Positions 1 through 64,000 of a DNA stretch of 64,000 nt are shown piece after piece. The stretch spans positions 521 through 64,520 of the forward strand of contig CALXXA010000028.1 of the NCBI GenBank assembly GCA_944392585.1, written 5' to 3'. The position numbers were made by a program, and so were the translations under genes. The notes under the pieces were generated by a model. It saw nothing but the letters and a program-made list of their open reading frames with translations. It did not search any database and was not told the origin of the DNA. The DNA comes from an uncultured Alphaproteobacteria bacterium. Its GTDB lineage: Bacteria > Pseudomonadota > Alphaproteobacteria > CAAHEQ01 > UBA3637. Numbering within the stretch: position 1 is the stretch's first letter; each line of letters opens with the position of its first letter.

Positions 1-143
1 ACTCTTTTATGTTCGGCCGGTGTCAGGTTAATGGTTTCGACCACCGCCACAGTCTCCAGTCTGTTGCTGTTGGCTCTGGTTGTGCTCTTTACTTCGTCGA
101 GGTCGGAGGGCTTCCTGACCATGTAAGTTTTAACTGTTTTCAT
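1..143 (-). CDS. 5'-partial hypothetical CDS running off the window start (begins MKTVKTYMVRKPSDLDEV...)
   Basis: ATG at 141-143 on the minus strand, preceded by an AGGAG-like RBS (revcomp of 'catgataatctcc'). The frame stays open to position 1. No homolog recognised. Confidence 0.3.
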   Translation of the reverse strand, partial: MKTVKTYMVRKPSDLDEVKSTTRANSNRLETVAVVETINLTPAEHKR

Positions 144-242
144 GATAATCTCCTTTCGCATCACAATGAATGCTCTTTTTCGAAGAATTATCCAGTTATT
201 TCTGTACTAAATCGCAAGAAATATGCATTATTTTGAGGGGGG

Positions 243-339
243 GTGACCAGCCAGAAGTGACCAGTGACCAGCCAGGAAAAATCGGACCCTATTATAACCC
301 TTGTATTTATTGGGGTTTGAGATATACCCGACCAGCCAG
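243..339. repeat. Cluster of GTGACCAG(CC) direct repeats, iteron-like
   Basis: 'gtgaccagccagaagtgaccagtgaccagccagg' at 243-276 and 'cgaccagccag' at 329-339. These share the TGACCA core with the tandem repeats downstream. Confidence 0.6.
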
Positions 340-367
340 AATTTTTCTGTTTCGCTAGAAATATGGC

Positions 368-385
368 GCGGCTTGCGTCCCCGCA
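368..385. repeat. Left copy of an 18-bp direct repeat, 'gcggcttgcgtccccgca'
   Basis: 17/18 identical to 582-599. The two copies bracket the tandem iteron block. Confidence 0.6.
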
Positions 386-434
386 TATGAAATCTCGCCA
401 GGAAGGACCCATGGCCGGACACCCAACTACCCAG

Positions 435-490
435 GTGACCACCCAAAAGTACCAAGTGACCACCCAAAAGTACCAAGTGACCACCCAAAC
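435..490. repeat. Tandem 21-bp repeat 'gtgaccacccaaaagtaccaa' (~2.7 copies), putative replication iterons
   Basis: Perfect copies at 435-455 and 456-476, a partial copy at 477-490, and a degenerate copy 'ctgaccactgaccacccaaaa' at 536-557. This periodicity is what generates the repetitive 'VVTWYFW' ORFs in the six-frame track. A Rep-like gene lies ~750 bp away. Confidence 0.65.
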
Positions 491-581
491 TTAAAATAAA
501 ATCTTGTAACTCTTTGATATTTATGTATTTTTATCTGACCACTGACCACCCAAAATTTTTTGGTTTTACTGAAAAAACACT

Positions 582-599
582 GCCGCTTGCGTCCCCGCA
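582..599. repeat. Right copy of the 18-bp direct repeat, 'gccgcttgcgtccccgca'
   Basis: Matches 368-385. Confidence 0.6.
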
Positions 600-602
600 G
601 AC

Positions 603-632
603 ATAAAAAAGCCACCTTTTTGATCAGGTGGC
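603..632 (-). terminator. Rho-independent terminator downstream of the nitroreductase gene
   Basis: Hairpin gccacct-N8-aggtggc at 611-632, followed on the minus strand by a T-run (complement of 'ataaaaaa' at 603-610). It sits directly after the minus-strand stop at 656. Confidence 0.6.
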
Positions 633-655
633 TAGCGACCAAAACAACGGAGAAA

Positions 656-1171
656 TTATAAAAATTGAACGGTATCGGACAAGGGCTTCTTGTTCGTATG
701 CGTTGGCGCTGGTGCCGCCGAGGCTGTCGGATAACCGAACATCATGAGCAAAACGGGCACTTCGTTTTTGGGTAAATCAAAAGCCTTGCGCGTTTCATCC
801 GGGTTAAACATATTCACCCAAGTGGAATGAACGCCCAAGTCTGCGGCCTGCAACATCATGTGTGTTGCCACAATGGATGCATCCTCAACGCCCGAAGTAA
901 TAGTCTCATCAGTTGGGTTGTGCCATTCTTGATTTTTATCATAGCAAATAATCATGGCAAGCGGGGCATTGTAGTGACAAGGTGTCACAGCCCGCAACTT
1001 TTCCATGGCCGCCGGTGATTGAACAACATAAACCTTTTGCGGTTGGTTGTTCTTGGCGGTAGGGGCCACTCGACCTGCCTGTAAGATCTTTTGGATTTTT
1101 TCATCTTCAACAGGTTTAGTATCATAACTTCTTTGCGTATAACACACTGTACTCAGTTCTTCAAATGTCAT
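656..1171 (-). CDS. Nitroreductase-family protein, likely cargo of the mobile element
   Basis: 171 aa. NfsB/nitroreductase-fold-like sequence by eye. Clean ORF with a downstream terminator. Confidence 0.65.
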   Translation of the reverse strand: MTFEELSTVCYTQRSYDTKPVEDEKIQKILQAGRVAPTAKNNQPQKVYVVQSPAAMEKLRAVTPCHYNAPLAMIICYDKNQEWHNPTDETITSGVEDASIVATHMMLQAADLGVHSTWVNMFNPDETRKAFDLPKNEVPVLLMMFGYPTASAAPAPTHTNKKPLSDTVQFL

Positions 1172-1249
1172 TGTATATCCTTTCTATTTGTGATTATTAT
1201 ATAGCACTGTTTTTCAAAAAAAGAAAGTAAATTAGTAAGCTAAAAACTT

Positions 1250-2014
1250 TTAAGCCCCTTCATTGGTTTTTGCATATTCTTCCCCGTACATTTCCCATTG
1301 GTCAACCGAGCGCTTCCAATCTTTAATTGGATTGCCATACTTATCACACCACTTTTTGCGGGAATAATAAACATGGAACTGGTAAGGGTTGATTTTATGA
1401 TACTGCCTTACTTGACAATACTCTTCCACTTGTTCTATGGACGGGCTGTTATCACTTAGCCCCAACAGCTGTCCGATTGGAACCGGACCTTTAGAAATTG
1501 AGCCTTGCCTTGGCACACTCCAATTCATTGCCAAGCCTGAGGGAGTTTCTTTTTCATTATATACATTCTGGGCATTCTTTCCTTTCTTATTTATAGCCGC
1601 AGGTAGTTCGCCGGTCGTCCGCAGGTAGTTCGCGCCTGAGTCGCATGGGGATAATTCATCACCGCCTAACACATTGAAATCATTATATTTTAACATCTTT
1701 ATAAGTAGTCCGTTTGCTAAGCGTTTTGTATCAACTTCACCGGTTTTTTTGAGTTTTGCTATAACCCGCTTGATTTGTTGCGGGGATTTTTTTAAGGCCT
1801 CTGAGATCACAGCATAACTGGTCAGCAATTCGCCTTTATGGATAACATATTCATAAAGTTCTTTATCTTGGAAATTTGCCCGCAGTAAGAGATAAAGGTA
1901 CACTTGGCAGACATTTTCATCCGGAAGCCAACGCCAGTTTAAATAACGTCTGTCTAATTTGACAAAGCCAAGAGGAAAATGCGGATCATCCGTTTTTTGT
2001 TTGTTTTGAGACAT
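1250..2014 (-). CDS. Phage/plasmid replication-initiator-like protein (N-terminal winged-helix, DnaD/RepA-like), hypothetical
   Basis: 254 aa. N-terminal region resembles the wHTH of replisome-organiser/Rep proteins. Operonic with the serine recombinase and upstream of the iteron array. Confidence 0.45.
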   Translation of the reverse strand: MSQNKQKTDDPHFPLGFVKLDRRYLNWRWLPDENVCQVYLYLLLRANFQDKELYEYVIHKGELLTSYAVISEALKKSPQQIKRVIAKLKKTGEVDTKRLANGLLIKMLKYNDFNVLGGDELSPCDSGANYLRTTGELPAAINKKGKNAQNVYNEKETPSGLAMNWSVPRQGSISKGPVPIGQLLGLSDNSPSIEQVEEYCQVRQYHKINPYQFHVYYSRKKWCDKYGNPIKDWKRSVDQWEMYGEEYAKTNEGA

Positions 2015-2047
2015 CAGGTGTGTCCTTTCTAATGAGAAGGAAAAGGG

Positions 2048-3760
2048 TTAATCTTTGACGGGTGGAAAACCGAACAGTTTTCTTTGTTCGGTCCAACTGG
2101 CCGGGATAGAGGCCCTGAGCAATTCTCGGGCGGTCATTGTTTTGGGTTGAGCTCCCCGTAAAATGGCATCAATAATATCCGGTGCCAAAAAGGTGAGCCG
2201 AATTTGCGCTCCGATATAGGCTGGATCCTGATGATATACTTCGGCCAGTTCATGCAGGTTTAAGTTCTTGGCTTCCTGGGTTTCACGATAAGTAAAACCG
2301 TTGGCTAAAATCTTAATGAGATAACGGTCTTCTTTCTTGGATGGCTTTTCACCTGAGGTCAAATACAGCATATCCGACACTGTTTCGGGCAAATGAATCT
2401 CCTTGCTCCCACGATGTGTAATCAGGTTAAAGGGGACGGTAGATTCCATCAGTTCCGGCTTTGATTCATTGGGTTTCAAACTGGCTTTTAAGCGTTTATC
2501 CATCAGGTGAAGGGCCAACGGTTTCCAGACCACAATAATTTTATCGGCAAAAATCGTTACCCCTTGAAGCAGAAGGCTGACTATTTTTTCCTTTTGTGTG
2601 CCGGTCAGTTGTTGAAAAACAGAATCCGTTTCACGCATTGCATAAAAGACCTCGCTTTCTTTTAAGTCCGGTTGCACTTGGCAGGCTTCCTGCGTCAGCG
2701 CCTGTAAAACATACGGGGATTTAATCAGCGGATTGAGCAAGTCCATCACCAAATTATCCAACAAGTGCATGGGGATGGCATTCAGCCGACATGAATGAGG
2801 TCCGTATTTTTTGTGGGTGCTATCGGTATAATAATAGTATCGTTTGCCATTTTTTAAAGAATATCTGGGATAAAGTTTTTGCTCACAACATCCGCAAGAC
2901 AGAATCCCTCGAAGTAATCCGTTTTCCTCGTTTTTACTGACCGGTTTTAACCGCCGCCGCCGTATTTTTTGTGAATGTGAATTGAATAACTCCTGGGCGG
3001 CCTCAAAGGTTTTCTTATCAATAATCGGTTGATGCAGGCCCGGGAAAGAAGTCCCTTTATGCGTAATCTCGCCGATATAAACACGATTGTTGAGCATACT
3101 CCTTAAAAAGGTCCAGCCGGGAACTTTTCCCCGGAAAGTGCAATTTTCCCGTAAAAGGGTATGGCCCACCATGGATAAATTACCGGATGATAAAAACAGT
3201 TCATAAACGTGCTTGACCTTTTCGGCATCTTCCGGCACAACCACCAGTTTTTTATTTTCACCTTTATAACCAAACGGGGGAACACCGCCGACCCACATAC
3301 CCTTTTTCTTGGATGCCAGAATCTTATCGCGGATGCGTTCTCCACTGATTTCTCGTTCAAACTGCGCAAAGGATAACAGTACATTCAACATCAATCGCCC
3401 CATGCTATCCGCCGTATTGATATTTTGTGTCACCGATACAAAAGAGCAGTGGTGTTTATCAAAAATTTCAATCATCTTGGAAAAATCCAAAAGAGATCTG
3501 GTCAACCGGTCAATTTTATAAATAACCACCATATCCACTTTATTCGCTTGAATATCGGCCAGTAATTCTTGAAAAGCCGGTCGGTTCATATTACCGCCGG
3601 AATAACCACCGTCATCATAATGTTTGTCTATCAATTCCCATCCTTGATGACGTTGCGCCTTGATATAATTTTCCCCGGCTTCCCGTTGAGCTTCCAGGGT
3701 ATTAAATTGTTTTTCTAATCCTTCGTCTGTTGATTTACGTGTATAGATTGCACATCTCAT
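2048..3760 (-). CDS. Large serine recombinase (resolvase/invertase N-domain plus recombinase and zinc-ribbon domains)
   Basis: 570 aa. N-terminus 'IYTRKSTDEG...KIDRLTRS' carries the catalytic Ser-containing resolvase motifs. Cys-rich region 'CGCC...C' in the C-terminal half. Confidence 0.85.
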   Translation of the reverse strand: MRCAIYTRKSTDEGLEKQFNTLEAQREAGENYIKAQRHQGWELIDKHYDDGGYSGGNMNRPAFQELLADIQANKVDMVVIYKIDRLTRSLLDFSKMIEIFDKHHCSFVSVTQNINTADSMGRLMLNVLLSFAQFEREISGERIRDKILASKKKGMWVGGVPPFGYKGENKKLVVVPEDAEKVKHVYELFLSSGNLSMVGHTLLRENCTFRGKVPGWTFLRSMLNNRVYIGEITHKGTSFPGLHQPIIDKKTFEAAQELFNSHSQKIRRRRLKPVSKNEENGLLRGILSCGCCEQKLYPRYSLKNGKRYYYYTDSTHKKYGPHSCRLNAIPMHLLDNLVMDLLNPLIKSPYVLQALTQEACQVQPDLKESEVFYAMRETDSVFQQLTGTQKEKIVSLLLQGVTIFADKIIVVWKPLALHLMDKRLKASLKPNESKPELMESTVPFNLITHRGSKEIHLPETVSDMLYLTSGEKPSKKEDRYLIKILANGFTYRETQEAKNLNLHELAEVYHQDPAYIGAQIRLTFLAPDIIDAILRGAQPKTMTARELLRASIPASWTEQRKLFGFPPVKD

Positions 3761-4191
3761 TATCCAACTCCAAAAAAGCGTTTTCCCGAGGTGCGTATGC
3801 CTGTGATATGATGGGCAGCTGATGATAAACTGGTGTAATAGGTGCCGTCCATATCTACGCCCCTTTCCAAAATAGTGACACGATAGTCCGTCCCTTTATA
3901 GGTGCGGACTATCACTGTTCCCACCGGATATAAGCTTTTCTTGCGTTGTTGTTTTTCAAAGAGTTTTTTAATCAGGCTTTTTGTCTTTAAGGATAATCCC
4001 CCATGGCGTAATTCTTGCAAACGGTAAGAAACGCGCAAGATGTAAAACTCTTTATTGCCAATGCGGGCTTCTTGATTATACAGTTGCATATAATACTGTT
4101 TCAGGACATGAAAAGGCAAATCCGGCACAGTGCTAATATCAATGTTTAAGTCAAGATTTGTATCAACCATAGCGACTCCTTGTGAATACAA
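3760..4191 (-). CDS. DUF2924-family protein, a frequent partner of large serine recombinases
   Basis: 143 aa. Tail 'SLSSAAHHITGIRTSGKRFFG' is typical of DUF2924. Start overlaps the recombinase stop. Confidence 0.6.
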   Translation of the reverse strand: MYSQGVAMVDTNLDLNIDISTVPDLPFHVLKQYYMQLYNQEARIGNKEFYILRVSYRLQELRHGGLSLKTKSLIKKLFEKQQRKKSLYPVGTVIVRTYKGTDYRVTILERGVDMDGTYYTSLSSAAHHITGIRTSGKRFFGVG

Positions 4192-4321
4192 TAACGCTCT
4201 TTTTACAATTTATATCCAGTTAATTCTGATTATTTTTGGCACTTTCTTCCCCTTGATTGAAAACTTTCAGCAAAGTGGGGAGTATGACCAGCGCCAATTC
4301 GTGTAACGGATTGTTCATGGG

Positions 4322-4534
4322 CTACCTCTTATCAAAAGTGATTGCTGTTTTTTCGGCCGATTCCACCCAAGCATCTAAATCCGCCACATCATAAAAACTA
4401 TGACCGCGTACTTTTCTGAACTTGGGGCCGGAACCGTCCACCCGGTATTTTTGCAAGGTGCGTTGGGCTAACCCCAGATAGGTGGCGGCATCTTTTGTTG
4501 TATAAAAGCGTTGCGTTACTTTTCTTTTTTCCAT
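4322..4534 (-). CDS. AlpA/excisionase-family HTH phage regulatory protein
   Basis: 70 aa. 'TTKDAATYLGLAQRTLQKYRVDGSGPKF' matches the AlpA/Xis-type HTH. Confidence 0.7.
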   Translation of the reverse strand: MEKRKVTQRFYTTKDAATYLGLAQRTLQKYRVDGSGPKFRKVRGHSFYDVADLDAWVESAEKTAITFDKR

Positions 4535-4768
4535 CTTTTATTTCTCCTTAATTTATTGTTGACATTGCTCGCCTTATGCGAACAAGGCAAAGATAAAGCT
4601 TAAAAAGAAGAATAAACATTGAGATTTTTTTGAAGAAAACTAGCATTTTTTTAAAAATCCCAGTCTGCGAAAAAAAGTGTTGAGTACAAAAAACTTGTTC
4701 CTGTTCCCCCTGAAAAATATTGCCTTTTTATCGCCTTTTGACTATATCTTTGGATATAGGAGTATCTG

Positions 4769-5530
4769 ATGAAGGAATTTTACAGGAATTTATTTCAAGT
4801 ATATTTGTTTATGGCCCGGGCTTTATTTCCGAAAGATTCTGCTCTGCAACGCGAATTTTTACTGATAAAGGTCTCAGGCCTTGAAAAGGAAATGCCCGAA
4901 GTTTTTGAAAAATTGGGTGGGGTTTCACTTTTACGCCTGTACCGATCGGCCAAAGAGATGAAAAAATTACAAGAGCATATTCAAACAACCGATTGGTCTT
5001 ATGTCATGCGGATGTTAAAAACAATGCAGTCCATGCAACAGGATCCCAAATTGGCCGGTAAAGTCAGCCTCAACAAAGCGGCATTTGTTTTGGATAAAGA
5101 CATCAAAGAGGGAAAAGCTAAAGATTCCCAAAAGAACAATGCCCCTCGCTATAAAGATATCTGGCGCCAATATCGGGGTGTGGCCCATCTGATAGAGGCC
5201 CTTCAAATCATGAAAATGCAGTATCTGGAATGGACAGACAATCCTATCCCTTTTGAAGCCTTTTTGGCGTTGGCACTGGATCACCTGAATTTGGCCGCCT
5301 ATCAACAAGGGGAAGAACTGAAGAAATTGTACGAAGGACATACCAAAAAGCCCATTGTGCCGGCGGATGAATTTTTTGCGATAGAAAAACCAAAACTGGC
5401 CGAAGATGAATTAGCCATTGCCTTGGTGAAAGAGTGCCTTTTAAGCGACCCAACACTCAGTAAGAAAATCAGTAAATACCGCGCCCCGGTCTTTGACTAT
5501 GGGAACTTTGTCATTCCAAGCGATAACTAA
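4769..5530 (+). CDS. Hypothetical protein (253 aa) whose 3' end is duplicated downstream of the Abi cassette
   Basis: Clean ORF, GC-richer than the core genome, divergent from the alpA-like gene. The C-terminal 14 codons plus stop recur at 7104-7159. Confidence 0.55.
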   Translation: MKEFYRNLFQVYLFMARALFPKDSALQREFLLIKVSGLEKEMPEVFEKLGGVSLLRLYRSAKEMKKLQEHIQTTDWSYVMRMLKTMQSMQQDPKLAGKVSLNKAAFVLDKDIKEGKAKDSQKNNAPRYKDIWRQYRGVAHLIEALQIMKMQYLEWTDNPIPFEAFLALALDHLNLAAYQQGEELKKLYEGHTKKPIVPADEFFAIEKPKLAEDELAIALVKECLLSDPTLSKKISKYRAPVFDYGNFVIPSDN

Positions 5531-5541
5531 AATTGCTTAGC
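5486..5541. repeat. Direct repeat A (~56 bp) flanking the AbiE cassette; spans the last 14 codons and stop of CDS 4769-5530
   Basis: 'ccggtctttgactatgggaactttgtcattccaagcgataactaaaattgcttagc' is ~49/56 identical to 7104-7159. Confidence 0.8.
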
Positions 5542-5576
5542 TGATGTCATATTTTATCTATTTTGTAAAAAAATGC

Positions 5577-5605
5577 TTGATTTTCTCCTAAAACTCTAAT
5601 ATAAT
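5577..5605 (+). promoter_or_regulatory. Near-consensus sigma70 promoter for abiEi: TTGATT, 17-nt spacer, TATAAT
   Basis: -35 at 5577-5582, -10 at 5600-5605, RBS AGGAGA at 5615-5620, ATG at 5625. A 6-bp inverted repeat ctccta/taggag (5585-5590 and 5614-5619) flanks the -10 and is a possible autoregulatory operator. Confidence 0.5.
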
Positions 5606-5624
5606 TGGAGTAATAGGAGAAAAT

Positions 5625-6212
5625 ATGATATATTCTTTTGACGATTTAAAAACAAAATATAGTAATTACGCCAAAATTTACGATAAAATACGATATGAAG
5701 TAAAGGCAGGCCGCTTGATACCTATTGCACGTGAATTATATGAAACCGATCCTACGACCGATGGACAATATCTGGCCGGACGTATTTTCGGACCGTCGTA
5801 TTTATCTTTTGATTATGCACTGTATGTTTATTCCCTCATTCCGGAAACTGTTTATAAGACATATACATCTGCCACATTTAACAAGCGCAGAAAAAAGAAG
5901 TATCAAAATAATTTTGGTTTGTTTACATACAGGGATGTTCCGGCAGAAGTATACCCTCTTGCCGTATTAATTCATGAGGAGAATGGCTATTCTTACCAAA
6001 TTGCAACGCCCGAAAAGGCATTATGCGATAAATTATACACTTTACCGCCCATCAAGAATTTGACAGAATTAAAGGAACTTTTGTTTGAAGATTTGCGGAT
6101 AGATGAAGGAGAGTTCGCCAAGCTTAATAAGGAAGTATTAGAAAAAATAGCTCCTCTTTATCATTCAACCAATCTTCACATGCTTAGTAAGCTGATTAGG
6201 AGAACTTTATAA
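5625..6212 (+). CDS. AbiEi-like antitoxin/transcriptional regulator (type IV TA, N-terminal wHTH)
   Basis: 195 aa. 'VKAGRLIPIARELYE' matches the AbiEi wHTH signature (G-x-L-x-R-[IV]-[AR]-R-G-x-Y). Stop overlaps the ATG of the downstream DUF1814 gene (ATAATG). Confidence 0.65.
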   Translation: MIYSFDDLKTKYSNYAKIYDKIRYEVKAGRLIPIARELYETDPTTDGQYLAGRIFGPSYLSFDYALYVYSLIPETVYKTYTSATFNKRRKKKYQNNFGLFTYRDVPAEVYPLAVLIHEENGYSYQIATPEKALCDKLYTLPPIKNLTELKELLFEDLRIDEGEFAKLNKEVLEKIAPLYHSTNLHMLSKLIRRTL

Positions 6213-7072
6213 TGCAAACCATTTTAACCCAGATGTTGGAACAATATCAAACAAAAACTCTGACGGAAAAGAAAAACGCTATAAAGGAGGTTGTCCAAGA
6301 GATTGCCTTATGCGGGTTATCTCGAGCCGATTTCTTTAAACATGTTGCATTTTATGGCGGTACAGCATTGCGTATTTTTTATGGCCTCGATCGTTTTTCT
6401 GAAGATCTGGATTTTTCGCTTATATCTCCAAATCCGGATTTTGATTTAAAACCATATTTTAATGGGCTGGAAACAGAACTGGCTTCGGTCGGCTTAAAAT
6501 TTTCCATAGAAGAAAAAATAAAGTCCGTTGATTCTGACATTAAATCAGCCTTTTTAAAGGGAAATACAAAAGAACATATTGTCAGTATTTATGGCGTGCA
6601 GGACATCAATATTAACCCTAGTGAGATAATCAAAATAAAGTTTGAGATTGATACCAATCCTCCGGCCTTTGCCTCCTTTGAGAATAAATACCGATTACTG
6701 CCGTCACCATATCAAGTTAAACTTTATGATATGCCGTCATTATTTGCCGGTAAGGTTCATGCAGTTATTTGTCGGACTTGGAAAAATCGTGTTAAAGGGC
6801 GTGATTTATATGACTATATATTTTACCTGTCGCACCGATCAAAAATAAATTTACCCCATTTAAAAGCAAGACTTGTAGATTCTGGTGTTTTAAAGGACGA
6901 TGATACATTTACGATAGAAACTTTAAGAACGATGTTAAATGAACGTTTTGAAGCTATTGATTACGAAAGTGCAAAACAGGATGTATTACCGTTTATTACC
7001 GATGCGAATAAATTGGATCTATGGAGTAAGGAGTTTTTCATAGATATTAGTAAAAATCTTGCGGATAAATGA
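6212..7072 (+). CDS. AbiEii/AbiGii-family nucleotidyltransferase toxin (DUF1814)
   Basis: 286 aa. 'FYGGTALRIFYGLDRFSEDLDFSL' is the hallmark AbiEii NTase motif (GG...DLDF). Translationally coupled to the upstream wHTH gene. Confidence 0.8.
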   Translation: MQTILTQMLEQYQTKTLTEKKNAIKEVVQEIALCGLSRADFFKHVAFYGGTALRIFYGLDRFSEDLDFSLISPNPDFDLKPYFNGLETELASVGLKFSIEEKIKSVDSDIKSAFLKGNTKEHIVSIYGVQDININPSEIIKIKFEIDTNPPAFASFENKYRLLPSPYQVKLYDMPSLFAGKVHAVICRTWKNRVKGRDLYDYIFYLSHRSKINLPHLKARLVDSGVLKDDDTFTIETLRTMLNERFEAIDYESAKQDVLPFITDANKLDLWSKEFFIDISKNLADK

Positions 7073-7103
7073 TCAATAACAAATAAAGATTTACTTCTAA
7101 TAT

Positions 7104-7159
7104 CCGGTCTTTGACTATGGTAATTTTGATATTCCAAGCGATAATTAAAATTGCCTAGC
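7104..7159. repeat. Direct repeat B; encodes '...PVFDYGNFDIPSDN*', i.e. the tail of the 4769-5530 protein with mostly synonymous changes
   Basis: Alignment to 5486-5541. Differences are ggg/ggt, aac/aat, gtc/gat and aac/aat. 'attgcctagc' recurs at 7208-7217. Confidence 0.8.
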
Positions 7160-7179
7160 GGATAAAGATACGAAACGAA

Positions 7180-7206
7180 AAAGGCGCAAAGTTATGCCTT
7201 TTTATG
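7180..7206 (+). terminator. Possible rho-independent terminator after the Abi cassette
   Basis: aaaggc-N10-gccttt followed by tttta. Confidence 0.35.
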
Positions 7207-7374
7207 GATTGCCTAGCAAAGAAAGTTTTGGGTGGTTCATTTGCTTAAATAGCACTTTTGCTTTCATCTCACAAAAAACACAGATGAATTGTGGTAAATG
7301 GGCATTTTCACATTGAGCCTAAAATTCATCACAAGAGCCTTTATAACTTAGCTTTCATCGCCTCATTTCAGGCA

Positions 7375-7400
7375 CGAAAAAAGCCCGTCTAAAACGGGCT
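7375..7400 (-). terminator. Rho-independent terminator of tRNA-Ala
   Basis: agcccgt-ctaaa-acgggct hairpin, followed on the minus strand by TTTTTTCG. Confidence 0.6.
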
Positions 7401-7411
7401 GAATCTTAAAT

Positions 7412-7487
7412 TGGTGGAGGTAAGGAGGATCGAACTCCTGACCTTTGCAATGCCATTGCAACGCTCTCCCAGCTGAGCTATACCCCC
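7412..7487 (-). tRNA. tRNA-Ala, anticodon GGC
   Basis: Reverse complement: GGGGGTATAGCTCAGCTGGGAGAGCG TTGCA-ATGGCAT-TGCAA AGGTCAGGAGTTCGATCCTCCTTACCTCCACCA. Cloverleaf with a 7-nt anticodon loop centred on GGC. CCA is encoded. Confidence 0.9.
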
Positions 7488-7548
7488 GTTTGATAAAATA
7501 TGAGTATATATAAATTTTTTTTTTATACAAGAAAAAAATAATTTTTTC

Positions 7549-8262
7549 TTATTTTAAATGACCTTCCATCTTTAATGAAGTTGCTCCAGTCCTTGAAATA
7601 ATAATATGGTCGCTTAATTCAATGGATAAAGAAACAGCGACATCTTTGAGTTGTTGGGTTGTTTTTATGTCTTGTATGGAAGGACGGGCATCTCCAGAAG
7701 GATGATTATGAATTAAAACCATAGACGTCGCACCAAGTTCCAAAGCTTTGTGAATAATTTCTCTCGGATATAAAGGAACTTTATTAATGGTTCCTTCCCC
7801 CATTTTCTGATCTAAAAGCAAGTGAAGTTTTGCGTCTAAAAATAAAATATGAAAAGATTCTTTTTTCTCACGACCAAGAGTCGAATAGCAATAATCCATA
7901 ATTTTAGCTCTGTTTCCCAAAATAGGTTGATTGATTAAATCTCTTCTTAAAATGGTTGCATGAGCGGCGCGAATAAGTTTAAACAATACTATTGTATTTT
8001 CTTTGATATATTTAAACCGATAAAGTTGTTCCGCCTCGGCGCATAAGACGTTTCCAAGCGTGTAAAACTCTGCTAAAAGCTGTTTAGCCAGCAGTTTCAC
8101 GTCTTTTCTGGGAATAGAATACATTAAAAGAGCTTCTAAAATCTCGTAATCATCAAAAGAACTTAAATCTGTTTTTAATATTTTTTCTTTGGTTCTCTCT
8201 CTGTGCCCGTGCAACAGAAGTAAAGGAGATTGATCATCTGGATGAGAAGGTTTCTTTTTCAT
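7549..8262 (-). CDS. radC: RadC-family JAB-domain protein
   Basis: C-terminus 'HNHPSGDARPSIQDIKTTQQLK' is the JAMM/RadC motif. The start probably lies at the internal Met (MKKKPSHPDD...), not the track's 8412 start, which would overlap map by 180 bp. Confidence 0.7.
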   Translation of the reverse strand: MKKKPSHPDDQSPLLLLHGHRERTKEKILKTDLSSFDDYEILEALLMYSIPRKDVKLLAKQLLAEFYTLGNVLCAEAEQLYRFKYIKENTIVLFKLIRAAHATILRRDLINQPILGNRAKIMDYCYSTLGREKKESFHILFLDAKLHLLLDQKMGEGTINKVPLYPREIIHKALELGATSMVLIHNHPSGDARPSIQDIKTTQQLKDVAVSLSIELSDHIIISRTGATSLKMEGHLK

Positions 8263-9067
8263 TTTTAACTGTCTTTTTCTGAATAAAATAAGGAGGATAA
8301 TCATATCCGGCCGGAGATAAAGTAAATACCTCAGGCCCATTTTTTGTAATTCCAATGGTGTGTTCAAATTGTGCGGACAGAGAGCGATCTTTTGTAATAG
8401 CCGTCCATCCATCTGATAAAATTAATGTATCAGAACCTCCAATATTAACCATAGGTTCTACTGTAAAAATCATTCCTTCTTGAATAGGCATTCCGTCTCC
8501 TTTTTTCCCATAGTTTAATACATTTGGTAATAAATGAAAGGCTTGCCCTACGCCATGTCCACAAAAATCTTCCACAACAGAGAAACGTTCTTTTGAGGCG
8601 CATAACTCGATGGCATGACCAATGTCTCCCATGGTGTTTCCTATTTTTGCCTGATTAATTCCGGCCCACATGGCATGAAAAGCGCATTCGACTATCCTTT
8701 TTGCCTTAATAGAAGGAGTTCCGACATAGTACATTCTGCTGCTGTCTCCATACCATCCGTTTAAAATAGGAGTAATGTCTATGTTGACGATATCTCCGTC
8801 GTAAAGGACTTTATCTCCTGGTATTCCATGGCAGACAATATGATTCGCCGAAATACAACTGGCTTTTGGATAGCCTCTGTATCCAAGAGTTGCCGGAATG
8901 GCTCCATGATCTCTCATGAATTCTTCCATTAAAGAGTCTAATTTTCCCGTTGTAATGCCGGGGACGACAAAAGGCGTGATATAATCTAGCGTTAAGGCAG
9001 CCAAATGGCCGGCTTGACGCATTCCTTCAAATTGTTCTACTGCATATAATGCTATTTGTTTATTCAT
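8234..9067 (-). CDS. map: Methionine aminopeptidase type I
   Basis: 277 aa. M24-family metal-ligand pattern (D..D..H..E..E) and typical MAP sequence. Confidence 0.85.
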   Translation of the reverse strand: MNKQIALYAVEQFEGMRQAGHLAALTLDYITPFVVPGITTGKLDSLMEEFMRDHGAIPATLGYRGYPKASCISANHIVCHGIPGDKVLYDGDIVNIDITPILNGWYGDSSRMYYVGTPSIKAKRIVECAFHAMWAGINQAKIGNTMGDIGHAIELCASKERFSVVEDFCGHGVGQAFHLLPNVLNYGKKGDGMPIQEGMIFTVEPMVNIGGSDTLILSDGWTAITKDRSLSAQFEHTIGITKNGPEVFTLSPAGYDYPPYFIQKKTVKNEKETFSSR

Positions 9068-9156
9068 TTTGACTTTCTCTTTTCGTTGAGTTAGAATATA
9101 CCCGTTGAAGTGATTTTTCTACTTAATTTTTAATTTTTTTATAAAAAGGTGTGAAA

Positions 9157-9246
9157 ATGACGAATAGACAGAAAATGGCATTGATGATTTTTATTTTAGC
9201 TGTAATATGTTGTTTGTTACTTTTAAACTCTCCTTTGGCAAACTAG
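9157..9246 (+). CDS. Possible 29-aa hydrophobic small protein (MTNRQKMALMIFILAVICCLLLLNSPLAN)
   Basis: ATG with an upstream GGTG/AAAGG-like RBS. Single predicted TM helix. Sits in the rpmF upstream region. Not verifiable by homology here. Confidence 0.2.
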   Translation: MTNRQKMALMIFILAVICCLLLLNSPLAN

Positions 9247-9468
9247 TTTCTTAAAAAAGACTTCTCCGAAAAGATAATAAAATTTTAAAGAAAGTAGAGA
9301 AAAAGACTTTGTTTTTTTAAGTTCTATGTTTCTTTTTATGGAAAAGAGTTATAAAAAGTACTTGCAAAAAGTTAAAAAATGTGTATGTAATAAGGTCTTA
9401 AAATAGTTTTTTTATTATTCAGTCACGGATAATAAGTTTGTTTTATTTATGAAGGAAAGAGTAAGAAA

Positions 9469-9654
9469 ATGGCTACACCAAAGAAAAAAACGTCTAAGTC
9501 TCGCAGAGATATGCGCCGTTCTCATCATGCCTTGGCAAAGAATTCCATGGTAGAATGTCCCAAGTGCGGCGAGATGATGCGTCCGCATCATGTTTGCGAA
9601 GCATGTGGCTTTTATAATAAGCGTGAAGTTATCGTAACTGCTAAAGCCGAATAA
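9469..9654 (+). CDS. rpmF: 50S ribosomal protein L32
   Basis: 61 aa. '[18 protein letters not shown]' plus a CxxC...CxxC zinc ribbon. Confidence 0.9.
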
Positions 9655-9668
9655 AAAAGGCGTGATAA

Positions 9669-10709
9669 ATGGCTGATCCAATCGTTATCTCTATTGATGT
9701 CATGGGAGGGGATAATGCTCCTGAAACTGTCGTTGAAGGGGTAAAACTAGCAAGTGAAAAACAAAAAGATGTTTTTTTCCTGCTCTTCGGAGATGAACGA
9801 AGAATTGCTCCCGTGGCAAAGTCTAAAGGACTTCCTGAGTCGGTCTATAAAATTTATCACACAGATGAGATAATAAAAGCTGATGAAAAACCATCGGCAG
9901 CTGTTCGATATGGTCGTAACAGCAGTATGTGGAAAGCAATTTATGCTGTAAGGACGGGGGAGGCTAAAGCGGTTGTTTCTGCCGGAAATACAGGGGCCTT
10001 TATGGCAATTTCTAAAATTTGTTTAGGAACAATTGCCGGCGTTGACAGGCCGGCTTTGGCGGCGATGATGCCGACTTCTAAAATCGGACAACCTGTCGTA
10101 ATGTTGGATCTTGGGGCAAATGCAGAGTGTAATGCAACAAATTTAGTTGAATTTAGTATTATGGGATCTGTTTTCTATCATTTGTTATATAAAGTCAAAA
10201 ATCCTTCTGTTAGCCTTTTAAATATAGGATCGGAAGAAACAAAAGGAAGAGAAGAAATCAGACAAGCCGCATTAATTTTAAAAGAAAATAAAAATAAAGT
10301 GAATTATTCCGGCTTTGTGGAAGGGTTTGATATTAACTCTGGGAAAACACATGTCATCGTTTCTGACGGATTTTCTGGAAATGTTGCTTTGAAAACAATA
10401 GAAGGAACGGCGCGATTGGTAAAAAATGCCTTTAAAAAAGCGATCCAATCTTCATGGCTTGCAAAAATAGGCTTTGTTTTAACTATGCCGACGTTATTAA
10501 AATTAAAAAAGCGGATGGATCCTCGTCTTTATAATGGGGCTATGTTTCTAGGATTGAACGGTATTTCTGTTAAAAGCCATGGAGGCGCAGATGCTTTGGC
10601 TTATTCCTATGCCGTTGCTGTCGCAATTGACTTGGCTCGGCATGATTTATGCGAAAAAATCCGTGTTGAATTAGAAGATTTAATCTTAACTTCCGACGCA
10701 ATTTCATAA
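9669..10709 (+). CDS. plsX: Phosphate acyltransferase PlsX
   Basis: 346 aa. 'ISIDVMGGDNAP' N-terminus, typical of PlsX. Conserved rpmF-plsX-fabH order. Confidence 0.9.
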   Translation: MADPIVISIDVMGGDNAPETVVEGVKLASEKQKDVFFLLFGDERRIAPVAKSKGLPESVYKIYHTDEIIKADEKPSAAVRYGRNSSMWKAIYAVRTGEAKAVVSAGNTGAFMAISKICLGTIAGVDRPALAAMMPTSKIGQPVVMLDLGANAECNATNLVEFSIMGSVFYHLLYKVKNPSVSLLNIGSEETKGREEIRQAALILKENKNKVNYSGFVEGFDINSGKTHVIVSDGFSGNVALKTIEGTARLVKNAFKKAIQSSWLAKIGFVLTMPTLLKLKKRMDPRLYNGAMFLGLNGISVKSHGGADALAYSYAVAVAIDLARHDLCEKIRVELEDLILTSDAIS

Positions 10710-10730
10710 GATCATTTTTATGAGGGGAAA

Positions 10731-11708
10731 ATGTCTGTTATCCGTTCAAAAATTTTGGGAGTTGGCTCCTATTTACCTGAAAGAGTTATGACAAATGATG
10801 ATTTATCTAAAATGGTGGATACTTCTGATGAGTGGATTGTTGAGCGAACGGGTATTAAAATTAGGCATATTGCTTCAGAATATGAGATGACTTCGGATTT
10901 GGCCGTGAAAGCAGCTCAAGATGCTTTGGGAAAAAATCATATATTGATAGGAGATTTGGATGCGGTCATCGTTGCGACGACGACTCCAGACAGAACGTTC
11001 CCGGCAACAGCGACAAAGGTTCAAACGCAATTAGGAATGACGCGTGGATTTGCTTTCGATTTGCAAGCTGTGTGTTCCGGGTTTCTGTATGCCATGACGA
11101 TGGCGGATAGTTTAATTCGTTCCGGTCAAGTAAAAACAGCTTTAGTTATCGGGTCTGAAACGTTATCTCGGTTGGTGGATTGGAAAGATAGAAATACGTG
11201 TGTCTTATTCGGAGATGGGGCCGGAGCGGTTGTCTTATCCGCAGCTCAAGGGGATGGAACAGTTGAAGATACGGGAATCTTAAATACAAAAATTTTCTCT
11301 GATGGTTCTTTCGGGGATCTGTTATATACAACTGGAGGACCTTCCTATTCTCAAACGGTGGGAACAATTTTTATGAACGGGAGAGAAGTTTTTCGGCAAG
11401 CAGTCGGAAAACTAGCAACCGCAGCAGAACAAGTCCTGTCAGAGGTCGGTGTGAAAAGTGATGATTTATCTTGGTTCATTCCTCATCAAGCTAATTTACG
11501 AATTATCGATTCAACAGCTAAAAAATTAGGGCTTCCATTATCTAAAGTCGTTGTGACTGTTCATCATCATGCGAATACTTCCGCGGCTTCTATTCCTTTA
11601 GCTTTGGCTGAAAAAGTCAATTCTGGGGAAATTAAAAAAGGAGACTTGCTATTGTTTGATGCAATGGGCGGCGGGTTTACTTGGGGCGCTATGTTGGCGA
11701 GATTTTAA
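10731..11708 (+). CDS. fabH: 3-oxoacyl-ACP synthase III
   Basis: 325 aa. Active-site Cys context 'AVCSGFLYA', plus 'HQAN' and C-terminal 'GGGFTWGA'. Confidence 0.9.
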   Translation: MSVIRSKILGVGSYLPERVMTNDDLSKMVDTSDEWIVERTGIKIRHIASEYEMTSDLAVKAAQDALGKNHILIGDLDAVIVATTTPDRTFPATATKVQTQLGMTRGFAFDLQAVCSGFLYAMTMADSLIRSGQVKTALVIGSETLSRLVDWKDRNTCVLFGDGAGAVVLSAAQGDGTVEDTGILNTKIFSDGSFGDLLYTTGGPSYSQTVGTIFMNGREVFRQAVGKLATAAEQVLSEVGVKSDDLSWFIPHQANLRIIDSTAKKLGLPLSKVVVTVHHHANTSAASIPLALAEKVNSGEIKKGDLLLFDAMGGGFTWGAMLARF

Positions 11709-11779
11709 AAAAAACTTGATTTTTTATACTGTTCTTTTAAAATGACAAGTAACTAAAATTGATGCTTTATGAGGAAGAG

Positions 11780-12082
11780 ATGAAAAATATTACACGTGCG
11801 GATTTATCAGAGGCTGTTTACAGAGATCTAGGCTTGTCTTATACAGAATCCGAAAAATTAGTTGATTTGGTTTTTGAAGAAATAATCAAAGCTTTTGAGG
11901 CAAATGAAGATGTTAAAATTTCTTCTTTTGCTAGTTTCTATTTAAAAAAGAAAAAAGCGCGAGTCGGACGTAATCCAAAAACAGGGAAGGAGTATCCTAT
12001 TACCTCTAGAACAATTTTATCTTTTTGTCCTTCTCAGATTCTAAAAAATGAAGTAGCGGCGGCTCTAAAAAATAAGGATTAA
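11780..12082 (+). CDS. ihfA: Integration host factor alpha subunit
   Basis: '[14 protein letters not shown]...[12 protein letters not shown]' is the IHF/HU fold. The start is placed at the internal Met, which has an AGGAAG RBS. The track ORF begins at 11759. Confidence 0.8.
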
Positions 12083-12083
12083 A

Positions 12084-12407
12084 ATGAAATCTGAAGGCGC
12101 CTATCGTACCATTGCTGAAGTTTCCGATATGTTGAATGTTCCAGCTCATGTATTACGCTTTTGGGAAACACAATTTCATCAGATTAAGCCTGTTAAACGA
12201 GTTGGGGGAAGGCGTTATTATAGAAATGAAGATGTCAATCTTATCGCTCAAATCAGAGACTATCTCTATAAAGATGGGTATACGATTAAGGGTGTTCAAA
12301 AGATTCTTAAATCTTCAAAGAAAGAAGAAACTTCATCAAGTGATGTCTTAGAGAAATTTGTTGATGAGATGAAAGAAATTCGGAACTATCTTAAACAATA
12401 TATATAA
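12084..12407 (+). CDS. MerR-family transcriptional regulator
   Basis: 107 aa. '[22 protein letters not shown]' is the MerR HTH. Conserved ihfA-MerR pairing in alphaproteobacteria. Confidence 0.8.
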
Positions 12408-12762
12408 TCCTATATGGCCGAAAGAACTTGACTATACCTGGAACAGAGCTCCAAAATCAAGGCTCAATATGAAAGATTACTCGACTCATGTTATAATAAA
12501 TAATTATGAGAATGGGGGACAGCTTAAAGGCTTATAAAATGTTCAAGGTGTTATGCTTGGTTTGAAAAAATTTATTTCTGTTTGAGTAAATATAAAAGAA
12601 TAAAAAGCAGTTCTTTTTATATGAAAAAAGTTAATAAAAATTTTTTTATTTTCTAGAATTATCTGTTGGTTAAGATAAAACTTGATAATAAGCTGAGTGG
12701 ATATAGGGGAACCAGCGTCTATCAGACGGCTCTGTTTATTTAGTTGAAGTTTATTCAATTGA

Positions 12763-12797
12763 AAAATCCCCTACTTTAAGGGCAGGGGATTTTTATT
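12763..12797. terminator. Bidirectional rho-independent terminator (ppdK 3' end)
   Basis: aaaatcccct-N11-aggggatttt with flanking T/A runs. Confidence 0.6.
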
Positions 12798-12814
12798 GTT
12801 AATGAAACAAAAGA

Positions 12815-15475
12815 TTATTTCTGTTCCTGTTTAACAGCAGCTTGAGCCGCAGCTAAACGTGCAATAGGAACACGATACGGGGAACAAGAAACACCATCTA
12901 AGTATTGATTTAAATACATGATGGAAGCAGGATCTCCGCCATGTTCACCGCAAATGCTCAAATATAAGTTCTGATTTGTTTTCCGACCATCTTGGCAAGC
13001 TATTGCGATAAGTTTCCCAACGCCTGATTGATCTAATGATTGGAAAGGATCTTGTTCATAAATACATTTTTCAACATATTTCGGTAAGAAAGATCCTGCA
13101 TCATCACGGCTCATTCCTAAAGTCGTTTGAGTTAAGTCGTTTGTTCCGAATTCAAAGAAGTCGGCTGTTTCTGCAATTTCATCAGCTAATAGAGCAGCTC
13201 TTGGCAGTTCTATCATTGTTCCGACGAAATACTTTACTTTAGCTCCTTTTTCAGCGAATACTTTTTCTGCTGTTTCATCTATGATTTTTTTGCAAATTTC
13301 TAATTCTTTTTTAGAAGAAATAAGCGGAACTTCTATTTCGGGAATAACTTTGATACCTTGAGCAGAAACTTCTAAAGCAGCCTCAATAATAGCTCTTGTT
13401 TGCATTTCGCAAATTTCTGGGAATACGACGGCTAAGCGGCATCCACGGAGACCTAACATGGGGTTTGCTTCATGAAGTTGAACTGTTCTTGAAGCTATTT
13501 CTTCTACAGAAACACCTAATTCTTGAGCTATTTCAATTTGCTCTTCACGTTTATGAGGCAAGAACTCATGTAATGGGGGATCTAATAAACGAATAGTTAC
13601 TGGTAATCCTTCCATAATTTTAAATAGTTCAACGAAATCATTTCTTTGATAAGGGAGTAATTTTTCTAAAGCGACACGGCGATCGGCTTCTGTCTTTGCA
13701 AGAATCATTTCACGCATGTGATTGATTCTGCTGGGATCAAAGAACATATGTTCTGTTCTGCATAAGCCAATTCCTTCTGCCCCGAATTGACGTGCTGTTA
13801 AAGCATCTTTCGGTGTTTCTGCATTGGCACGGACACGCAGTTTGCGTATTTCATCAACCCAACTCATAAATTCTCCGAAATTGCCGGTCATTTCCGGTAA
13901 AACCAAAGGTAAAGCTCCGTTCATGACTTCTCCGGTTGACCCGTCGATAGAAATCATTTCTCCTTCTTTTATGATTAGTTCTCCGACTTTTAAGAATTTC
14001 CCCGCATAATCAATACGTAATTCAGGTACTCCGGAAACACAAGGTTTCCCCATTCCTCGTGCAACAACTGCCGCGTGAGATGTCATTCCTCCTCGTGCTG
14101 TTAAAATTCCTTGCGCAACATGCATTCCGGATATGTCTTCCGGAGATGTTTCAACACGAACTAAAACAACTTTTTTCCCTTGTTCCGTCCAGCTTTCGGC
14201 GTCAGCTGCCGAAAAAACAACTTGACCAACTGCGGCTCCGGGAGAAGCAGGCAATCCTCTGGCAATCACGTCTTTTTTTGTTTTTTTGTCAAACATCGGA
14301 TGTAGTAATTGATCTACTTGTCCGGCTTCCACTCTCATGATAGCTGTTTTCTTGTCAATTAAGCCTTCTTTGACCATTTCTACAGCAATACGCAAGGCCG
14401 CTGTTCCAGTTCTTTTCCCATTCCGTGTTTGTAACATCCATAATTTCCCGTCTTGAATGGTAAATTCCATATCTTGCATGTCTTTGTAATGTGCTTCTAA
14501 TTTCGAACGAATATCAGATAATTGTTTGAATAAATCTGGGAATTCTTCTTCCATGCAAGGCATATCTGTCCCTGACCGTTCTTTGACTAATTTTGTCATT
14601 GGTTGGGGGGTGCGAATCCCTGCAACAACATCCTCTCCTTGAGCATTTTTTAAGTATTCTCCATAAAAGTAATTTTCACCGGTTGCCGGATCTCTTGAAA
14701 AACAAACGCCGGTTGCGGAATTATCTCCGGAATTTCCAAACACCATCGTTTGAACATTAACGGCTGTTCCCCAATTCCCTGGAATGTTATTAAGCTTCCG
14801 ATATGTGATCGCGCGGTCTATCATCCAAGAACCGAAAACAGCTCCGATAGCTCCCCATAATTGAGTTTGTGGATCTTGTGGCAAGGGTTTCCCGGCATCT
14901 TCACAGATTCTTTTGAATTGAGATATAACTTCTTTTAATTGTTCTACCGTCATTTGGTTATCAAACTTATAACCATTTTCTTCGCGAACTTTATCTAAAA
15001 CGTGTTCAAAATGATCGGAATGAACCCCCATGACAACATCTCCATACATTTGGATGAAGCGACGATAGGAGTCATAAGCGAACTTTTCATTTCCGGAAAC
15101 TTTTGCCAAGCCCTTAACTGTTTCGTCATTTAAACCTAAGTTGAGAACAGTGTCCATCATTCCTGGCATCGAAACACGAGCCCCAGAACGAACAGAGAAT
15201 AATAATGGGTTATTTGCGTCTCCGAACTTTTTGCCCATTTTAGATTCTATACCGGCTAATGCCGCATTGACTTGTTCTTTTAAATCAGAGGGGTATGTCT
15301 TATTATTTTCGTAAAAATATGTGCAGACTTCCGTTGTAATCGTAAATCCCGGAGGAACGGGAACTCCTATACTCGCCATTTCTGCAAGGTTAGCCCCTTT
15401 CCCCCCTAATAAATTTTTCATGTCAGCACGGCCTTCTGCTTGACCGTCACCAAATGTATAAACCCATTTCGTCAT
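12815..15475 (-). CDS. ppdK: Pyruvate, phosphate dikinase
   Basis: 886 aa. Catalytic His motif 'GGMTSHAAVVARG' and PEP-utilising C-terminal domain. Confidence 0.9.
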   Translation of the reverse strand: MTKWVYTFGDGQAEGRADMKNLLGGKGANLAEMASIGVPVPPGFTITTEVCTYFYENNKTYPSDLKEQVNAALAGIESKMGKKFGDANNPLLFSVRSGARVSMPGMMDTVLNLGLNDETVKGLAKVSGNEKFAYDSYRRFIQMYGDVVMGVHSDHFEHVLDKVREENGYKFDNQMTVEQLKEVISQFKRICEDAGKPLPQDPQTQLWGAIGAVFGSWMIDRAITYRKLNNIPGNWGTAVNVQTMVFGNSGDNSATGVCFSRDPATGENYFYGEYLKNAQGEDVVAGIRTPQPMTKLVKERSGTDMPCMEEEFPDLFKQLSDIRSKLEAHYKDMQDMEFTIQDGKLWMLQTRNGKRTGTAALRIAVEMVKEGLIDKKTAIMRVEAGQVDQLLHPMFDKKTKKDVIARGLPASPGAAVGQVVFSAADAESWTEQGKKVVLVRVETSPEDISGMHVAQGILTARGGMTSHAAVVARGMGKPCVSGVPELRIDYAGKFLKVGELIIKEGEMISIDGSTGEVMNGALPLVLPEMTGNFGEFMSWVDEIRKLRVRANAETPKDALTARQFGAEGIGLCRTEHMFFDPSRINHMREMILAKTEADRRVALEKLLPYQRNDFVELFKIMEGLPVTIRLLDPPLHEFLPHKREEQIEIAQELGVSVEEIASRTVQLHEANPMLGLRGCRLAVVFPEICEMQTRAIIEAALEVSAQGIKVIPEIEVPLISSKKELEICKKIIDETAEKVFAEKGAKVKYFVGTMIELPRAALLADEIAETADFFEFGTNDLTQTTLGMSRDDAGSFLPKYVEKCIYEQDPFQSLDQSGVGKLIAIACQDGRKTNQNLYLSICGEHGGDPASIMYLNQYLDGVSCSPYRVPIARLAAAQAAVKQEQK

Positions 15476-15652
15476 GGATCAGTTATCCTTTCACATAGTT
15501 AAATAAAAAATACACCGTTTTTTAAAGAAAAACAAAAAACGAATCTCTTTCAAAACGAGAAAAAACTTTCTAAAACAGCATTGTTTTTAACACGGTTTCA
15601 ATGACTTGGCAAGGACTTTTTTTACCTTTTTATGGAGTTAAAAAAGAGATTT

Positions 15653-16174
15653 TTATCTTTTCCTGTAATAAGATAAAATGTAATCTTCGATTGGTCTGCT
15701 TTCTTGCAGCTTAAGAGAAATCTTCGGATTATCGTCCTTGAATAACCTAATTCCCTTACCGAGAAGTATAGGAGCCGTCATTAATATGTATTCATCTAAT
15801 AAATCTTCTTTTATTAAAATGTTGGTAATTTCAGAACCTCCCATCACCCAAATGTTTTTTCCTTCTTCTGCTTTGAGTTTTTGGACAAGACCCATAATGT
15901 TTTCATGGATAAAAGTTACATGTTCGTCATTTTGTTTTAAATAGTGCGTAATGACATATACTTTCTTTTCTTTGTACGGCCATTGAGCTAAACTTTTTAC
16001 TTGGTCATATGTTTTCCGACCCATTAAAATAACGTCCACGGAAGATAAAAAGGTTTGAAAATCTTCTGATTTTCGGCGGCTTTCTTTTATTAAACAATCA
16101 CTATTTCCATTTTCATCTGCGATGAAACCGTCTAAAGATGTTGTTATATATAAAATACATTTACGCTTTGACAT
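15653..16174 (-). CDS. Dihydrofolate reductase-family protein (RibD C-terminal domain-like)
   Basis: 173 aa. 'ILYITTSLDGFIAD...ILMGRKTY' is the RibD_C/DHFR-like fold. Confidence 0.7.
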   Translation of the reverse strand: MSKRKCILYITTSLDGFIADENGNSDCLIKESRRKSEDFQTFLSSVDVILMGRKTYDQVKSLAQWPYKEKKVYVITHYLKQNDEHVTFIHENIMGLVQKLKAEEGKNIWVMGGSEITNILIKEDLLDEYILMTAPILLGKGIRLFKDDNPKISLKLQESRPIEDYILSYYRKR

Positions 16175-16337
16175 CCGTACTTCTCCTTATATAAAAAATC
16201 ATGTTGATTTATTATGAAATGTTTTCTACGAAATGGCAAGTTTCTTTTATGAGTTTTTTATATAAAATAAAACTAACAATCAATAAACAGAGATATTTTT
16301 TGTATCTCAGTGAAATTTAAACGGAATTTTTTTAAGG

Positions 16338-16413
16338 TGGTGCCCAGAGGCGGAATCGAACCACCGACACGGAGATTTTCAGTCTCCTGCTCTACCGACT
16401 GAGCTATCTGGGC
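16338..16413 (-). tRNA. tRNA-Phe, anticodon GAA
   Basis: Reverse complement: GCCCAGATAGCTCAGTCGGTAGAGCAGGAGA-CTGAAAA-TCTCCGTGTCGGTGGTTCGATTCCGCCTCTGGGCACCA. Confidence 0.9.
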
Positions 16414-16472
16414 AATCGATATTTCTCTTATAAACGATTCTCAAAAAAATGTCTAGCCTTTTTTTATAAATT

Positions 16473-17888
16473 TTATTCAACAGTTAGAATGTGAATAATA
16501 TTGGTTGCTCCTTTGCGCGCAAAAGGAACTCCCGCCGTAATCATGACTTGATCGCCGGATCGGATTATTTCTTTTGCTTTGCCGTATTCAAGCGCTATGG
16601 GAGAGATATCTAAAATAGAGTCAACTGTTTGAGTTATCATTGGAATAACTCCCCAGATAAGGACACATCTATGCATTACCTTTTCGTCTGTCGTTAAACA
16701 CAAAATAGGGATACCTGTTCGCTCCCTGGCAACACGTAACGTTGTTGACCCGGATATGGAATATGTGACAACACAAGCGGGTTTATCTAAAACGCGAACC
16801 ATATTGGGAATAGAAGAGGTTATAGCGCTTGCGATTAAGTGATCCGGAGGTAAGGTGAGAATTTCCATTTGTTTCTTATATAAAGGATCTTCTTCTGTTT
16901 GCGCGATTATTTTCCTCATCATAGAGACTGTTAAAACCGGATATTCACCTACGGCTGTTTCTCCAGACAACATAACACAGTCCACTCCGTCGTAAACAGC
17001 TGTTGCAACATCTGAAACTTCTGCGCGGGTCGGAGTTGGATTATGTATCATGCTTTCTAACATTTGTGTCGCTATAATAACAGGTTTCCCTTGCCTCCTA
17101 CATGAACTTACAATGTCTTTTTGCAAAGAAGGAAGACTTTCTAATGGAGACTCGACCCCTAAATCTCCTCTTGCGACCATAATGGCATCGGATAATTTAA
17201 TAATTTCTTCTAAATTTTTAAGCGCTGTTGGTTTCTCTATTTTTGTAATAATCCAAGCTCTTTCGTTGATTTTCTCTTTTGCCATAATAATATCTTCCGG
17301 ACGCTGAACAAAAGAAAGCGCTATCCAATCAACTCCCATTTCCAAAGCATATTCTAAATTGACTAGGTCTTTTTCAGTAAGAGCACTTATCGGTAAGGTT
17401 ATTCCGGGAATGTTGACACCTTTGTGATCCGATAAGATTCCTCCTGTGATAACAAGCGTATTTGCATAGCGAGCTCCGACATCTGTGACGCGTAGCCTAA
17501 TATTTCCGTCATTTAATAAAAGATAGGTTCCTTCTTCTATAGCATCAAAAATCTCTTGATGAGGAAGCTGCACGCGTGTTTCATCTCCTAGTTCATCAAC
17601 CATGTCCAGTCGAAAGGGTTGTCCTTCTTTAAGTTCAATGGATCCGTCTTTAAATTGACCAATGCGTAGTTTCGGACCTTGCATGTCCGCGATAACTCCA
17701 AGAGGCGTGTCTAATTCTTTTTCTATTTGACGAATGGCGTCATAGTTTTTTTTGTGAGATTCTAATGTCCCGTGACTGAAATTTAAACGAAAAACATTTG
17801 TTCCAGCCTTCGCTAATTCTAATATACGTTCTTTCGAAGATGTCGCAGGCCCTAATGTTGCTATAATTTTTGTAAAAGTTCTTTTCAT
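16473..17888 (-). CDS. pyk: Pyruvate kinase
   Basis: 471 aa. 'KIIATLGPAT...MVARGDLGVE' are PK signatures. Confidence 0.9.
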   Translation of the reverse strand: MKRTFTKIIATLGPATSSKERILELAKAGTNVFRLNFSHGTLESHKKNYDAIRQIEKELDTPLGVIADMQGPKLRIGQFKDGSIELKEGQPFRLDMVDELGDETRVQLPHQEIFDAIEEGTYLLLNDGNIRLRVTDVGARYANTLVITGGILSDHKGVNIPGITLPISALTEKDLVNLEYALEMGVDWIALSFVQRPEDIIMAKEKINERAWIITKIEKPTALKNLEEIIKLSDAIMVARGDLGVESPLESLPSLQKDIVSSCRRQGKPVIIATQMLESMIHNPTPTRAEVSDVATAVYDGVDCVMLSGETAVGEYPVLTVSMMRKIIAQTEEDPLYKKQMEILTLPPDHLIASAITSSIPNMVRVLDKPACVVTYSISGSTTLRVARERTGIPILCLTTDEKVMHRCVLIWGVIPMITQTVDSILDISPIALEYGKAKEIIRSGDQVMITAGVPFARKGATNIIHILTVE

Positions 17889-18788
17889 TTAAATGTCCTT
17901 GACTGTGAAAACAATGCTTCCGGAGAGTTCTTCCTTCGGCCCTATACTTTGAATGCCTGTCCCAATGACTCCTTCCGAGGCCAGATTAAAAGCGTTGTTA
18001 GCCATTGTGGTTGGCTCAAGACATATAAAATTTTTGCGAGGAGGCGTAAAAAGAACAATATGAGTAAATATCTTATCGGTTTTTATTTCAAGAGCTTTTT
18101 TAAATTTGAGCCAGCTTATTTCTGCTTTTCCATCAAATCCTCCGAAACACGTATCAAATTCTGTTTCTCTCACTTCTCGAGCTTCCGAAAAAGACCATTC
18201 TTTCGGAGTTTGATATGGATGTTTAATAGGATCTTCTAAATGAGACCAAACATTTTTTGTTTCAAACTTTAACAGTGTGTTTGGAACTTTTACAAAAAAA
18301 GGATGCAGCCCCATTCCGCAAGGCATCGGAAGAATAGATACATTATTTATGCAAATTGTCGTTTTTAAAGTAGGACCATTCATTTCATAAATTAACTTAG
18401 CTTCATATGAAAAAGGGAAGCCTTTCTTTGTTTTGTCATGAGACATTGTCAAGACAACACTTGTAGGCGTTTTCTGAGAAACCGTCCAGGCTGTTTTCCA
18501 GCCGTCTCCATGAATAGGATCTGGAATTCCGGCATGATTCTTTTGAACATAACGTGTTATTCCCCAATATGTGAATTTCCCGTCTTTTATATGATGCGTA
18601 AAAGGAAGCATCGGGAACATACCCATTCCGGTTGGATCTTTTTTTTGGATAGATGTTGCTGATGCGGGGCGTAATAAGTCATAAGATTTTTCCCCTCTTG
18701 TCCGTAAATAAGTTAAGGAGCCTCCACAAAAAGGAGCGATCCCTGCCTCTAATTCTTCTGTTTGTATGATAATAATCTCATCGGACAT
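17889..18788 (-). CDS. Aldose 1-epimerase-family protein
   Basis: 299 aa. Galactose mutarotase-like fold by sequence pattern. Abuts pyk. Confidence 0.6.
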   Translation of the reverse strand: MSDEIIIIQTEELEAGIAPFCGGSLTYLRTRGEKSYDLLRPASATSIQKKDPTGMGMFPMLPFTHHIKDGKFTYWGITRYVQKNHAGIPDPIHGDGWKTAWTVSQKTPTSVVLTMSHDKTKKGFPFSYEAKLIYEMNGPTLKTTICINNVSILPMPCGMGLHPFFVKVPNTLLKFETKNVWSHLEDPIKHPYQTPKEWSFSEAREVRETEFDTCFGGFDGKAEISWLKFKKALEIKTDKIFTHIVLFTPPRKNFICLEPTTMANNAFNLASEGVIGTGIQSIGPKEELSGSIVFTVKDI

Positions 18789-18799
18789 TTTTATCCTTC

Positions 18800-19846
18800 C
18801 TATTTCGATTTTTGCATATTTTCTTTAAGAGATTGATTAGCTCTTACAAGCATGGCATCAATAGAATCTTTTTCATCTACTCGTCCGGCTATACCGAATG
18901 CTGTCGTTATAAACGCATTCCCTATTTCCGTTTTTAAGTTCTGCTCTTGTATCTTAAGGCGCAATCTTTCTGCCAAAAACTGTACATTTTCAATAGGCGT
19001 TTCTGGAAGTAAAATAGCGAATTCAACATCTCCAATCCGACCTAAATAGTCGGAATCTCTGATGGAATCTTTACAAATATGAACTGTTTTTTGCAAGGCT
19101 TCATCCCCAAAACTATATCCAAACTCTTGACCAAGCATGCGAAAATGATCTAACTTTAAAACCAATAAAGAAACTTTTCTGTCATAACGAATGGCTCTTT
19201 TTATTTCTTTATTCCCGATTTCTAGGAAAGCTGCTCTGTTTAAAACGCCTGTTAAAGGATCCATTGATGTGAGCTGCTTTAATTTTTCTTCCAATTGTTT
19301 TCGTTTTGTAATGTCAAAACCAACAGAACGAATTTCTATAGGATTATTGTCCTCGTCGTATACAACTCGGTTTGTCCAAGAAACCCAGACGGTGTCTCCG
19401 TTTTGACGTACGTTTTTTGTTTCTATATCCACATAAAGTTGAGGATTGAGTAAAATTTTCTCAACTAAAGTAGGTTGGTTGGCATCTTTGTGCGTAGATG
19501 GGGGCATAATTGTATCTATAATGCTATGATGAAGGAGATCTTTTTTATTAAATCCAAAAAATTCCTCAGCGTAATCGTTGATATAAGTAATTATCCCTTT
19601 TTTGTCTATTGTGATAATAATGCTTCGGGCGTTTTCTGTGGAAAAAGAGTCTGTAATATCGGAACTGTTTTTTTTGAATTCTTCTAATTCTTTTGTTTTC
19701 GCAGATAAGGACTCAGAGATATTCTTTAATTCTAAACAAGTGCGATTATATCGAATGCGTAATTGGGCGTACAAAAAAATCAAAAAACAAGTGGATATTC
19801 CCAGGAAGACAGCAAAAACCCATGACTCTGCACATGTCGATACCAT
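18800..19846 (-). CDS. Membrane-anchored PAS-GGDEF protein with a degenerate active site (GDVEF) and an intact RxxD I-site
   Basis: 348 aa. N-terminal TM segment, coiled coil and PAS ('IITIDKKGIITYINDYAEEFFG'). 'IRDSDYLGRIGDVEF' aligns to RxxD...GG(D/E)EF. Confidence 0.7.
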   Translation of the reverse strand: MVSTCAESWVFAVFLGISTCFLIFLYAQLRIRYNRTCLELKNISESLSAKTKELEEFKKNSSDITDSFSTENARSIIITIDKKGIITYINDYAEEFFGFNKKDLLHHSIIDTIMPPSTHKDANQPTLVEKILLNPQLYVDIETKNVRQNGDTVWVSWTNRVVYDEDNNPIEIRSVGFDITKRKQLEEKLKQLTSMDPLTGVLNRAAFLEIGNKEIKRAIRYDRKVSLLVLKLDHFRMLGQEFGYSFGDEALQKTVHICKDSIRDSDYLGRIGDVEFAILLPETPIENVQFLAERLRLKIQEQNLKTEIGNAFITTAFGIAGRVDEKDSIDAMLVRANQSLKENMQKSK

Positions 19847-19980
19847 AATCAGCCCCTTTAAGTTTCTAAAAATATACCATAAAGATTAATAGATAAAAAA
19901 ATAATCTGCAACCAAAATCGTATTTATTGACATTTTTTCATTTTTGAGGCAAGGTTGAGGAATATTTTAAGAGACTGTAA

Positions 19981-21420
19981 ATGGCACAAAAAGAAATTGA
20001 AAATATAATTGATGCATCTTATAAATATGGGTTTGAAACGGATGTGGAAACCGAAACGGCCCCAAAAGGGTTGAGTGAGGAAGTCATTCGTTTCATCTCA
20101 ACGGAAAAAAAAGAACCGAAATGGCTTTTGGATTTTCGGTTGAAAGCTTATAATCACTGGTTGTCCTTAAAAGAACCTCAGTGGGCGAAGATAAAATATC
20201 CACCGATTGATTATCAGTCTCTTTATTATTACACAGTGCCTAAAAAGAAAAAAAATCTTAAAAGCTTAGATGAAGTTGATCCAGAGATTCTAAAAACTTA
20301 TGAAAAATTAGGAATCCCTTTGCAGGAGCAAAAGGCTTTAGCCGGCGTTGTTGCTGTAGATGCGGTCTTTGACAGTGTTTCTGTCGCAACAACCTATCAG
20401 AAGCACTTAGCTGAAAAAGGTATTATTTTTTGCTCTATGTCAGAGGCTGTTCAAAATCATCCGGAACTTATCAAAAAATACTTGGGCTCTGTCGTTCCTT
20501 ATACAGATAATTTTTTTGCATGTTTGAATAGCGCTGTTTTTTCAGATGGATCTTTTGTGTTTATCCCAAAATCCGTGAAGTGTCCGATGGAATTATCTAG
20601 TTATTTTCGTATTAACGCTCGTCATTCGGGACAGTTCGAAAGAACTTTAATTATTGCCGAAGAAGGATCTTACGTCAGTTACTTGGAAGGATGTACCGCT
20701 CCTCAGCGGGATGAAAATCAGTTGCATGCGGCAGTGGTTGAAATTGTTGTTTTGAAAAATGCAGAGGTAAAATATTCAACTGTTCAGAACTGGTATCCGG
20801 GAGATAAAAACGGAGTCGGAGGTATTTATAATTTTGTGACAAAACGAGGCCTTTGTCATGATTATGCGAAGTTATCTTGGACACAAGTGGAAACAGGATC
20901 CGCAATTACATGGAAATATCCTTCATGCGTCTTATTAGGAGACCATAGTGTCGGAGAGTTTTATTCAGTCGCTTTGACAAATAATTATCAACAAGCAGAT
21001 ACCGGGACAAAAATGCTCCATTTAGGAAAAAATACGCGTTCTACGATTGTTTCTAAAGGAATTTCCGCAGGATATTCCAATCAAACATATAGAGGCCTTG
21101 TTAAAATGAGTAAAAATGCGTTAAATGGACGAAATTTCTCTAGATGCGACAGTCTGCTTATAGGGAATAAATGCGGAGCTCATACCATTCCTGTTTTAAT
21201 CAATGAAAATAAAACGGCTCAGGTTGAACATGAAGCGACAACTTCTAGAATCAGTGAAGAACAGTTGTTTTATTGTGAACAACGAGGAGTTAATCCTGAA
21301 GATGCGGTTTCTTTAATCGTTAACGGATTTTGTAAGGAAGTTATGCAGCAGCTTCCAATGGAGTTTGCTATAGAAGCCGGGAAATTAATCGGGATTAGCT
21401 TGGAAGGAAGCATAGGATAA
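19981..21420 (+). CDS. sufB: Fe-S cluster assembly protein SufB
   Basis: 479 aa. Typical SufB. Confidence 0.9.
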
Positions 21421-21494
21421 TAAATGAAAATAAAAAATATATTCTCTCAAAATAAAGGGTTTTGTTTAAAATCTAAAACAATTAGAAGGGTCAA

Positions 21495-22238
21495 ATGGCA
21501 TTATTAGAAATTAAAAATTTACATGTTTGTGTCGGAGATAAGGAAATATTAAAAGGTCTTACATTAACAATAGAACAGGGGACTGTTCACGCTATTATGG
21601 GACCAAACGGTTCTGGGAAAAGCACTCTTTCCAACGTGATTGCCGGGAATCCTGTGTATGAGGTTACAGAAGGTGAGATTTTATTCAAAGGGAAAAATTT
21701 ACTTGCTCTTAAGACAGATGAAAGAGCCAACGAAGGGGTGTTTTTAGGTTTCCAATATCCAATTGAAATTCCTGGAGTTTCTTATGCGACATTTTTAAAA
21801 CAAGCTCTCTCTTGTAAGAGAAAATATTTAGGAGAAACTCCTTTGGATCCTGTTCAATTCATAAAACGATTGAAAATTCGTGCTCAAGCTCTGGGTGTCT
21901 CGGATGATATGTTGAAGCGCTCTGTCAATGTAGGATTCTCAGGCGGAGAAAAAAAACGGCTTGAAACACTTCAAATGGCCTTTCTAGAACCCGATTTTTG
22001 TATTTTGGATGAAATGGATTCCGGTTTGGATGTAGATGCTTTGCGCGTCGTCGGTCAAGGAGTCGGCATCATGAGAGAAAAATGTAGATCTTTTATGTTA
22101 ATTACACATTATCAAAGGTTATTAGATTATATTGAACCGGATATTGTTCATATTATGATAAATGGAAAAATCGTCGCCTCAGGAGATAAATTATTGGCTT
22201 TGAGAGTGGAAGAAAAAGGTTATGCGTGTTATAAATAA
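21495..22238 (+). CDS. sufC: Fe-S cluster assembly ATPase SufC
   Basis: 247 aa. Walker A 'GPNGSGKST' and ABC signature 'FSGGEKKR'. Confidence 0.9.
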   Translation: MALLEIKNLHVCVGDKEILKGLTLTIEQGTVHAIMGPNGSGKSTLSNVIAGNPVYEVTEGEILFKGKNLLALKTDERANEGVFLGFQYPIEIPGVSYATFLKQALSCKRKYLGETPLDPVQFIKRLKIRAQALGVSDDMLKRSVNVGFSGGEKKRLETLQMAFLEPDFCILDEMDSGLDVDALRVVGQGVGIMREKCRSFMLITHYQRLLDYIEPDIVHIMINGKIVASGDKLLALRVEEKGYACYK

Positions 22239-22839
22239 AAGACTTTCTCCTTCTGAAATCTTTCACGAGGATGTTATAGATGCTTCTGGAACATATGTTA
22301 TTGAAGTTCCTGAAGCTGCGCAATATGAAGGTGTTTTTTTGTTAAAGGGGGAAAATCTCAAAATAAATATTTCTCTGTCCGGGGAAAAAGCAAGCTGCCG
22401 TGTTAAAATTGTTTATTTGTCTTGTAATGAGTTAAATAATAACATCTTATGTGATATATATCACAACGTCCCTCAAACGTATTCTTCTCAGTTTGTTAAA
22501 GGTATTTTAGCTGAAAGTGGCAGGACAGATTATCATGGGACTATTCATATTCCGTTTGATAGTCAGAAATGTGAGGGGATGCAAAATCATCAAGCGATAT
22601 TGTTATCTGATACGGCAAGTGTGATATGTGTCCCAGAACTGGAAATTTATGCAGATGATGTTAAGTGTTCTCATGGTTCGGCCATAGGAGCTTTGGATTC
22701 TTCGCAGCTTTTATACTTGCAGACAAGAGGAATCGATTTAAAAGAAGCTCGAAAAATGCTGATACAAGGATTTTTATCAGACCTTTTACCGAAGTCTTTC
22801 GAAAAAGATATTTTAGATTGGATGGTTCAACATGCTTAA
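22222..22839 (+). CDS. sufD: Truncated SufD-like protein, C-terminal half only (205 aa)
   Basis: 'PELEIYADDVKCSHGSAIGALDSSQLLYLQTRGI' is the SufB/D C-terminal signature. Overlaps the sufC stop, leaving no room for an N-terminal domain. Confidence 0.7.
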   Translation: MRVINKRLSPSEIFHEDVIDASGTYVIEVPEAAQYEGVFLLKGENLKINISLSGEKASCRVKIVYLSCNELNNNILCDIYHNVPQTYSSQFVKGILAESGRTDYHGTIHIPFDSQKCEGMQNHQAILLSDTASVICVPELEIYADDVKCSHGSAIGALDSSQLLYLQTRGIDLKEARKMLIQGFLSDLLPKSFEKDILDWMVQHA

Positions 22840-24028
22840 AAAAGATTTCCCTATTTTCCAAGAAAAAGTTTACGGAAAAGATCTTGTTTTTTTAGATACG
22901 GCAGCTTCGGCTCAAAAACCAAAAGCTGTTTTGGATGCGATGCATAGAGCCGCAACAAAAGAATATGCTAATGTGCATAGAGGGGCATATTATTTATCCG
23001 AAGTGGCGACAATCCATTTTGAAGATGCTCGGAAACGAATTGCTGAATTTATTCACGCGCAGCCAAGAGACATTATTTTTACTCGAGGGGCAACTGATGC
23101 GATTAATTTGGTCGCAGGAACTTATGGAAGAACATTGAAAAAAGGAGATGAAATTATTTTGTCTGTTGCAGAGCATCATTCCAATATGGTTCCTTGGCAG
23201 TTGCTGCAAAATGAAAAAGGAGTCATTTTAAAGTTTATTGATGTCACAAACGAGGGTGTGTTAGATTTAGAGGCTTTTCAAAAAGCTCTGACGAAAAAAA
23301 CAAAATTAGTTGCGATGACGCAAATGTCTAATGTATTAGGGACGGTTTTCCCTGTTAAAGAAATTGTTCGGCTTGCTCATGAAGTCGGGGCAAAAGTATT
23401 AATTGACGGGTGTCAGGGAATTGTCCATATTCCGACAAATGTAAAAGATATAAAATGTGATTGGCTCGCTTTTTCAGGGCACAAAATCTATGGTCCGACT
23501 GGGATAGGCGTATTATATGCGAAATGGGATGTTATGAATGAGTTACCTCCCTTGCAGGGCGGAGGCGATATGGTCAAATCCGTCCATCTTCATCAAGCTG
23601 TTTATACGGATTCACCGGCAAAATTCGAAGCAGGAACTCCCGCTATTTTGGAGGCGGTAGGGCTTCATGCGGCAATTGATTATGTTTCTGCCATCGGAAT
23701 GGATTCTCTCAATCAAAATGAAGAGCATTTAATGAAAATTTTAATTGAAGAATTAGAAAAAATCCCTGAAATTATTCCTTTGGGAGAATTAAAGTGTAAA
23801 AAAAGTTTGGTATCCTTTAATGTAAAAGGTTTGCATCCGCAAGATGTTGCTATGATTTTGGATCAACAAGCCGTCGCTGTTCGTATCGGGCATCATTGTG
23901 CACAGCCTATCCATGAGAGATTCGGCGTTCCCGGAAGCATTAGAGTCTCTTTAGGATTGTATAATGATGAGACAGATGTTTTCGCTTTTATTGAAGCTTT
24001 GAAAAAGGCTCAAAGGATGTTGTTATGA
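22832..24028 (+). CDS. sufS: Cysteine desulfurase SufS
   Basis: 398 aa. PLP-lysine context 'FSGHKIYGPTGIGVLY' and catalytic Cys 'HHCAQP'. Confidence 0.9.
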   Translation: MLKKDFPIFQEKVYGKDLVFLDTAASAQKPKAVLDAMHRAATKEYANVHRGAYYLSEVATIHFEDARKRIAEFIHAQPRDIIFTRGATDAINLVAGTYGRTLKKGDEIILSVAEHHSNMVPWQLLQNEKGVILKFIDVTNEGVLDLEAFQKALTKKTKLVAMTQMSNVLGTVFPVKEIVRLAHEVGAKVLIDGCQGIVHIPTNVKDIKCDWLAFSGHKIYGPTGIGVLYAKWDVMNELPPLQGGGDMVKSVHLHQAVYTDSPAKFEAGTPAILEAVGLHAAIDYVSAIGMDSLNQNEEHLMKILIEELEKIPEIIPLGELKCKKSLVSFNVKGLHPQDVAMILDQQAVAVRIGHHCAQPIHERFGVPGSIRVSLGLYNDETDVFAFIEALKKAQRMLL

Positions 24029-24393
24029 CAGAAGAGGATTCTCTTTTCCACGCTCGTTTCGGAAGAGCTCTCCCCAAAGGGAGTTCTGTCGCAACAAAGG
24101 AAATGATTATTGATGCTTTGAAAAAAGTTCAAGATCCTGAGTTAATGCTGGATGTATGGAGCTTGGGCCTCATTTATAATATTGATATTCATTTAAATGG
24201 AGATGTTTCAATTCAAATGACTTTAACTTCTCCTACATGCCCTATTGCTGGTGAAATGCCGGGAATGGTTGCCATCGCAGTCGGCGCCGTTAAAGGAGTC
24301 GGTGTGGTGGATGTTGCTTTGGTTTGGGATCCTCCCTGGTCGGTTGATTTTCTAAGCGATGAACTGAAATTAACTTTAGGTATTGATAAATAA
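24025..24393 (+). CDS. SufT/DUF59-family Fe-S assembly protein
   Basis: 122 aa. 'QDPELMLDVWSLGLIY...TLTSPTCP' is the DUF59/MIP18 fold. Confidence 0.75.
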   Translation: MTEEDSLFHARFGRALPKGSSVATKEMIIDALKKVQDPELMLDVWSLGLIYNIDIHLNGDVSIQMTLTSPTCPIAGEMPGMVAIAVGAVKGVGVVDVALVWDPPWSVDFLSDELKLTLGIDK

Positions 24394-24506
24394 ACTCAAA
24401 GAAGATTATTCCTTCGATAAAGGTTTATACGATAATGTCATGCGCTTTGAAAAAGCATATATTTTAAAATAAAATGTTCTTTTTGAAGAGAGTTGTGATA
24501 GAAACT

Positions 24507-24537
24507 AAAAAGACCGCTTTTAAAAGCGGTCTTTTCT
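24507..24537. terminator. Bidirectional terminator between the sufT-like gene and rpsU
   Basis: aaaagaccgctttt-aaaagcggtctttt palindrome. Confidence 0.6.
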
Positions 24538-24540
24538 AGA

Positions 24541-24747
24541 TTAATACCCTTCGGCCCACTTCCGTTTTCTTTCTATTTTTCTAGCACGGCGAATCCCTTC
24601 TGCTTTCTCTCTTTTTCTTTTTTCAGAAGGTTTTTCAAAATTTCTCCGAAGCTTCATTTCTCGGAAGAGCCCTTCACGCTGCATTTTCTTTTTTAATGCT
24701 TTAAGCGCTTGTTCCACATTATTTTCACGAACAATAACTTGAACCAT
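24541..24747 (-). CDS. rpsU: 30S ribosomal protein S21
   Basis: 68 aa. '[25 protein letters not shown]'. Confidence 0.9.
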
Positions 24748-24783
24748 GATACATCCCTCCTTTCCAGAGTTTATAGAGTATTA

Positions 24784-25344
24784 TTATTCAGCTTTTTTTT
24801 CCGTTGTTTCTTCTTTGTTTTCCTCTTGACTTTGTTCTTCCGTTTCAACCGGCTTGACTAAATCAGAGTTATAAGAATGAGCTAAACGAACAGATTCTTC
24901 TTGACTCCTGGCAACCGTTACTTTGATTTTTTCAATGACATCCGGATGTAAAACAATGCGAACATCAAAGACACCGATATTTTTTAACGGTTGAGGTAAA
25001 TCGACTTGATGTCTTTCTACCTTAACATTTATGTCGCGTAATGCATCATGGATGTCTCTTGCAGTGACAGAACCATATAATTGACCGGCTTCGGAAGCTT
25101 GACGCACCAATACAACTGATAAACCTTTGATCGCTTGAGCTGCTTTTTCGGCTTCTTGGCGACGTTTTAAATTCCGAGCTTCCAATTCTGCCTTTTGGGT
25201 TTCAAAATAAGCTAGATTTTCTTTTGTTGAGCGAAGGGCTTTCTTTTGAGGCAGTAAATAGTTACGGGCATAACCTGTTTTAACTTTAACGACATCTCCC
25301 ATTTGCCCTAAGCGTTCAATACGTTCTAATAAAATAACTTCCAT
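24784..25344 (-). CDS. rplI: 50S ribosomal protein L9
   Basis: 186 aa. 'MEVILLERIERLGQMGDVVKVKTGYARNYLLPQ'. Confidence 0.9.
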   Translation of the reverse strand: MEVILLERIERLGQMGDVVKVKTGYARNYLLPQKKALRSTKENLAYFETQKAELEARNLKRRQEAEKAAQAIKGLSVVLVRQASEAGQLYGSVTARDIHDALRDINVKVERHQVDLPQPLKNIGVFDVRIVLHPDVIEKIKVTVARSQEESVRLAHSYNSDLVKPVETEEQSQEENKEETTEKKAE

Positions 25345-25353
25345 TATTTCCTC

Positions 25354-25596
25354 CTAGTTTTCTGTTCCAGAGACGAAAGGGAGGAGTGCCAAAAAGCGGG
25401 CTCGTTTGATAGCCTTAGCTAATTCGCGTTGTTTTTTTGCCGAAACGGCAGAGATTCTGGATGGAACTATTTTCCCTCGTTCCGAGATGAAACGAAGTAG
25501 TAATTTGACATCTTTATAGTCAATTTTCAGAGCGTTCTTGCCGGAAAAAGGGCAAGATTTTGTACGACGAAAAAATGAATGACGAACTTCCTGCAT
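25354..25596 (-). CDS. rpsR: 30S ribosomal protein S18
   Basis: 80 aa. '[24 protein letters not shown]'. Confidence 0.9.
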
Positions 25597-25973
25597 TAAA
25601 ATTCCTCTCTTTCTTCTGTATCTAATAAGATGTCTTCTTCTTTTTTGTTGGTTTTAGGAGCCAACATAACGGAAGGACCTTCTTCTAATTCATCAACTTT
25701 TACGGTTAAATGGCGGATAACGTCTTCATCTATCCGAATTAAACGTTCCATTTCTTTGACTGCTGCGGCAGGGGCATCTATATTCATCAATACGTAATAA
25801 CCCTTGCGGTTTTTATTAATTCGATAAGCGAGGTTTCTTAAACCCCAATATTCACGTTTTGTAACTTTCCCACCCATTGTCTCTATAACAGAAGCATATT
25901 TCTTTGTTATATCTTCCACTTGAGCAGATGATAAGTCTTGACGTGCAATAAATACATGTTCATAAAAAGACAT
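25596..25973 (-). CDS. rpsF: 30S ribosomal protein S6
   Basis: 125 aa. '[15 protein letters not shown]'. rpsF-rpsR-rplI operon. Confidence 0.9.
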
Positions 25974-26133
25974 TGTCTTCTCCTTTTGGATATCTCGGCC
26001 ACGTTTTAAACTCTTGATAAAACCATCTTAGCAAGGCTTGCGGCATAGTCTGCCTTTGAATGCAGACAAGGAGCTATCTGTGCGCCATCATACACTTTTT
26101 TTTAAATATGTCAAGAAAAAAAGTATTCTCTCT

Positions 26134-26165
26134 TACATAAAAAGTCCCGCTATTAAGCGGGACTT
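26134..26165 (-). terminator. Rho-independent terminator of aspS
   Basis: agtcccgc-ttaata-gcgggact hairpin followed by a T-run on the minus strand. Confidence 0.6.
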
Positions 26166-26172
26166 GAACTTT

Positions 26173-27957
26173 TTAATCTTTTTTTTCTGATGTTCTTAGT
26201 TTTATATGAAGCTCTCTTAATTGTTGCTCTGTGGCATAGTTCGGAGCATGCATTAATAAATCTTGCCCTCTTTGTGTTAACGGGAAAGCTATAACTTCTC
26301 TGATATAGTCCTCTTCCGCCAGCAACATGACCAAGCGGTCTATCCCGAATGCACAGCCTCCGTGAGGTGGAGCTCCATATTTAAAAGCGTTTAACATTCC
26401 TCCGAATTTTGCCTCAACAACATCTTTCCCGTATCCGGCTATTTCAAAGGCTTTGTACATGATGTCTTCACGATGATTCCTAATCGCTCCGGACAAAATT
26501 TCAATTCCGTTACAAACCATATCAAATTGGTAGGCTTTTATTTCCAATGGAGAGCTGTTTTGTAAGGCTTCCATTCCTCCTTGGGGCATTGAAAACGGAT
26601 TATGAGAAAATTCTATAACTTTTGTTTCTTCATTTTCTTCATAAAAAGGGAAATCCGTAATCCAACAGAAAATAAACTGGTGGCTGTCAATTAAACCTAA
26701 TTCTTCTCCCAAAGTTGTTCGAACCCTGCCGGTGAATTTTGTTGTTTGAGCTCCTTTCCCGGCAATGAAGAAGACGGCATCTCCTTCGGCTATGTTATTA
26801 ATCTTTTTAATTTGCTCAATCTTTTCGGACGTTAAATTTTTGGCTATCGGTCCTTTTGTTCCTTCCGGAGTAAAGCTAATGTATGCAAGACCGCCGAATC
26901 CTTCTTCTCTCGCCCAATTCCCCAGCTTATCAAACCATGAACGCGGTTTTCCCGCCGCTCCGGGCGCTTTTATCGAACGAATAAAAGCTCCTTCTTCAAC
27001 CATCCTGGCAAAAATACCAAAATCAGAATTTCGGAAAACTTCCGTTACCTCTTTTATTAGCAACGGATTTCTTAAATCCGGTTTGTCTGTTCCATAGGTT
27101 TTCATCGCTTCGTCAAAAGGAATTTCTTTGAATGGGTAAGAAGACACTTCTCGAGAACCAGAAAACTCTTTAAACGCTCCATATATTACCGGCTCTACCG
27201 CCTCAAAAATATCCTTTTGCGTGACAAAGGACATTTCTATGTCAAGTTGATAAAATTCTCCGGGGCTTCTGTCAGCGCGACTGTCTTCATCTCTAAAACA
27301 AGGAGCTATTTGAAAATATCTGTCAAATCCAGAAACCATTAACAACTGCTTGAACTGTTGAGGCGCTTGAGGTAATGCGTAAAATTGACCAGGGTGGAGG
27401 CGACTTGGGACCAGAAAGTCTCGAGCTCCTTCCGGAGAAGAAGCTGTTAATATGGGTGTTTGATATTCTGTAAATCCTTGTTTCCACATCCGTTCTCTTA
27501 ATGATCTAATGAAGTTGGATCTTAAAACTATATTGGCGTGTGCTTTTTCTCTTCTTAAATCCAAAAAACGATAAGTTAAACGTTGTTCTTCCGATAAGTC
27601 GGAGGCGTCTCCGTTTACTTGCATTGGTAAAATGTTTGCTTCTCCCAGAAGCTCAATATCTTCTATCGCTACTTCAATATGACCCGTCGGTAGTTTCTCA
27701 TTTACGGTTGATCCTTCACGTACCAGTACTTTCCCGTCTACTTTTATAACACTTTCCGGACGAATCTTTTCCAACTTCGCAAAACACGGGGAAGAGGTAT
27801 CGACAACGCATTGTGTAAGCCCATAGTGATCTCTTAAATCTATAAACAACAAATTTCCATGATCTCGTTTGGAATGAATCCATCCGGATAAGCGGACTTG
27901 TTTCCCGGCGTCTTCTTTTCGGAGTGCCGCACAGGTATGAGTTCTATATGTGTGCAT
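26173..27957 (-). CDS. aspS: Aspartyl-tRNA synthetase
   Basis: 594 aa. Class II aaRS motifs. '[14 protein letters not shown]' motif 2 region. Confidence 0.9.
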
Positions 27958-27974
27958 TTGGTTTCCTTTTGTTT

Positions 27975-28140
27975 TTGTTTAAGTGTAAGGGCGAATTTCG
28001 TTCGCGGTGCCACCTTACTTTACGCCAGAGACTTCCTCAAGCGCCTTAAAACACGCTGTAACGGGCATTCCCGGAAAGGTCTAATCAGAGCAGGCTCTTT
28101 TCTTCTTTCAGCTCCGCTGTGTCTGCAGCATCAAAGCTAT
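27975..28140. ncRNA. GC-rich (~54% GC over the counted 112-nt core) structured non-coding patch in the aspS/rmuC divergent intergenic region; candidate sRNA or aspS leader, strand unresolved
   Basis: Composition is far above the ~36% surroundings. Several short hairpins. No credible ORF: the overlapping 98-aa track ORF has no RBS or homology. I could not match it to tRNA, tmRNA, SRP or RNase P signatures by eye. Confidence 0.25.
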
Positions 28141-28267
28141 TGCTTCCCTTTATACAACAAAATCTTATCTATGGCAAGAATTTATTTTTATTAAAAGGCT
28201 CATAAAAGTTGTGATTTCTGTCATTTTATTTTACTATTGTGGAAATTGTTTTTTATAAGGATGAAAA

Positions 28268-29371
28268 ATGCAAGTAACACTTATCATAATTATTATTGTT
28301 CTAATCGTGAATTTAATTCTATTATTTTACGTTATGACGCGCTTGAGCCGTACAGGGCAATTATCTTATGATTTAGAACGTTTGGAACGTCATAATAAAG
28401 AAGACTCAGGATTATTACGGCAAGAGTTAAATGCAAACTTATTAGGATTTAATGATTCTATTAGATTGGCTATTGAAACTCAATTGGATAAAATGAGAGC
28501 CACTGTAGATGAAAAACTTCAAACAACTTTGGAAAAACGTATCGGGGAATCTTTCTCTCAAGTGAGCGAACGATTGGAAAAAGTTCATCAGGGGTTAGGA
28601 GAAATGCAAAATCTGGCCTTAGGTGTCGGAGACTTAAAACGTGTCTTGACAAATGTTAAAAGCAGAGGCGTTTGGGGGGAAGTTCAGTTAGGGGCTTTAT
28701 TAGAGCAAATGTTGGCTCCGGATCAATTTATGAAAAATGTGAAAATTAAAGAAAATACAATGGAAGCCGTTGAATATTGTGTTTGTTTGCCAGATGGATT
28801 AATCCCTATCGACGCTAAGTTTCCTTATGAAGATTATGAACGGTTGATTGAAGCTGCTGATAAAGGAGACAACATATCAGCAGACCTTTATGCGGCGGAA
28901 CTTGAAAAAAGAATTAAATTAGAAGCAAAGCGAATCTCGGAAAAATATATTTACGTCCCGAAAACAACGGATTTCGCTATTATGTTTTTACCAACAGAAG
29001 GGCTTTATGCCGAGGTTATGCGACGTCCTGGTTTGTCTGCGGAAATACAACACAAATATAAAATCACAATTACTGGTCCAAGTACATTAGGTGCTTTCTT
29101 AACAAGTTTACAAATGGGCTTTAGGACTTTAGCTATTCAAAAAAGATCAAGTGAAGTATGGGAGGCTTTGGGAGAAGCTAAAAATGAGTTTGAAAAATAC
29201 GGTTCTTGGGTTGAAAAAGTAAAAAAGAATATCGAAGCCGCCGGGAAAACTCTAGATGAAGCAGGAACAAGAACAAGAGCTATTGAAAGAAAATTACGTG
29301 ATGTCAGCGAAAATGTCGTAGAGCAAAATTCCGATTTGAAAAAATTGGGAAAGTCTATGTCGTCTGATTAA
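28268..29371 (+). CDS. rmuC: DNA recombination protein RmuC
   Basis: 367 aa. N-terminal TM, coiled coil and C-terminal RmuC domain. Confidence 0.8.
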   Translation: MQVTLIIIIIVLIVNLILLFYVMTRLSRTGQLSYDLERLERHNKEDSGLLRQELNANLLGFNDSIRLAIETQLDKMRATVDEKLQTTLEKRIGESFSQVSERLEKVHQGLGEMQNLALGVGDLKRVLTNVKSRGVWGEVQLGALLEQMLAPDQFMKNVKIKENTMEAVEYCVCLPDGLIPIDAKFPYEDYERLIEAADKGDNISADLYAAELEKRIKLEAKRISEKYIYVPKTTDFAIMFLPTEGLYAEVMRRPGLSAEIQHKYKITITGPSTLGAFLTSLQMGFRTLAIQKRSSEVWEALGEAKNEFEKYGSWVEKVKKNIEAAGKTLDEAGTRTRAIERKLRDVSENVVEQNSDLKKLGKSMSSD

Positions 29372-29464
29372 AAAGAGATTTTTCTATTGCATTTTTTTGA
29401 ATAATCTTTTATTAAAGAAAAAAAAAGAGGAGTGTCTATTAATGCTTAAACTCATTTGTAAAAT

Positions 29465-29496
29465 AAAGGATTAAAAGAAGTCCTTTATTTTTTTAT
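29465..29496 (+). terminator. Rho-independent terminator after rmuC
   Basis: aaagga-N10-tccttt followed by atttttttat. Confidence 0.45.
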
Positions 29497-29525
29497 GTGG
29501 AGTTGTTAAATAACAGGAGATTCTT

Positions 29526-31166
29526 ATGACTAGATACGTGTTCATTTTAGGAGGCGTTGTTTCAAGCTTAGGGAAAGGAATTGCTTCGGCGGCTATTGGC
29601 TCATTGCTTCAAGCGCGAGGATATAAAGTCCGTATGCGGAAAATGGATCCTTATTTGAATATTGATCCGGGAACGATGAGCCCGTATCAACATGGAGAGG
29701 TCTTTGTTACAGAGGATGGCGCTGAAACAGATTTAGATCTAGGGCATTATGAGCGGTTTGTCGGCGTTTCTTGTCGTAAAACAGACAGCATTTCCGGAGG
29801 AAGAATCTATTATAATGTCTTGACGAAAGAAAGAAAAGGCGAATATCTTGGGGCGACTGTTCAAATGATCCCTCATGTGACAGATGAATTAAAGCTTTTT
29901 ATTAAATCAGATTTAAAAGAAGAGGATTTTGTCCTTTATGAAGTCGGAGGAACCGTCGGCGATATAGAAGGAACTTTGCTATTAGAGGCTATAAGACAGT
30001 TCTCAAATGAAGTCGGACGAGAAAATTGTTGCTTCGTTTATTTAACTCTTCTCCCGTATATTGAGACAGCAGGAGAATTGAAAACAAAACCAACGCAACA
30101 AGCCGTTAAAAAACTATTAGAGTCTGGAATCCAAGCAGATATTTTATTATGTCGCAGTAAAATGGATATCCCCGCAGAAGAGCGGCGTAAGTTAGGGTTG
30201 TTCTGTAATGTGTCTAAAGAAGATGTCGTCGCTGCTCTAGATGTGGATAATATCTATAAAATTCCCCTCTCTTACCACGAACAAGGCTTGGACACTCAAG
30301 TTTTAAAACATTTCGGGTTGTATGAAACAGCTCCGGAACCGGATTTAACAAAATGGCACGAGATTTTAAATGTGATGGGAAATTTCGAACATCATGTAAA
30401 TGTCGCAGTCGTCGGGAAATACTGTGGGTTGCCGGATGCTTATAAGTCTTTGAGAGAAGCTCTTGTTCATGCAGGAATCTCAAATAAAACAAAAGTCAAT
30501 ATGGATTGGATCGATAGTGAATCTTTGGAGGGAATGACAAATCAAAATGTGGCGAATCAGTTAAAGCCTTATCATGCTGTCTTAGTCCCCGGAGGTTTCG
30601 GTATCAGGGGAATTGAAGGAAAAATCAAGGCCATTACTTATGCAAGAGAAAATAATGTTCCTTTTTTCGGAATTTGCTTAGGAATGCAAATGGCTGTCAT
30701 TGAAGCTTGTCGGAATTTGTTAGGGATTTCAAACGCTCATTCAACAGAATTTACAAGTGATTGTACTCCCGTGATTACACGAATGAAGGTTTGGGAGAAA
30801 AATGGTCAAAAAATGATCCGACCGGAAGAGGGAGATATGGGAGGAACAATGCGATTGGGAGCTTATCCGGCTGTCTTGAAACAAAATTCTTTGGCAGAGA
30901 AAATTTATCAATCTTCGATTATTTATGAACGTCATCGGCATCGTTATGAAATGGATATATCTTATGAACAGAAGTTAGCGGAAAAGGGTTTTATTATTTC
31001 CGGAAAATCTCCTGACGGTCTTTTGCCGGAAGTCATTGAAATTCCAGCGCATCCTTTTTTCATTGCCGGACAGTTCCATCCAGAGTTTAAGTCAAAACCT
31101 TTTGCTTGCTCTCCTTTATTTAAGGCGTTTATTCAAGCTGCTATGAAACAAGCAGAGTTACTTTAA
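29526..31166 (+). CDS. pyrG: CTP synthase
   Basis: 546 aa. '[16 protein letters not shown]', plus the GATase Cys 'GICLGMQ'. Confidence 0.9.
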
Positions 31167-31260
31167 AAAAGCGTGTTTGCTGCTCTTTGCTTATTTAACT
31201 TGATTCAATGTCCGTTTCTCTTTATATTGAACAAGAGTATTGTAAAAAAAGGGGGGCCTT

Positions 31261-32400
31261 ATGTTTAAAGTATCTCATTGGATTGCTGATGAAGAAGCTT
31301 TTATGACTAAATTATCTGCTTTTTGGGATTTTTTGCTTGTTGCAATAGTCATCTCTTTCGTGTCTTTTAACCAAGATATTGAATATGATGAAAATATGAA
31401 AAATATTCTTTTATTTTGCGGAACCTTGTCAATCTTTTACCTTTTATACCGTATGATTCGACGCTTTTCGGCGTTGTTAAACGAACCTTATCTTGATTTT
31501 GAAGGGCGGCAGCAACAAAAAAAACAATCTTTACCTTTACGGTATTTAATAAATTCTTTATTTGTTTTTTGTGCGTTTTTAATTCTGATTGACTTATTTA
31601 AAGTCAATTTCCAATTTATAAATCATTTGTCCAGAGGCTTTACCTTTGCCGGTCTTGTTATTTCTACGAGAACCCTTATCTTGGCAGGGTTTGTATTCTT
31701 ACTTGTTATGACTGTCACGCGTATCATTCAAAAAATAACTCTGGAGAAATTACAAGATTATGTCGAAATGGGAATTACCTTTAAGAATTCATTAATACGG
31801 AGCCAAGGATTTTTAGGATTAACTTTTGCATATTGCGGATTATTTGCTATGTTGGGGGCGAATATTCTACCATTTATTTTGTTGCTGGCCGCTTTGTTTA
31901 TAGGTTTGTGTTTCGGTCTGAAAGACACGATTCAAAACTTTGTCTCCGGAATGCAAATTCTTTGGACAAGATCTATTAAAATAGGAGATTGGATCGTTTT
32001 AGATGGGGCAGAAGGGTTTGTTAAGCGTATAACCTTATGCTCTACGGAGATAGAAACTTTAAATAAAGCATCCGTGATTTTTCCAAATATAGATATTACA
32101 ACAAAAAAAATAGTTAATTGGACTCATGAAGATTCCATAGGAAGAATAGATATAAAAATAACAATCCCTTTCGGTGTAAAAATGAAAAAAATTAGAGATA
32201 TTATGTTGAATGTAGCAAACAGCCATCCCAGTGTTTTAGAAGATCCTGCTCCGTCTGTCGTTGTCTCGGATATCCGACAGGACTATACAAGTGTTGAATT
32301 AAGATGTTTTATCCCGAATAAAGTTCAACGCTTTTCTATTGCGAATACTTTACGAGAAGAAATTTATGATGCTCTTGTAAAAGCCAAAATTAAGGCTTAG
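31261..32400 (+). CDS. MscS-family mechanosensitive channel protein
   Basis: 379 aa. Multiple TM helices and the MscS beta-domain. Confidence 0.7.
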   Translation: MFKVSHWIADEEAFMTKLSAFWDFLLVAIVISFVSFNQDIEYDENMKNILLFCGTLSIFYLLYRMIRRFSALLNEPYLDFEGRQQQKKQSLPLRYLINSLFVFCAFLILIDLFKVNFQFINHLSRGFTFAGLVISTRTLILAGFVFLLVMTVTRIIQKITLEKLQDYVEMGITFKNSLIRSQGFLGLTFAYCGLFAMLGANILPFILLLAALFIGLCFGLKDTIQNFVSGMQILWTRSIKIGDWIVLDGAEGFVKRITLCSTEIETLNKASVIFPNIDITTKKIVNWTHEDSIGRIDIKITIPFGVKMKKIRDIMLNVANSHPSVLEDPAPSVVVSDIRQDYTSVELRCFIPNKVQRFSIANTLREEIYDALVKAKIKA

Positions 32401-32698
32401 TTTTTTCTGAACATCTGAAAATAGCTGTGTTCGGGGTTAATAACGTGCAATTAAAATAGCGCGTTTCTATACGTTGTGCTGGCTTTTTTGTCTTGGAACA
32501 TGCTGCGTTAGCTAAGTTTTGTAATCCAATCTCATCACTGACTAATCCATTGTAGCAAACGGCTATCAAAGGGGGGCGGGATTGTCCGACAAGATGAGCA
32601 ACTCCAGCTTCTCTTCTGGAGTCTATGTACGGGCTGCAGCCGATTAATAAAAAAAGAGTGGGAATAAGTGAAAAAAAACATTTCATAATACTGGACAA
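32390..32698 (-). CDS. Putative small lipoprotein
   Basis: 102 aa. Signal peptide with lipobox 'LLIGC'. Overlaps the mscS stop by 11 bp. Confidence 0.35.
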   Translation of the reverse strand: MSSIMKCFFSLIPTLFLLIGCSPYIDSRREAGVAHLVGQSRPPLIAVCYNGLVSDEIGLQNLANAACSKTKKPAQRIETRYFNCTLLTPNTAIFRCSEKTKP

Positions 32699-32780
32699 CT
32701 CCTACTTATTTATGTCATGATGTAAAAACTTAAGTGTTTTTTATTTATACGATATATCAAAAATTTTTAAAAGAGGGGAA

Positions 32781-33794
32781 ATGGAAAAAAAATATAGACT
32801 TCTCACACGAGATGACTTTGATGGGTTGGTGTGTGCCATTCTGTTAAAAAAATTAGATTTGGTTGATGATATTGTGTTCGTTCATCCAAGAGACGTGCAA
32901 CATAACAGAGTCTCCGTCTCCGCAAGAGATATTTCTGCTAATCTGCCGTATGTCCCCGGTGTTTACATGGCGTTTGATCATCATCCTCCGGAAAATAAGC
33001 AGGCAATATCATATACAAATTTTGTTTGTTCCCCGAAGGCTCCTTCTACGGCACAGGTCATTTATGATTTCTTTAATATGGAAGAAAAGTTCCCGAACGT
33101 TTTTGATGAAATTCTTCACGCTCTTAATAAAGCAGATACAGCCGATTTTTCTCAGCAGGATATTTTGGACTCTCAAGGATGGGCTTTGTTTAACTTTATT
33201 TTAGATCCTAAAACAGGCTTTACTCGTTTCCATGATTTTCAAACACAACATGAAGATCTTGTACGTTTATTGATTAATTCTATTGAAGGGATGTCTATCA
33301 ACGATATTTTAAATATGCCGGATATACAAGAACGGGTAATGCTTTATAGAACATATCAAAATCATTTTAAGGATCAAATCGAAAGATGTGCAACCGTTTT
33401 CCAAAACTTAGTCGTCGTTGATTTACGTGATGAGGAAATTATTTATCCGGGGAATCGTTTTTTAGTATATGCTCTTTATCCAAATTGTAATTTGTCTTTA
33501 ATGATCGAAAAAGATGTTAAATCAGAACGAATTACATTTTCTCTTGGAAGATCTATTTTAAATAAATCGTCCAAAGTGAACGCAGGAGCAATAATGGCAC
33601 TGTACAACGGGGGAGGACATACAAAGGCAGGGACTTGTCAAAGCTCTATTTTTGATGTAGAAAAAGTAAAAATGGATCTAATCGCGGCTATTTTGATGGC
33701 CTCCAAAAAAACGGACAAGGGAGAGCAAATAAATGAATATTCACGAGTATCAAGCGAAAAAAATATTCAGCCAGTATGGAATTCCAATTCTTAA
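32781..33794 (+). CDS. DHH-family phosphoesterase (NrnA-like)
   Basis: 337 aa. DHH motif 'MAFDHHP' and N-terminal 'DFDGLVCAILL' (DxD). Confidence 0.65.
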   Translation: MEKKYRLLTRDDFDGLVCAILLKKLDLVDDIVFVHPRDVQHNRVSVSARDISANLPYVPGVYMAFDHHPPENKQAISYTNFVCSPKAPSTAQVIYDFFNMEEKFPNVFDEILHALNKADTADFSQQDILDSQGWALFNFILDPKTGFTRFHDFQTQHEDLVRLLINSIEGMSINDILNMPDIQERVMLYRTYQNHFKDQIERCATVFQNLVVVDLRDEEIIYPGNRFLVYALYPNCNLSLMIEKDVKSERITFSLGRSILNKSSKVNAGAIMALYNGGGHTKAGTCQSSIFDVEKVKMDLIAAILMASKKTDKGEQINEYSRVSSEKNIQPVWNSNS

Positions 33795-34911
33795 AGGATG
33801 TATTGCTTATACGTCTCAGGAAGCTTATCGCTGTACGGATAAAATTGGGGGAAACAAGTGGGTTGTTAAAGCTCAAATACACTCTAATGCCAGAGGAAAT
33901 GGAAGTTTTATCGAAGCTCAAGCCGGGACCGGAGGAGGTATCCGCTTCGTTTCTTCCGCAGAGGAAGCCGCTAAAGAAGTTGATAAAATGTTGGGGAGGA
34001 CTTTAGTAACTGTTTCTACCGGTTCGGGAGGGCAAGAAGTTAAAAAAGTTTATATAGAGGAATATGTGGATATTTCTTTGGCGTATGCTTTAAGCATCTA
34101 TATTGATTTTAGCGTGGAAAAAGTTTTTTTGTCTCTCTCGGAAGTCAAAGAGGGCGCTAAAGAATGCCGTCCTTCTTTAAATGAATTGGATATTAATAAA
34201 AAAATGACACTTCTTGGAGCTAAAAAATTTGTGAAAAAAATAAAAATTCCTCCAAAACATGTGACAATGGTTGCTGAGATTATACAGAAAATGTATGAAA
34301 TCTTTAAAACATATTCTGCTTTTAGAATCGAGATCAATCCATTGGTTATTACTTCCGAAAATAAATTGTTTGCTTTAGATGGGAAAATTACTTTTGATCC
34401 AGATTCCGTTGGAAAGTATAAAGAAATTACCTGTATGCGAGATGTGGAAGAGGAAACTCCGAGCCAAATTAAAGCTCGTTTAAATAATTTCAGGTATATC
34501 AAACTTAAAGGAAACATCGGATGTATTATTAATGGATCTGGACTTGGGATGGCTACGTTGGACTTAATTCATCTCTATGGCGGAAAACCGGCGTGTATTT
34601 TGGATTTAGGAGGAGAACCAACAAAAGAAACGGTGACAAATGCTTTTAAATCTATTTTATCAGAACCTGATGTAGAAGGTGTTTTGATTAATATCTTTGG
34701 AGGTTCTTCCAGATGCGACATTATAGCAGAGGGATTAATCGCGGCTTCTCGCGAAATTAGCATTGGAATGCCGTTGGTTGTTCGAATGGATGGAACAAAT
34801 GCTCAAATAGGATCTCGATTGTTGTTTGAATCAGGATTGCCTTTTACAGTTAAACAAAGTATGGATGAAGCAGTGCGTGTGATAATTCAATCTATTCAGG
34901 AGATTGTCTAA
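33733..34911 (+). CDS. sucC: Succinyl-CoA synthetase beta-subunit homolog (ATP-grasp), divergent
   Basis: 392 aa. 'MNIHEYQAKKIF' and 'GNIGCIINGSGLGMATLD' are conserved. The ATP-grasp loop 'HAGGRGKAGG' reads 'HSNARGNGS' with an insertion. Overlaps the upstream gene by 62 bp. Confidence 0.8.
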   Translation: MNIHEYQAKKIFSQYGIPILKGCIAYTSQEAYRCTDKIGGNKWVVKAQIHSNARGNGSFIEAQAGTGGGIRFVSSAEEAAKEVDKMLGRTLVTVSTGSGGQEVKKVYIEEYVDISLAYALSIYIDFSVEKVFLSLSEVKEGAKECRPSLNELDINKKMTLLGAKKFVKKIKIPPKHVTMVAEIIQKMYEIFKTYSAFRIEINPLVITSENKLFALDGKITFDPDSVGKYKEITCMRDVEEETPSQIKARLNNFRYIKLKGNIGCIINGSGLGMATLDLIHLYGGKPACILDLGGEPTKETVTNAFKSILSEPDVEGVLINIFGGSSRCDIIAEGLIAASREISIGMPLVVRMDGTNAQIGSRLLFESGLPFTVKQSMDEAVRVIIQSIQEIV

Positions 34912-35807
34912 TGAGTATATTAGGAGATGAAAAAACACGTGTTATTTGTCAGGGAATTTTAACGCCGGAAGGGTTGAAACATACAGAACAAGCGTTGGCC
35001 TATGGGACAAACATTGTCGGAGGTGTTGCCAAAGAGAAAAAAGGAGGACAAATTTTCGGTGTTCCTCTTTATCACTCTGTTAAAGAGGCGGTAAAAGAAC
35101 AAAATCCGGATGTTAGTGTGATTTATACAACTCCTTTACAAGCAGCAGAAGAGATTATGGATGCGATAAGGGCTCAAGTTCCTTTGATTGTCTGCACGAC
35201 TGAACGTGTCCCTGTACAAGATATATTGAAAATCAGGAGCGTTTTGAAAAATTCAAAAAGTCGCTTAATTGGACCGGCTTCTCAAGGAATTATTACGGCG
35301 GGGGCTTGTAAAATAGGAACGATGCCGGCTCATTTGTTCCAAAAAGGGAATGTCGGGATTATGTCTAGATCCAGCTCCGTAATGTATGAAGCTCTGCAAC
35401 AACTTCATAATAAAGGACTGGGAGTGACAACTTGCGTCGCTTTGGGAGCTTACCCTATATTAGGAACTTCTTTTAATGATATTTTAGATTTGTTCTTGAA
35501 AGATAAGCAAACAGAAGCTATTTTATTAATAGGAGAAATAGGGGGATCTTTTGAACAAGATTTAGCAGAGTATTATCTCCAAAAAACAAATAAGAAACCT
35601 TTAATAAGTTATGTGGTGGGGAGTTTCGTCCCTCTTAAAACGTATATGGGAAATATTGGAGCCATTGTCAGTAAAAAAACAGAAACAGCTTCTTTTAAAA
35701 AAGAAATATTGAAAAAATCAGGCTCTATTATTGTTGATTCTCCAGTTCAAATCGGAGATGCTGTCTTTAAGACTTTAATACAACAAACATCAAAGAGTAA
35801 AAAATGA
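34911..35807 (+). CDS. sucD: Succinyl-CoA synthetase alpha-subunit homolog lacking the catalytic His (GHAGA to GNIGA) and the GxTGxxG CoA motif
   Basis: 298 aa. Aligns along its full length to SucD. 'VICQGILTPEGLKH' replaces 'VICQGFTGSQGTFH', and 'YMGNIGAIV' replaces 'RMGHAGAII'. Confidence 0.75.
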   Translation: MSILGDEKTRVICQGILTPEGLKHTEQALAYGTNIVGGVAKEKKGGQIFGVPLYHSVKEAVKEQNPDVSVIYTTPLQAAEEIMDAIRAQVPLIVCTTERVPVQDILKIRSVLKNSKSRLIGPASQGIITAGACKIGTMPAHLFQKGNVGIMSRSSSVMYEALQQLHNKGLGVTTCVALGAYPILGTSFNDILDLFLKDKQTEAILLIGEIGGSFEQDLAEYYLQKTNKKPLISYVVGSFVPLKTYMGNIGAIVSKKTETASFKKEILKKSGSIIVDSPVQIGDAVFKTLIQQTSKSKK

Positions 35808-36358
35808 ATATAGAGTTAACAAATTTAATTTATACGCGAATCAGTCATGATTTATCAAATCCGGCAGGAGCTCTTTATAACGGAGTAGAGTTGTTGTCCG
35901 AAAATGTTTCGGATCTTCAGGAAATGACCATCCTTTTGCAAAATAGTGCAACGGTTCTAATGGCAAGGTTGAAATTTTTTAGACAGGCTTTCGGTCTTCA
36001 AAATGTAACTTCTGAGGACGCAACGCAAGATTATTTGGCTTCATTATCTTCTCCGGTCCGTTTGGTCGGCGTTTGTTTGGATCCGTTGTCAAAAGTTTGT
36101 GCTATGGTTCTGGCAGATTGTTTAATTCGAGGCGGAACCATCACTGTAAAAGAAAATGAAATTACTGCTTATGGCGATAATATAAAAAGCCTCCCGAATT
36201 TAAAGGAAATTTTAGAAAAAGGAGAAAATGTTTCTGTTCCCGCGTTGGCGCCGGCTTATTATGCATTCTATTTAGCAAAAAGACAAAATTTAAAACTTTC
36301 TTTTTCCTATGATGTTCAAAGAAATTTTATTTCTTTAAAAAAAGTTGTGTTTTCTTAA
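35804..36358 (+). CDS. chpT: ChpT-like histidine phosphotransferase
   Basis: 184 aa. 'RISHDLSNPAGALYNGVELL' is the ChpT/HPTransfase H-box-like motif. Confidence 0.55.
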   Translation: MNIELTNLIYTRISHDLSNPAGALYNGVELLSENVSDLQEMTILLQNSATVLMARLKFFRQAFGLQNVTSEDATQDYLASLSSPVRLVGVCLDPLSKVCAMVLADCLIRGGTITVKENEITAYGDNIKSLPNLKEILEKGENVSVPALAPAYYAFYLAKRQNLKLSFSYDVQRNFISLKKVVFS

Positions 36359-36385
36359 AAAATATGACATCCTATAAAATAAGGA

Positions 36386-36748
36386 ATGAAAATGAAAAAA
36401 GCTCTTATTATCGAAAAGGCGCCTCACATCGCTGCTATTACAAAAAAAATGCTCGAGGATTTAGGGTTTATCGGGGTTATTGTCAATAATAAAGATGATG
36501 TTCTCCCGACTTGTGAAACAGAACAACCGGATCTGGTTATAATGGGGTATTCCACCTGTCAAGAAAGTAGTGCCGTATTTATTCCTAAAATGAAAAAAAT
36601 TTGCCAGCCGCAGATTATCTTTTGCTCTTCAAACTCTGAACCCGATAAAATTAAAGAGGCTCTGGATAGCGGGGTGGATGAATATATTATGAAGCCTTTT
36701 GATCATGATATCTTACAAAGTAAAATTTCTATGGTCGGTTTGTTATAA
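36386..36748 (+). CDS. Single-domain response-regulator receiver lacking the phospho-acceptor Asp (pseudo-receiver)
   Basis: 120 aa. CheY-like fold with conserved K ('YIMKPF') and S/T. The acidic pocket DD reads EK, and the D57-equivalent position after β3 'DLVIM' is Gly. Confidence 0.55.
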   Translation: MKMKKALIIEKAPHIAAITKKMLEDLGFIGVIVNNKDDVLPTCETEQPDLVIMGYSTCQESSAVFIPKMKKICQPQIIFCSSNSEPDKIKEALDSGVDEYIMKPFDHDILQSKISMVGLL

Positions 36749-36760
36749 GAGGTCCCTAAT

Positions 36761-37642
36761 ATGATTCCGAATGATTTTTATTTTATCGCCCAAATCCTTA
36801 AAGAACGTTCCGGCTTTTCTTTAACCGCGGATCAAATATATTTATTGGAAAGTAGGTTGAGTCCGATTATTCGTCAGAATAATCTAATTAGTTTGGAGGA
36901 TTTAATTAATTCTTTGAAGCTTAACAATAAAGAATTAAAGGAAGCTGTTATCGAGGCCGTAAGTATTAATAATACGAGGTTCTTTAGAAATACATATGCT
37001 TTTCAGACTATTAAAGAGTTCTTGCAAGATCTTTTAAAGAAAGATGCACAAAAGAAAAATTTTAAGATCTTATCCGCTGGGTGTGCCAGTGGGCAAGAAC
37101 CTGTTTCTATCGCGATCTTATTAAAAGAAATGAATCTTCCAAAAGATATTCGAATAGATATTTTTGCGCTTGATATGTCGCATCATATTATAGATCGTGC
37201 TAAAAAAGGCATCTATACTCATTACGAAGTGCAAAAAGGACTTCCGATCAGATTTTTGCTGAAATATTTTACGCATTTGGAAGAAGCATGGCAGCTCCAT
37301 CCGGAGATTATGCAATTAATTCATTATCATGTTCATAACATTATGGATCTCTTTTATGAACAAAATTTTGATATAATATTGTGTAGAAACATGCTCTCTT
37401 ATATGACAGATGAGGCTCAGAAAAAAGCGGTACAGAATCTTCGAGAGATTCTATCTCCGGAAGGTTTGTTAATTGTCGGAGCTTCTGAAACACTGCATCA
37501 AATGGAAGGATTCGAAAAAGTTCCGGATCGTGTCGGATGTTATCAAATTAAACAGATTGATAAAAAATTGGAAACTGTCCCTAAAACAGCATGGACAATT
37601 ATTAAAAAACCTTTATTTAAACCGGCTGTCCCTAAGAAATAA
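36761..37642 (+). CDS. CheR-family SAM-dependent protein-glutamate methyltransferase, orphan
   Basis: 293 aa. 'ILSAGCASGQEPVSIAILL' matches the CheR SAM-binding motif. No other che genes are in the window. Confidence 0.7.
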   Translation: MIPNDFYFIAQILKERSGFSLTADQIYLLESRLSPIIRQNNLISLEDLINSLKLNNKELKEAVIEAVSINNTRFFRNTYAFQTIKEFLQDLLKKDAQKKNFKILSAGCASGQEPVSIAILLKEMNLPKDIRIDIFALDMSHHIIDRAKKGIYTHYEVQKGLPIRFLLKYFTHLEEAWQLHPEIMQLIHYHVHNIMDLFYEQNFDIILCRNMLSYMTDEAQKKAVQNLREILSPEGLLIVGASETLHQMEGFEKVPDRVGCYQIKQIDKKLETVPKTAWTIIKKPLFKPAVPKK

Positions 37643-37721
37643 ATATATTGAACTTTTGTTCAAATTAAAAATAAAAAGATTCTTCTCTTAAAGAAGAGCA
37701 TAGTATAATAAATTCGTGCGC

Positions 37722-38297
37722 TTATTTATGTAATTGATGATAAATTTCCTCTGCTTTGGGCAAAGCTTCTTCTACGGAATTGACAAAATAAACATAATTA
37801 ATTTTTTCTTGATTTAATGTTCCGTCGGTATACATGCGAGTTAATTGTTCTTTAAAACAATCCCAAAAACCGTAAAGATTAATAAAAATCAAAGGTTTTT
37901 TCTTTATCTCTCCCGTTTGAATTAAAACAGAAAATTCCGCAAGTTCGTCTAATGTTCCCCACCCGCCGGGGAGTATAAAAATAGCATCTCCTTCTTTAAA
38001 CATTTTGAATTTTCGTTCAGATAAAGTAGCGACGATTTCAATTTCTCCTTCTTTGAATAAACCTGGATTTTCACATTGAAGAGCTAATAATTTAGGTGTT
38101 GTTATACCGCGTATAGAACCGCATTCTCTCAAAGCTCCATGGAAAACTTCTCCCATCATCCCATTATCTCCTATGCCAAAAACAAGTTGTAAATCATTTT
38201 TGGCAATGATTTCTCCAAGCTTAAATGCTGCTTCATTATAGCGAGGATTAATGTTCTTTGCGGCGCCTCCAAAAACCGTTACTCGTTTGAATATCAT
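37722..38297 (-). CDS. LOG-family protein (TIGR00730, cytokinin riboside 5'-monophosphate phosphoribohydrolase-like)
   Basis: 191 aa. 'PGGWGTLDE' LOG motif and 'VFGGAA' N-terminus. Confidence 0.8.
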   Translation of the reverse strand: MIFKRVTVFGGAAKNINPRYNEAAFKLGEIIAKNDLQLVFGIGDNGMMGEVFHGALRECGSIRGITTPKLLALQCENPGLFKEGEIEIVATLSERKFKMFKEGDAIFILPGGWGTLDELAEFSVLIQTGEIKKKPLIFINLYGFWDCFKEQLTRMYTDGTLNQEKINYVYFVNSVEEALPKAEEIYHQLHK

Positions 38298-38391
38298 TTT
38301 TTCTCCTTTTTTATAAAGTATTGAATAAAACTCCTTAATCTTTTATTAAGATAAAAAAGATAAACTCTTTTTAAGAGAAGGGGCTGATTTT

Positions 38392-40140
38392 ATGATAAAT
38401 ACAGATATTTCAAAATATATTATTGATTATACCGAAAGGAATAGAAAAGAAAAGTTAATTCATTTAGTTGGGCGAAATGAGGAACTGAACAGATTAACGC
38501 ATATTTTATCGAGAAAATACAGAAATAATCCGTTAATTGTTGGATCTGTCGGGATTGGGAAAACGGCTCTTATCGAAGGACTTGTTTGTTTTTTGGATTC
38601 TGATGTCGCTCCAAAAGGATTAAAAAATAAACACATTGTTGGTGTGGATATTTCTTCTTTGATGTTGGATTGCGAAAATGACACTATATATACTCAAAAA
38701 TTAAAAGCGATTTTCGAACAAATCACGGCTTCTGGAAAACAGAACATTCTTTACATTAAGGATGTTAGTTTTTTAGTTAGGACAAATATAAATCCTGAAA
38801 ATACAGAACCCGCCAAGTTTTTGAAATTAAAGTTATTAGAAGGAACTTTAAATTGTATCGTGGAAACAGATCCTTTCCATTATAGGTCTTTTTTGGAAAA
38901 AGACACGGCGGTTCTTCAAATGTTACAAACAGTATTTCTTGAAGAGCCGACTCTTTCGGAAACGATTGAAATCGTTTCTAATCTTAAGAAAAATTATGAA
39001 GATTTTTACCACGTGATTATTCCTGATGCTTTTGTTGAAGTAGCGGTAAATTTAACACATCGTTATATTAAACAACGATTTTTCCCGGAGAAAGCATTAG
39101 ACTTATTAGATGATGCAGCCAGTCTGTTGCAAATAGAACAAACTATGGGAAAATTTCCTCAAGAAGTAAAAGAGCTCCCCGTAGATTTTGCAAGACAAGT
39201 TGTTTCTTTGTGGACTGGAATTCCTGTCGAAAAAGTAGATACAGAAGATAAAAAACGACTGGCTCATGCAGAAGAGTATCTAAAGAAACGTGTGGTGGGA
39301 CAAGATAATGCCGTTGGAGTCGTTTCCGATGCGTTGCGTCGTTCAAGATCTGGGTTACAAGATCCTAATAGACCTATAGGATCTTTTTTATTTATCGGAG
39401 AAACCGGTATTGGGAAAACAGAGTTAGCTAAATCTTTGGCTGAATTTGTGTTTAGTGATGAGAGTGCTTTATTACGGTTAGATATGTCGGAATATATGGA
39501 AAAAAATTCTGTTTCCCGCTTAATCGGTCCGCCTCCGGGAACACCGGGCTTCGAATTAGGAGGGCTATTAACTGAAAGTGTTCGATTAAAACCATTCCAA
39601 GTCATTTTATTTGATGAAATTGAAAAGGCTCATCCGGATATCTTAACGTTGCTTTTACAAGTTTTAGATGAAGGGCGATTAACAGATAGCAAAGGAATCT
39701 CTGTCGATTTTAAAAATACGATAATTATTATGACCTCAAATGTTGCTTCCAGTATGCCGACTTATCAAAGAATGGGCGTGTTGACACAATATTTTAGACC
39801 TGAGTTTTTAAACCGTATTGACGATGTTGTTACATTTCATCAATTAAAGGAAGAACATTTACATAAGATTATTGATATTCATTTGAATAAATTATTAAAG
39901 CGAGCAGAAGCTGAAGGCTATTATTTAACGGTGGATGATAGAGCTAAACAATGGTTCGTTGATGAGGTCTTTACATCAAAGTTCGGAGTTCGTGCTTTGA
40001 AACGATTGCTGCAGCATCAAATTGAAAATCCATTAGCTTTCTTAATCATGCAGGAAAAAGTCAAACCGGGAACTTATGTATTGGTCTCAATGGATAGCTC
40101 CGGGAAAAAGATACAGCTCTTTGCAAAGAAGAAAAAATGA
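38392..40140 (+). CDS. Clp/Hsp100-like double AAA+ ATPase lacking the N- and M-domains, with degenerate NBD1 Walker B and pore loops
   Basis: 582 aa. Walker A 'GSVGIGKTAL' and 'GETGIGKTELAK'. NBD2 Walker B 'ILFDEIEKAHPD' is intact. The NBD1 Walker B region reads 'ILYIKDVS' (no DE). The pore-2 'GYVG' reads 'GTPGF'. Confidence 0.7.
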   Translation: MINTDISKYIIDYTERNRKEKLIHLVGRNEELNRLTHILSRKYRNNPLIVGSVGIGKTALIEGLVCFLDSDVAPKGLKNKHIVGVDISSLMLDCENDTIYTQKLKAIFEQITASGKQNILYIKDVSFLVRTNINPENTEPAKFLKLKLLEGTLNCIVETDPFHYRSFLEKDTAVLQMLQTVFLEEPTLSETIEIVSNLKKNYEDFYHVIIPDAFVEVAVNLTHRYIKQRFFPEKALDLLDDAASLLQIEQTMGKFPQEVKELPVDFARQVVSLWTGIPVEKVDTEDKKRLAHAEEYLKKRVVGQDNAVGVVSDALRRSRSGLQDPNRPIGSFLFIGETGIGKTELAKSLAEFVFSDESALLRLDMSEYMEKNSVSRLIGPPPGTPGFELGGLLTESVRLKPFQVILFDEIEKAHPDILTLLLQVLDEGRLTDSKGISVDFKNTIIIMTSNVASSMPTYQRMGVLTQYFRPEFLNRIDDVVTFHQLKEEHLHKIIDIHLNKLLKRAEAEGYYLTVDDRAKQWFVDEVFTSKFGVRALKRLLQHQIENPLAFLIMQEKVKPGTYVLVSMDSSGKKIQLFAKKKK

Positions 40141-41135
40141 ACAATTTGACAGAGTTATTATTGGATTGGTACCGTCAAAAAGGAAGAAATCTCCCATGGC
40201 GAGTCAAAGGGGGAGCTCATCAAAACGCTTATTTAGTTTGGGTATCTGAAATTATGCTGCAGCAAACAACCGTTCAAACAGTTTGCAGTTATTTTAATCA
40301 ATGGATACAAAGATTCCCAGATCTAAAAACTTTAGCCGATGCTTCTTTAGATGATGTCTTGCATATGTGGCAAGGATTAGGATATTACACTAGAGCAAAA
40401 AAAATGCATGAATGTGCTAAAATCCTTGTCTCTCAATATAATGGGCATTTCCCTAAAAATCGTGAGGAATTATTAAAGCTGCCGGGAATAGGGCCTTATA
40501 CAGCTTCTAGTATTTGCGCATTTGCTTTTAATCTTCCGGAAACAGTTGTGGATGGAAATGTTGTTCGTGTTATCTCTCGTTTAAAAGGAATAACAACCGA
40601 AGTTGATAAAAAAAATATTTATGAACATGCCAAAAAATTGACTTCTTTCAATCATAGCGCCGATTATGCTTCTGCTATCATGGACTTAGGCGCTACTGTT
40701 TGCAGACCTCAAGCCCCTTTGTGCCAGAGTTGTCCATGGAATCATGCTTGTCAGGCAGTCGCCTTGGGAATCGTAGAGAAAATTCCTCAAATAAAAAAAA
40801 TACAGAAAAAGAAAAAAAACGGAGCCGCTTTCATTATTTATGACTCTCAAAACAGATTATTTATTTTAAAAAGATCTCAAAAAGGATTGCTCTTCGGTCT
40901 ATGGGAATTGCCGTGGACTGATGAAGGTGAAAAAGTTCCGTTCGATGGCTTGTGGATTAAAAAAAATGAAACGGTAAAGCATGTGTTTACACATGTAGAT
41001 TTAACTTTGAACCTTTACGAAACTAAAGTTTCTTGTCTAAACGATTTCTTAGAAAAGGGACTGTTCGTTCAAAAAGATATGTTACATGTATATGCTTTTT
41101 CAACGTTAATGAAAAAAATCTTGAGTAAAATTTAA
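40137..41135 (+). CDS. mutY: A/G-specific adenine glycosylase MutY
   Basis: 332 aa. HhH-GPD 'LPGIGPYTA', 4Fe-4S Cys cluster 'CxxxxxxCxxCxxxxxC', and a C-terminal NUDIX-like domain. Confidence 0.85.
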   Translation: MNNLTELLLDWYRQKGRNLPWRVKGGAHQNAYLVWVSEIMLQQTTVQTVCSYFNQWIQRFPDLKTLADASLDDVLHMWQGLGYYTRAKKMHECAKILVSQYNGHFPKNREELLKLPGIGPYTASSICAFAFNLPETVVDGNVVRVISRLKGITTEVDKKNIYEHAKKLTSFNHSADYASAIMDLGATVCRPQAPLCQSCPWNHACQAVALGIVEKIPQIKKIQKKKKNGAAFIIYDSQNRLFILKRSQKGLLFGLWELPWTDEGEKVPFDGLWIKKNETVKHVFTHVDLTLNLYETKVSCLNDFLEKGLFVQKDMLHVYAFSTLMKKILSKI

Positions 41136-43204
41136 TATGTTCCTTTTAATAAGATAAAACTCCAAGCGGAAACAAGCAAACTCTTCTTTTTAATCGTCGG
41201 ATAATTATTCTCTTTAGAGGTATCTAAAATTATTTTCCACTTTATTTTCTGAGTATGTTCTGGGGTCTTATATTCAATATCTGTGTCCGAAGAATTAAGT
41301 ATTATGTAATAATAGAGCTCTTTTTTTTCATCTTTCACATAAAATGAGAAAGAACGAACATAGCCGTGCCAATCTGTTTCTCCCATTGGGATCCCGTCTG
41401 GTCTTAAAGCGGTAATATGATTCTCTTGATGATTTTCATGTGCGTGAATTAGTAAATTTATTAGCTCCGGATTACTTCCCCTTATATGAATTAATTCTCG
41501 AACAAAATCAAAGAAATCCAAGTGGATTTTTTTTGTAGTATTCCATTGTTTCCAAGATATTTTATTGTCTTGACAATAAGCGTTGTTATTTCCGTTTTGG
41601 GTGTGTAGGTTTTCATCGCCTCCTAGAAGCATGGGAGTCCCGTTGGATAAGAAAAGGGTAGCCAACATGGCTTTTATTCTTTGAATTCGAAAATTTAAAA
41701 TGTCTTGTTTTTTTGTATGGCCTTCGACTCCGCTGTTCCAACTATAATTGGCATCATTTCCATCTCTATTTTGTTCTTTGTTTCCATCATTGTGTTTATA
41801 ATTGTAACTGACTAAATCATAAAGAGTGAAACCATCGTGAGCTGTTATGAAATTAATTTTTTTTAATACAAAATTTTTTCCTTTTTTTTCTCCGATTATA
41901 GGCTTGGTCATATGATAAAACATAGTGTGGGCTTGTCCTAAATCTCCCTTCCAAAAACGGCGAGTCACGTCACGAAATTCTCCATCCCATTCAGAGAAGA
42001 AAGAAGGAAAATTTCCGAGTTGATAGCCGTTAGGACCTAAATCCCAAGGTTCCGAGATTAATTTGACTTTTGATAAAACGGCGTCTTTTTGTAAGACTTT
42101 GAAAAAAGCAGCGTCGGGAGTGTAATTGTTATCTCCATTGCGCCCAAGCGTAACGGCTAAGTCAAAACGAAATCCATCTATATCAAATATCTCTGCCCAA
42201 TAACGCAGAGCCTGAAGCGTTATCTGAAGAGCTGCCGGATGTGATAAGTTAAATGTATTTCCACAGCCTGTATCATCTATGTAATAACGAGCCTCATTCG
42301 GCATTAATCTATAATAAGAAGCGTTATCAATCCCTCTGTAAGAAAGCAAAGGTCCCATATAACCGCCTTCTCCCGTGTGATTGAAAACAACGTCTAATAA
42401 AATCTCTATTCCGGCGCTGTGATAAGCTTGGACCATTGTTTTTATTTCTTGAAGATTCCTTGAAGATAAATAGCTTGTATGAGGGGCCATAAAACAAACA
42501 GGATCGTATCCCCAGTAATTTGTCATTCCCAAATTTAATAAATGTTCTGATGTGTTAAAAGCTGCAATCGGTAAAAGCTCTATGGTCGTAACGCCGAGAG
42601 TCTTTAGATAATGAAGTGTGGAAGGATGTGATAAACCGGCAAAAGTCCCGCGGACTCGTTTCGGCAGATTAGGATTTTTAATCGTTAATCCTTTAACATG
42701 AGTTTCATAAATAATAGTCTTTTCATAAGGAATAAAAGGTTTCGTACTTTTAGGTTGTTTGTAATCGGTTTCATTGACAACGATACATTTGGGTGTGAAT
42801 GGAGCACTATCGGATTTACTAAATGAAAATTCTCTTTTTTTATGACCGATTATGTAGGGAAGTTGAGTCCCATGAAATAAAATAGGACCTGTTATTTGTT
42901 TTGCAGCTGGATCTAACAAAAGTTTGTGCCCGTTAAATAAATGACCGTTTATCGGATCATAAGGACCATAAACTCGATATCCATATAGTTGACCGGCCTT
43001 GATATTATGTACGAAAACATGCCATATATCTTCGGTACGGTTCATTGAAATGTGATGTGTTTCATATCCCCATGAATTAAAGAAACATAAAACAACTTTT
43101 TCGGCATGATGAGAGTAAAGTGAAAAATTCACACCTTTGTCATGAATAGAAGCTCCTAATGGAGAAGGGAAGCCGATGTCTGTTTTTAATTTTTGAGAAA
43201 ACAT
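41132..43204 (-). CDS. glgX: Glycogen debranching enzyme GlgX
   Basis: 690 aa. GH13 catalytic regions 'GFRFDLA' and 'SEPWD'. Confidence 0.85.
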   Translation of the reverse strand: MFSQKLKTDIGFPSPLGASIHDKGVNFSLYSHHAEKVVLCFFNSWGYETHHISMNRTEDIWHVFVHNIKAGQLYGYRVYGPYDPINGHLFNGHKLLLDPAAKQITGPILFHGTQLPYIIGHKKREFSFSKSDSAPFTPKCIVVNETDYKQPKSTKPFIPYEKTIIYETHVKGLTIKNPNLPKRVRGTFAGLSHPSTLHYLKTLGVTTIELLPIAAFNTSEHLLNLGMTNYWGYDPVCFMAPHTSYLSSRNLQEIKTMVQAYHSAGIEILLDVVFNHTGEGGYMGPLLSYRGIDNASYYRLMPNEARYYIDDTGCGNTFNLSHPAALQITLQALRYWAEIFDIDGFRFDLAVTLGRNGDNNYTPDAAFFKVLQKDAVLSKVKLISEPWDLGPNGYQLGNFPSFFSEWDGEFRDVTRRFWKGDLGQAHTMFYHMTKPIIGEKKGKNFVLKKINFITAHDGFTLYDLVSYNYKHNDGNKEQNRDGNDANYSWNSGVEGHTKKQDILNFRIQRIKAMLATLFLSNGTPMLLGGDENLHTQNGNNNAYCQDNKISWKQWNTTKKIHLDFFDFVRELIHIRGSNPELINLLIHAHENHQENHITALRPDGIPMGETDWHGYVRSFSFYVKDEKKELYYYIILNSSDTDIEYKTPEHTQKIKWKIILDTSKENNYPTIKKKSLLVSAWSFILLKGTY

Positions 43205-43212
43205 CTCATATC

Positions 43213-45423
43213 CTATTCTTTTTTCTTTTTAAGAAGAATTGTTCCTAATGGAGGCAATGTTAAATCTAAAGCATACTTTTTAAAATTCCATCCAGGTTCT
43301 TTCGTTTTAAGATCTCCTTTGTTTAGTACATTGCTCCCGCCGTATTTAGTATGATCTGAATTAAAAATTTCTTCATAAGTTCCTTCAATGTTTATTCCGA
43401 CTTGATAATGATAAAGTACGGACGGTGTTAGATTACAAACGACAATAATAAAGTCTTCCGGATTTTTTGCTTTTCTAATATAGCTGATAACACTATGTTC
43501 AACATCGGATCCGTCAATCCATTCAAAGCCGGTTTCGTCAAAGTCAATTTCATGGAGCGCTGCTTGAGTCTTATGTAGATGATTTAGATCTTTGACAAGA
43601 TGTTGGATCCCTTTGTGTTCGGGATATTGTAATAAATGCCATCCTAGGCTTTGATCGTACTTCCATTCCCAGCCTTGAGCGAATTCATCTCCCATAAACA
43701 GAAGTTTTTTGCCGGGATGTGTGTACATAAAAGTATAATAAGCTCTTAAGTTAGCAAATTTTTGCCATCTGTCTCCCGGCATTTTGTCAATTAAAGGTCC
43801 TTTCCCGTGGACGACCTCATCATGAGATAATGGTAAAATAAAATTTTCCGTGAAAGCATACATGAAACTAAATGTCATTTCACTTTGATGATACTTACGG
43901 TAAATAGGATCTCTGTGCATGTACTGCAGAGAATCATTCATCCACCCCATATTCCATTTGAATGAAAAACCAAGCCCTCCAAGGTATGTCGGGCGAGAAA
44001 CCATAGGCCATGCGGTTGATTCTTCCGCAAATGTCATAGCACCACATTGTTCTGCATAAATCCATTCATTTAAGCGCCTTAAAAAATAAATAGCTTCTAT
44101 ATTTTCATGTCCGCCATATTTATTGGGGAGCCATTCTCCGTTTTTCCTCCCATAATCTAAATAGAGCATCGAAGCAACGGCATCTACACGTAATCCGTCA
44201 ATATGATATTCTTTTATCCAAAATAATGCGTTGGATAAGAGAAAATTAGAAACTTCATTGCGTCCATAGTTGTAAATTTTAGTCCCCCATTCCTTTTGCT
44301 CTCCTTTACGAGAATCCGCATGTTCGTAAAGAGCCGTCCCATCGAAATAGGATAATCCGTAATCATCTTTAGGGAAATGAGCCGGGACCCAATCCATGAT
44401 GACTCCTATATGAGCCTGATGAAGACAATCAATAAGAAACTTAAAATCATCAGGGCTTCCATACCTTGAGGTCGGAGCATAAAGACCGAGTGTTTGATAT
44501 CCCCAAGAACCATCAAAAGGATGCTCTGATATAGGTAAAAATTCTACATGGGTAAAACCCATTTCTTTAACGTACTCTGGGAGCTCTTTCGCAAGTTCTC
44601 TATATGTTAAAAATCTATTGTTCTCCAGTGAATTGCGCCGCCATGACCCTAAATGAACCTCATATATTGATAAAGGCTTATGAAAAGGATTGGTCTCTGT
44701 TTTCCGTCTTTCCATCCATGAGGTGTCTCGCCAAACATAACGATTGGGATTGTAAACAATAGAGGCTGTGTTCGGACGTAATTCACAAAAAAAACCAACT
44801 GGATCGGATTTTAAAGGAAGAACTTGATTCTTTGAGTTTAATATCTCGTATTTGTAATATTCCCCTTCTTTTAACTCTGGAATGAAAAGCTCCCATATCC
44901 CGCTGGATTCTCTGCGGCGCATCATATGGCGACGACCATCCCAGGTGTTAAAATTTCCTATGACGCTGACTCTTTTCGCATTCGGAGCCCAAACAGCAAA
45001 AAAAACACCATTAATTCCATCCAGCGTCATTAAATGCGAACCTAATTTATGATAGAGATTTTTATGTGTCCCTTCATTTACTAAATGTAAGTCAAAATCA
45101 CTTAATACCGGAGGAAACCTATAAACATCATAAGTGGTGTAAGAAGAACCGTCTCCGAATAAAACACGCAATTTATATCTGAAAAAATTTTTTTCTTCCG
45201 GTAAGTCTAACTGAAATAACCCGTAATCATGAATGCGCTGCATTCGTCCTATTTCTGTTTTCTCATCCTCACTGACGACTAGTACGTCTAACGCTTGGGG
45301 ATAACAGACACGAATAAAAAGTCCTCCTCGATCTGATTCATGCATGCCTAAAATATCAAAAGGATTCGAAATCCCATAAGTCATTATGTGGTGCATGTGT
45401 TGTGATGATAAAGTACTTTTCAT
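43213..45423 (-). CDS. glgB: 1,4-alpha-glucan branching enzyme GlgB
   Basis: 736 aa. GH13 '[10 protein letters not shown]' and 'FAEESTAWP'. Confidence 0.9.
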
Positions 45424-45605
45424 GCGATTCTCCCCGGGTTATTTTTTCCTTATATCATCCTTCCATCGGAAAAGAAAGAGAAAAGTCATCGCTTTATGAA
45501 ATAGGAAAGTATTTTTTGCTGAAACTTGTTTAAATTTTTCTTTTCTTTTTTTTAAAATATGATTATAGTGTGCTTATTTGTTAAAATTTTATTAAGAGGT
45601 TTTGA

Positions 45606-45977
45606 ATGTTTATTACATCTGCAATGGCCCAGGTGGCGAATCAACCAGAAGCGCAGGAAGCTGTTAATTCTTTTTCGGGAATGCGGACTTTTATTCAATT
45701 AGCGTTAATTTTTATTATTTTTTATTTGTTTTTAATTCGCCCACAGCAAAAGCGAGTCAAAGAGCATGAGAAAATTCTTAATGCGATAGAAAAAGGAACT
45801 CAAGTCGTTTTCGGTGGTATAATCGGGAAAGTTGTTCAAATCTTAAATGAACAGGAGCTTTTGGTTGAAATTTCTACAGGAGTTCAAATTAAAGTTCTAA
45901 GGTCTCACGTCTCGCAAGTTATTCGTGAAATGGAAGTTACAGATAAATCAAAAAAACAACAATTAGAAAAGGAATAA
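45606..45977 (+). CDS. yajC: Preprotein translocase subunit YajC
   Basis: 123 aa. TM plus 'QKRVKEHEKILNAIEKGTQVVFGGIIGKV'. Confidence 0.85.
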   Translation: MFITSAMAQVANQPEAQEAVNSFSGMRTFIQLALIFIIFYLFLIRPQQKRVKEHEKILNAIEKGTQVVFGGIIGKVVQILNEQELLVEISTGVQIKVLRSHVSQVIREMEVTDKSKKQQLEKE

Positions 45978-45980
45978 AAA

Positions 45981-47540
45981 ATGTTTGGTTACCCAAAATG
46001 GCGCGCATGGACGGTCATTCTTGTTTCTGTTTTCGGGATTATTTTTAGTGTTCCTAATTTTCTGCCTAAGGTTGTCTATGAGAAAATTCCGGCATCTATT
46101 CAAGAATGGTGGCACCCTATGACGTTAGGTCTGGACTTACAAGGGGGATCCAGTTTGTTAATGGAAGTCCAGATAAATGATCTGGTCCAAGAACGTTTAA
46201 ACGGATTGATGGATGCTACTCGATCCGGATTGCGTGAAAAACGGATTAAATTCACGGGATTGAGTGTTCAAGATGGTGTTATGTCCGTTAAGATTTTAGA
46301 CAATTCCGAATTATATACAGCCAAAAATCTTATTCAGGAACAAGAAAAAAATGCGTATAATGTGGACATAGATGAAAATGTTTTGCGTGTTTCTTATAAC
46401 GAGGAAGCTTTAACCTCTTTGAAAGTAAAAGCGATCGAACAATCTATAGAAATTGTCCGTCGTAGAATTGATGAACTGGGGACAAAAGAACCGTCTATTC
46501 AACAACAAGGAGAGGACAGAATCCTTTTACAGTTACCGGGAGTTCAAAATCCGACAGAAGTGAAGGCTCTGTTAGGGAAAACGGCTAAGATGACTTTTCA
46601 CTTGGTGGATGAAGAAACATCTGTTCAAGACGCTCAAAGAGGAAAAATTTCTTCGGATTCTATGCTTGTCTCGGGTGATGAAACAATTGTTTTAAAAAGA
46701 GCTGTCGCTGTCGGAGGAGATAGACTAACAAATGCATCTGTAGGGTATGGAGAAAGAAATGAACCTGTGGTGAACTTTTCTTTTGACAGCGTAGGAGCAA
46801 AGGCTTTTGCAAAGGTGACGCGTGAAAATGTCGGCAGGCGCATGGCTATTGTCTTAGACAACGAGATTATTTCTGCACCGGTTATTAATTCTCCCATAAC
46901 AGGTGGAAGTGGAATTATTTCTGGAAGTTTTACTCTTGAGTCCGCGGAAAATTTAGCGATGATGCTTCGTTCTGGAGCTTTACCGGCTCCGTTAGAAGTT
47001 ATTGAAGAACGTGTTGTCGGGGCAGGATTGGGAACCGACTCAATTCAAGCCGGAGCTATGGCGTGTATTATCGGTTCTATTGCTGTTTTTATCTTTATGG
47101 TTGCTGTTTATGGAAAATTCGGAATGTTTGCTAATGTCGCTCTTGTGATTAACGTTTTTTTATTAGTTGCTTTGTTAAGTGTTTTAAACGCAACATTAAC
47201 TTTACCGGGATTAGCGGGAATTGCGTTGACTATAGGAATGGCCGTCGATAGTAATGTACTGATTTATGCACGGATGCGAGATGAAGCAAGATTAGGTCGT
47301 GCTCCTTTGCAGATCATTAACGCGGGATTCGAGAACTCGTTCTCGGCTATTTTTGATGCTCAGATCACAACTCTTTTCGCAGCGGTTGTTTTGTTCTTTA
47401 TGGGATCCGGTCCTGTTAAAGGATTTAGTGTCACCCTAGGTATCGGGGTTGTTACTTCTTTATTCACAGCGGTAATGATTACAAAATTCCTGATTATGGT
47501 TTGGTATACTGTGAGAAAACCTAAATCTATTCAAATATAG
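45981..47540 (+). CDS. secD: Protein translocase subunit SecD
   Basis: 519 aa. yajC-secD-secF order. C-terminal 6-TM region. Confidence 0.9.
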   Translation: MFGYPKWRAWTVILVSVFGIIFSVPNFLPKVVYEKIPASIQEWWHPMTLGLDLQGGSSLLMEVQINDLVQERLNGLMDATRSGLREKRIKFTGLSVQDGVMSVKILDNSELYTAKNLIQEQEKNAYNVDIDENVLRVSYNEEALTSLKVKAIEQSIEIVRRRIDELGTKEPSIQQQGEDRILLQLPGVQNPTEVKALLGKTAKMTFHLVDEETSVQDAQRGKISSDSMLVSGDETIVLKRAVAVGGDRLTNASVGYGERNEPVVNFSFDSVGAKAFAKVTRENVGRRMAIVLDNEIISAPVINSPITGGSGIISGSFTLESAENLAMMLRSGALPAPLEVIEERVVGAGLGTDSIQAGAMACIIGSIAVFIFMVAVYGKFGMFANVALVINVFLLVALLSVLNATLTLPGLAGIALTIGMAVDSNVLIYARMRDEARLGRAPLQIINAGFENSFSAIFDAQITTLFAAVVLFFMGSGPVKGFSVTLGIGVVTSLFTAVMITKFLIMVWYTVRKPKSIQI

Positions 47541-47551
47541 GATGCTAGAAA

Positions 47552-48526
47552 ATGATAAATATTATAAAGTTTATGGAACCTTCTAAGAAAATTAATTTTA
47601 TTGCTCAAAGCAAATATGCTTTTATTGTGTCTTTAATCTTAATTGTTGCTACTTTCTTTTCATTAACTTTTAAAGGGTTGAATTACGGAATTGATTTCCA
47701 AGGAGGAATCTTAATAGAAATCGAATCTCCCGAGGTTATTGACATGTCTGATATGCGTTCTCAAATTTCAAAAATGAATTTAGACGAAGTAAATTTACAA
47801 TCTTTAGGAACTTCTGGAACAGAAATGATGGTGCATGTTTTAGTCGATACGGCTGACGAAAAAGCTCAAAACGAGATTGTTAATCAGCTGAAAGAGACAC
47901 TGGGAGAAAATGTTGATTATCGTCGAATCGAAGTTGTTGGACCGAAAGTCGGAGCGGAGCTTTTTAAAAAGAGTATTATTGCTTCTATTTGTGCGTTGTT
48001 GGCTATTTCCGTTTATATTTGGTTTAGATTTGAATGGCAATTTTCTTTAGCGTGTTTAATCGCTTTGGCGCATGATTTGATTTTAACCGTTGGATTGTTC
48101 TCTGTTTTTGGGTTTGATTTTAATATGACGGTTATTGCCGGTCTGTTATCTTTAGCCGGGTATACGACAAATGATAAAGTGGTCAACTTTGATAGAGTTC
48201 GTGAAAACTTAAGATTATATCGTAAGATGCCTATTCCTGAATTGTTAGATAAAAGTATGAATCAAACGTTATCGCGGACGATTTTAACGTCTATGACGAC
48301 GATTTTAGTGTTAATTATTTTACTTGCGATGGGGGGCGAGACTTTGTCAGGTTTCTCTATCTGTTTATTATTTGGGATTATTGTCGGTACATATTCCTCT
48401 TTGTATATCGCTGTTCCTTTACTGCAATTTTTTGACATTCGTAATGTAGGTGCGAAAGCCGATGAAAACGGACCTTATGCCGAGGCCGCCAAATATGAGC
48501 TTCAAGCAAAAAAGATGAATAAATAA
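47552..48526 (+). CDS. secF: Protein translocase subunit SecF
   Basis: 324 aa. Confidence 0.9.
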   Translation: MINIIKFMEPSKKINFIAQSKYAFIVSLILIVATFFSLTFKGLNYGIDFQGGILIEIESPEVIDMSDMRSQISKMNLDEVNLQSLGTSGTEMMVHVLVDTADEKAQNEIVNQLKETLGENVDYRRIEVVGPKVGAELFKKSIIASICALLAISVYIWFRFEWQFSLACLIALAHDLILTVGLFSVFGFDFNMTVIAGLLSLAGYTTNDKVVNFDRVRENLRLYRKMPIPELLDKSMNQTLSRTILTSMTTILVLIILLAMGGETLSGFSICLLFGIIVGTYSSLYIAVPLLQFFDIRNVGAKADENGPYAEAAKYELQAKKMNK

Positions 48527-48533
48527 TCTAAAA

Positions 48534-48568
48534 AGAAAGCGCTTTGAAATAAGCGCTTTCTTTGTTCG
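48534..48568. terminator. Strong palindromic terminator after secF
   Basis: 12-bp perfect stem aagaaagcgctt-tgaaat-aagcgctttctt followed by 'tgtt'. Confidence 0.6.
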
Positions 48569-48910
48569 AACATAGTACCTCTGTAAAATAAAAATCTATG
48601 CTTCTTTCCCAGGCTGTGCAGTTTGGGAAGATTAATGAAGTTTAAAAGAGTTCATGTCCCGTACGGATGTCGGTAGAGACTAATCAAATAAATTTAAATA
48701 ATTCTTTATCTTAAGGAAACAGAACTTAATTGTGTCCGTGTTTTTGTAAAAAGTGTCTTAAAAGCATTTCTTTAAGAAATAAAAAAATTTTCTTTTTGTC
48801 TCTTAAGACAATTTTTTTGTCATAAAAAAAAAGAATTTTTTCTTTTTTTTTTAATAAAAATAAGGTATTCTACAAAAATAATATGAATATTTTTATAAGG
48901 TAAATGTTAA

Positions 48911-49228
48911 ATGACCGAAGTGATTGTTGAACCAAATGGTGAGTATGATATTCTTCAAAATGAACGTCATGAGGTTTTAATGGTTATTCGTGCTCGAATG
49001 GGCGGGATTGATGCTCCTCGGATCTTGTATGATGGACAAGATAAGATTTTATTTTATCGTAATAAAAATCAAACAATTGTTTTTAATCAAATTATTCCGA
49101 ATGTCGCAACTGCAATTATGCAGGCGGATGAGGTGTTGTTCGTTGAAGTTCAGGATGAGGCAATTGTACGGGAATACAAGGTCCCTTTACAAAAGGTACC
49201 GCGTATCCCTGCCATAAAAAAAGATTAA
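48911..49228 (+). CDS. Hypothetical protein (105 aa)
   Basis: Clean ORF after a long AT-rich, A/T-tract-rich region. No recognisable motif. Confidence 0.4.
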   Translation: MTEVIVEPNGEYDILQNERHEVLMVIRARMGGIDAPRILYDGQDKILFYRNKNQTIVFNQIIPNVATAIMQADEVLFVEVQDEAIVREYKVPLQKVPRIPAIKKD

Positions 49229-49422
49229 AACATTTTATAATATTAATGTAATGTTTAAGCCTTTCTCATATCGATGGGTGCTTGTTTCTTTTAGGGTTTT
49301 TTTAGGGTAGGCATCTTATTTGGAATAGAGGTTTTAAAATAAATTTAAATCTCGAAAAAAGAATTCTTATAGATGCTGATGCGTTTGAAAGAATGATATA
49401 CAAGACTGAGAAAATCTTTCCT

Positions 49423-51615
49423 TTACCGGAGGACTTCGCGGACTTTTTGTGTTAATTGAGACAAGCTAAAAGGTTTGGGAAGGAAAGAGAAAGTTTGAGA
49501 ATCATCTTTCCCATGTCTGGCGAAGTCTTGAGAATAGCCGCTCATTAAAATGACTCGGATATTAGGATATCGATTTTTAGCAAGTTCAGCAAGCGTTTCT
49601 CCATCCATTCCAGGCATCATCATATCGGTTAGCAGTAAATCAAAAGGTCCGTTTTCTTCCATTTTTTTGAGAGCCTGTTCTCCGTCGGAACATTCTGTTA
49701 CGGTAAATCCTTTATTTTTAAGGACACGCGAACTAAAAGCACGAACAGCATCTTCGTCTTCTACCAGTAAAATTTTTGCGGAGCTTGTCGGAAAAGTATG
49801 AATGATTGTATTTTTCTGATCCGGCTCTTTTGATGCTTGCGTGAAGCGAGGTAAGTAAATAGTGAAAGTCGTTCCTTTTCCTAAAGAACTTTCCACTTGA
49901 ATATATCCGTCTGTTTGAGTAATGATTCCATAAACGGTTGATAATCCCAGACCTGTTCCAGAACCGGCGATTCCTTCTTTTGTCGAGAAGAAAGGTTCGA
50001 ATATACGAGATAAATTTTCTTGAGAGATACCGCATCCTGTATCAGTGACTGTAATAACGATATAAGTTCCCGGTATCATGATATCAGATCCGACGGTCCT
50101 TGTTTTTTTAAATGTTTCAACTTTGCTTTTGATTGTTAAAGATCCTCCATTCGGCATAGCGTCTCTTGCGTTGACGGCTAAGTTTAAAAAAACTTGGGTT
50201 AATTGATTAGGATCTACTTTAACGAAACCTAATTCCGGCGCATGTTGTGTTTTGAGCTCTATTTTAGGTCCGATACTGCGATGTAAAAGAGCCGTTAATT
50301 CCGAGAAAGCATCAGCAATATCTATAAGGCGAGGTTTTAAAGGTTGTTTTCTTGAAAAAGCGAGTAATTGACCAACTAAAGCAGAGGCTCTGTTTGCATT
50401 ATGCTTTATTTGCATAATATCGGCAAAAGAAGGATCTCCCATAGTATGTTTTTGTAAAAGTAGATCCGAAAAGCCGATAATTGCTGTCAACAAGTTGTTA
50501 AAATCATGAGCGACACCTCCGGCTAATTGCCCCATAGCCTGCATTTTTTGAGCGTGTGCCATTTGCATTTCCAGATTTTTTCGTTCAGATGAGTCGGTTA
50601 AATACAAAATGAAAGAGGAAACATCTGTCTCCTCAAGCCCGTTCATCTTAGGTTGTATAGGAGCTATAAATGCAATGGCGCTTCGTGTTTGCCCGTGAGG
50701 GAAAATAAAATTTAATTCGCATTTTTCAAATTTTTGAGCTTTCATTAGAAGCTTTGATAGCTTAAGCGGTAATGTTTCTTTGCTTTCTGTGTCAATAAAA
50801 GATAAAAAAGATTGGTCTTTTATTTGTTCAAATGGCAATGCCATCATCTTTTGAAAAGCTATATTCGCTTCTAAAACGGATAAATCCATTGCATCAATAA
50901 CGACCATTCCTAAAGGAGCATTTTGGAAAAAATCCGGAAATCCATCCGTATGGAATGAAGAGGTCGACGGAGAATCTTCTTCTTTAATGACAATGCTTTG
51001 GAACATTGTTTTCCCATCTTGATCAAAAGATGTTTGATAGACTTTGGCTGGGAAGGTCTTTTTCCCCGATTTAAATAAAACGCTTCCGCTCCAAGCTCCA
51101 TTCATATCAGGAAGTAATCCTTTGATGATTTCTTGTAAATGACGACCTTTAATATCTTCTTGTTTTTTATCCGTCCAATGAGATAATACGTCATTCATAA
51201 ACTGAACGCATCCTTCTGAATCAACAATATAAAGTCCGACGGGAAGTGTATCAATCGATTCTTGTAAAGTCGCTTGTTCTTGTCGAATTAAAGATTGAAT
51301 GACAACGGTGTCTGTTAAATCTTCTCCTATTAAAAGAAAATCTTTATTTACTTTCTTGAGCGTTATTTTATATGTTTTTTCTTCAACTTCTATTTGAACG
51401 CTTAAAGGACATCTTTGCATATAAGCGCTTTTGAGCTTTTCCAAAACGTTTTGTTGCGTTGTTTCTTTTAAAAAAAGAAAAGGATCTGTTCCTTCTTTAA
51501 AAAGTTGACGCCCTTTTTTGTTGGAAACCAAAACACGGCCATGGCTGGAGCGAAGTTGGCGCGCATCCGATTCTGTGTCTAGCAACGCTTGAAGAGCTTT
51601 GTTTTTCCCAATCAT
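49423..51615 (-). CDS. Hybrid sensor histidine kinase/response regulator (PAS-PAS-HisKA-HATPase-REC), CckA-like, apparently soluble
   Basis: 730 aa. H-box 'GVAHDFNNLLTAI', G2 box 'GTGLGLS', receiver 'LLLTDMMMPGMDG'. No N-terminal TM segment is evident. Confidence 0.8.
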   Translation of the reverse strand: MIGKNKALQALLDTESDARQLRSSHGRVLVSNKKGRQLFKEGTDPFLFLKETTQQNVLEKLKSAYMQRCPLSVQIEVEEKTYKITLKKVNKDFLLIGEDLTDTVVIQSLIRQEQATLQESIDTLPVGLYIVDSEGCVQFMNDVLSHWTDKKQEDIKGRHLQEIIKGLLPDMNGAWSGSVLFKSGKKTFPAKVYQTSFDQDGKTMFQSIVIKEEDSPSTSSFHTDGFPDFFQNAPLGMVVIDAMDLSVLEANIAFQKMMALPFEQIKDQSFLSFIDTESKETLPLKLSKLLMKAQKFEKCELNFIFPHGQTRSAIAFIAPIQPKMNGLEETDVSSFILYLTDSSERKNLEMQMAHAQKMQAMGQLAGGVAHDFNNLLTAIIGFSDLLLQKHTMGDPSFADIMQIKHNANRASALVGQLLAFSRKQPLKPRLIDIADAFSELTALLHRSIGPKIELKTQHAPELGFVKVDPNQLTQVFLNLAVNARDAMPNGGSLTIKSKVETFKKTRTVGSDIMIPGTYIVITVTDTGCGISQENLSRIFEPFFSTKEGIAGSGTGLGLSTVYGIITQTDGYIQVESSLGKGTTFTIYLPRFTQASKEPDQKNTIIHTFPTSSAKILLVEDEDAVRAFSSRVLKNKGFTVTECSDGEQALKKMEENGPFDLLLTDMMMPGMDGETLAELAKNRYPNIRVILMSGYSQDFARHGKDDSQTFSFLPKPFSLSQLTQKVREVLR

Positions 51616-51962
51616 GCAATCTCCTTATCTAAAATATGCTAGCAAAATTCCAAAAAAGAATCGAGTGTTTTTGTAAAAGACTCTATAAAAGCTCATTTTG
51701 TTTTTTTTCTTTTTTTTTATCAGTATCTTCCTCTGTTTAAAATAATTTTTTTTTCTGAAAATCCTCAGAATAAGTCGATTTTAAGAGGAATGATAAATTT
51801 TATTAAAATAATACAATATGTTAGTTAAAAATGTTTTTTTTTGTCTCTTTTTTCTGTTTTTTAGACAAAGAACTTTTCTTAATAAAAGTTAATAAAAAAA
51901 ACTTTATTTTTGAATGTGTTAATAAGAATGTAAAATTTTTATTCTTTTTTTTAAAAAAAGAG

Positions 51963-51992
51963 TTGACAGCGTGTTTCTTAAAACGCTATCTT
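51963..51992 (+). promoter_or_regulatory. Putative sigma70 promoter of nrdD: TTGACA, 18-nt spacer, TATCTT; the spacer contains an imperfect palindrome gcgtgttt...aaaacgc
   Basis: Read directly from the sequence. It lies in a 420-bp AT-rich divergent region. The palindrome could be an operator (NrdR or FNR-type site not confirmed). Confidence 0.3.
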
Positions 51993-52035
51993 GAACTCTA
52001 CATATAAAAAAGAAGACTAGATATAGTAGTTTAAT

Positions 52036-54111
52036 TTGACAAGAGGATACAAAATGTTGGAAGTCATCAAAACATCAGAAGCAGAACCCTATCAAATAGA
52101 TATAGCTCCTTTGACAGATGTTATTAGTCGGGATGGTCAGGTTATTTCTTTTGATGCTTCAAAAATCGTAAGAGCAATTGAAAAGGCTGGGAAAGCTACC
52201 GGAGAATTCGGATTAGATGAAGCATGGCTTTTAGCAAGTCAAGTCGTTAAAGTTCTTAAACATCGGTTTGCTCATGGAACAGCACCGCAAGTTGAGCAAA
52301 TTCAAGATGTCGTTGAGCAATGTTTAATATCTTCTAATTATTATAAAACGGCTCGTGCATATATTGTTTATCGTGAGCGCAGAGAACAAGATAGACAAGA
52401 TAAAAAAACATTCGTTGATGTCATCGCATCTATTAATGAATACTTAGATCGTTCTGATTGGCGTGTTAGTGCCAATGCTAATCAAGGATATTCTTTAGGA
52501 GGATTGATTCTTAACACCTCCGGGAAGATGATTGCTAATTATTGGTTGAACCATGTGTATCCTAAGGAAGTCGGAGAGACTCACAGACGAGGAGATTATT
52601 ATATTCATGACTTAGATATGTTGTCAGGGTATTGTGCCGGGTGGTCTTTGAGAATGTTGCTGACGGAAGGGTTTAACGGGGTTCCAAATAAGGTTGAAGC
52701 ATTACCTCCCAAACATTTGGATACAGCATTTTTGCAAATGATTAATTTCTTAGGGACACTTCAAAATGAATGGTCCGGAGCGCAGGCCTTTAGCTCTGCG
52801 GACACATATTTGGCTCCTTTTATTCGCAAGGATAATCTTTCTTATGAAAAAGTTAAACAGGGGATGCAATCTTTTATTTATAATGTGAACGTTCCTTCTA
52901 GATGGGGAACTCAAACTCCCTTTACAAACTTAACTTTTGATTGGGTGTGTCCTGAAGATTTACGAAATGTACATCCTATTATCGCCGGGGAAGAAGTTGA
53001 TTTCACTTATGGAGAGCTTCAATCAGAAATGGATATGATTAACAGAGCGTATATTGAAATCATGACCGCTGGGGATGCTCGCGGGCGTCCGTTTACTTTC
53101 CCTATCCCGACGTATAATATCACAAAGGATTTCCCATGGAATTCTAGAAATACAAATCTTTTATTTGAAATGACTGCCAAATATGGGTTGCCATATTTCC
53201 AGAATTTTATTAACTCTTCTTTGTCTCCAAAACAAGTTCGCTCTATGTGTTGTCGGTTGCAATTGGATTTAACAGAGTTATTGGCAAGAGGGAATGGCTT
53301 GTTCGGATCCGCTGAACAAACAGGTTCTATCGGTGTTGTTACAATTAATTGTGCTCGATTGGGGTATCTTTATAAGGGAAATGAAGAAGCGATGATAAAG
53401 CGCTTGGATGAGCTGTTGGAGTTGGCTAAGACTTCTTTGGAAATCAAGCGTAAGGTTATTCAATCATATATGGATTCGGGGTTGTTCCCCTTTACAAAAA
53501 GATATTTAGGGACTTTACGCAACCATTTCTCAACAATTGGTGTTAATGGAATTAATGAAATGATCCGTAATTTTACGAATGATCAATATAACATTGCAGA
53601 TGCTGAAGGTATGAAATTCGCTATTCGGTTGTTAGATCATATCCGGGGAAAAATGGTTCAATTCCAATCTGAAACAGGTCATATGTATAATTTAGAAGCA
53701 ACTCCGGCGGAGGGAGCTACGTATCGGTTTGCTCGAGAAGATCAAAAACGGTTTCCTGATATTATTCAAGCGGGAACTCACGATGCTCCATATTATACGA
53801 ACTCTTCTCAATTACCGGCCAATTATACGGATGATCCTTTTGAAGCGTTGGATTTACAAGATACTTTACAGACTAAATATACCGGAGGAACAGTCTTACA
53901 TCTATATATGAATGAGCGAGTTTCTAATTCGGACACGTGTAAAGCTTTTGTTAAAAATGTTTTGGAGAATTATCATCTGCCTTACTTAACAATTACGCCT
54001 GTTTATTCTATTTGTCCTAAACATGGATATTTGTCTGGTAAGCATAAATTTTGTCCGCGTTGCGATGAGGAGTTAATTGCAAAAAAGCGTAAAAAAGTTT
54101 CTGTGTCTTAA
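52036..54111 (+). CDS. nrdD: Anaerobic ribonucleoside-triphosphate reductase large polypeptide, ending after the C-terminal Zn ribbon
   Basis: 691 aa. ATP-cone N-terminus. C-terminal 'CPKHGYLSGKHKFCPRC' Zn ribbon. No glycyl-radical motif in this ORF. Confidence 0.85.
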   Translation: MTRGYKMLEVIKTSEAEPYQIDIAPLTDVISRDGQVISFDASKIVRAIEKAGKATGEFGLDEAWLLASQVVKVLKHRFAHGTAPQVEQIQDVVEQCLISSNYYKTARAYIVYRERREQDRQDKKTFVDVIASINEYLDRSDWRVSANANQGYSLGGLILNTSGKMIANYWLNHVYPKEVGETHRRGDYYIHDLDMLSGYCAGWSLRMLLTEGFNGVPNKVEALPPKHLDTAFLQMINFLGTLQNEWSGAQAFSSADTYLAPFIRKDNLSYEKVKQGMQSFIYNVNVPSRWGTQTPFTNLTFDWVCPEDLRNVHPIIAGEEVDFTYGELQSEMDMINRAYIEIMTAGDARGRPFTFPIPTYNITKDFPWNSRNTNLLFEMTAKYGLPYFQNFINSSLSPKQVRSMCCRLQLDLTELLARGNGLFGSAEQTGSIGVVTINCARLGYLYKGNEEAMIKRLDELLELAKTSLEIKRKVIQSYMDSGLFPFTKRYLGTLRNHFSTIGVNGINEMIRNFTNDQYNIADAEGMKFAIRLLDHIRGKMVQFQSETGHMYNLEATPAEGATYRFAREDQKRFPDIIQAGTHDAPYYTNSSQLPANYTDDPFEALDLQDTLQTKYTGGTVLHLYMNERVSNSDTCKAFVKNVLENYHLPYLTITPVYSICPKHGYLSGKHKFCPRCDEELIAKKRKKVSVS

Positions 54112-54127
54112 AATTAAGGAGGGAAAT

Positions 54128-54322
54128 ATGAATACAGAAGAAATCTTATTATCTGATGATGAACGCCAACCTGTGGAATGTTGGACTCGTGTGATGGGTT
54201 ATTATAGACCGGTGATTTTTTTCAATAAAGGGAAACAAAGTGAGTTTGCTGAAAGAGTTTGGTTTAAAGAAGACAAGGCTGTTTCCGGAATGAACAGGAG
54301 TGATTGTATCAAAGAAGCCTAG
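54128..54322 (+). CDS. Stand-alone NrdD glycyl-radical domain (64 aa): 'TRVMGYYRPV...FNKGKQSEFAERV'
   Basis: Strong RBS AAGGAGG at 54116-54122, 5 nt before the ATG. The motif matches the NrdD C-terminal 'RVCGYLG...NxGKQxExxxRV' region. It is in a different frame from nrdD, 16 nt after the nrdD stop. Confidence 0.6.
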   Translation: MNTEEILLSDDERQPVECWTRVMGYYRPVIFFNKGKQSEFAERVWFKEDKAVSGMNRSDCIKEA

Positions 54323-54337
54323 GTTTATGAAAGATAG

Positions 54338-54367
54338 AACGCTCCGATGATCGGAGCGTTTTTTCTT
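54338..54367 (+). terminator. Rho-independent terminator between the glycyl-radical ORF and nrdG
   Basis: aacgctccga-tga-tcggagcgtt followed by ttttcttaaaaa. Confidence 0.65.
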
Positions 54368-54384
54368 AAAAAGAGAGAGAAAAA

Positions 54385-55092
54385 ATGATAAAAATAGGTG
54401 GCTTATTGCCTTTTACAATGATAGATTTTCCAGGAGAATTGGCCGCAGTTGTCTTTTGTCAAGGGTGCTTATTGAATTGTCCGTATTGCCATAATCCGGA
54501 GTTGAAAAGTTTATCGGATTCAACTCAGACTACGTGGAGCGATGTTATAAGCTTTCTAAAAAAACGTCAAAAGTTGTTAAGAGGCGTTGTTTTTAGCGGA
54601 GGAGAACCGTTACTTCAAAAGAATTTACACCAAGCGGTTTTAGAAGTTAAGTCTTTAGGGTTTAAAGTTGCGTTACACACTTCCGGAGCTCTGCCGGAAG
54701 CTTTGGGAAAACTGTTACAAGACCTTTCATGGATTGGATTAGATATAAAAGGTTCTTTCTCAAAATATCATAAAGCCTCGGGGACGAAAGTTGAGTTAAA
54801 TATAGCAGCATCTGTTCAAAAATCTCTAGATATGATATTAAGCGCCGGTGTTCCTTTCGAAGCACGAACAACAACAGATCCTAGAGTGCTAACAAAAGAG
54901 GATATTTTGGAGATGGCGTCATATTTATCTCAAAAAGGCGTTAAAACATACGCTTTGCAAGAGTATCGTCCTTGTAATAATGGGAGGATGCCGGAACCTT
55001 CTATGGAGGCTATCAGCGCTTTTTATCTGGATAAAATTTTCCTAAAAAAATTAGAAGATTTATTTGATTCTTTTATTATTCGGCGGGCGTAA
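54385..55092 (+). CDS. nrdG: Anaerobic RNR activating enzyme (radical SAM)
   Basis: 235 aa. 'CQGCLLNCPYCHNP' is the CxxxCxxC cluster motif. Confidence 0.85.
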   Translation: MIKIGGLLPFTMIDFPGELAAVVFCQGCLLNCPYCHNPELKSLSDSTQTTWSDVISFLKKRQKLLRGVVFSGGEPLLQKNLHQAVLEVKSLGFKVALHTSGALPEALGKLLQDLSWIGLDIKGSFSKYHKASGTKVELNIAASVQKSLDMILSAGVPFEARTTTDPRVLTKEDILEMASYLSQKGVKTYALQEYRPCNNGRMPEPSMEAISAFYLDKIFLKKLEDLFDSFIIRRA

Positions 55093-55570
55093 TTTCAAGA
55101 AAGTGTTTTTTCTTGGTTATTATTGATTCAAATTCATCTAAAACCTGAAGATAGACGTTTTTTTTAAAAGGAACAATATGATTTATTAAAAAATCCTTTT
55201 CAACCCATTGGAAATCATCAAACTCCATATCTTGGCGAGAGGAAAAGTCTTTTTGTATATTTAATCCCGTATATAAAAACAGGAACCATTTTTGTTTTTG
55301 TCCGCTCCATTTTTTTCGCTTTTCTTCGGGAATCCAATCCGGGAAGTCATAAGTATACCAATTTTTTGTTTGGCTGATATAAGAAATTTCGCGGATTCCC
55401 GTTTCCTCAAAAAGCTCTCGTTTCGCAGCATCGAAAGGATTTTCATTTTCATCAATTCCTCCTTGAGGCATTTGCCAGCGGTAAGAATCTGTTTGTCCTT
55501 TTCGAGAAGCAACAAAAATTTTATGATTATTATTTATAAGCATTATTCCAACGTTAAGACGATAAGTCAT
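55076..55570 (-). CDS. rppH: RNA pyrophosphohydrolase (NUDIX)
   Basis: 164 aa. NUDIX box 'GGIDENENPFDAAKRELFEETGI'. Confidence 0.85.
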   Translation of the reverse strand: MTYRLNVGIMLINNNHKIFVASRKGQTDSYRWQMPQGGIDENENPFDAAKRELFEETGIREISYISQTKNWYTYDFPDWIPEEKRKKWSGQKQKWFLFLYTGLNIQKDFSSRQDMEFDDFQWVEKDFLINHIVPFKKNVYLQVLDEFESIITKKKHFLEITPAE

Positions 55571-56552
55571 TTTTATCTTCCATTAGTAGAGTTGATACAG
55601 GTACAAACTCGATATCAGGAGATGAATTTTCTGATATCCATTTTGCCAATGTTTGAAGAACTACTGGAGCAGGAGAGAAAATTCCAATAGCACTTCCTTT
55701 TTCTAGAGCAGTTTTTTCGAGCTTTTGAATATATGTATGAAAAGCTTCAGGGTATAAATTATCGTGAACGTCTAAATCGACGTGACGACTTAACGGTAAG
55801 GTTATCTTTGAACTGGAAATATAAATAAGCCCTTTTTGAGAGATATTTTCTTCTATTAAAGTTTTTAACTCTGGTGTTTTCTCGATTAAAGCCGTGTTCT
55901 GAGAAAGAACTCCGCTGATAGGGAGGTAATTTGATAAAATATTCTCAATAATTTTTTGGTTTGTTATATTGTCTTGAAAAGAATATATTGCTTTTTCACC
56001 GGGGTCGTAAGCAGGGAAATCATCAGTTTCCATGGGTAGGTTGAGCATTGTTTCGAAGCCTTTTTGACGAGCGTCTTCAAGCTGAGCCGTTAAATTAGGA
56101 GCTTTTGACGAATATGAAAGAGTGACTAAATCGGGAAGAGATGAAAGAACTTTTTCTGTTACCTGTTTATTTAATCCTAAAGGTGAAATGATTAAAGCGA
56201 TTTGTTTTTTATCAGGATGTTTTTTTATGGGTTTTCTATACTTGACGGCCGCGGTTGTTTCTTTTAATAAGGGTTGATCAGCTTTGATAACAGATAATGG
56301 GGTGGTGTGGAAAACATAGTTCATAGAAGATTCTAAGTTGTCTGAAGACCCTGTTGGAACAGGTAAGTCTGTTTGCTTGGAAATAGAAGGGAGCAAAGAG
56401 GTTGAAGTTGTTTCAAACATAAATTTTGGAACATAAAAAGAAGTCCGAGGAATCCATAAAGATTCTTTTTCCCAAGTCTGAACTAACCTCCATCCTCCCC
56501 AAATAGTTAGGAGGAAAACAAGAAAGTAGATAATGAAATATTCTTTTTTCAT
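55554..56552 (-). CDS. Divergent polysaccharide deacetylase-family protein (YibQ-like)
   Basis: 332 aa. N-terminal TM. Conserved position between rppH and ctpA. Confidence 0.65.
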   Translation of the reverse strand: MKKEYFIIYFLVFLLTIWGGWRLVQTWEKESLWIPRTSFYVPKFMFETTSTSLLPSISKQTDLPVPTGSSDNLESSMNYVFHTTPLSVIKADQPLLKETTAAVKYRKPIKKHPDKKQIALIISPLGLNKQVTEKVLSSLPDLVTLSYSSKAPNLTAQLEDARQKGFETMLNLPMETDDFPAYDPGEKAIYSFQDNITNQKIIENILSNYLPISGVLSQNTALIEKTPELKTLIEENISQKGLIYISSSKITLPLSRHVDLDVHDNLYPEAFHTYIQKLEKTALEKGSAIGIFSPAPVVLQTLAKWISENSSPDIEFVPVSTLLMEDKNDLSS

Positions 56553-57875
56553 TTATTTTTTTTGCTCCTGTTGTCTGTAAATAGCGATAGAAGTCAAAAT
56601 ATCCATTGCACGATCTAGTTGATAATCCGGTTTTTCCTTAATATCGTCTGTTTTATTTTCTGAAGGGGATTTTTCAGAGGAAGTTTCTTTTTTGATAGAA
56701 TCTTTATTTTTTTCGCCTTCTTGTTGTCCCAGTGCTTTTGGCAAATTGGATTCGCTATAACCCTCTATAATAGGGAGTTCTTTAATTTCTGCTCTTGGAA
56801 TAATAACATCCGGAGTAATTCCTTTTGCCTGAATGGAGCGCCCGGAAGGTGTGTAATACCTTGCGGTAGTTAATTTAATTGCTCCGTATCCGGGGATAGG
56901 TTTGACACTTTGAACAGATCCTTTCCCAAATGAAGGCGTTCCGACTAAAACGGCACGCTTATGATCTTGTAAGGCTCCAGCAACAATTTCAGATGCGGAG
57001 GCAGATCCTTCATTGATAATAACGACTATTGGAAGCCCGTTTGTTAAATCTCCTTTTGTCGCTGACAATCGCATTGTTTCTTCCAGAATTCGAGAACGGG
57101 TCGAAACAATTTCTCCTTCGTTTAAAAAAGCATCAGTGACTCCAACAGCTTGTTCTAATAAACCTCCGGGGTTATTGCGAAGATCCAAAATAAACCCTTT
57201 AATCTTATTTTTTCCAATTTGTTTGGTTGTTTCTTTTATCGCTTTTTTTACATGATCTGTCGTTGTATCGCTAAATGTAATAATGCGAATGTACCCAATA
57301 TCTTTTTCTGCTTTATATTTAACAGATTCAATCTTTATAATATCTCGAGTTAACGTAACATCAAAAGGTTCCTCGTTTTTGCGTCGAATTGTAAGCGTAA
57401 TTTTAGATTTAGGTTTTCCACGCATTTTATCAACGGAATCTGTTAAACTCATTCCCATGACGGCAGTTCCATCAATATGTGTAATAAGATCTCCAGGCTG
57501 TATTCCGGCTTCAAACGCAGGAGTATCGTCAATCGGAGACACAACACGAACAAATCCGTTTTCCATTGTTACTTCAATTCCAAGTCCCCCAAACTCGCCT
57601 TTGGTTTGTACTTGCATATCGTTAAATGACTCGTCATTAAGGAATCCGGAATGAGGGTCTAAAGATGTCAGCATTCCGTTAATCGCCGCCTCAATAAGTT
57701 CTCTGTCCGATGTTTCATCTACATAATCTGTACGAATGGATTGAAAAGCGGATCCAAAAAGTTCTAATAATAAGTAGGGATCATCTTTAATCGTTTTTTC
57801 TTTTTGAGGCTTTTCTGCTAAACAAGAGTTTGAAAATATTAAACAAGCACATGCGATTAATAATAATTTTTTCAT
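56553..57875 (-). CDS. ctpA: Carboxy-terminal processing protease (S41)
   Basis: 440 aa. PDZ domain, catalytic Ser in 'GSASASEIVAG' and Lys in 'FGKGSVQ'. Confidence 0.85.
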   Translation of the reverse strand: MKKLLLIACACLIFSNSCLAEKPQKEKTIKDDPYLLLELFGSAFQSIRTDYVDETSDRELIEAAINGMLTSLDPHSGFLNDESFNDMQVQTKGEFGGLGIEVTMENGFVRVVSPIDDTPAFEAGIQPGDLITHIDGTAVMGMSLTDSVDKMRGKPKSKITLTIRRKNEEPFDVTLTRDIIKIESVKYKAEKDIGYIRIITFSDTTTDHVKKAIKETTKQIGKNKIKGFILDLRNNPGGLLEQAVGVTDAFLNEGEIVSTRSRILEETMRLSATKGDLTNGLPIVVIINEGSASASEIVAGALQDHKRAVLVGTPSFGKGSVQSVKPIPGYGAIKLTTARYYTPSGRSIQAKGITPDVIIPRAEIKELPIIEGYSESNLPKALGQQEGEKNKDSIKKETSSEKSPSENKTDDIKEKPDYQLDRAMDILTSIAIYRQQEQKK

Positions 57876-59065
57876 TTACTTTTCCTTTTTTGTTGTTTTA
57901 CAGCAAACCAATTTATAGGATTAATCGGTTGTCCGTCTTTTCTAAATTCAATATATAACTTTTGAGGGGCATTTGTCGACATATTTCCGACAGGTTCTCC
58001 AGTTAAAATATTTTGACCTACGTTTGCATCAATATGTCCTAATCCTGCTAAAAGAGAATGGTATCCTTGTCCATGTTCTATAATTAATAAATTGCCATAG
58101 CTCTTAAAAGGACCGGCGAATAAAACAGTTCCATCAAAAGGAGCAACAACTTGAGCATTATTTCTTGTTTGCATTGTTAATCCTTTTGCTGTTAATCCGG
58201 AATCAAGTTTATCTCCGTAAGATTGAATAATTCGTCCTCTGACGGGAAGAGGTAAATTTCCTTTTGATTTATAAAACGCCGCGTCATTTCGAGATGGCAT
58301 AGGAATATTGAAAATCGGTTTTTGTTTATTGGCCAGAGAAAGTGTTTTTTGTCGTTCGATGTCTAACTTTTGTAACAAGTCTCGGAGATCTTTAGCCTGT
58401 TTCCCCAATTCAATGCTTTTTTTGCGAGCTTGTTGACTTTCTGTTTCGAAATGTGTTTGTAGTATGAATTTTTGTTTCATTAGTTTTTCCATATTACTTT
58501 TTTCTTCTTCTAATCGATGAGAAGCTACTTTTATTTGAGTTGCTTGTGCTTGTAATGCAGCTTGTAGGGAAGTCAGCGTATCTAAATCTTGGCGAAGCTT
58601 TTCTGTTTGAGCTAATAGAGGTGTTCTGCCTTGTTTGAGCAATAAAGAACTTCGAAGCGCGAGAATGGGATCTTGCGCTTGGAAAAATAATGTTTCCGGA
58701 GGGTTAATTGCCATTTTTTGTAAGGCGCTCATGATTTGGACGAGTTGTTGATGTCTTTCTTTAAGATGGTTTTTTATTTTTTCTTCATCTTTTTCCAATT
58801 CAGCGCGTTTTTTTTCTAATTGCGTTAAAGTTTCTTCAAAGTCTTGAACTGTTTGAGCGGCTTTGACCATTTTCTTTTGAACCGAAGAAACTTCAGATGC
58901 AATACTTTGTGCCTTACGTTTGAGTTCTTTATGCGTTTGTTGTTCTTCTTTAATTTGATCTTGTAACTTTTTTAAGTCATGAGGAGAAGGAGCTGCATAT
59001 GTGGTTATGTTGCTCCATGATAAGAAGATGCTTAAACATAAAAAGAAAAAACATCGTCTACACAT
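57872..59065 (-). CDS. EnvC-like murein hydrolase activator (coiled coil plus degenerate M23/LytM domain)
   Basis: 397 aa. Long coiled coil. The C-terminal M23 domain carries 'KLYIEF' where the catalytic 'HxHxE' would sit. Confidence 0.7.
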   Translation of the reverse strand: MCRRCFFFLCLSIFLSWSNITTYAAPSPHDLKKLQDQIKEEQQTHKELKRKAQSIASEVSSVQKKMVKAAQTVQDFEETLTQLEKKRAELEKDEEKIKNHLKERHQQLVQIMSALQKMAINPPETLFFQAQDPILALRSSLLLKQGRTPLLAQTEKLRQDLDTLTSLQAALQAQATQIKVASHRLEEEKSNMEKLMKQKFILQTHFETESQQARKKSIELGKQAKDLRDLLQKLDIERQKTLSLANKQKPIFNIPMPSRNDAAFYKSKGNLPLPVRGRIIQSYGDKLDSGLTAKGLTMQTRNNAQVVAPFDGTVLFAGPFKSYGNLLIIEHGQGYHSLLAGLGHIDANVGQNILTGEPVGNMSTNAPQKLYIEFRKDGQPINPINWFAVKQQKRKSK

Positions 59066-59066
59066 G

Positions 59067-60608
59067 TTAATCTTTCTTCAATAAAGAATGTCCCGTCATC
59101 TCGGTTGGTTTCGGTAATCCCATTAAATCCAGTAAAGTAGGGGAAATATCAGCCAAACGACCATCTTTTAAGCCGACAATATTCTGGGGGGGACATACTA
59201 AAACGGCTTTAACCGGTAAAGTGGTATGAGCCGTATAAGGAGCGTTCGTCTTCGGATCTTTCATCAGCTCCGCATTCCCATGGTCTGCCGTGACTAGCAT
59301 TGTTCCTCCTGCCGTACAAACGGCTTTTTCAACTCTCCCTATACATTCATCTACCGCTTCTACGGCTTTGATGGCAGCATCCATAATTCCTGTATGTCCA
59401 ACCATATCTCCATTTGCATAGTTTACTATAATAGCATCAAATTTTCCCGAAGAAATGGCTTCTATTAGTTTTTCAGTTACTTCATATGCGGACATTTCAG
59501 GTTTTAAATCATATGTCGCCACTTTAGGGCTGGGGATTAAAATCCGTTCTTCCCCTTTGAACATCTTCTCCTCTCCTCCGTTAAAGAAAAATGTAACATG
59601 AGCGTATTTTTCTGTTTCCGCGATTCTTAATTGTTTTTTTCCATTTTCTTCTAAGACCTCACCGAATATTTGATTCAATTCTACCGGGGGGAAAAGTGTT
59701 TTTAGCCATTGATTATGAGCTTCCGAGTACTCTGCCATTCCAACAGCCGCCGCAAAATGAATGACTTTTGAACGAGGTGCTTTTTCAAACGAAGGGTTTA
59801 AAAGCATTTCTAAAATTTCCCGAGCTCTGTCCGATCGGTAATTGACCATGAGAATTCCATCTCCTTCTTTCATTCCGTCATAATGACCGATGACGACTGG
59901 TTTCATAAATTCATCTGTTATCCCGGCGGCATAAGAGGCTTCTATGGCTTCCGCGGCTGTTTCAAAACGAGGAGCTTCTGCTTTTACCAACGCATTATAA
60001 GCTTGGGTTATACGTTCCCATCTGTTGTCTCTGTCCATAGCGTAATATCTTCCGCAGATAACAGATATACGAGTGTTTTTTAAATCTTTTGTCTTTTCTA
60101 TAAATTGAGAGACATAGTCTCGTCCGGAACTCGGAGGTGTATCTCTCCCATCTAAATAAGCGTCAACACAGACAGGAATCCCCGCATGATCTAAAATCCG
60201 AGCCAATGCTATAAAATGATCCATGTGAGAATGAACTCCTCCAGGTGACATTAAGCCCATTAAATGACAGCGACCGTTACTTTCTTTAAGACGGGATATT
60301 AAATCCAATAAAACAGGGTTTGTTTTTAGTTCTCCTTTTTGAATGGCTTGATCTATACGGGGAAGGTCCTGCATGACAACTCTTCCGGCTCCTAAATTTG
60401 TATGCCCAACTTCTGAATTTCCCATTTGACCATCCGGAAGCCCGACATCTAGTCCTGATGTGTGAATGGTTGCCGTAGGATATTCTTTTAGCCAACGATG
60501 CCAATTTTGAGTGTTCCCTGTTTCTATCGCATTGTCTTGTTTTTCTGTTCGATATCCCCATCCATCTAAAATACATAAGATAACCGGGCGAGGTATTTGG
60601 ATATTCAT
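59067..60608 (-). CDS. gpmI: 2,3-bisphosphoglycerate-independent phosphoglycerate mutase
   Basis: 513 aa. 'VILCILDGWG' N-terminus and a metalloenzyme domain. Confidence 0.9.
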   Translation of the reverse strand: MNIQIPRPVILCILDGWGYRTEKQDNAIETGNTQNWHRWLKEYPTATIHTSGLDVGLPDGQMGNSEVGHTNLGAGRVVMQDLPRIDQAIQKGELKTNPVLLDLISRLKESNGRCHLMGLMSPGGVHSHMDHFIALARILDHAGIPVCVDAYLDGRDTPPSSGRDYVSQFIEKTKDLKNTRISVICGRYYAMDRDNRWERITQAYNALVKAEAPRFETAAEAIEASYAAGITDEFMKPVVIGHYDGMKEGDGILMVNYRSDRAREILEMLLNPSFEKAPRSKVIHFAAAVGMAEYSEAHNQWLKTLFPPVELNQIFGEVLEENGKKQLRIAETEKYAHVTFFFNGGEEKMFKGEERILIPSPKVATYDLKPEMSAYEVTEKLIEAISSGKFDAIIVNYANGDMVGHTGIMDAAIKAVEAVDECIGRVEKAVCTAGGTMLVTADHGNAELMKDPKTNAPYTAHTTLPVKAVLVCPPQNIVGLKDGRLADISPTLLDLMGLPKPTEMTGHSLLKKD

Positions 60609-60767
60609 TTTCTTTCCTTTCTTTAAGTTTATTTTTTATTTAATATAAAATGTTTTCTAAAAAAAAGGGAGTCTTTTTTAATTTTTCTTTATTCTTAAAC
60701 GTTAAAGTTGCAATTTTTTTATAAAGACGGTACATTAAAAAAAATACTATTTATTAAGAGGAAAATA

Positions 60768-61466
60768 ATGCTTTCTTTTGTCTTTGCGTTTATTTTTGGT
60801 TTTTGTACGCCGTTGGTGGCCTCTCGGTTCGGGAAATTCTTACCAACGGATTTAGGTACGGTTTTGGCATCTCTTTGGCATTGTCCCAGATGTCCGAAAT
60901 GTCTTTCTCCTCAATGGGTAAATCTGTTTTATGGAAAGTGGAGGAAACTTTTAAGGTGGTGTTTTGTATGGGCTTGTTTACTTGTTTTCTTATTCTATCT
61001 CATTCATTTAAATTTTGATAATCAATCTCAGGTTTGGGTTAAAGCTTTAGTATGTATTTTGGCTCTGTTGACAGTTATTGATGATCGGTATTTTTTACTA
61101 CCGGATGTATTGACAATTCCTCTTTTATTCTTAGGATTCGGGTTTAGTATCTGGGGAGGGGAAATATCTTCGGCAGCTAGTTTTTGGGGATCCGTATATG
61201 GTTATTTGCTTCCCAGTGCCGCGGTTTTGTTCATCCATCCGTTTATTAAAGACAGTTTCGGGGGTGGAGATGTAAAAATGTTGACGGCTCTGGGAGCGTG
61301 GTTTGGTTTCTATGGCTTAAATATCGTATTATTAATTTCTGTCGTTTCTTTTTTTGCATGGTCTCTTTGGTCTCGTCGCCGCAGCGGAGCTTACGGTCCT
61401 CATTTGGCTTTCGGATCTCTTGTTTATTTATTTATTTCCCATTTCCAATATACTCACTTTTTTTAA
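60768..61466 (+). CDS. Type IV prepilin peptidase (A24 family)
   Basis: 'CPRCPKC' Zn motif, 'DDRYFLLPD' and 'GGGDVKML' catalytic Asp regions. Start moved to the internal Met at 60768, which has a GAGGAAA RBS. Confidence 0.7.
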   Translation: MLSFVFAFIFGFCTPLVASRFGKFLPTDLGTVLASLWHCPRCPKCLSPQWVNLFYGKWRKLLRWCFVWACLLVFLFYLIHLNFDNQSQVWVKALVCILALLTVIDDRYFLLPDVLTIPLLFLGFGFSIWGGEISSAASFWGSVYGYLLPSAAVLFIHPFIKDSFGGGDVKMLTALGAWFGFYGLNIVLLISVVSFFAWSLWSRRRSGAYGPHLAFGSLVYLFISHFQYTHFF

Positions 61467-61529
61467 AAAATGATTGAAAATTTTTTTTAACTTATTTAAA
61501 ATAAACAATTATATAAATAAGGCAGAAAA

Positions 61530-62378
61530 ATGGCAGAAATAAAACAAATAAATGTTGACAATCAAGAACAAGAAAATAATGTCCTAAAAGTAGGGCAAAT
61601 CCTTGCTCGCGCGCGTCAGAAAAAACGTAAGGAAATTAAACGGATTGCGGAACAGTTATGTATTCGCCAGTCTTATTTGGAAGCCTTGGAAAATAGTCAG
61701 TACGACGTTTTCCCCGGGCAATTCTATGCAGTCGGGTTCCTCAAAACTTATGCAAATTATTTAAATTTAAATGCAAATGAGCTTATAGATTTATATAGAA
61801 AAGAAACAGACTTTTTAGATCCAAAGCCTGTTATTATGCCTATTCCCGAAAAATCCAGCATGATGCCTTCCGTATCATATATTTTGGCCGGTGTTTTTAT
61901 TTTAGCAGTCGTGTGGGGAAGTTGGTTTTTCTTGTCTTATCAAAATACGCCTAAAAATGCTCCTCTGCCGGAACCCGTAGAAATAAAAACAGATATGGTA
62001 CCTGTTCCGGACGAGGTTATCCTATCTCCGGACGAGGCTATTATGGAACCTGTCCCGGAAACCTCAGAAACAGAGACAACTCTTGCAGAACAAACTTCTT
62101 CTCAACTTTCGGCAGATGATACCGCTCGAATTAAAATTATTGCAAATCAAGATGTTTGGTTGGAAATCCAAGATGAGGATATGTTCATATTTAACAGAAT
62201 CCTGAAAAAAGGTGAAGTCTTTGAAGTCCCAAATGAAAGTGAAAACATGGTGCTAAAAACCGGAAATGCCGGAGGGATGGATATTTACGTAGATGGAGAA
62301 AAAATTAAACCGTTAGGTCCCGTAGGATCTGTTCGAACGCAAGTTAAATTAGTACCGGATGTGTTAAAAAATCGTTAG
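61530..62378 (+). CDS. rodZ: RodZ-like HTH/DUF4115 protein
   Basis: 282 aa. N-terminal Xre-type HTH 'VGQILARARQKKRKEIKRIAEQL', a TM segment, and a C-terminal DUF4115-like domain. Confidence 0.6.
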   Translation: MAEIKQINVDNQEQENNVLKVGQILARARQKKRKEIKRIAEQLCIRQSYLEALENSQYDVFPGQFYAVGFLKTYANYLNLNANELIDLYRKETDFLDPKPVIMPIPEKSSMMPSVSYILAGVFILAVVWGSWFFLSYQNTPKNAPLPEPVEIKTDMVPVPDEVILSPDEAIMEPVPETSETETTLAEQTSSQLSADDTARIKIIANQDVWLEIQDEDMFIFNRILKKGEVFEVPNESENMVLKTGNAGGMDIYVDGEKIKPLGPVGSVRTQVKLVPDVLKNR

Positions 62379-62450
62379 CAAATAAAGTTGAATCTAAAGA
62401 AAAGGGGTTAAAATCCCTTGTGGGGCTTTATTTTATTTAAAGAGGTTAAT

Positions 62451-63527
62451 ATGAGTTTTAAAGGTAAATTGGAGACAATTATTGCTCGTTATGAAGAACT
62501 GAATGCGTTATTGTCTGAAACGACTGATGGTTCGACTATAGTGAAATTGTCTAAAGAACAAAGTCAATTACAAGATATTGTAAAAGTAGGGAAAAGTTGG
62601 GAAAAAATGAATGCCGATTTTATAGAAGCCGAAAAAATGATGAATGAGACGAAAGATCCTGATTTAAGAGAACTGGCTTCCGAGGAATTTTATGATTTAA
62701 AAGAAAAATTACCCAAACTTGAGCAAGAGGTTAAGTTGTTGCTATTACCTAAAGATGCAGCCGATGAAAAAAATGCGATATTGGAAGTGCGTGCCGGAAC
62801 AGGAGGGGAAGAGGCTGCTTTGTTTGCTGCTGATTTATTCCGAATGTATGAGCGATATGCATCATTTAAGAAATGGCGTTTCGAAGTCATGGAATTAAAT
62901 GAAACAGGCTTGGGAGGATATAAAGAAGCTGTTGCGCGTATTTCCGGAAATAATGTATTTGCTCATTTGAAGTTCGAATCCGGCGCTCATAGAGTGCAGC
63001 GTGTTCCCGAAACAGAAGCAAGTGGGCGAGTCCATACTTCTGCAGCAACGGTTGCAATCTTACCAGAAGCTGAAGACGTTGATATTCATATTGATGAAGA
63101 AAAAGATATTAAAATGGATGCTTTCCGTTCTTCCGGCGCAGGAGGGCAACATGTCAATAAAACATCTAGTGCTGTTCGATTGACTCATATTCCAACCGGT
63201 ATCGTGGTGGAGTGTCAAGAGGAAAGATCTCAGTTTAAAAACAGAGATAAAGCAATGGCTCGATTGCGTGCGAAATTGTACGATATACAACGACGTAAAA
63301 TTGAGCAAGAGCAATCCTCTTCAAGAAAAGAACAAGTCGGATCCGGAGATCGTTCCGAACGTATTCGGACATATAACTATCCTCAAGGACGCGTCACGGA
63401 CCATAGAATTAATCTAACCGTTTATCAACTAGATGAGGTTATGGCAGGACCAGGATTAGATCAATTTGTTACAGCTCTAATCGAAGATGATCAATTAGCT
63501 AAATTATCCGCTTTTGAAAATGGATAA
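62451..63527 (+). CDS. prfA: Peptide chain release factor 1
   Basis: GGQ motif 'SGAGGQHVN' and PxT-region 'VPETEA'. Start placed at MSFKGKLE at 62451, not the track's 62418. Confidence 0.9.
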
Positions 63528-64000
63528 CTTAATTTATAATATCGCGCAACAATTAAAAGAAGCTTCTGATACGCCGTTATTAGATGCTCGTTATTTTGTC
63601 GCAGAAACAACAGATGAAAAGATATTAAATTCTTTTATTTCTCGTCGTAAAAAAGGAGAGCCTGTTTCTAAAATTATCGGACATAAAGGTTTCTGGTCGT
63701 TGGAATTGAAAGTATCTGCAGATACTTTAGATCCTCGCCCTGATACCGAAACAATTATTGATGCCGTTTTAAAATTATTCCCGGATAAATCAACCCCACT
63801 TCATTTTTTGGATTTAGGAACTGGAAGCGGATGTTTGTTATTAGCTTTATTAAGTGAATATGTACATGCTCAAGGGATTGGGATTGATGCATCTGATAAA
63901 GCTTTGATTATTGCTCGTGAAAACGGGAAGACCTTTAAACAAGCTGCTTTTTTAAATAGAAATTGGATGGACTTAAATTGGGGGCGGGATTTAGGGGCTT
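63520..64000 (+). CDS. prmC: Release factor glutamine methyltransferase (HemK/PrmC), 3'-truncated by the window end
   Basis: ATG overlaps the prfA stop (ATGGATAA). '[14 protein letters not shown]' SAM motif. Runs off the window. Confidence 0.8.

Follow-up and report, generated by a model that had tools for sequence, protein, structure and literature searches.

A minimal Hsp100/Clp protein with a degenerate first ATPase module and a rewritten channel in uncultured Alphaproteobacteria

The mechanism of Hsp100 proteins rests on conserved aromatic pore loops that grip the substrate and thread it, and on accessory domains (N-domain, M-domain and ClpP loop) that couple these machines to their partners. 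In a 64,000-nucleotide stretch of DNA from an uncultured alphaproteobacterium, analysed as a whole and hereafter called the window, a complete gene (38392..40140, + strand; 582 amino acids plus stop) codes for a minimal Hsp100-like protein, recognised as such from its open reading frame, its Pfam and NCBIfam matches and its alignment with ClpB. A first-pass annotation had described a derived Clp/Hsp100 protein rather than a canonical disaggregase, and this description holds: neither an M-domain nor an N-domain is present, and the two tyrosines that grip the substrate are missing together with the ClpP loop. What kind of Hsp100 is left, and what could it do?

Gene and domain architecture

The open reading frame begins at the first start codon past an upstream stop, and a ribosome-binding site, GAAGGGG (38377..38383, +), was read from the sequence 8 nt 5' of the ATG. 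Since this site is present and only 94 bp separate the start from a divergent gene of the LOG family, there is no space for a hidden N-domain. The protein is also found in public assemblies, in identical form (P0271) and as a variant with two changed residues (P0001). No sigma-32-type promoter was evident upstream of the gene; a weak sigma-70-like element (TTGAAT-17-TATTAA), seen by eye, lies 5' of it and scores under the scan threshold. An Rfam scan found no rRNA. A response regulator encoded 1.6 kb upstream was considered as a possible CpdR and rejected, being a generic receiver only.

Domain parsing with Pfam profiles identified AAA_lid_9 (residues 189-261), AAA_2 (327-478) and ClpB_D2-small (485-564), but no match to Clp_N (PF02861). 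NBD1 gave just weak generic P-loop matches in Pfam, and reached 23.1 bits against the NBD_SMAX1 profile, which is below the cutoff of 27. Residues 161 to about 405 and 536-848 of E. coli ClpB (EcClpB) align to the protein, with HMMER splitting the alignment at 405/536. The start is located six residues ahead of the equivalent of ClpB residue 161, and all members of the family described below begin there, in agreement with the proposal that this 582-residue protein starts at the NBD1 linker of ClpA/ClpB and is devoid of an N-domain.

The NBD1 (D1) module (38449..39177, +; residues ~20-262) is 34% identical to EcClpB 161-415 and was predicted with confidence by AlphaFold2 (AF2). It is followed by a short linker (39124..39219, +; residues 245-276), which occupies the place of the ClpB M-domain, a coiled coil of about 120 residues. 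With about 31 residues, compared with 145 in ClpB and 27 in ClpA, this linker bears out the claimed absence of the M-domain. The large subdomain of NBD2 (D2) (39259..39831, +) shares 51% identity with EcClpB and carries a full catalytic set, and the ClpB_D2-small domain (39844..40083, +) harbours the sensor-2 residue R534 within a GVRALKRL motif. The AF2 model has a pLDDT of 83.4, and its best Foldseek matches are protomers of ClpC, ClpC1 and ClpB hexamers solved by cryo-EM (TM 0.67-0.74). The sequence also aligns over its whole length with ClpA, ClpB and ClpC of solved structure. The protein consists of two AAA+ modules and a D2-small domain only, and belongs to the class-1 Hsp100/Clp superfamily. 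As judged from the alignments, the sites for ClpP, DnaK (M-domain) and N-domain adaptors are absent.

Scores against the curated ClpB, ClpA and ClpV models all fall far below the cutoffs. The best NCBIfam model is that of ClpB (TIGR03346), with 606.1 bits for a cutoff of 1232.1, whereas a true ClpB used as control (P0125, from Hyphomicrobium, 66% GC) scores 1389. The ClpA model (TIGR02639; 517.9 bits, cutoff 993) aligns as one stretch over residues 5-566, and the ClpV model (TIGR03345) gives 440.6 bits for a cutoff of 885. Models of anti-phage systems in PADLOC (Dodola DolB and PDC-M37B) reach at most 121 bits, in the generic AAA_2 region only; with such a generic likeness and housekeeping genes as neighbours, a role in defence was rejected. 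No T6SS genes were found within 10 kb on either side at any of the loci examined.

Two ATPase modules with different fates

In the following, E. coli ClpB residues are numbered as in PMC6593972 and PMC6546751. In NBD1, the Walker A motif is intact, as anticipated (GSVGIGKT, 38542..38565, +; G51-T58), and its residues G51, G54, G56 and K57 are invariant across the family. The residue past the P-loop Lys is altered in two divergent members (GKNA and GKKT), and it may be that D1 does not bind nucleotide in every member of the family. The degenerate Walker B (LYIKDVSF, 38746..38769, +; L119-S126) has K123-D124 in place of ClpB D278-E279, which agrees with the reported loss of the Asp-Glu pair within 'ILYIKDVS'. 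Similarly, the KYRG pore loop had been described as absent, and its counterpart DCENDTIYT (38668..38694, +; D93-T101) indeed carries N96 in place of Y251; the salt-bridge residues K250/R252/E254/E256 are replaced by E95/D97/I99/T101, and residues 90-101 have a net charge of -3. Where ClpB has its D1' secondary pore loop (A289/D290), a near-invariant and family-specific motif is found, NPENTEPAKF (38791..38820, +; N134-F143). The sensor-1 region (38863..38871, +) reads E158-T159-D160 instead of A313-T314-T315, with T315 replaced by D160, and the two Arg fingers R331-R332 have given way to Q176-M177 (38917..38922, +); these sensor-1 and Arg-finger losses come in addition to those already listed in the first-pass annotation. 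D1 has kept its fold and its P-loop, and lost all residues needed for hydrolysis and intersubunit communication.

D2 presents another picture. Its Walker A (GETGIGKT, 39397..39420, +; G336-T343, including K342) and Walker B (LFDE, 39607..39618, +; D408-E409) are intact, as first described, and so are sensor-1 N450 and the Arg finger R475 (39739..39816, +). With sensor-2, the catalytic set of D2 is complete. The span between sensor-1 and the Arg finger counts 21 residues against 33 in ClpA and ClpB (12 fewer, by residue count; the alignment additionally opens five gap columns in EcClpA). This span contains no ClpP-docking IG[FL] loop, a point on which the initial reading proved right, and no IG[FLM] was found there in any family member. 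Annotation pipelines currently name the proteins of this family 'ATP-dependent Clp protease ATP-binding subunit'; given the missing docking loop, this name is almost certainly wrong.

The channel of D2 is partly conserved and partly rewritten. The D2' secondary pore loop, SEYMEKNSVSRL (39487..39522, +), keeps E370-K371 (ClpB E639-K640), with H641 replaced by N372. The principal D2 pore loop has become GPPPGTPGFE (39526..39555, +; G379-E388), where the Y653-V654 clamp of ClpB is replaced by T384-P385, so that the pore-2 Tyr is lost in 'GTPGF', as had been noted. This loop follows the pattern GPPPG[TSQ]PG[FY]E nearly family-wide; the pore-2 aromatic residue is missing in only one of 147 compared sequences from outside the family. 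The alignments do not recover a canonical NBD1 Walker B or canonical pore loops. Three of the four ClpB elements that contact the substrate in the channel have been swapped for new sequences that are invariant or nearly so in the family.

Among known systems, the protein most resembles ClpB/Hsp104, with tandem AAA+ modules, AAA_lid_9, D2-small, no ClpP loop and a conserved D2' Glu-Lys pair. Of the proteins with a solved structure, ClpB comes closest in sequence, and protomers of ClpC and ClpB come closest in fold. It differs from ClpB/Hsp104 in having neither N-domain nor M-domain, hence no docking of or repression through DnaK, in the disappearance of the D1 Walker B, sensor-1, Arg fingers, Tyr251 and salt-bridge network, in the Thr-Pro that replaces the Tyr653/Val654 clamp, and in the sensor-1/Arg-finger span, shorter by 12 residues. 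With ClpA, it shares a D1-D2 arrangement without M-domain. In ClpA, D1 serves chiefly for assembly and D2 is the chief motor. However, the present protein lacks the IGL loop (ClpP), the N-domain (ClpS) and the pore tyrosines, lies at an NBD2 distance of 1.10, and has a D1 that is predicted to be catalytically dead rather than merely slow. The AAA2 ring of ClpA has been discussed in PMC6593972.

Other Hsp100 proteins without M-domain and IG[FL] loop exist (such as a 747-residue protein at locus L010, and P0128, P0236 and P0252), some of which also have a short sensor-1/Arg-finger span. Nevertheless, all possess N-terminal domains that are 142 residues or longer, canonical Walker B motifs, Arg fingers and pore tyrosines, and they are no nearer to the family, with an NBD2 identity of 0.45-0.51 compared with 0.48 for ClpB-type proteins. 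The L010 protein (44% identity over a short match) was considered as a member and rejected, since it has canonical motifs and an N-domain, though no M-domain.

A conserved family and its genomic setting

Each of the 120 closest homologs, at 61-100% identity, displays the traits of the protein, as do four cluster representatives at 49-53% identity, and this sharing places the traits far beyond chance. Related genomes thus encode the same short form and not a protein of normal length. Minor variants occur in distant representatives, such as GPPAG in P0124 and GVRELKRL in P0121. We define the subfamily by its D1 start, a P-loop Lys, a Walker B of the form [KNQR]-[DE], no D1 Arg fingers, NPENxEPAKF, GPPPG[TSQ]PG[FY]E, a short D2 span (PxYQR) and GVRALKRL, all of which are present in the protein of the window and in the 120 closest homologs and, apart from the minor variants, in the four distant representatives. 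An exhaustive search among 1.84 billion (1.84e9) representatives yielded only five family clusters at 50% identity; these score between 812 and 610 bits, compared with at most 501 bits for canonical Clp proteins. No earlier description of such a family was found in the literature. The host clade is composed of low-GC, anaerobic, probably host-associated uncultured Alphaproteobacteria; metagenome-assembled genomes with the gene include GCA_949287675.1, GCA_017962565.1 and GCA_017466695.1.

Clustering at 90% identity gives more than 120 clusters with intact open reading frames and a constant architecture. Compared with a near-identical copy (L004), the gene shows six synonymous and two nonsynonymous changes; compared with relatives of 62-71% identity, dS is saturated and dN amounts to 0.11-0.18 in NBD2 and 0.31-0.49 in NBD1. 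The gene is under purifying selection. Within the family, identity is 0.43 for NBD1 and 0.67 for NBD2, the respective values for ClpB-type proteins being 0.48 and 0.57; NBD1 is relaxed yet maintained. The new motifs NPENxEPAKF and GPPPG[TS]PGF are invariant or nearly so, which points to a changed function and not to decay. In neighbour-joining trees made separately for NBD1 and NBD2, the family is monophyletic on a long stem, without a specific ClpB sister; the seeming sisters are other atypical long branches. A parent group with canonical motifs and both deletions was sought and not found. A profile search of genome contigs with the family alignment, which relied on motifs common to all Clp ATPases, returned only canonical ClpC/ClpB loci among the matches listed (36-44% identity).

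With regard to the neighbourhood, the genes around the locus are of the housekeeping type. The start of mutY (40137..41135, +) overlaps the stop of the gene (ATGA), and no + strand terminator was found between the two, for which reasons they are probably co-transcribed. mutY also adjoins the gene in L005 and L009 and lies close by in L007, but the contigs of divergent family members show no such linkage, which therefore says little on function. On the other side, the LOG/TIGR00730-family gene (37722..38297, -) is divergent and adjacent, exactly as the initial reading had placed it. The question of whether this locus is conserved in related taxa received a divided answer: the LOG neighbour is kept in L007 and in L005 (there with one gene between), and is absent in L009, L094 and L095 and on the contigs of P0121 and P0124. 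The proximity of LOG is thus a matter of synteny within a lineage and does not characterise the family. An unannotated gene for 341-372 residues directly upstream in L005 and L009 was rejected as a partner, since its product is apparently secreted and nothing homologous to it occurs at the corresponding place in the window, whose ORF there is 16-21% identical.

Possible mode of action and alternative explanations

On balance, we slightly favour the view that the gene is a functional member of a distinct, undescribed class-1 Hsp100/Clp subfamily from a clade of uncultured Alphaproteobacteria, with a single-motor mechanism that we infer from the motifs. The protein would assemble into a ClpB-like hexamer, in which the D1 ring may serve as a scaffold that binds nucleotide without hydrolysis, by analogy with NSF-D2 or Pex1/Pex6-D1, and the D2 ring would be the sole motor. 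AAA2 is the main motor in ClpB as well, with which such a role for D2 is consistent. The Tyr/Val clamp and the D1 Tyr with its salt-bridge network are gone, in favour of a D2 loop that is rich in Pro and presumably rigid, and of a D1 entrance of acidic character; this exchange argues against a general, tyrosine-driven threading disaggregase. Probably, a restricted set of clients would be remodelled or held with a weaker or different grip; judging from loop charge, these clients may be basic. The protein would act by itself, independently of ClpP, DnaK and N-domain adaptors; in the low-GC subclade, it would be expressed together with mutY from an operon of the housekeeping type. Translocation sometimes persists in AAA+ motors that lack aromatic pore residues, so the protein might still thread its clients.

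The comparison with NSF-D2 and Pex1/Pex6-D1 is functional only: one ring would ensure assembly and the other would work. These proteins belong to other AAA+ clades without family-level homology, and their active ring retains aromatic pore loops. The plant proteins SMAX1/SMXL/D53 and the Torsins are related to Hsp100 proteins, have a degenerate ATPase or pore, and fulfil non-disaggregase roles; Torsins have no aromatic pore loops. However, SMXL proteins are eukaryotic, with a double Clp-N, an M-like region and an EAR motif, and Torsins are eukaryotic with a single AAA+ module, whereas the D2 of the present protein has the whole catalytic set.

How far the protein still is a ClpB raises the most serious alternative, namely, that it is the in-situ, highly derived clpB ortholog and the only ClpB-type chaperone of the genomes concerned, an unfoldase or disaggregase that would thread independently of DnaK through non-aromatic loops. 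In line with this, NBD2 is closer to EcClpB than to EcClpA (distances of 0.70 and 1.10), is 51% identical to the former and retains the D2' Glu-Lys contacts, and ClpB provides the best NCBIfam model. A genome of the Hyphomicrobium type carries prfA-prmC-DUF4167 followed by clpB, the usual alphaproteobacterial slot; in the source genome, the island that comes after prfA-prmC contains neither DUF4167 nor clpB. In L007 and L009, the gene of interest has a DUF4167 gene at a distance of 2.5-3.6 kb, and the window contains no other Clp ATPase. Nevertheless, the absence of a canonical clpB covers one locus plus some 90 kb of contig, DUF4167 keeps neither its order nor its orientation with respect to the gene from L007 to L009, and the trees show no specific ClpB sister. 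Furthermore, Y653A and charge reversals at K250/R252/E254/E256 cripple disaggregation by ClpB (PMC6546751, PMC6593972), and none of these residues is retained here. We regard this alternative as unlikely. Rather less likely still is a regulatory subunit, in line with the regulatory or adaptor-like role put forward in the first-pass annotation, that would form mixed hexamers with, or cap, a canonical ClpB or ClpA and tune its activity without handling substrate. ClpB80, the natural N-truncated isoform of E. coli ClpB, mixes with the full-length protein. The start of the present protein is near the annotated start of ClpB80, its ring-contact parts are conserved (protomer fold, D2 Arg finger, D2-small and lid domains), and a dead D1 with tyrosine-less loops recalls the engineered 'poison' subunits of mixing experiments (PMC6593972). 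In contrast, neither the surroundings of the gene nor the usual position of clpB revealed a canonical partner, the NBD1 interface has strongly diverged (34% identity to ClpB), making mixed rings less likely, and a full D2 catalytic set along with new channel motifs exceeds the needs of a passive modulator and favours an autonomous ATPase motor.

Lost domains and canonical motifs, a faster-evolving NBD1 and low-GC, probably host-associated genomes could also suggest a functionless clpB or clpA remnant decaying in a reduced genome. Conservation effectively refutes this very improbable reading: intact frames and a constant architecture persist across the more than 120 clusters, dN is far below saturated dS in both halves, the NBD2 catalytic residues and the replacement motifs are invariant, and the gene is preceded by a good ribosome-binding site and translationally coupled to mutY. 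We give the least credit of all to a ClpA-like unfoldase without N-domain that would feed ClpP, to which the two AAA+ modules without M-domain and the uninterrupted alignment of the ClpA model (5-566) might lend themselves, as the IG[FL] loop is missing and the span that would host it is short in all members (21 residues here and 33 in EcClpA), NBD2 is much farther from EcClpA than from ClpB, the ClpA score is below its cutoff (518 against 993 bits), and the pore tyrosines are gone.

Returning to the distinct subfamily, we can tentatively propose a bolder version, which we hold to be possible rather than probable: a ClpB turned into a single-motor Hsp100 with a tyrosine-free channel, working without threading as now understood, for instance as a holdase or an ATP-gated clamp that receives basic clients, and perhaps as the sole ClpB-type chaperone of these organisms. 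If true, this would be a natural counter-example to the rule that an Hsp100 protein functions only when both rings are active and its pore loops aromatic. Under selection, the family has done away with all accessory domains, with the catalytic residues of one ring and with the two tyrosines that grip the substrate, and has then frozen new channel sequences. Were the protein active, it would define a minimal Hsp100 core, and either offer a natural test of the need for the threading apparatus or reveal another mode of action. The finding would also bear on proteostasis in a little-known alphaproteobacterial clade that may lack a classical disaggregase.

Domain organisation and motif states

The clp-like coding sequence (38392..40140, + strand; 582 aa) begins at the first start codon past an upstream stop, with a GAAGGGG ribosome-binding site located 8 nt 5' of it. 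The first-pass annotation rightly placed it beside a divergent LOG-family gene (LOG/TIGR00730; 37722-38297, - strand), and since only 94 bp separate the two genes, there is no room upstream for the missing N-domain. HMM domain parsing with Pfam found AAA_lid_9 (189-261), AAA_2 (327-478) and ClpB_D2-small (485-564), no Clp_N domain, and only weak generic P-loop matches in the first module. With 606 bits against the NCBIfam model of ClpB (cutoff 1232), 518 against ClpA (cutoff 993) and 441 against ClpV (cutoff 885), the protein is clearly Hsp100-related yet falls under all curated family thresholds. Its best sequence match among solved structures is E. coli ClpB, aligned in two blocks, namely, residues 6-296 on ClpB 161-447, where confident alignment stops near ClpB 405, and residues 267-567 on ClpB 536-848. 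The start at ClpB 161 agrees with the proposal that the protein begins at NBD1 (D1) and lacks an N-domain. Identity to E. coli ClpB, measured by local tblastn, is 34% in the first module and 51% in the second. An AlphaFold2 model built with a 49-sequence family alignment is confident (mean pLDDT 83.4) and consists of two alpha/beta AAA+ modules with a short linker between them. In Foldseek searches of the PDB it matched protomers of ClpC, ClpC1 and ClpB hexamers (TM 0.67-0.74, 36-41% identity), a predicted fold consistent with a ring-forming Hsp100 protomer.

Residue states were read against E. coli ClpB and ClpA from the K-12 genome, with Deville et al. 2019 (PMC6593972) and Rizo et al. 2019 (PMC6546751) serving to verify what the numbered ClpB residues do. 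The first-pass description of NBD1, with Walker A but without the Walker B DE pair and the pore Tyr, was accurate: GSVGIGKT is intact, K123-D124 replace ClpB D278-E279, and N96 replaces Y251. The degeneration exceeds that description, because sensor-1 (D160 for T315) and the Arg fingers (Q176-M177 for R331-R332) are also gone. The K250/R252/E254/E256 network, needed for ClpB activity (Rizo et al., PMC6546751), has become E95/D97/I99/T101. The net charge of the D1 loop is -3 for each protomer, versus 0 in ClpB. In NBD2 (D2), Walker A (K342), Walker B (D408-E409), sensor-1 (N450), the Arg finger (R475) and sensor-2 (R534) are all intact, whereas the pore-2 Tyr is lost, as first noted, T384-P385 standing in place of the Y653-V654 substrate clamp. 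The Glu-Lys pair among the D2' secondary-loop contacts is the only channel element kept. The absence of an M-domain is evident from a 31-aa linker at its position, compared with 145 aa in ClpB and 27 aa in ClpA. The segment from D2 sensor-1 to the Arg finger, which harbours the IGL ClpP loop in ClpA, counts 21 aa versus 33 aa in E. coli ClpA and ClpB alike, and no IG[FL] motif was found in it by alignment, in line with the earlier suspicion that no ClpP-docking loop exists. Judged from these residues, the D2 catalytic set is complete, D1 is capable at most of nucleotide binding, and docking sites for ClpP, DnaK and N-domain adaptors are absent.

Extent, phylogeny and constraint of the family

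A word-indexed search retrieved 120 close homologs (567-794 aa, 61-100% identity) with identical motif states in 120/120. Those carrying a name come almost entirely from 'Alphaproteobacteria bacterium' MAGs, and the label Lactobacillales on a single one may stem from a binning error. When 1.84 billion cluster representatives were searched exhaustively with HMMER, only five clusters (50% identity level) aligned end to end from residue ~3-8 (812, 653, 631, 619 and 610 bits); canonical Clp proteins came next, at no more than 501 bits. All family traits persist in the four distant representatives (49-53% identity); in two of these, the P-loop residue after Lys is also changed (GKNA, GKKT). All members share the start position, and longer ones differ only by variable, low-complexity C-terminal tails, acidic or proline-rich, of which our protein has none. 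These disordered tails span 20-210 aa in many members (e.g. P0060, P0063, P0069, P0084 and P0118), and several end in a similar ...L-x-x-DEE/HEE motif, reminiscent of the partner-recruiting acidic C-terminal tails of other chaperones; the tail-free protein ends in KKKK.

Three replacement motifs are conserved in the family: NPENxEPAKF, exactly at the D1' secondary pore loop of ClpB (A289/D290), GPPPG[TSQ]PG[FY]E in place of the D2 loop, and GVRALKRL as sensor-2 motif. The channel is rewritten, with an acidic D1 loop, an invariant NPEN segment at D1' and Thr-Pro for the D2 clamp. Among 147 non-family sequences compared, non-aromatic D1 loops are not rare, while the D2 aromatic is missing in only one (P0188). 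P0188, whose D2 loop reads PPSLGNHE, forms with P0238 an atypical Clp-like group of about 1020 aa with a ~355-aa N-terminal region and without the D1 pore loop and D1 Arg fingers.

Neighbour-joining trees were drawn for NBD1 and NBD2 from 145 representatives together with EcClpA and EcClpB; the family was monophyletic in each, on a long stem (0.35 and 0.18, respectively). As to the suggested placement against ClpA and ClpB, it forms a separate clade whose NBD2 lies nearer to EcClpB (0.70) than to EcClpA (1.10). The taxa that come out as sisters are themselves atypical Clp proteins scoring under the curated cutoffs, and the grouping is therefore probably due to long-branch attraction. Other Hsp100 proteins devoid of M-domain and ClpP loop, such as that of locus L010, all possess an N-domain and canonical motifs, unlike the family, and are no closer to it than ClpB-type proteins. 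The family is best described, on these distances, as an orphan branch of class-1 Hsp100 with ClpB-type proteins nearest.

Within the family, identity is 0.43 in NBD1 versus 0.67 in NBD2, compared with 0.48/0.57 for ClpB-type and 0.55/0.57 for ClpC-type proteins. Substitutions in NBD1 are about three times as numerous as in NBD2 among ~82%-identical relatives. Against relatives at 62-71% identity, where synonymous sites are saturated, dN is 0.31-0.49 for NBD1 and 0.11-0.18 for NBD2, with dN/dS at or below about 0.13-0.28 where dS is estimable. NBD1 is therefore relaxed yet maintained, and NBD2 is under strong constraint. A near-identical copy (L004) differs by six synonymous and two nonsynonymous changes. 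By these measures the family is conserved and the gene is not decaying.

Genomic context and relation to clpB

The window matches ENA scaffold ERZ16268229:scaffold_232 and MAG GCA_949287675.1. It belongs to the chromosome of a low-GC alphaproteobacterium (37%) showing anaerobic traits, and encodes CckA, ChpT, NrdD/NrdG, PPDK, sucCD, glgBX and secDF. The mutY start overlaps the stop of the clp-like gene (ATGA), and the two genes are not separated by any + strand terminator. With regard to conservation of the locus, the order LOG (divergent), clp-like, mutY is seen again in relatives as distant as 62% identity, with one or two inserted genes in L005/L006 and L007/L008 and without LOG in L009, but distant members P0121 and P0124, on ~50% GC contigs, have neither mutY nor LOG nearby; this linkage is therefore a matter of synteny within a subclade and weak as evidence of function. 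PADLOC reported generic AAA_2 similarity only, and no second Clp ATPase was found within the 64-kb window.

Several features of these loci deserve mention. L005 (6868-7986) and L009 (6965-7990) each encode, directly upstream of the clp-like gene and in the same orientation, an unannotated protein of 341-372 aa whose N-terminus resembles a signal peptide; the window locus has no counterpart of it. Directly after sucCD, 35804-37642 holds co-directional genes for ChpT (weak N-terminal match), a single-domain response regulator (a generic receiver, not recognised as CpdR) and a CheR-type methyltransferase; hybrid kinase CckA lies 12 kb away (49423-51615). A 337-aa ORF without Pfam match (32781-33794) upstream of sucC overlaps its predicted start by about 60 nt. 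Positions 1-8412 probably represent an island integrated beside a tRNA (7415-7487, -), carrying a large serine recombinase (2048-3760, -), a likely AbiEi partner (5625-6212, +) directly upstream of an AbiEii toxin (6212-7072, +), and a RadC-JAB protein (7549-8412, -); GC is 43% at 1-4000 versus about 36% elsewhere.

The canonical Hyphomicrobium-type clpB locus (L090) reads prfA-prmC-DUF4167-clpB, an order common in Rhizobiales. prfA and prmC lie at the window end, and neither DUF4167 nor clpB was found after prmC on the contig followed past it (L091). At their position there is an apparent inserted island (L091 12486-17958) encoding an ASCH-domain protein, an HTH regulator, two ORFs of a split SNF2 helicase, an unknown protein of 446 aa and a TnsA-like protein of 599 aa; ldcA and a tRNA synthetase gene come next. 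L007 and L009 each have a DUF4167 gene at a distance of 2.5-3.6 kb from the clp-like gene. These hints, drawn from the contig followed here and from L007 and L009, fit descent of the clp-like gene in place from clpB; the gene may be a replacement for a canonical clpB or a paralog of it.

Proposed mode of action and alternatives

Threading by ClpB is driven mainly by AAA2, AAA1 having a regulatory role, and both Y653A and D1-loop charge reversals impair function (PMC6593972, PMC6546751). We can propose that the protein assembles as a hexamer in which D1 would be a static, nucleotide-stabilised scaffold and D2 the single motor; it would work alone on a restricted, possibly basic, client set, without the canonical tyrosine grip. 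Of four less likely alternatives to this reading, the first in rank is that the protein is the only ClpB ortholog, highly derived but still threading substrate; the second is that it joins mixed rings as a modulator subunit. A dead relic is effectively excluded by the conservation data, and a ClpP partner, the last in rank, by the missing loop.

No description of such a family was found in the literature searched, no curated NCBIfam model claims the protein, and database names, where given, are 'ATP-dependent Clp protease ATP-binding subunit' or 'AAA family ATPase'. The family is an uncharacterised, sharply bounded Hsp100 subfamily of narrow taxonomic range, whose combined losses and newly fixed channel motifs would be notable to AAA+ specialists.

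Follow-up and report, generated by a model that had tools for sequence, protein, structure and literature searches.

Within the 64-kb stretch of DNA analysed here (the window), we have identified a locus that probably encodes a functional class III (anaerobic) ribonucleotide reductase (RNR) made of two separately translated polypeptides, the small one being obligate and carrying the radical. The usual description of a glycyl radical enzyme is of a single chain whose C-terminal domain bears the radical glycine, the point at which oxygen cuts and so destroys it. A prior reading of the window from its letters alone (hereafter the sequence-only reading) had leaned towards independent translation of a two-piece NrdD over a recent frameshift, a preference that the comparative data presented below support: the same kind of split was looked for in related genomes and found across hundreds of species.

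The nrdD locus and its two coding sequences

The features of the locus, all on the forward strand, are the following:

51963..51992, +, promoter-like site (TTGACA, 18 nt, TATCTT)
52016..52029, +, imperfect palindrome ACTAGATATAGTAG, a weak candidate for a degenerate NrdR box
52054..54111, +, nrdD, large subunit of 685 aa with ATP-cone, barrel and Zn ribbon, without glycyl-radical loop
54116..54122, +, Shine-Dalgarno sequence AAGGAGG of the small ORF, read from the sequence, 5 nt 5' of its ATG
54128..54322, +, small subunit of 64 aa, the putative detached glycyl-radical finger, in the +1 frame relative to nrdD
54338..54367, +, GC-rich hairpin (stem 54338-54360) followed by the T-run TTTTTTCTT, resembling an intrinsic terminator
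54385..55092, +, nrdG, radical-SAM activase of the NrdG2 type (TIGR02495, Radical_SAM, Fer4_12)

The mechanical ORF for nrdD runs from TTG 52036 to 54111 and specifies the 691 aa that the sequence-only reading had described as ending after the Zn ribbon. Its coordinates are right and the chain does stop 15 residues past the ribbon; the true start is almost certainly ATG 52054, giving 685 aa, because AAGAGGA lies 7 nt upstream of this codon and all assemblies have the 685-aa gene call, a length shared by close homologs. The product matches the Pfam families ATP-cone (78.5 bits) and NRDD (586 bits, profile positions 2-531 of 562), as well as the NCBIfam equivalog PRK08270 (cut-off 548), of which positions 3-658 of 684 are matched at 1119 bits. 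Its predicted thiyl-radical Cys finger loop reads SMCCRLQLDL (Cys codons 53248-53253), a motif that in a relative aligns with the CCRL loop of Thermotoga maritima NrdD. The Zn ribbon, CPKHGYLSGKHKFCPRC (54013-54063), follows the pattern CPKH-x9-CPRC; set against the CxxxHx6CxxC Zn site of the solved T. maritima NrdD (PMC4493059), this CxxHx9CxxC arrangement predicts a Cys3His ribbon that is complete on the large subunit. Only a conserved tail, DEELIAKKRKKVSVS (54064-54108), comes after it. The RVxGY motif, sought at the C-terminus of the same chain, is missing from the large ORF and is found on the separate 64-aa ORF. Judged by its motifs and profile matches, the large subunit keeps all the catalytic features of NrdD except the Gly loop.

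The nrdD stop codon, TAA, occupies 54109-54111 and is separated by a 16-nt gap from the ATG at 54128; the AAGGAGG and the +1-frame ORF with its glycyl-radical signature, both proposed in the sequence-only reading, are indeed present there. The small ORF carries TRVMGYYRPV...FNKGKQSEFAERV, with Gly24 (54197-54199) placed at the tip of a predicted beta-hairpin that is followed by a helix and a tail. In an AF2 model of the small subunit alone, the strands of this hairpin comprise residues 16-19 and 25-28 and the helix residues 34-41. NRDD is the only family returned by the Pfam scan of the small ORF (33 bits, cut-off 26.2, profile positions 530-561), and its NCBIfam matches are all NrdD models, each below cut-off. 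The profile positions missing from the large subunit are supplied exactly by the small ORF, with no gap and no overlap, so that its proposed identity as an NrdD C-terminus and the placing of the break between Zn ribbon and Gly loop are both borne out (positions 2-531 versus 530-561). The break falls in a short loop after the conserved post-ribbon helix (D-x-E-L-I-A-x-K-K) and directly 5' of the conserved (D/E)ERQPxExW strand that leads to the Gly loop. Alignment of 104 stand-alone homologs revealed 14 invariant columns, RVMGY among them, and dN/dS of the core is 0.03-0.18; strong purifying selection acts on the small ORF.

Upstream of nrdD, the promoter-like site agrees with the consensus used in the scan at 10 of 12 positions, and a TTGAC -35 element, whose role as a promoter is putative, occurs at the equivalent position in 13 relatives. 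The palindrome listed above is only a weak candidate for an NrdR box, since a search of the window with the NrdR-box consensus found nothing within 3 mismatches at the nrdD promoter; better NrdR-box-like matches, ACACTATATGTTGTAT and ACAATATATAGTGT, occupy the equivalent position in relatives. Rfam and tRNA scans gave no match near the locus.

Downstream, the nrdG product scores 202 bits against TIGR02495 (NrdG2; cut-off 131) and contains the Radical_SAM and Fer4_12 domains. Wherever the sequence of a related operon locus reaches far enough (48 loci), this gene lies 3' of the small ORF, a further locus ending 72 nt past the latter; the large-subunit gene, the small ORF and nrdG are one conserved operon. 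The 68-nt intergenic stretch between the small ORF and nrdG has a fold energy of -21.9 kcal/mol. In the consensus scan, the hairpin stem, which is palindromic, was reported on the minus strand only, and about two such sites are expected by chance in the region; the case that the hairpin is real therefore rests on its recurrence in relatives. Hairpins of differing sequence with T-runs were found in the equivalent place in 10 relatives, and the hairpin is absent in relatives whose nrdG starts within 20 nt or overlaps. As to the terminator that had been read ahead of nrdG, the structure is thus upheld, and we infer its function: it is probably a partial terminator or attenuator, which would lower read-through into nrdG or stabilise the upstream message, probably yielding less activase.

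Conservation of the split among relatives

Six independent assemblies share the identical junction. Among the matches listed, at least 120 homologs of the small ORF are all stand-alone proteins of 50-91 aa, and at least 120 of the closest large subunits, with 74-100% identity, are 682-704 aa long and all end alike without a Gly loop. A total of 255 loci were found in the GTDB species representatives, the species of the window itself not being among these, and the split is conserved to at least ~59% identity of the large subunit. In 49 related split operons, the distance from the large-subunit stop to the ATG of the small ORF varies from -4 to 182 nt and covers all three relative frames; nearly all of these operons, and of 30 unlinked (orphan) copies, have an SD-like AGGAG or GGAGG ahead of the small ORF.

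Of the best 150 cluster representatives at 50% identity, 72 are large subunits that end 12-56 aa past the ribbon without a Gly loop and 53 are fused NrdD, the remaining 25 being unclassified in a set that holds intein-containing and frameshift-translated entries. The linkers of the fused relatives measure 11-55 aa, and those with long linkers retain both junction motifs. At least eight changes between split and fused forms are needed on a rough neighbour-joining tree without bootstrap support. These comparisons indicate that the split architecture is old and widespread, and that the covalent link between the two pieces has been lost or regained repeatedly. AF2 was also applied to a natural fused relative, and the structures closest to the resulting model are solved class III RNRs. 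In this model, the post-ribbon helix leads into the loop to which the split maps and from there into the Gly hairpin, and the small subunit modelled alone has the same hairpin and helix. The linker region of the fused relative is modelled with high confidence (block means 96-97); the break therefore does not lie in an obviously floppy segment, a point against the two-piece reading.

The window taken alone would allow that the true gene encodes one chain and is interrupted in the A-rich run, whether by a recent frameshift, by pseudogene decay or by a mistake of sequencing or assembly: the +1 frame is open from 54077, so that a single-base indel in 54077-54108 would fuse both ORFs. However, an error or lesion of this kind is hard to reconcile with a junction that recurs unchanged in independent assemblies, with a split kept in hundreds of species at differing junction lengths and frames, with close relatives having stops in the small-ORF frame directly 5' of the ATG, or with a small ORF that is under purifying selection and preceded by a canonical Shine-Dalgarno sequence, and we consider that it can practically be dismissed. 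The same A-rich run before the stop, together with the overlapping open frame, might instead serve a programmed +1 frameshift or stop readthrough that makes a fused NrdD, the small ORF never being made alone. Yet conserved slippery sequence and conserved frame overlap are both absent, the gaps vary in length and frame as described and often contain several in-frame stops, and the orphan and phage copies considered below have no upstream NrdD at all. In relative L007, for instance, the small-ORF frame is closed by three TAA just upstream of the ATG, and in close relatives with stops so placed no frameshift or readthrough could fuse the ORFs. Recoding of this type appears hardly more credible than an error in the sequence.

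Unlinked and phage-borne copies of the small ORF

Orphan small ORFs were encountered at 30 of 80 related loci, where they stand in conserved housekeeping synteny, with dN/dS of 0.03-0.10. An operon copy and an orphan occur together in 16 genomes, and the two are 78-100% identical in a 36-aa core. Stand-alone small ORFs are also present on 22 of 23 IMG/VR viral contigs and on three further phage-like contigs (L089-L091); no NrdD or NrdG was detected within the 5-10 kb examined on each side of the viral small ORFs. In phage genomes of ~45 kb, the gene adjoins the replication module. Querying the cultured phages of INPHARED with the phage-type small ORF yielded no more than a weak match, which lies inside a full-length archaeal-virus NrdD. 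In the 64-kb window itself, neither a second copy of the small ORF nor the orphan-synteny neighbours hpf, ptsN, rnhA, infC and alr were found, and the orphan-type protein P0027 comes from samples other than that of the window.

Two further explanations were considered. An obligate two-subunit RNR may be genuine while the split is neutral, in which case the extra copies, orphan and phage alike, would amount to ordinary paralogues or passengers, not spare parts. The repeated swapping of split and fused forms on the tree is what would be expected if linkage matters little; the class II pair NrdJa/NrdJb (PMC4520616) illustrates that RNR genes can be divided with no obvious adaptive story, and the connection between the extra copies and oxygen damage is one that we infer. 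On the other hand, the orphans combine conserved synteny and low dN/dS with close identity to the operon copy in precisely the core that would insert into the barrel, and phage genomes of only ~45 kb retain the gene, which makes a useless passenger hard to credit; we rate neutrality as unlikely, albeit by far the most serious of the competing explanations. The small protein might also act mainly as a regulator or decoy for NrdG, the large subunit being inactive or otherwise employed: a free Gly-loop peptide could compete for the activase, and the assembly of the two pieces is a prediction. Such a role is very improbable given a large subunit that reaches 1119 bits on the equivalog model with all NrdD features but one, a small ORF that fills exactly the missing profile positions, a constant order of the three genes, and the existence of natural fusions of both pieces. 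The two-piece reductase with an obligate, radical-carrying small subunit is the reading that we develop further here.

A proposed separable radical subunit and known systems

In the two-piece reductase, NrdG would abstract a hydrogen from Gly24 of the small subunit, either on the free protein or on one docked beside the Zn domain of the large subunit, and the activated finger would then insert into the barrel beside the Cys loop, the position occupied by the fused domain in solved structures of NrdD. The Zn domain has been conjectured to be the dock for NrdG (PMC4493059); since this domain stays with the large subunit, the activase may act poorly on a free small subunit, which would weaken the version in which activation precedes docking. 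An electrostatic zipper between a basic tail of the large subunit and an acidic N-terminus of the small one was also considered and found to be unsupported, the mean net charge of the tail being about -0.5. Were oxygen to cut at the radical glycine, the part to be replaced would be no more than a protein of ~60 aa, and we see it as roughly an even call whether separation makes the oxygen-fragile radical piece cheap, replaceable and exchangeable. The idea of an exchangeable part arises because relatives hold unlinked second copies and phages bring their own. Its fullest form, a detachable radical cofactor in which the operon copy serves routinely, the unlinked copies act as a reserve and the phage copies re-arm the host large subunit for phage DNA synthesis, is put forward tentatively, with a likelihood that we place slightly short of even.

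Our data point to a natural group of class III reductases whose radical domain is, without exception, a small protein of its own; relatives add further chromosomal copies, and their phages contribute others. In the open-access literature searched, we did not find a spare-part-like two-piece system described for class III RNR. If the exchangeable-cofactor reading is true, pyruvate formate-lyase (PFL) would no longer be the only glycyl radical enzyme with a spare-part system, and the reductase would be the first enzyme of this kind to give up its covalent radical domain altogether. The question is directly testable because cultured Pleomorphomonas species share the split architecture. The small subunit would also offer a minimal natural substrate of ~60 aa for studying radical installation by the activase and docking of the finger into the barrel. 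As regards annotation, most of the small genes lack a name or are called hypothetical, and the shortened large genes bear the names of complete enzymes; length-filtered surveys would overlook the small partner.

Compared with canonical single-chain NrdD and its NrdG (E. coli, phage T4, T. maritima, Prevotella copri), the window locus has the same domain order (ATP-cone, barrel with Cys finger loop, Zn ribbon, RVxGY) and an adjacent activase gene, and the model of the fused relative superposes on the solved structures. It differs in that the large chain ends past the Zn ribbon and the glycyl loop is predicted to be a separate product with its own RBS, the conserved helix after the ribbon remaining on the large piece and the (D/E)ERQP lead-in on the small one.

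Small stand-alone glycyl-radical-domain proteins are already known in GrcA/YfiD of E. coli and Y06I of phage T4, the spare parts of PFL. YfiD and Y06I are able to replace the C-terminal domain of PFL, and the unlinked copies in relatives of the window locus, together with those encoded by phages, recall this situation (PMC8683613). According to papers from 2021 and 2026, spare parts are validated for PFL only, and their existence for other enzymes is posed there as an open question. Unlike GrcA, the small ORF of the window is of the NrdD type, not of the PFL-type Gly_radical family, and is about half the size; and the large subunit has no radical domain of its own, which would make the small protein obligatory rather than a repair part, its ability to rescue the enzyme being surmised by analogy.

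The split class II reductase NrdJa/NrdJb of Pseudomonas aeruginosa likewise distributes an RNR catalytic chain over two adjacent genes, NrdJb carrying the C-terminal module with a Zn-finger/IscU-like redox tail (PMC9669993). That enzyme belongs, however, to the adenosylcobalamin class, and what is split off is a reducing tail, not the radical-storing residue; unlinked or phage-borne extra copies are not reported there.

Large barrel subunits with very small partners from the same operon are also found in benzylsuccinate synthase (alpha-beta-gamma) and 4-hydroxyphenylacetate decarboxylase. In these two enzymes it is the large subunit on which the glycyl radical resides, the small ones being FeS proteins, whereas in the window the small subunit itself is the predicted carrier of the radical.

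The nrdD-nrdG region of the window

As delimited mechanically, the large ORF runs from a TTG at 52036 to 54111 and encodes 691 aa, the length given in the sequence-only reading. Its true start is almost certainly the ATG at 52054, since AAGAGGA lies 7 nt upstream and the resulting 685 aa match all assemblies and close homologs. The two ORFs tile one whole NrdD with no part absent: the large protein matches the Pfam ATP-cone, positions 2-531 of 562 of the NRDD profile and positions 3-658 of 684 of NCBIfam PRK08270 (1119 bits), and the 64-aa protein matches NRDD positions 530-561 and PRK08270 positions 649-682. The break thus lies between the Zn ribbon and the Gly loop, as had been proposed, the large profile match ending before the loop and the large protein terminating 15 residues past the ribbon, CPKH-x9-CPRC. 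Zinc in the T. maritima NrdD is bound by CxxxHx6CxxC (PMC4493059), by which standard the CxxHx9CxxC site of the window is complete on the large subunit. In the small protein the motif reads TRVMGYYRPV...FNKGKQSEFAERV; its radical glycine is residue 24. The downstream elements, all anticipated by the sequence-only reading, are as follows.

Features of the nrdD-nrdG junctions (window positions)
54109-54111, + strand, TAA stop of the large ORF (read from the sequence)
54116-54122, + strand, AAGGAGG within the 16-nt gap between this stop and the next ATG (read from the sequence)
54128-54322, + strand, small ORF, ATG at 54128, +1 frame, 64 aa
54338-54360, + strand, GC-rich hairpin of 10-12 bp followed by a T-run, between the small ORF and nrdG
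54385-55092, + strand, nrdG (TIGR02495, 202 bits against a cut-off of 131)

Hairpins with T-run tails, unrelated in sequence, occupy the same position in 10 relatives with a gap of at least 44 nt between the small ORF and nrdG; in other relatives nrdG overlaps or follows within 20 nt. A consensus scan detected no promoter-like site between hairpin and nrdG. As the hairpins recur only with wide gaps and the scan gave no promoter-like site ahead of nrdG, they probably either terminate transcription in part or stabilise the message, keeping the activase low.

Upstream of nrdD, a palindrome and a TTGAC -35 element keep their position in relatives. The AT-rich palindrome (52016-52029 in the window; same place in L007, L017, L025, L034 and L048, all loci of relatives) precedes the nrdD start by 25-35 nt and is similar in sequence to an NrdR box; the window copy is too degenerate to match, with 4 mismatches to the NrdR consensus. 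Divergent from nrdD lies a hybrid PAS-HisKA-HATPase-receiver kinase gene (49423-51615, - strand), whose product may sense oxygen or redox state for the operon; homologs (40-85% identity) precede the operon in 11 or more other species (L007, L009-L013, L022, L023, L025, L033, L036). A 164-aa Nudix hydrolase gene (55076-55570, - strand) is convergent with nrdG, overlapping its end by 17 nt, and about 15 other species have a homolog just 3' of nrdG.

Recurrence of the split and alternative explanations

The sequence-only reading had leaned towards independent translation of the small ORF, with a very recent frameshift in an A-rich run as the alternative. At least six datasets independently yielded the identical 64-aa protein, adjoined by the 685-aa NrdD and nrdG. 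We scanned the small-protein alignment against one genome per GTDB species, which confirmed 255 loci; the best 80 were fetched and contained 49 split operons, so the same split does occur in related genomes. Across these 49, the stop codon of the large ORF and the ATG of the small one are separated by -4 (an ATGA overlap) to 182 nt, all three relative frames of the small ORF occur, and an AGGAG or GGAGG box precedes its ATG almost everywhere. An assembly artefact or a fresh frameshift is countered by the independent assemblies and by these varied gaps and frames. The +1 frame is indeed open over the A-rich run of the window, but in the other species nearest to it (L007, L008, L010) the frame of the small ORF is closed one codon before its ATG, and L007 has three in-frame TAA codons between the two ORFs. 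A frameshift or readthrough fusing both ORFs is therefore impossible in those species, and the open frame in the window is a coincidence. The shared split and the closed frames speak against the recent frameshift, and the recurrent Shine-Dalgarno sequences support independent translation: on genomic evidence the small gene, having its own ribosome-binding site, is to be regarded as separately translated.

Database searches revealed the same form. The small-protein search returned 121 candidates, and the 120 listed are all stand-alone proteins of 50-91 aa (55-83% identity), although this search pre-filters by shared words and is alone insufficient to exclude fused relatives. The 120 best matches to the large subunit (74-100% identity) all have 682-704 aa and are likewise truncated. 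Over a 36-residue core of the small ORF, dN/dS is 0.03-0.18, with synonymous sites near saturation. The three genes form one operon, the two NrdD pieces are complementary, selection is strong, and the arrangement is long-lived and recurrent.

With the large subunit as query, 1.84 billion cluster representatives were searched exhaustively by HMMER, and the best 150 matches were sorted. No Gly loop was present in 72, whose chains end 12-56 residues past the ribbon; 53 were fused, with the spacing from ribbon glycine to RVxGY fixed at 20-22 residues; and 25 were unclassifiable, some being junk translations and some carrying a C-terminal thioredoxin-like domain. Many of these proteins (P0241-P0390) are 900-1900 aa long with 2-5 matched blocks, which suggests inteins, and eight (P0256, P0267, P0285, P0295, P0320, P0321, P0334, P0347) end in a thioredoxin/NrdH-like CPxC region, not a glycyl-radical domain.

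Among the 80 fetched loci a single one is fused, that of a Chthoniobacteraceae genome (L046, 1862-4159); its relatives (P0391-P0510) comprise 80 fused and 37 split proteins, the fused ones having 11-55 residues from CxxC to Gly. Long-linker fusions retain both D-x-E-L-L-A-x-K, the end motif of split large subunits, and (D/E)ERQxCE[IV]W, the start of the conserved small-subunit part. They look like two genes joined end to end, and this retention suggests secondary re-fusion from a split ancestor. A neighbour-joining tree of the barrel region placed the window within an all-split clade, and parsimony on this rough tree, which carries no support values, required at least 8 split/fused changes. 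Alphaproteobacteria MAGs from gut and rumen (the group of the window), cultured Pleomorphomonas species and Burkholderiales MAGs have split forms; Desulfovibrio and Solidesulfovibrio are among the fused relatives. The cultured P. koreensis DSM 23070 has two split nrdD-small-nrdG operons on separate scaffolds (L039, L060).

Stand-alone copies of the small gene

At 30 of the 80 best loci neither NrdD nor NrdG was found within 4 kb; four of these orphan loci are short of upstream sequence, three of which share synteny with clear orphans. Orphan genes carry their own Shine-Dalgarno sequence and occupy two conserved housekeeping neighbourhoods. In the first, the orphan has hpf-ptsN on one side and rnhA, a DsbD-like gene and infC on the other; in the second, a gene for an outer-membrane protein lies on one side, and alr with a transglutaminase-like gene on the other. 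Both an operon and an orphan copy are present in 16 genomes, where they are 78-100% identical (mean 86%) over the 36-residue core, the part that would insert into the barrel. The 64-kb window contains no second copy.

Stand-alone copies (positions within fetched loci)
Small ORF near 4000, orphan loci in the two housekeeping neighbourhoods: L015, L016, L024, L026, L035, L037, L047, L052-L056, L058, L062-L064, L068, L070, L073, L076, L079, L082, L083, L086
Small ORF at about 5000, phage-type: L089-L091
Phage-type, IMG/VR contigs: L094-L116

Phage contigs encoding DNA polymerase I, primase/helicase, Cas4-type exonuclease, lysozyme and tail proteins carry variants of 80-91 aa whose N-terminus is longer. 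A scan of IMG/VR yielded 23 viral contigs, many of 43-47 kb, of which 22 lack NrdD and NrdG in the fetched flanks (up to 10 kb per side, less at contig ends). The phage-type copies, a parallel to T4 Y06I, often have the longer N-terminus and, L114 excepted, are accompanied by neither NrdD nor NrdG in the 5-10 kb fetched per side; one phage contig shares its source study with a contig identical to the window. In viral contig L114 (7326-10153) the NrdD large subunit forms two blocks with an intein-like interruption, and the small ORF directly after it has an open frame that stops at ...SRVMGV, at the radical glycine; an intein, truncation or error could explain this.

Most alphaproteobacterial small subunits, operon and orphan, end in CxC or CxCxxxxxC (KACPCSREEAA, CACVNERGC; e.g. 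L007, L010, L048, L029), a tail that could serve redox or metal binding; the window tail (54275-54319) has a single Cys (SDCIKEA). The lone Cys ahead of the Gly loop changes position within residues 15-19 (54170-54184), being P-V-E-C-W in most operon copies and P-C-E-V-W in many orphans (L026, L035, L047, L053), Pleomorphomonas and fused forms; there is always one, and the two positions lie on the same strand, two residues apart.

Structure, proposed working and known systems

We modelled with AlphaFold2 a natural fused relative, P0391, about 63% identical to the large subunit of the window (mean pLDDT 84); its best structural matches are solved class III reductases.

Elements of the P0391 model (residues)
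694-706, helix after the ribbon, the D-x-E-L-L-A-x-K motif
707-714, short loop, then a turn; the split maps to this loop
722-727 and 730-733, beta-hairpin with the glycine at its tip
739-747, helix after the beta-hairpin

Modelled alone, the small protein of the window shows the same hairpin and helix (pLDDT 69).

From these comparisons a functional two-subunit enzyme is probable, and the reading of the small subunit as an exchangeable part has about even odds. Oxygen cleaves glycyl radical enzymes at the radical glycine, so a detached finger would cost about 60 residues instead of about 750. Orphan and phage copies would fit such a replaceable, exchangeable part, in the way that YfiD and T4 Y06I serve pyruvate formate-lyase (PFL) (PMC8683613). 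In glycyl radical enzymes the radical domain must leave the barrel so that the activase reaches the glycine, and afterwards returns beside the cysteine loop (PMC13450708, PMC11226230). A separate finger could achieve this by binding and unbinding, with NrdG acting either on the unbound small protein or on one that is docked in a complex at the Zn domain of the large subunit, a domain earlier proposed as activase docking site (PMC4493059).

Searches of the open-access literature gave no account of a split NrdD, nor of a class III spare part (stand-alone radical domain); in two papers, validation of spare parts is said to be confined to PFL. The small protein matches the NRDD profile and has no Pfam, NCBIfam or annotated PHROG family of its own; it weakly matches phrog_4132, whose function is unannotated. 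Split class III NrdD is widespread but apparently unrecognised. All tested features are shared with canonical class III reductases, apart from the glycyl motif, which lies on a separate chain. By analogy, the small protein would work like the autonomous radical cofactor GrcA, but it does not belong to that family, matching the NRDD profile only, and here, unlike in the GrcA system, the parent large subunit lacks a radical domain of its own. A precedent for a divided reductase gene is the split class II NrdJa/NrdJb, in which the split detaches the redox tail.
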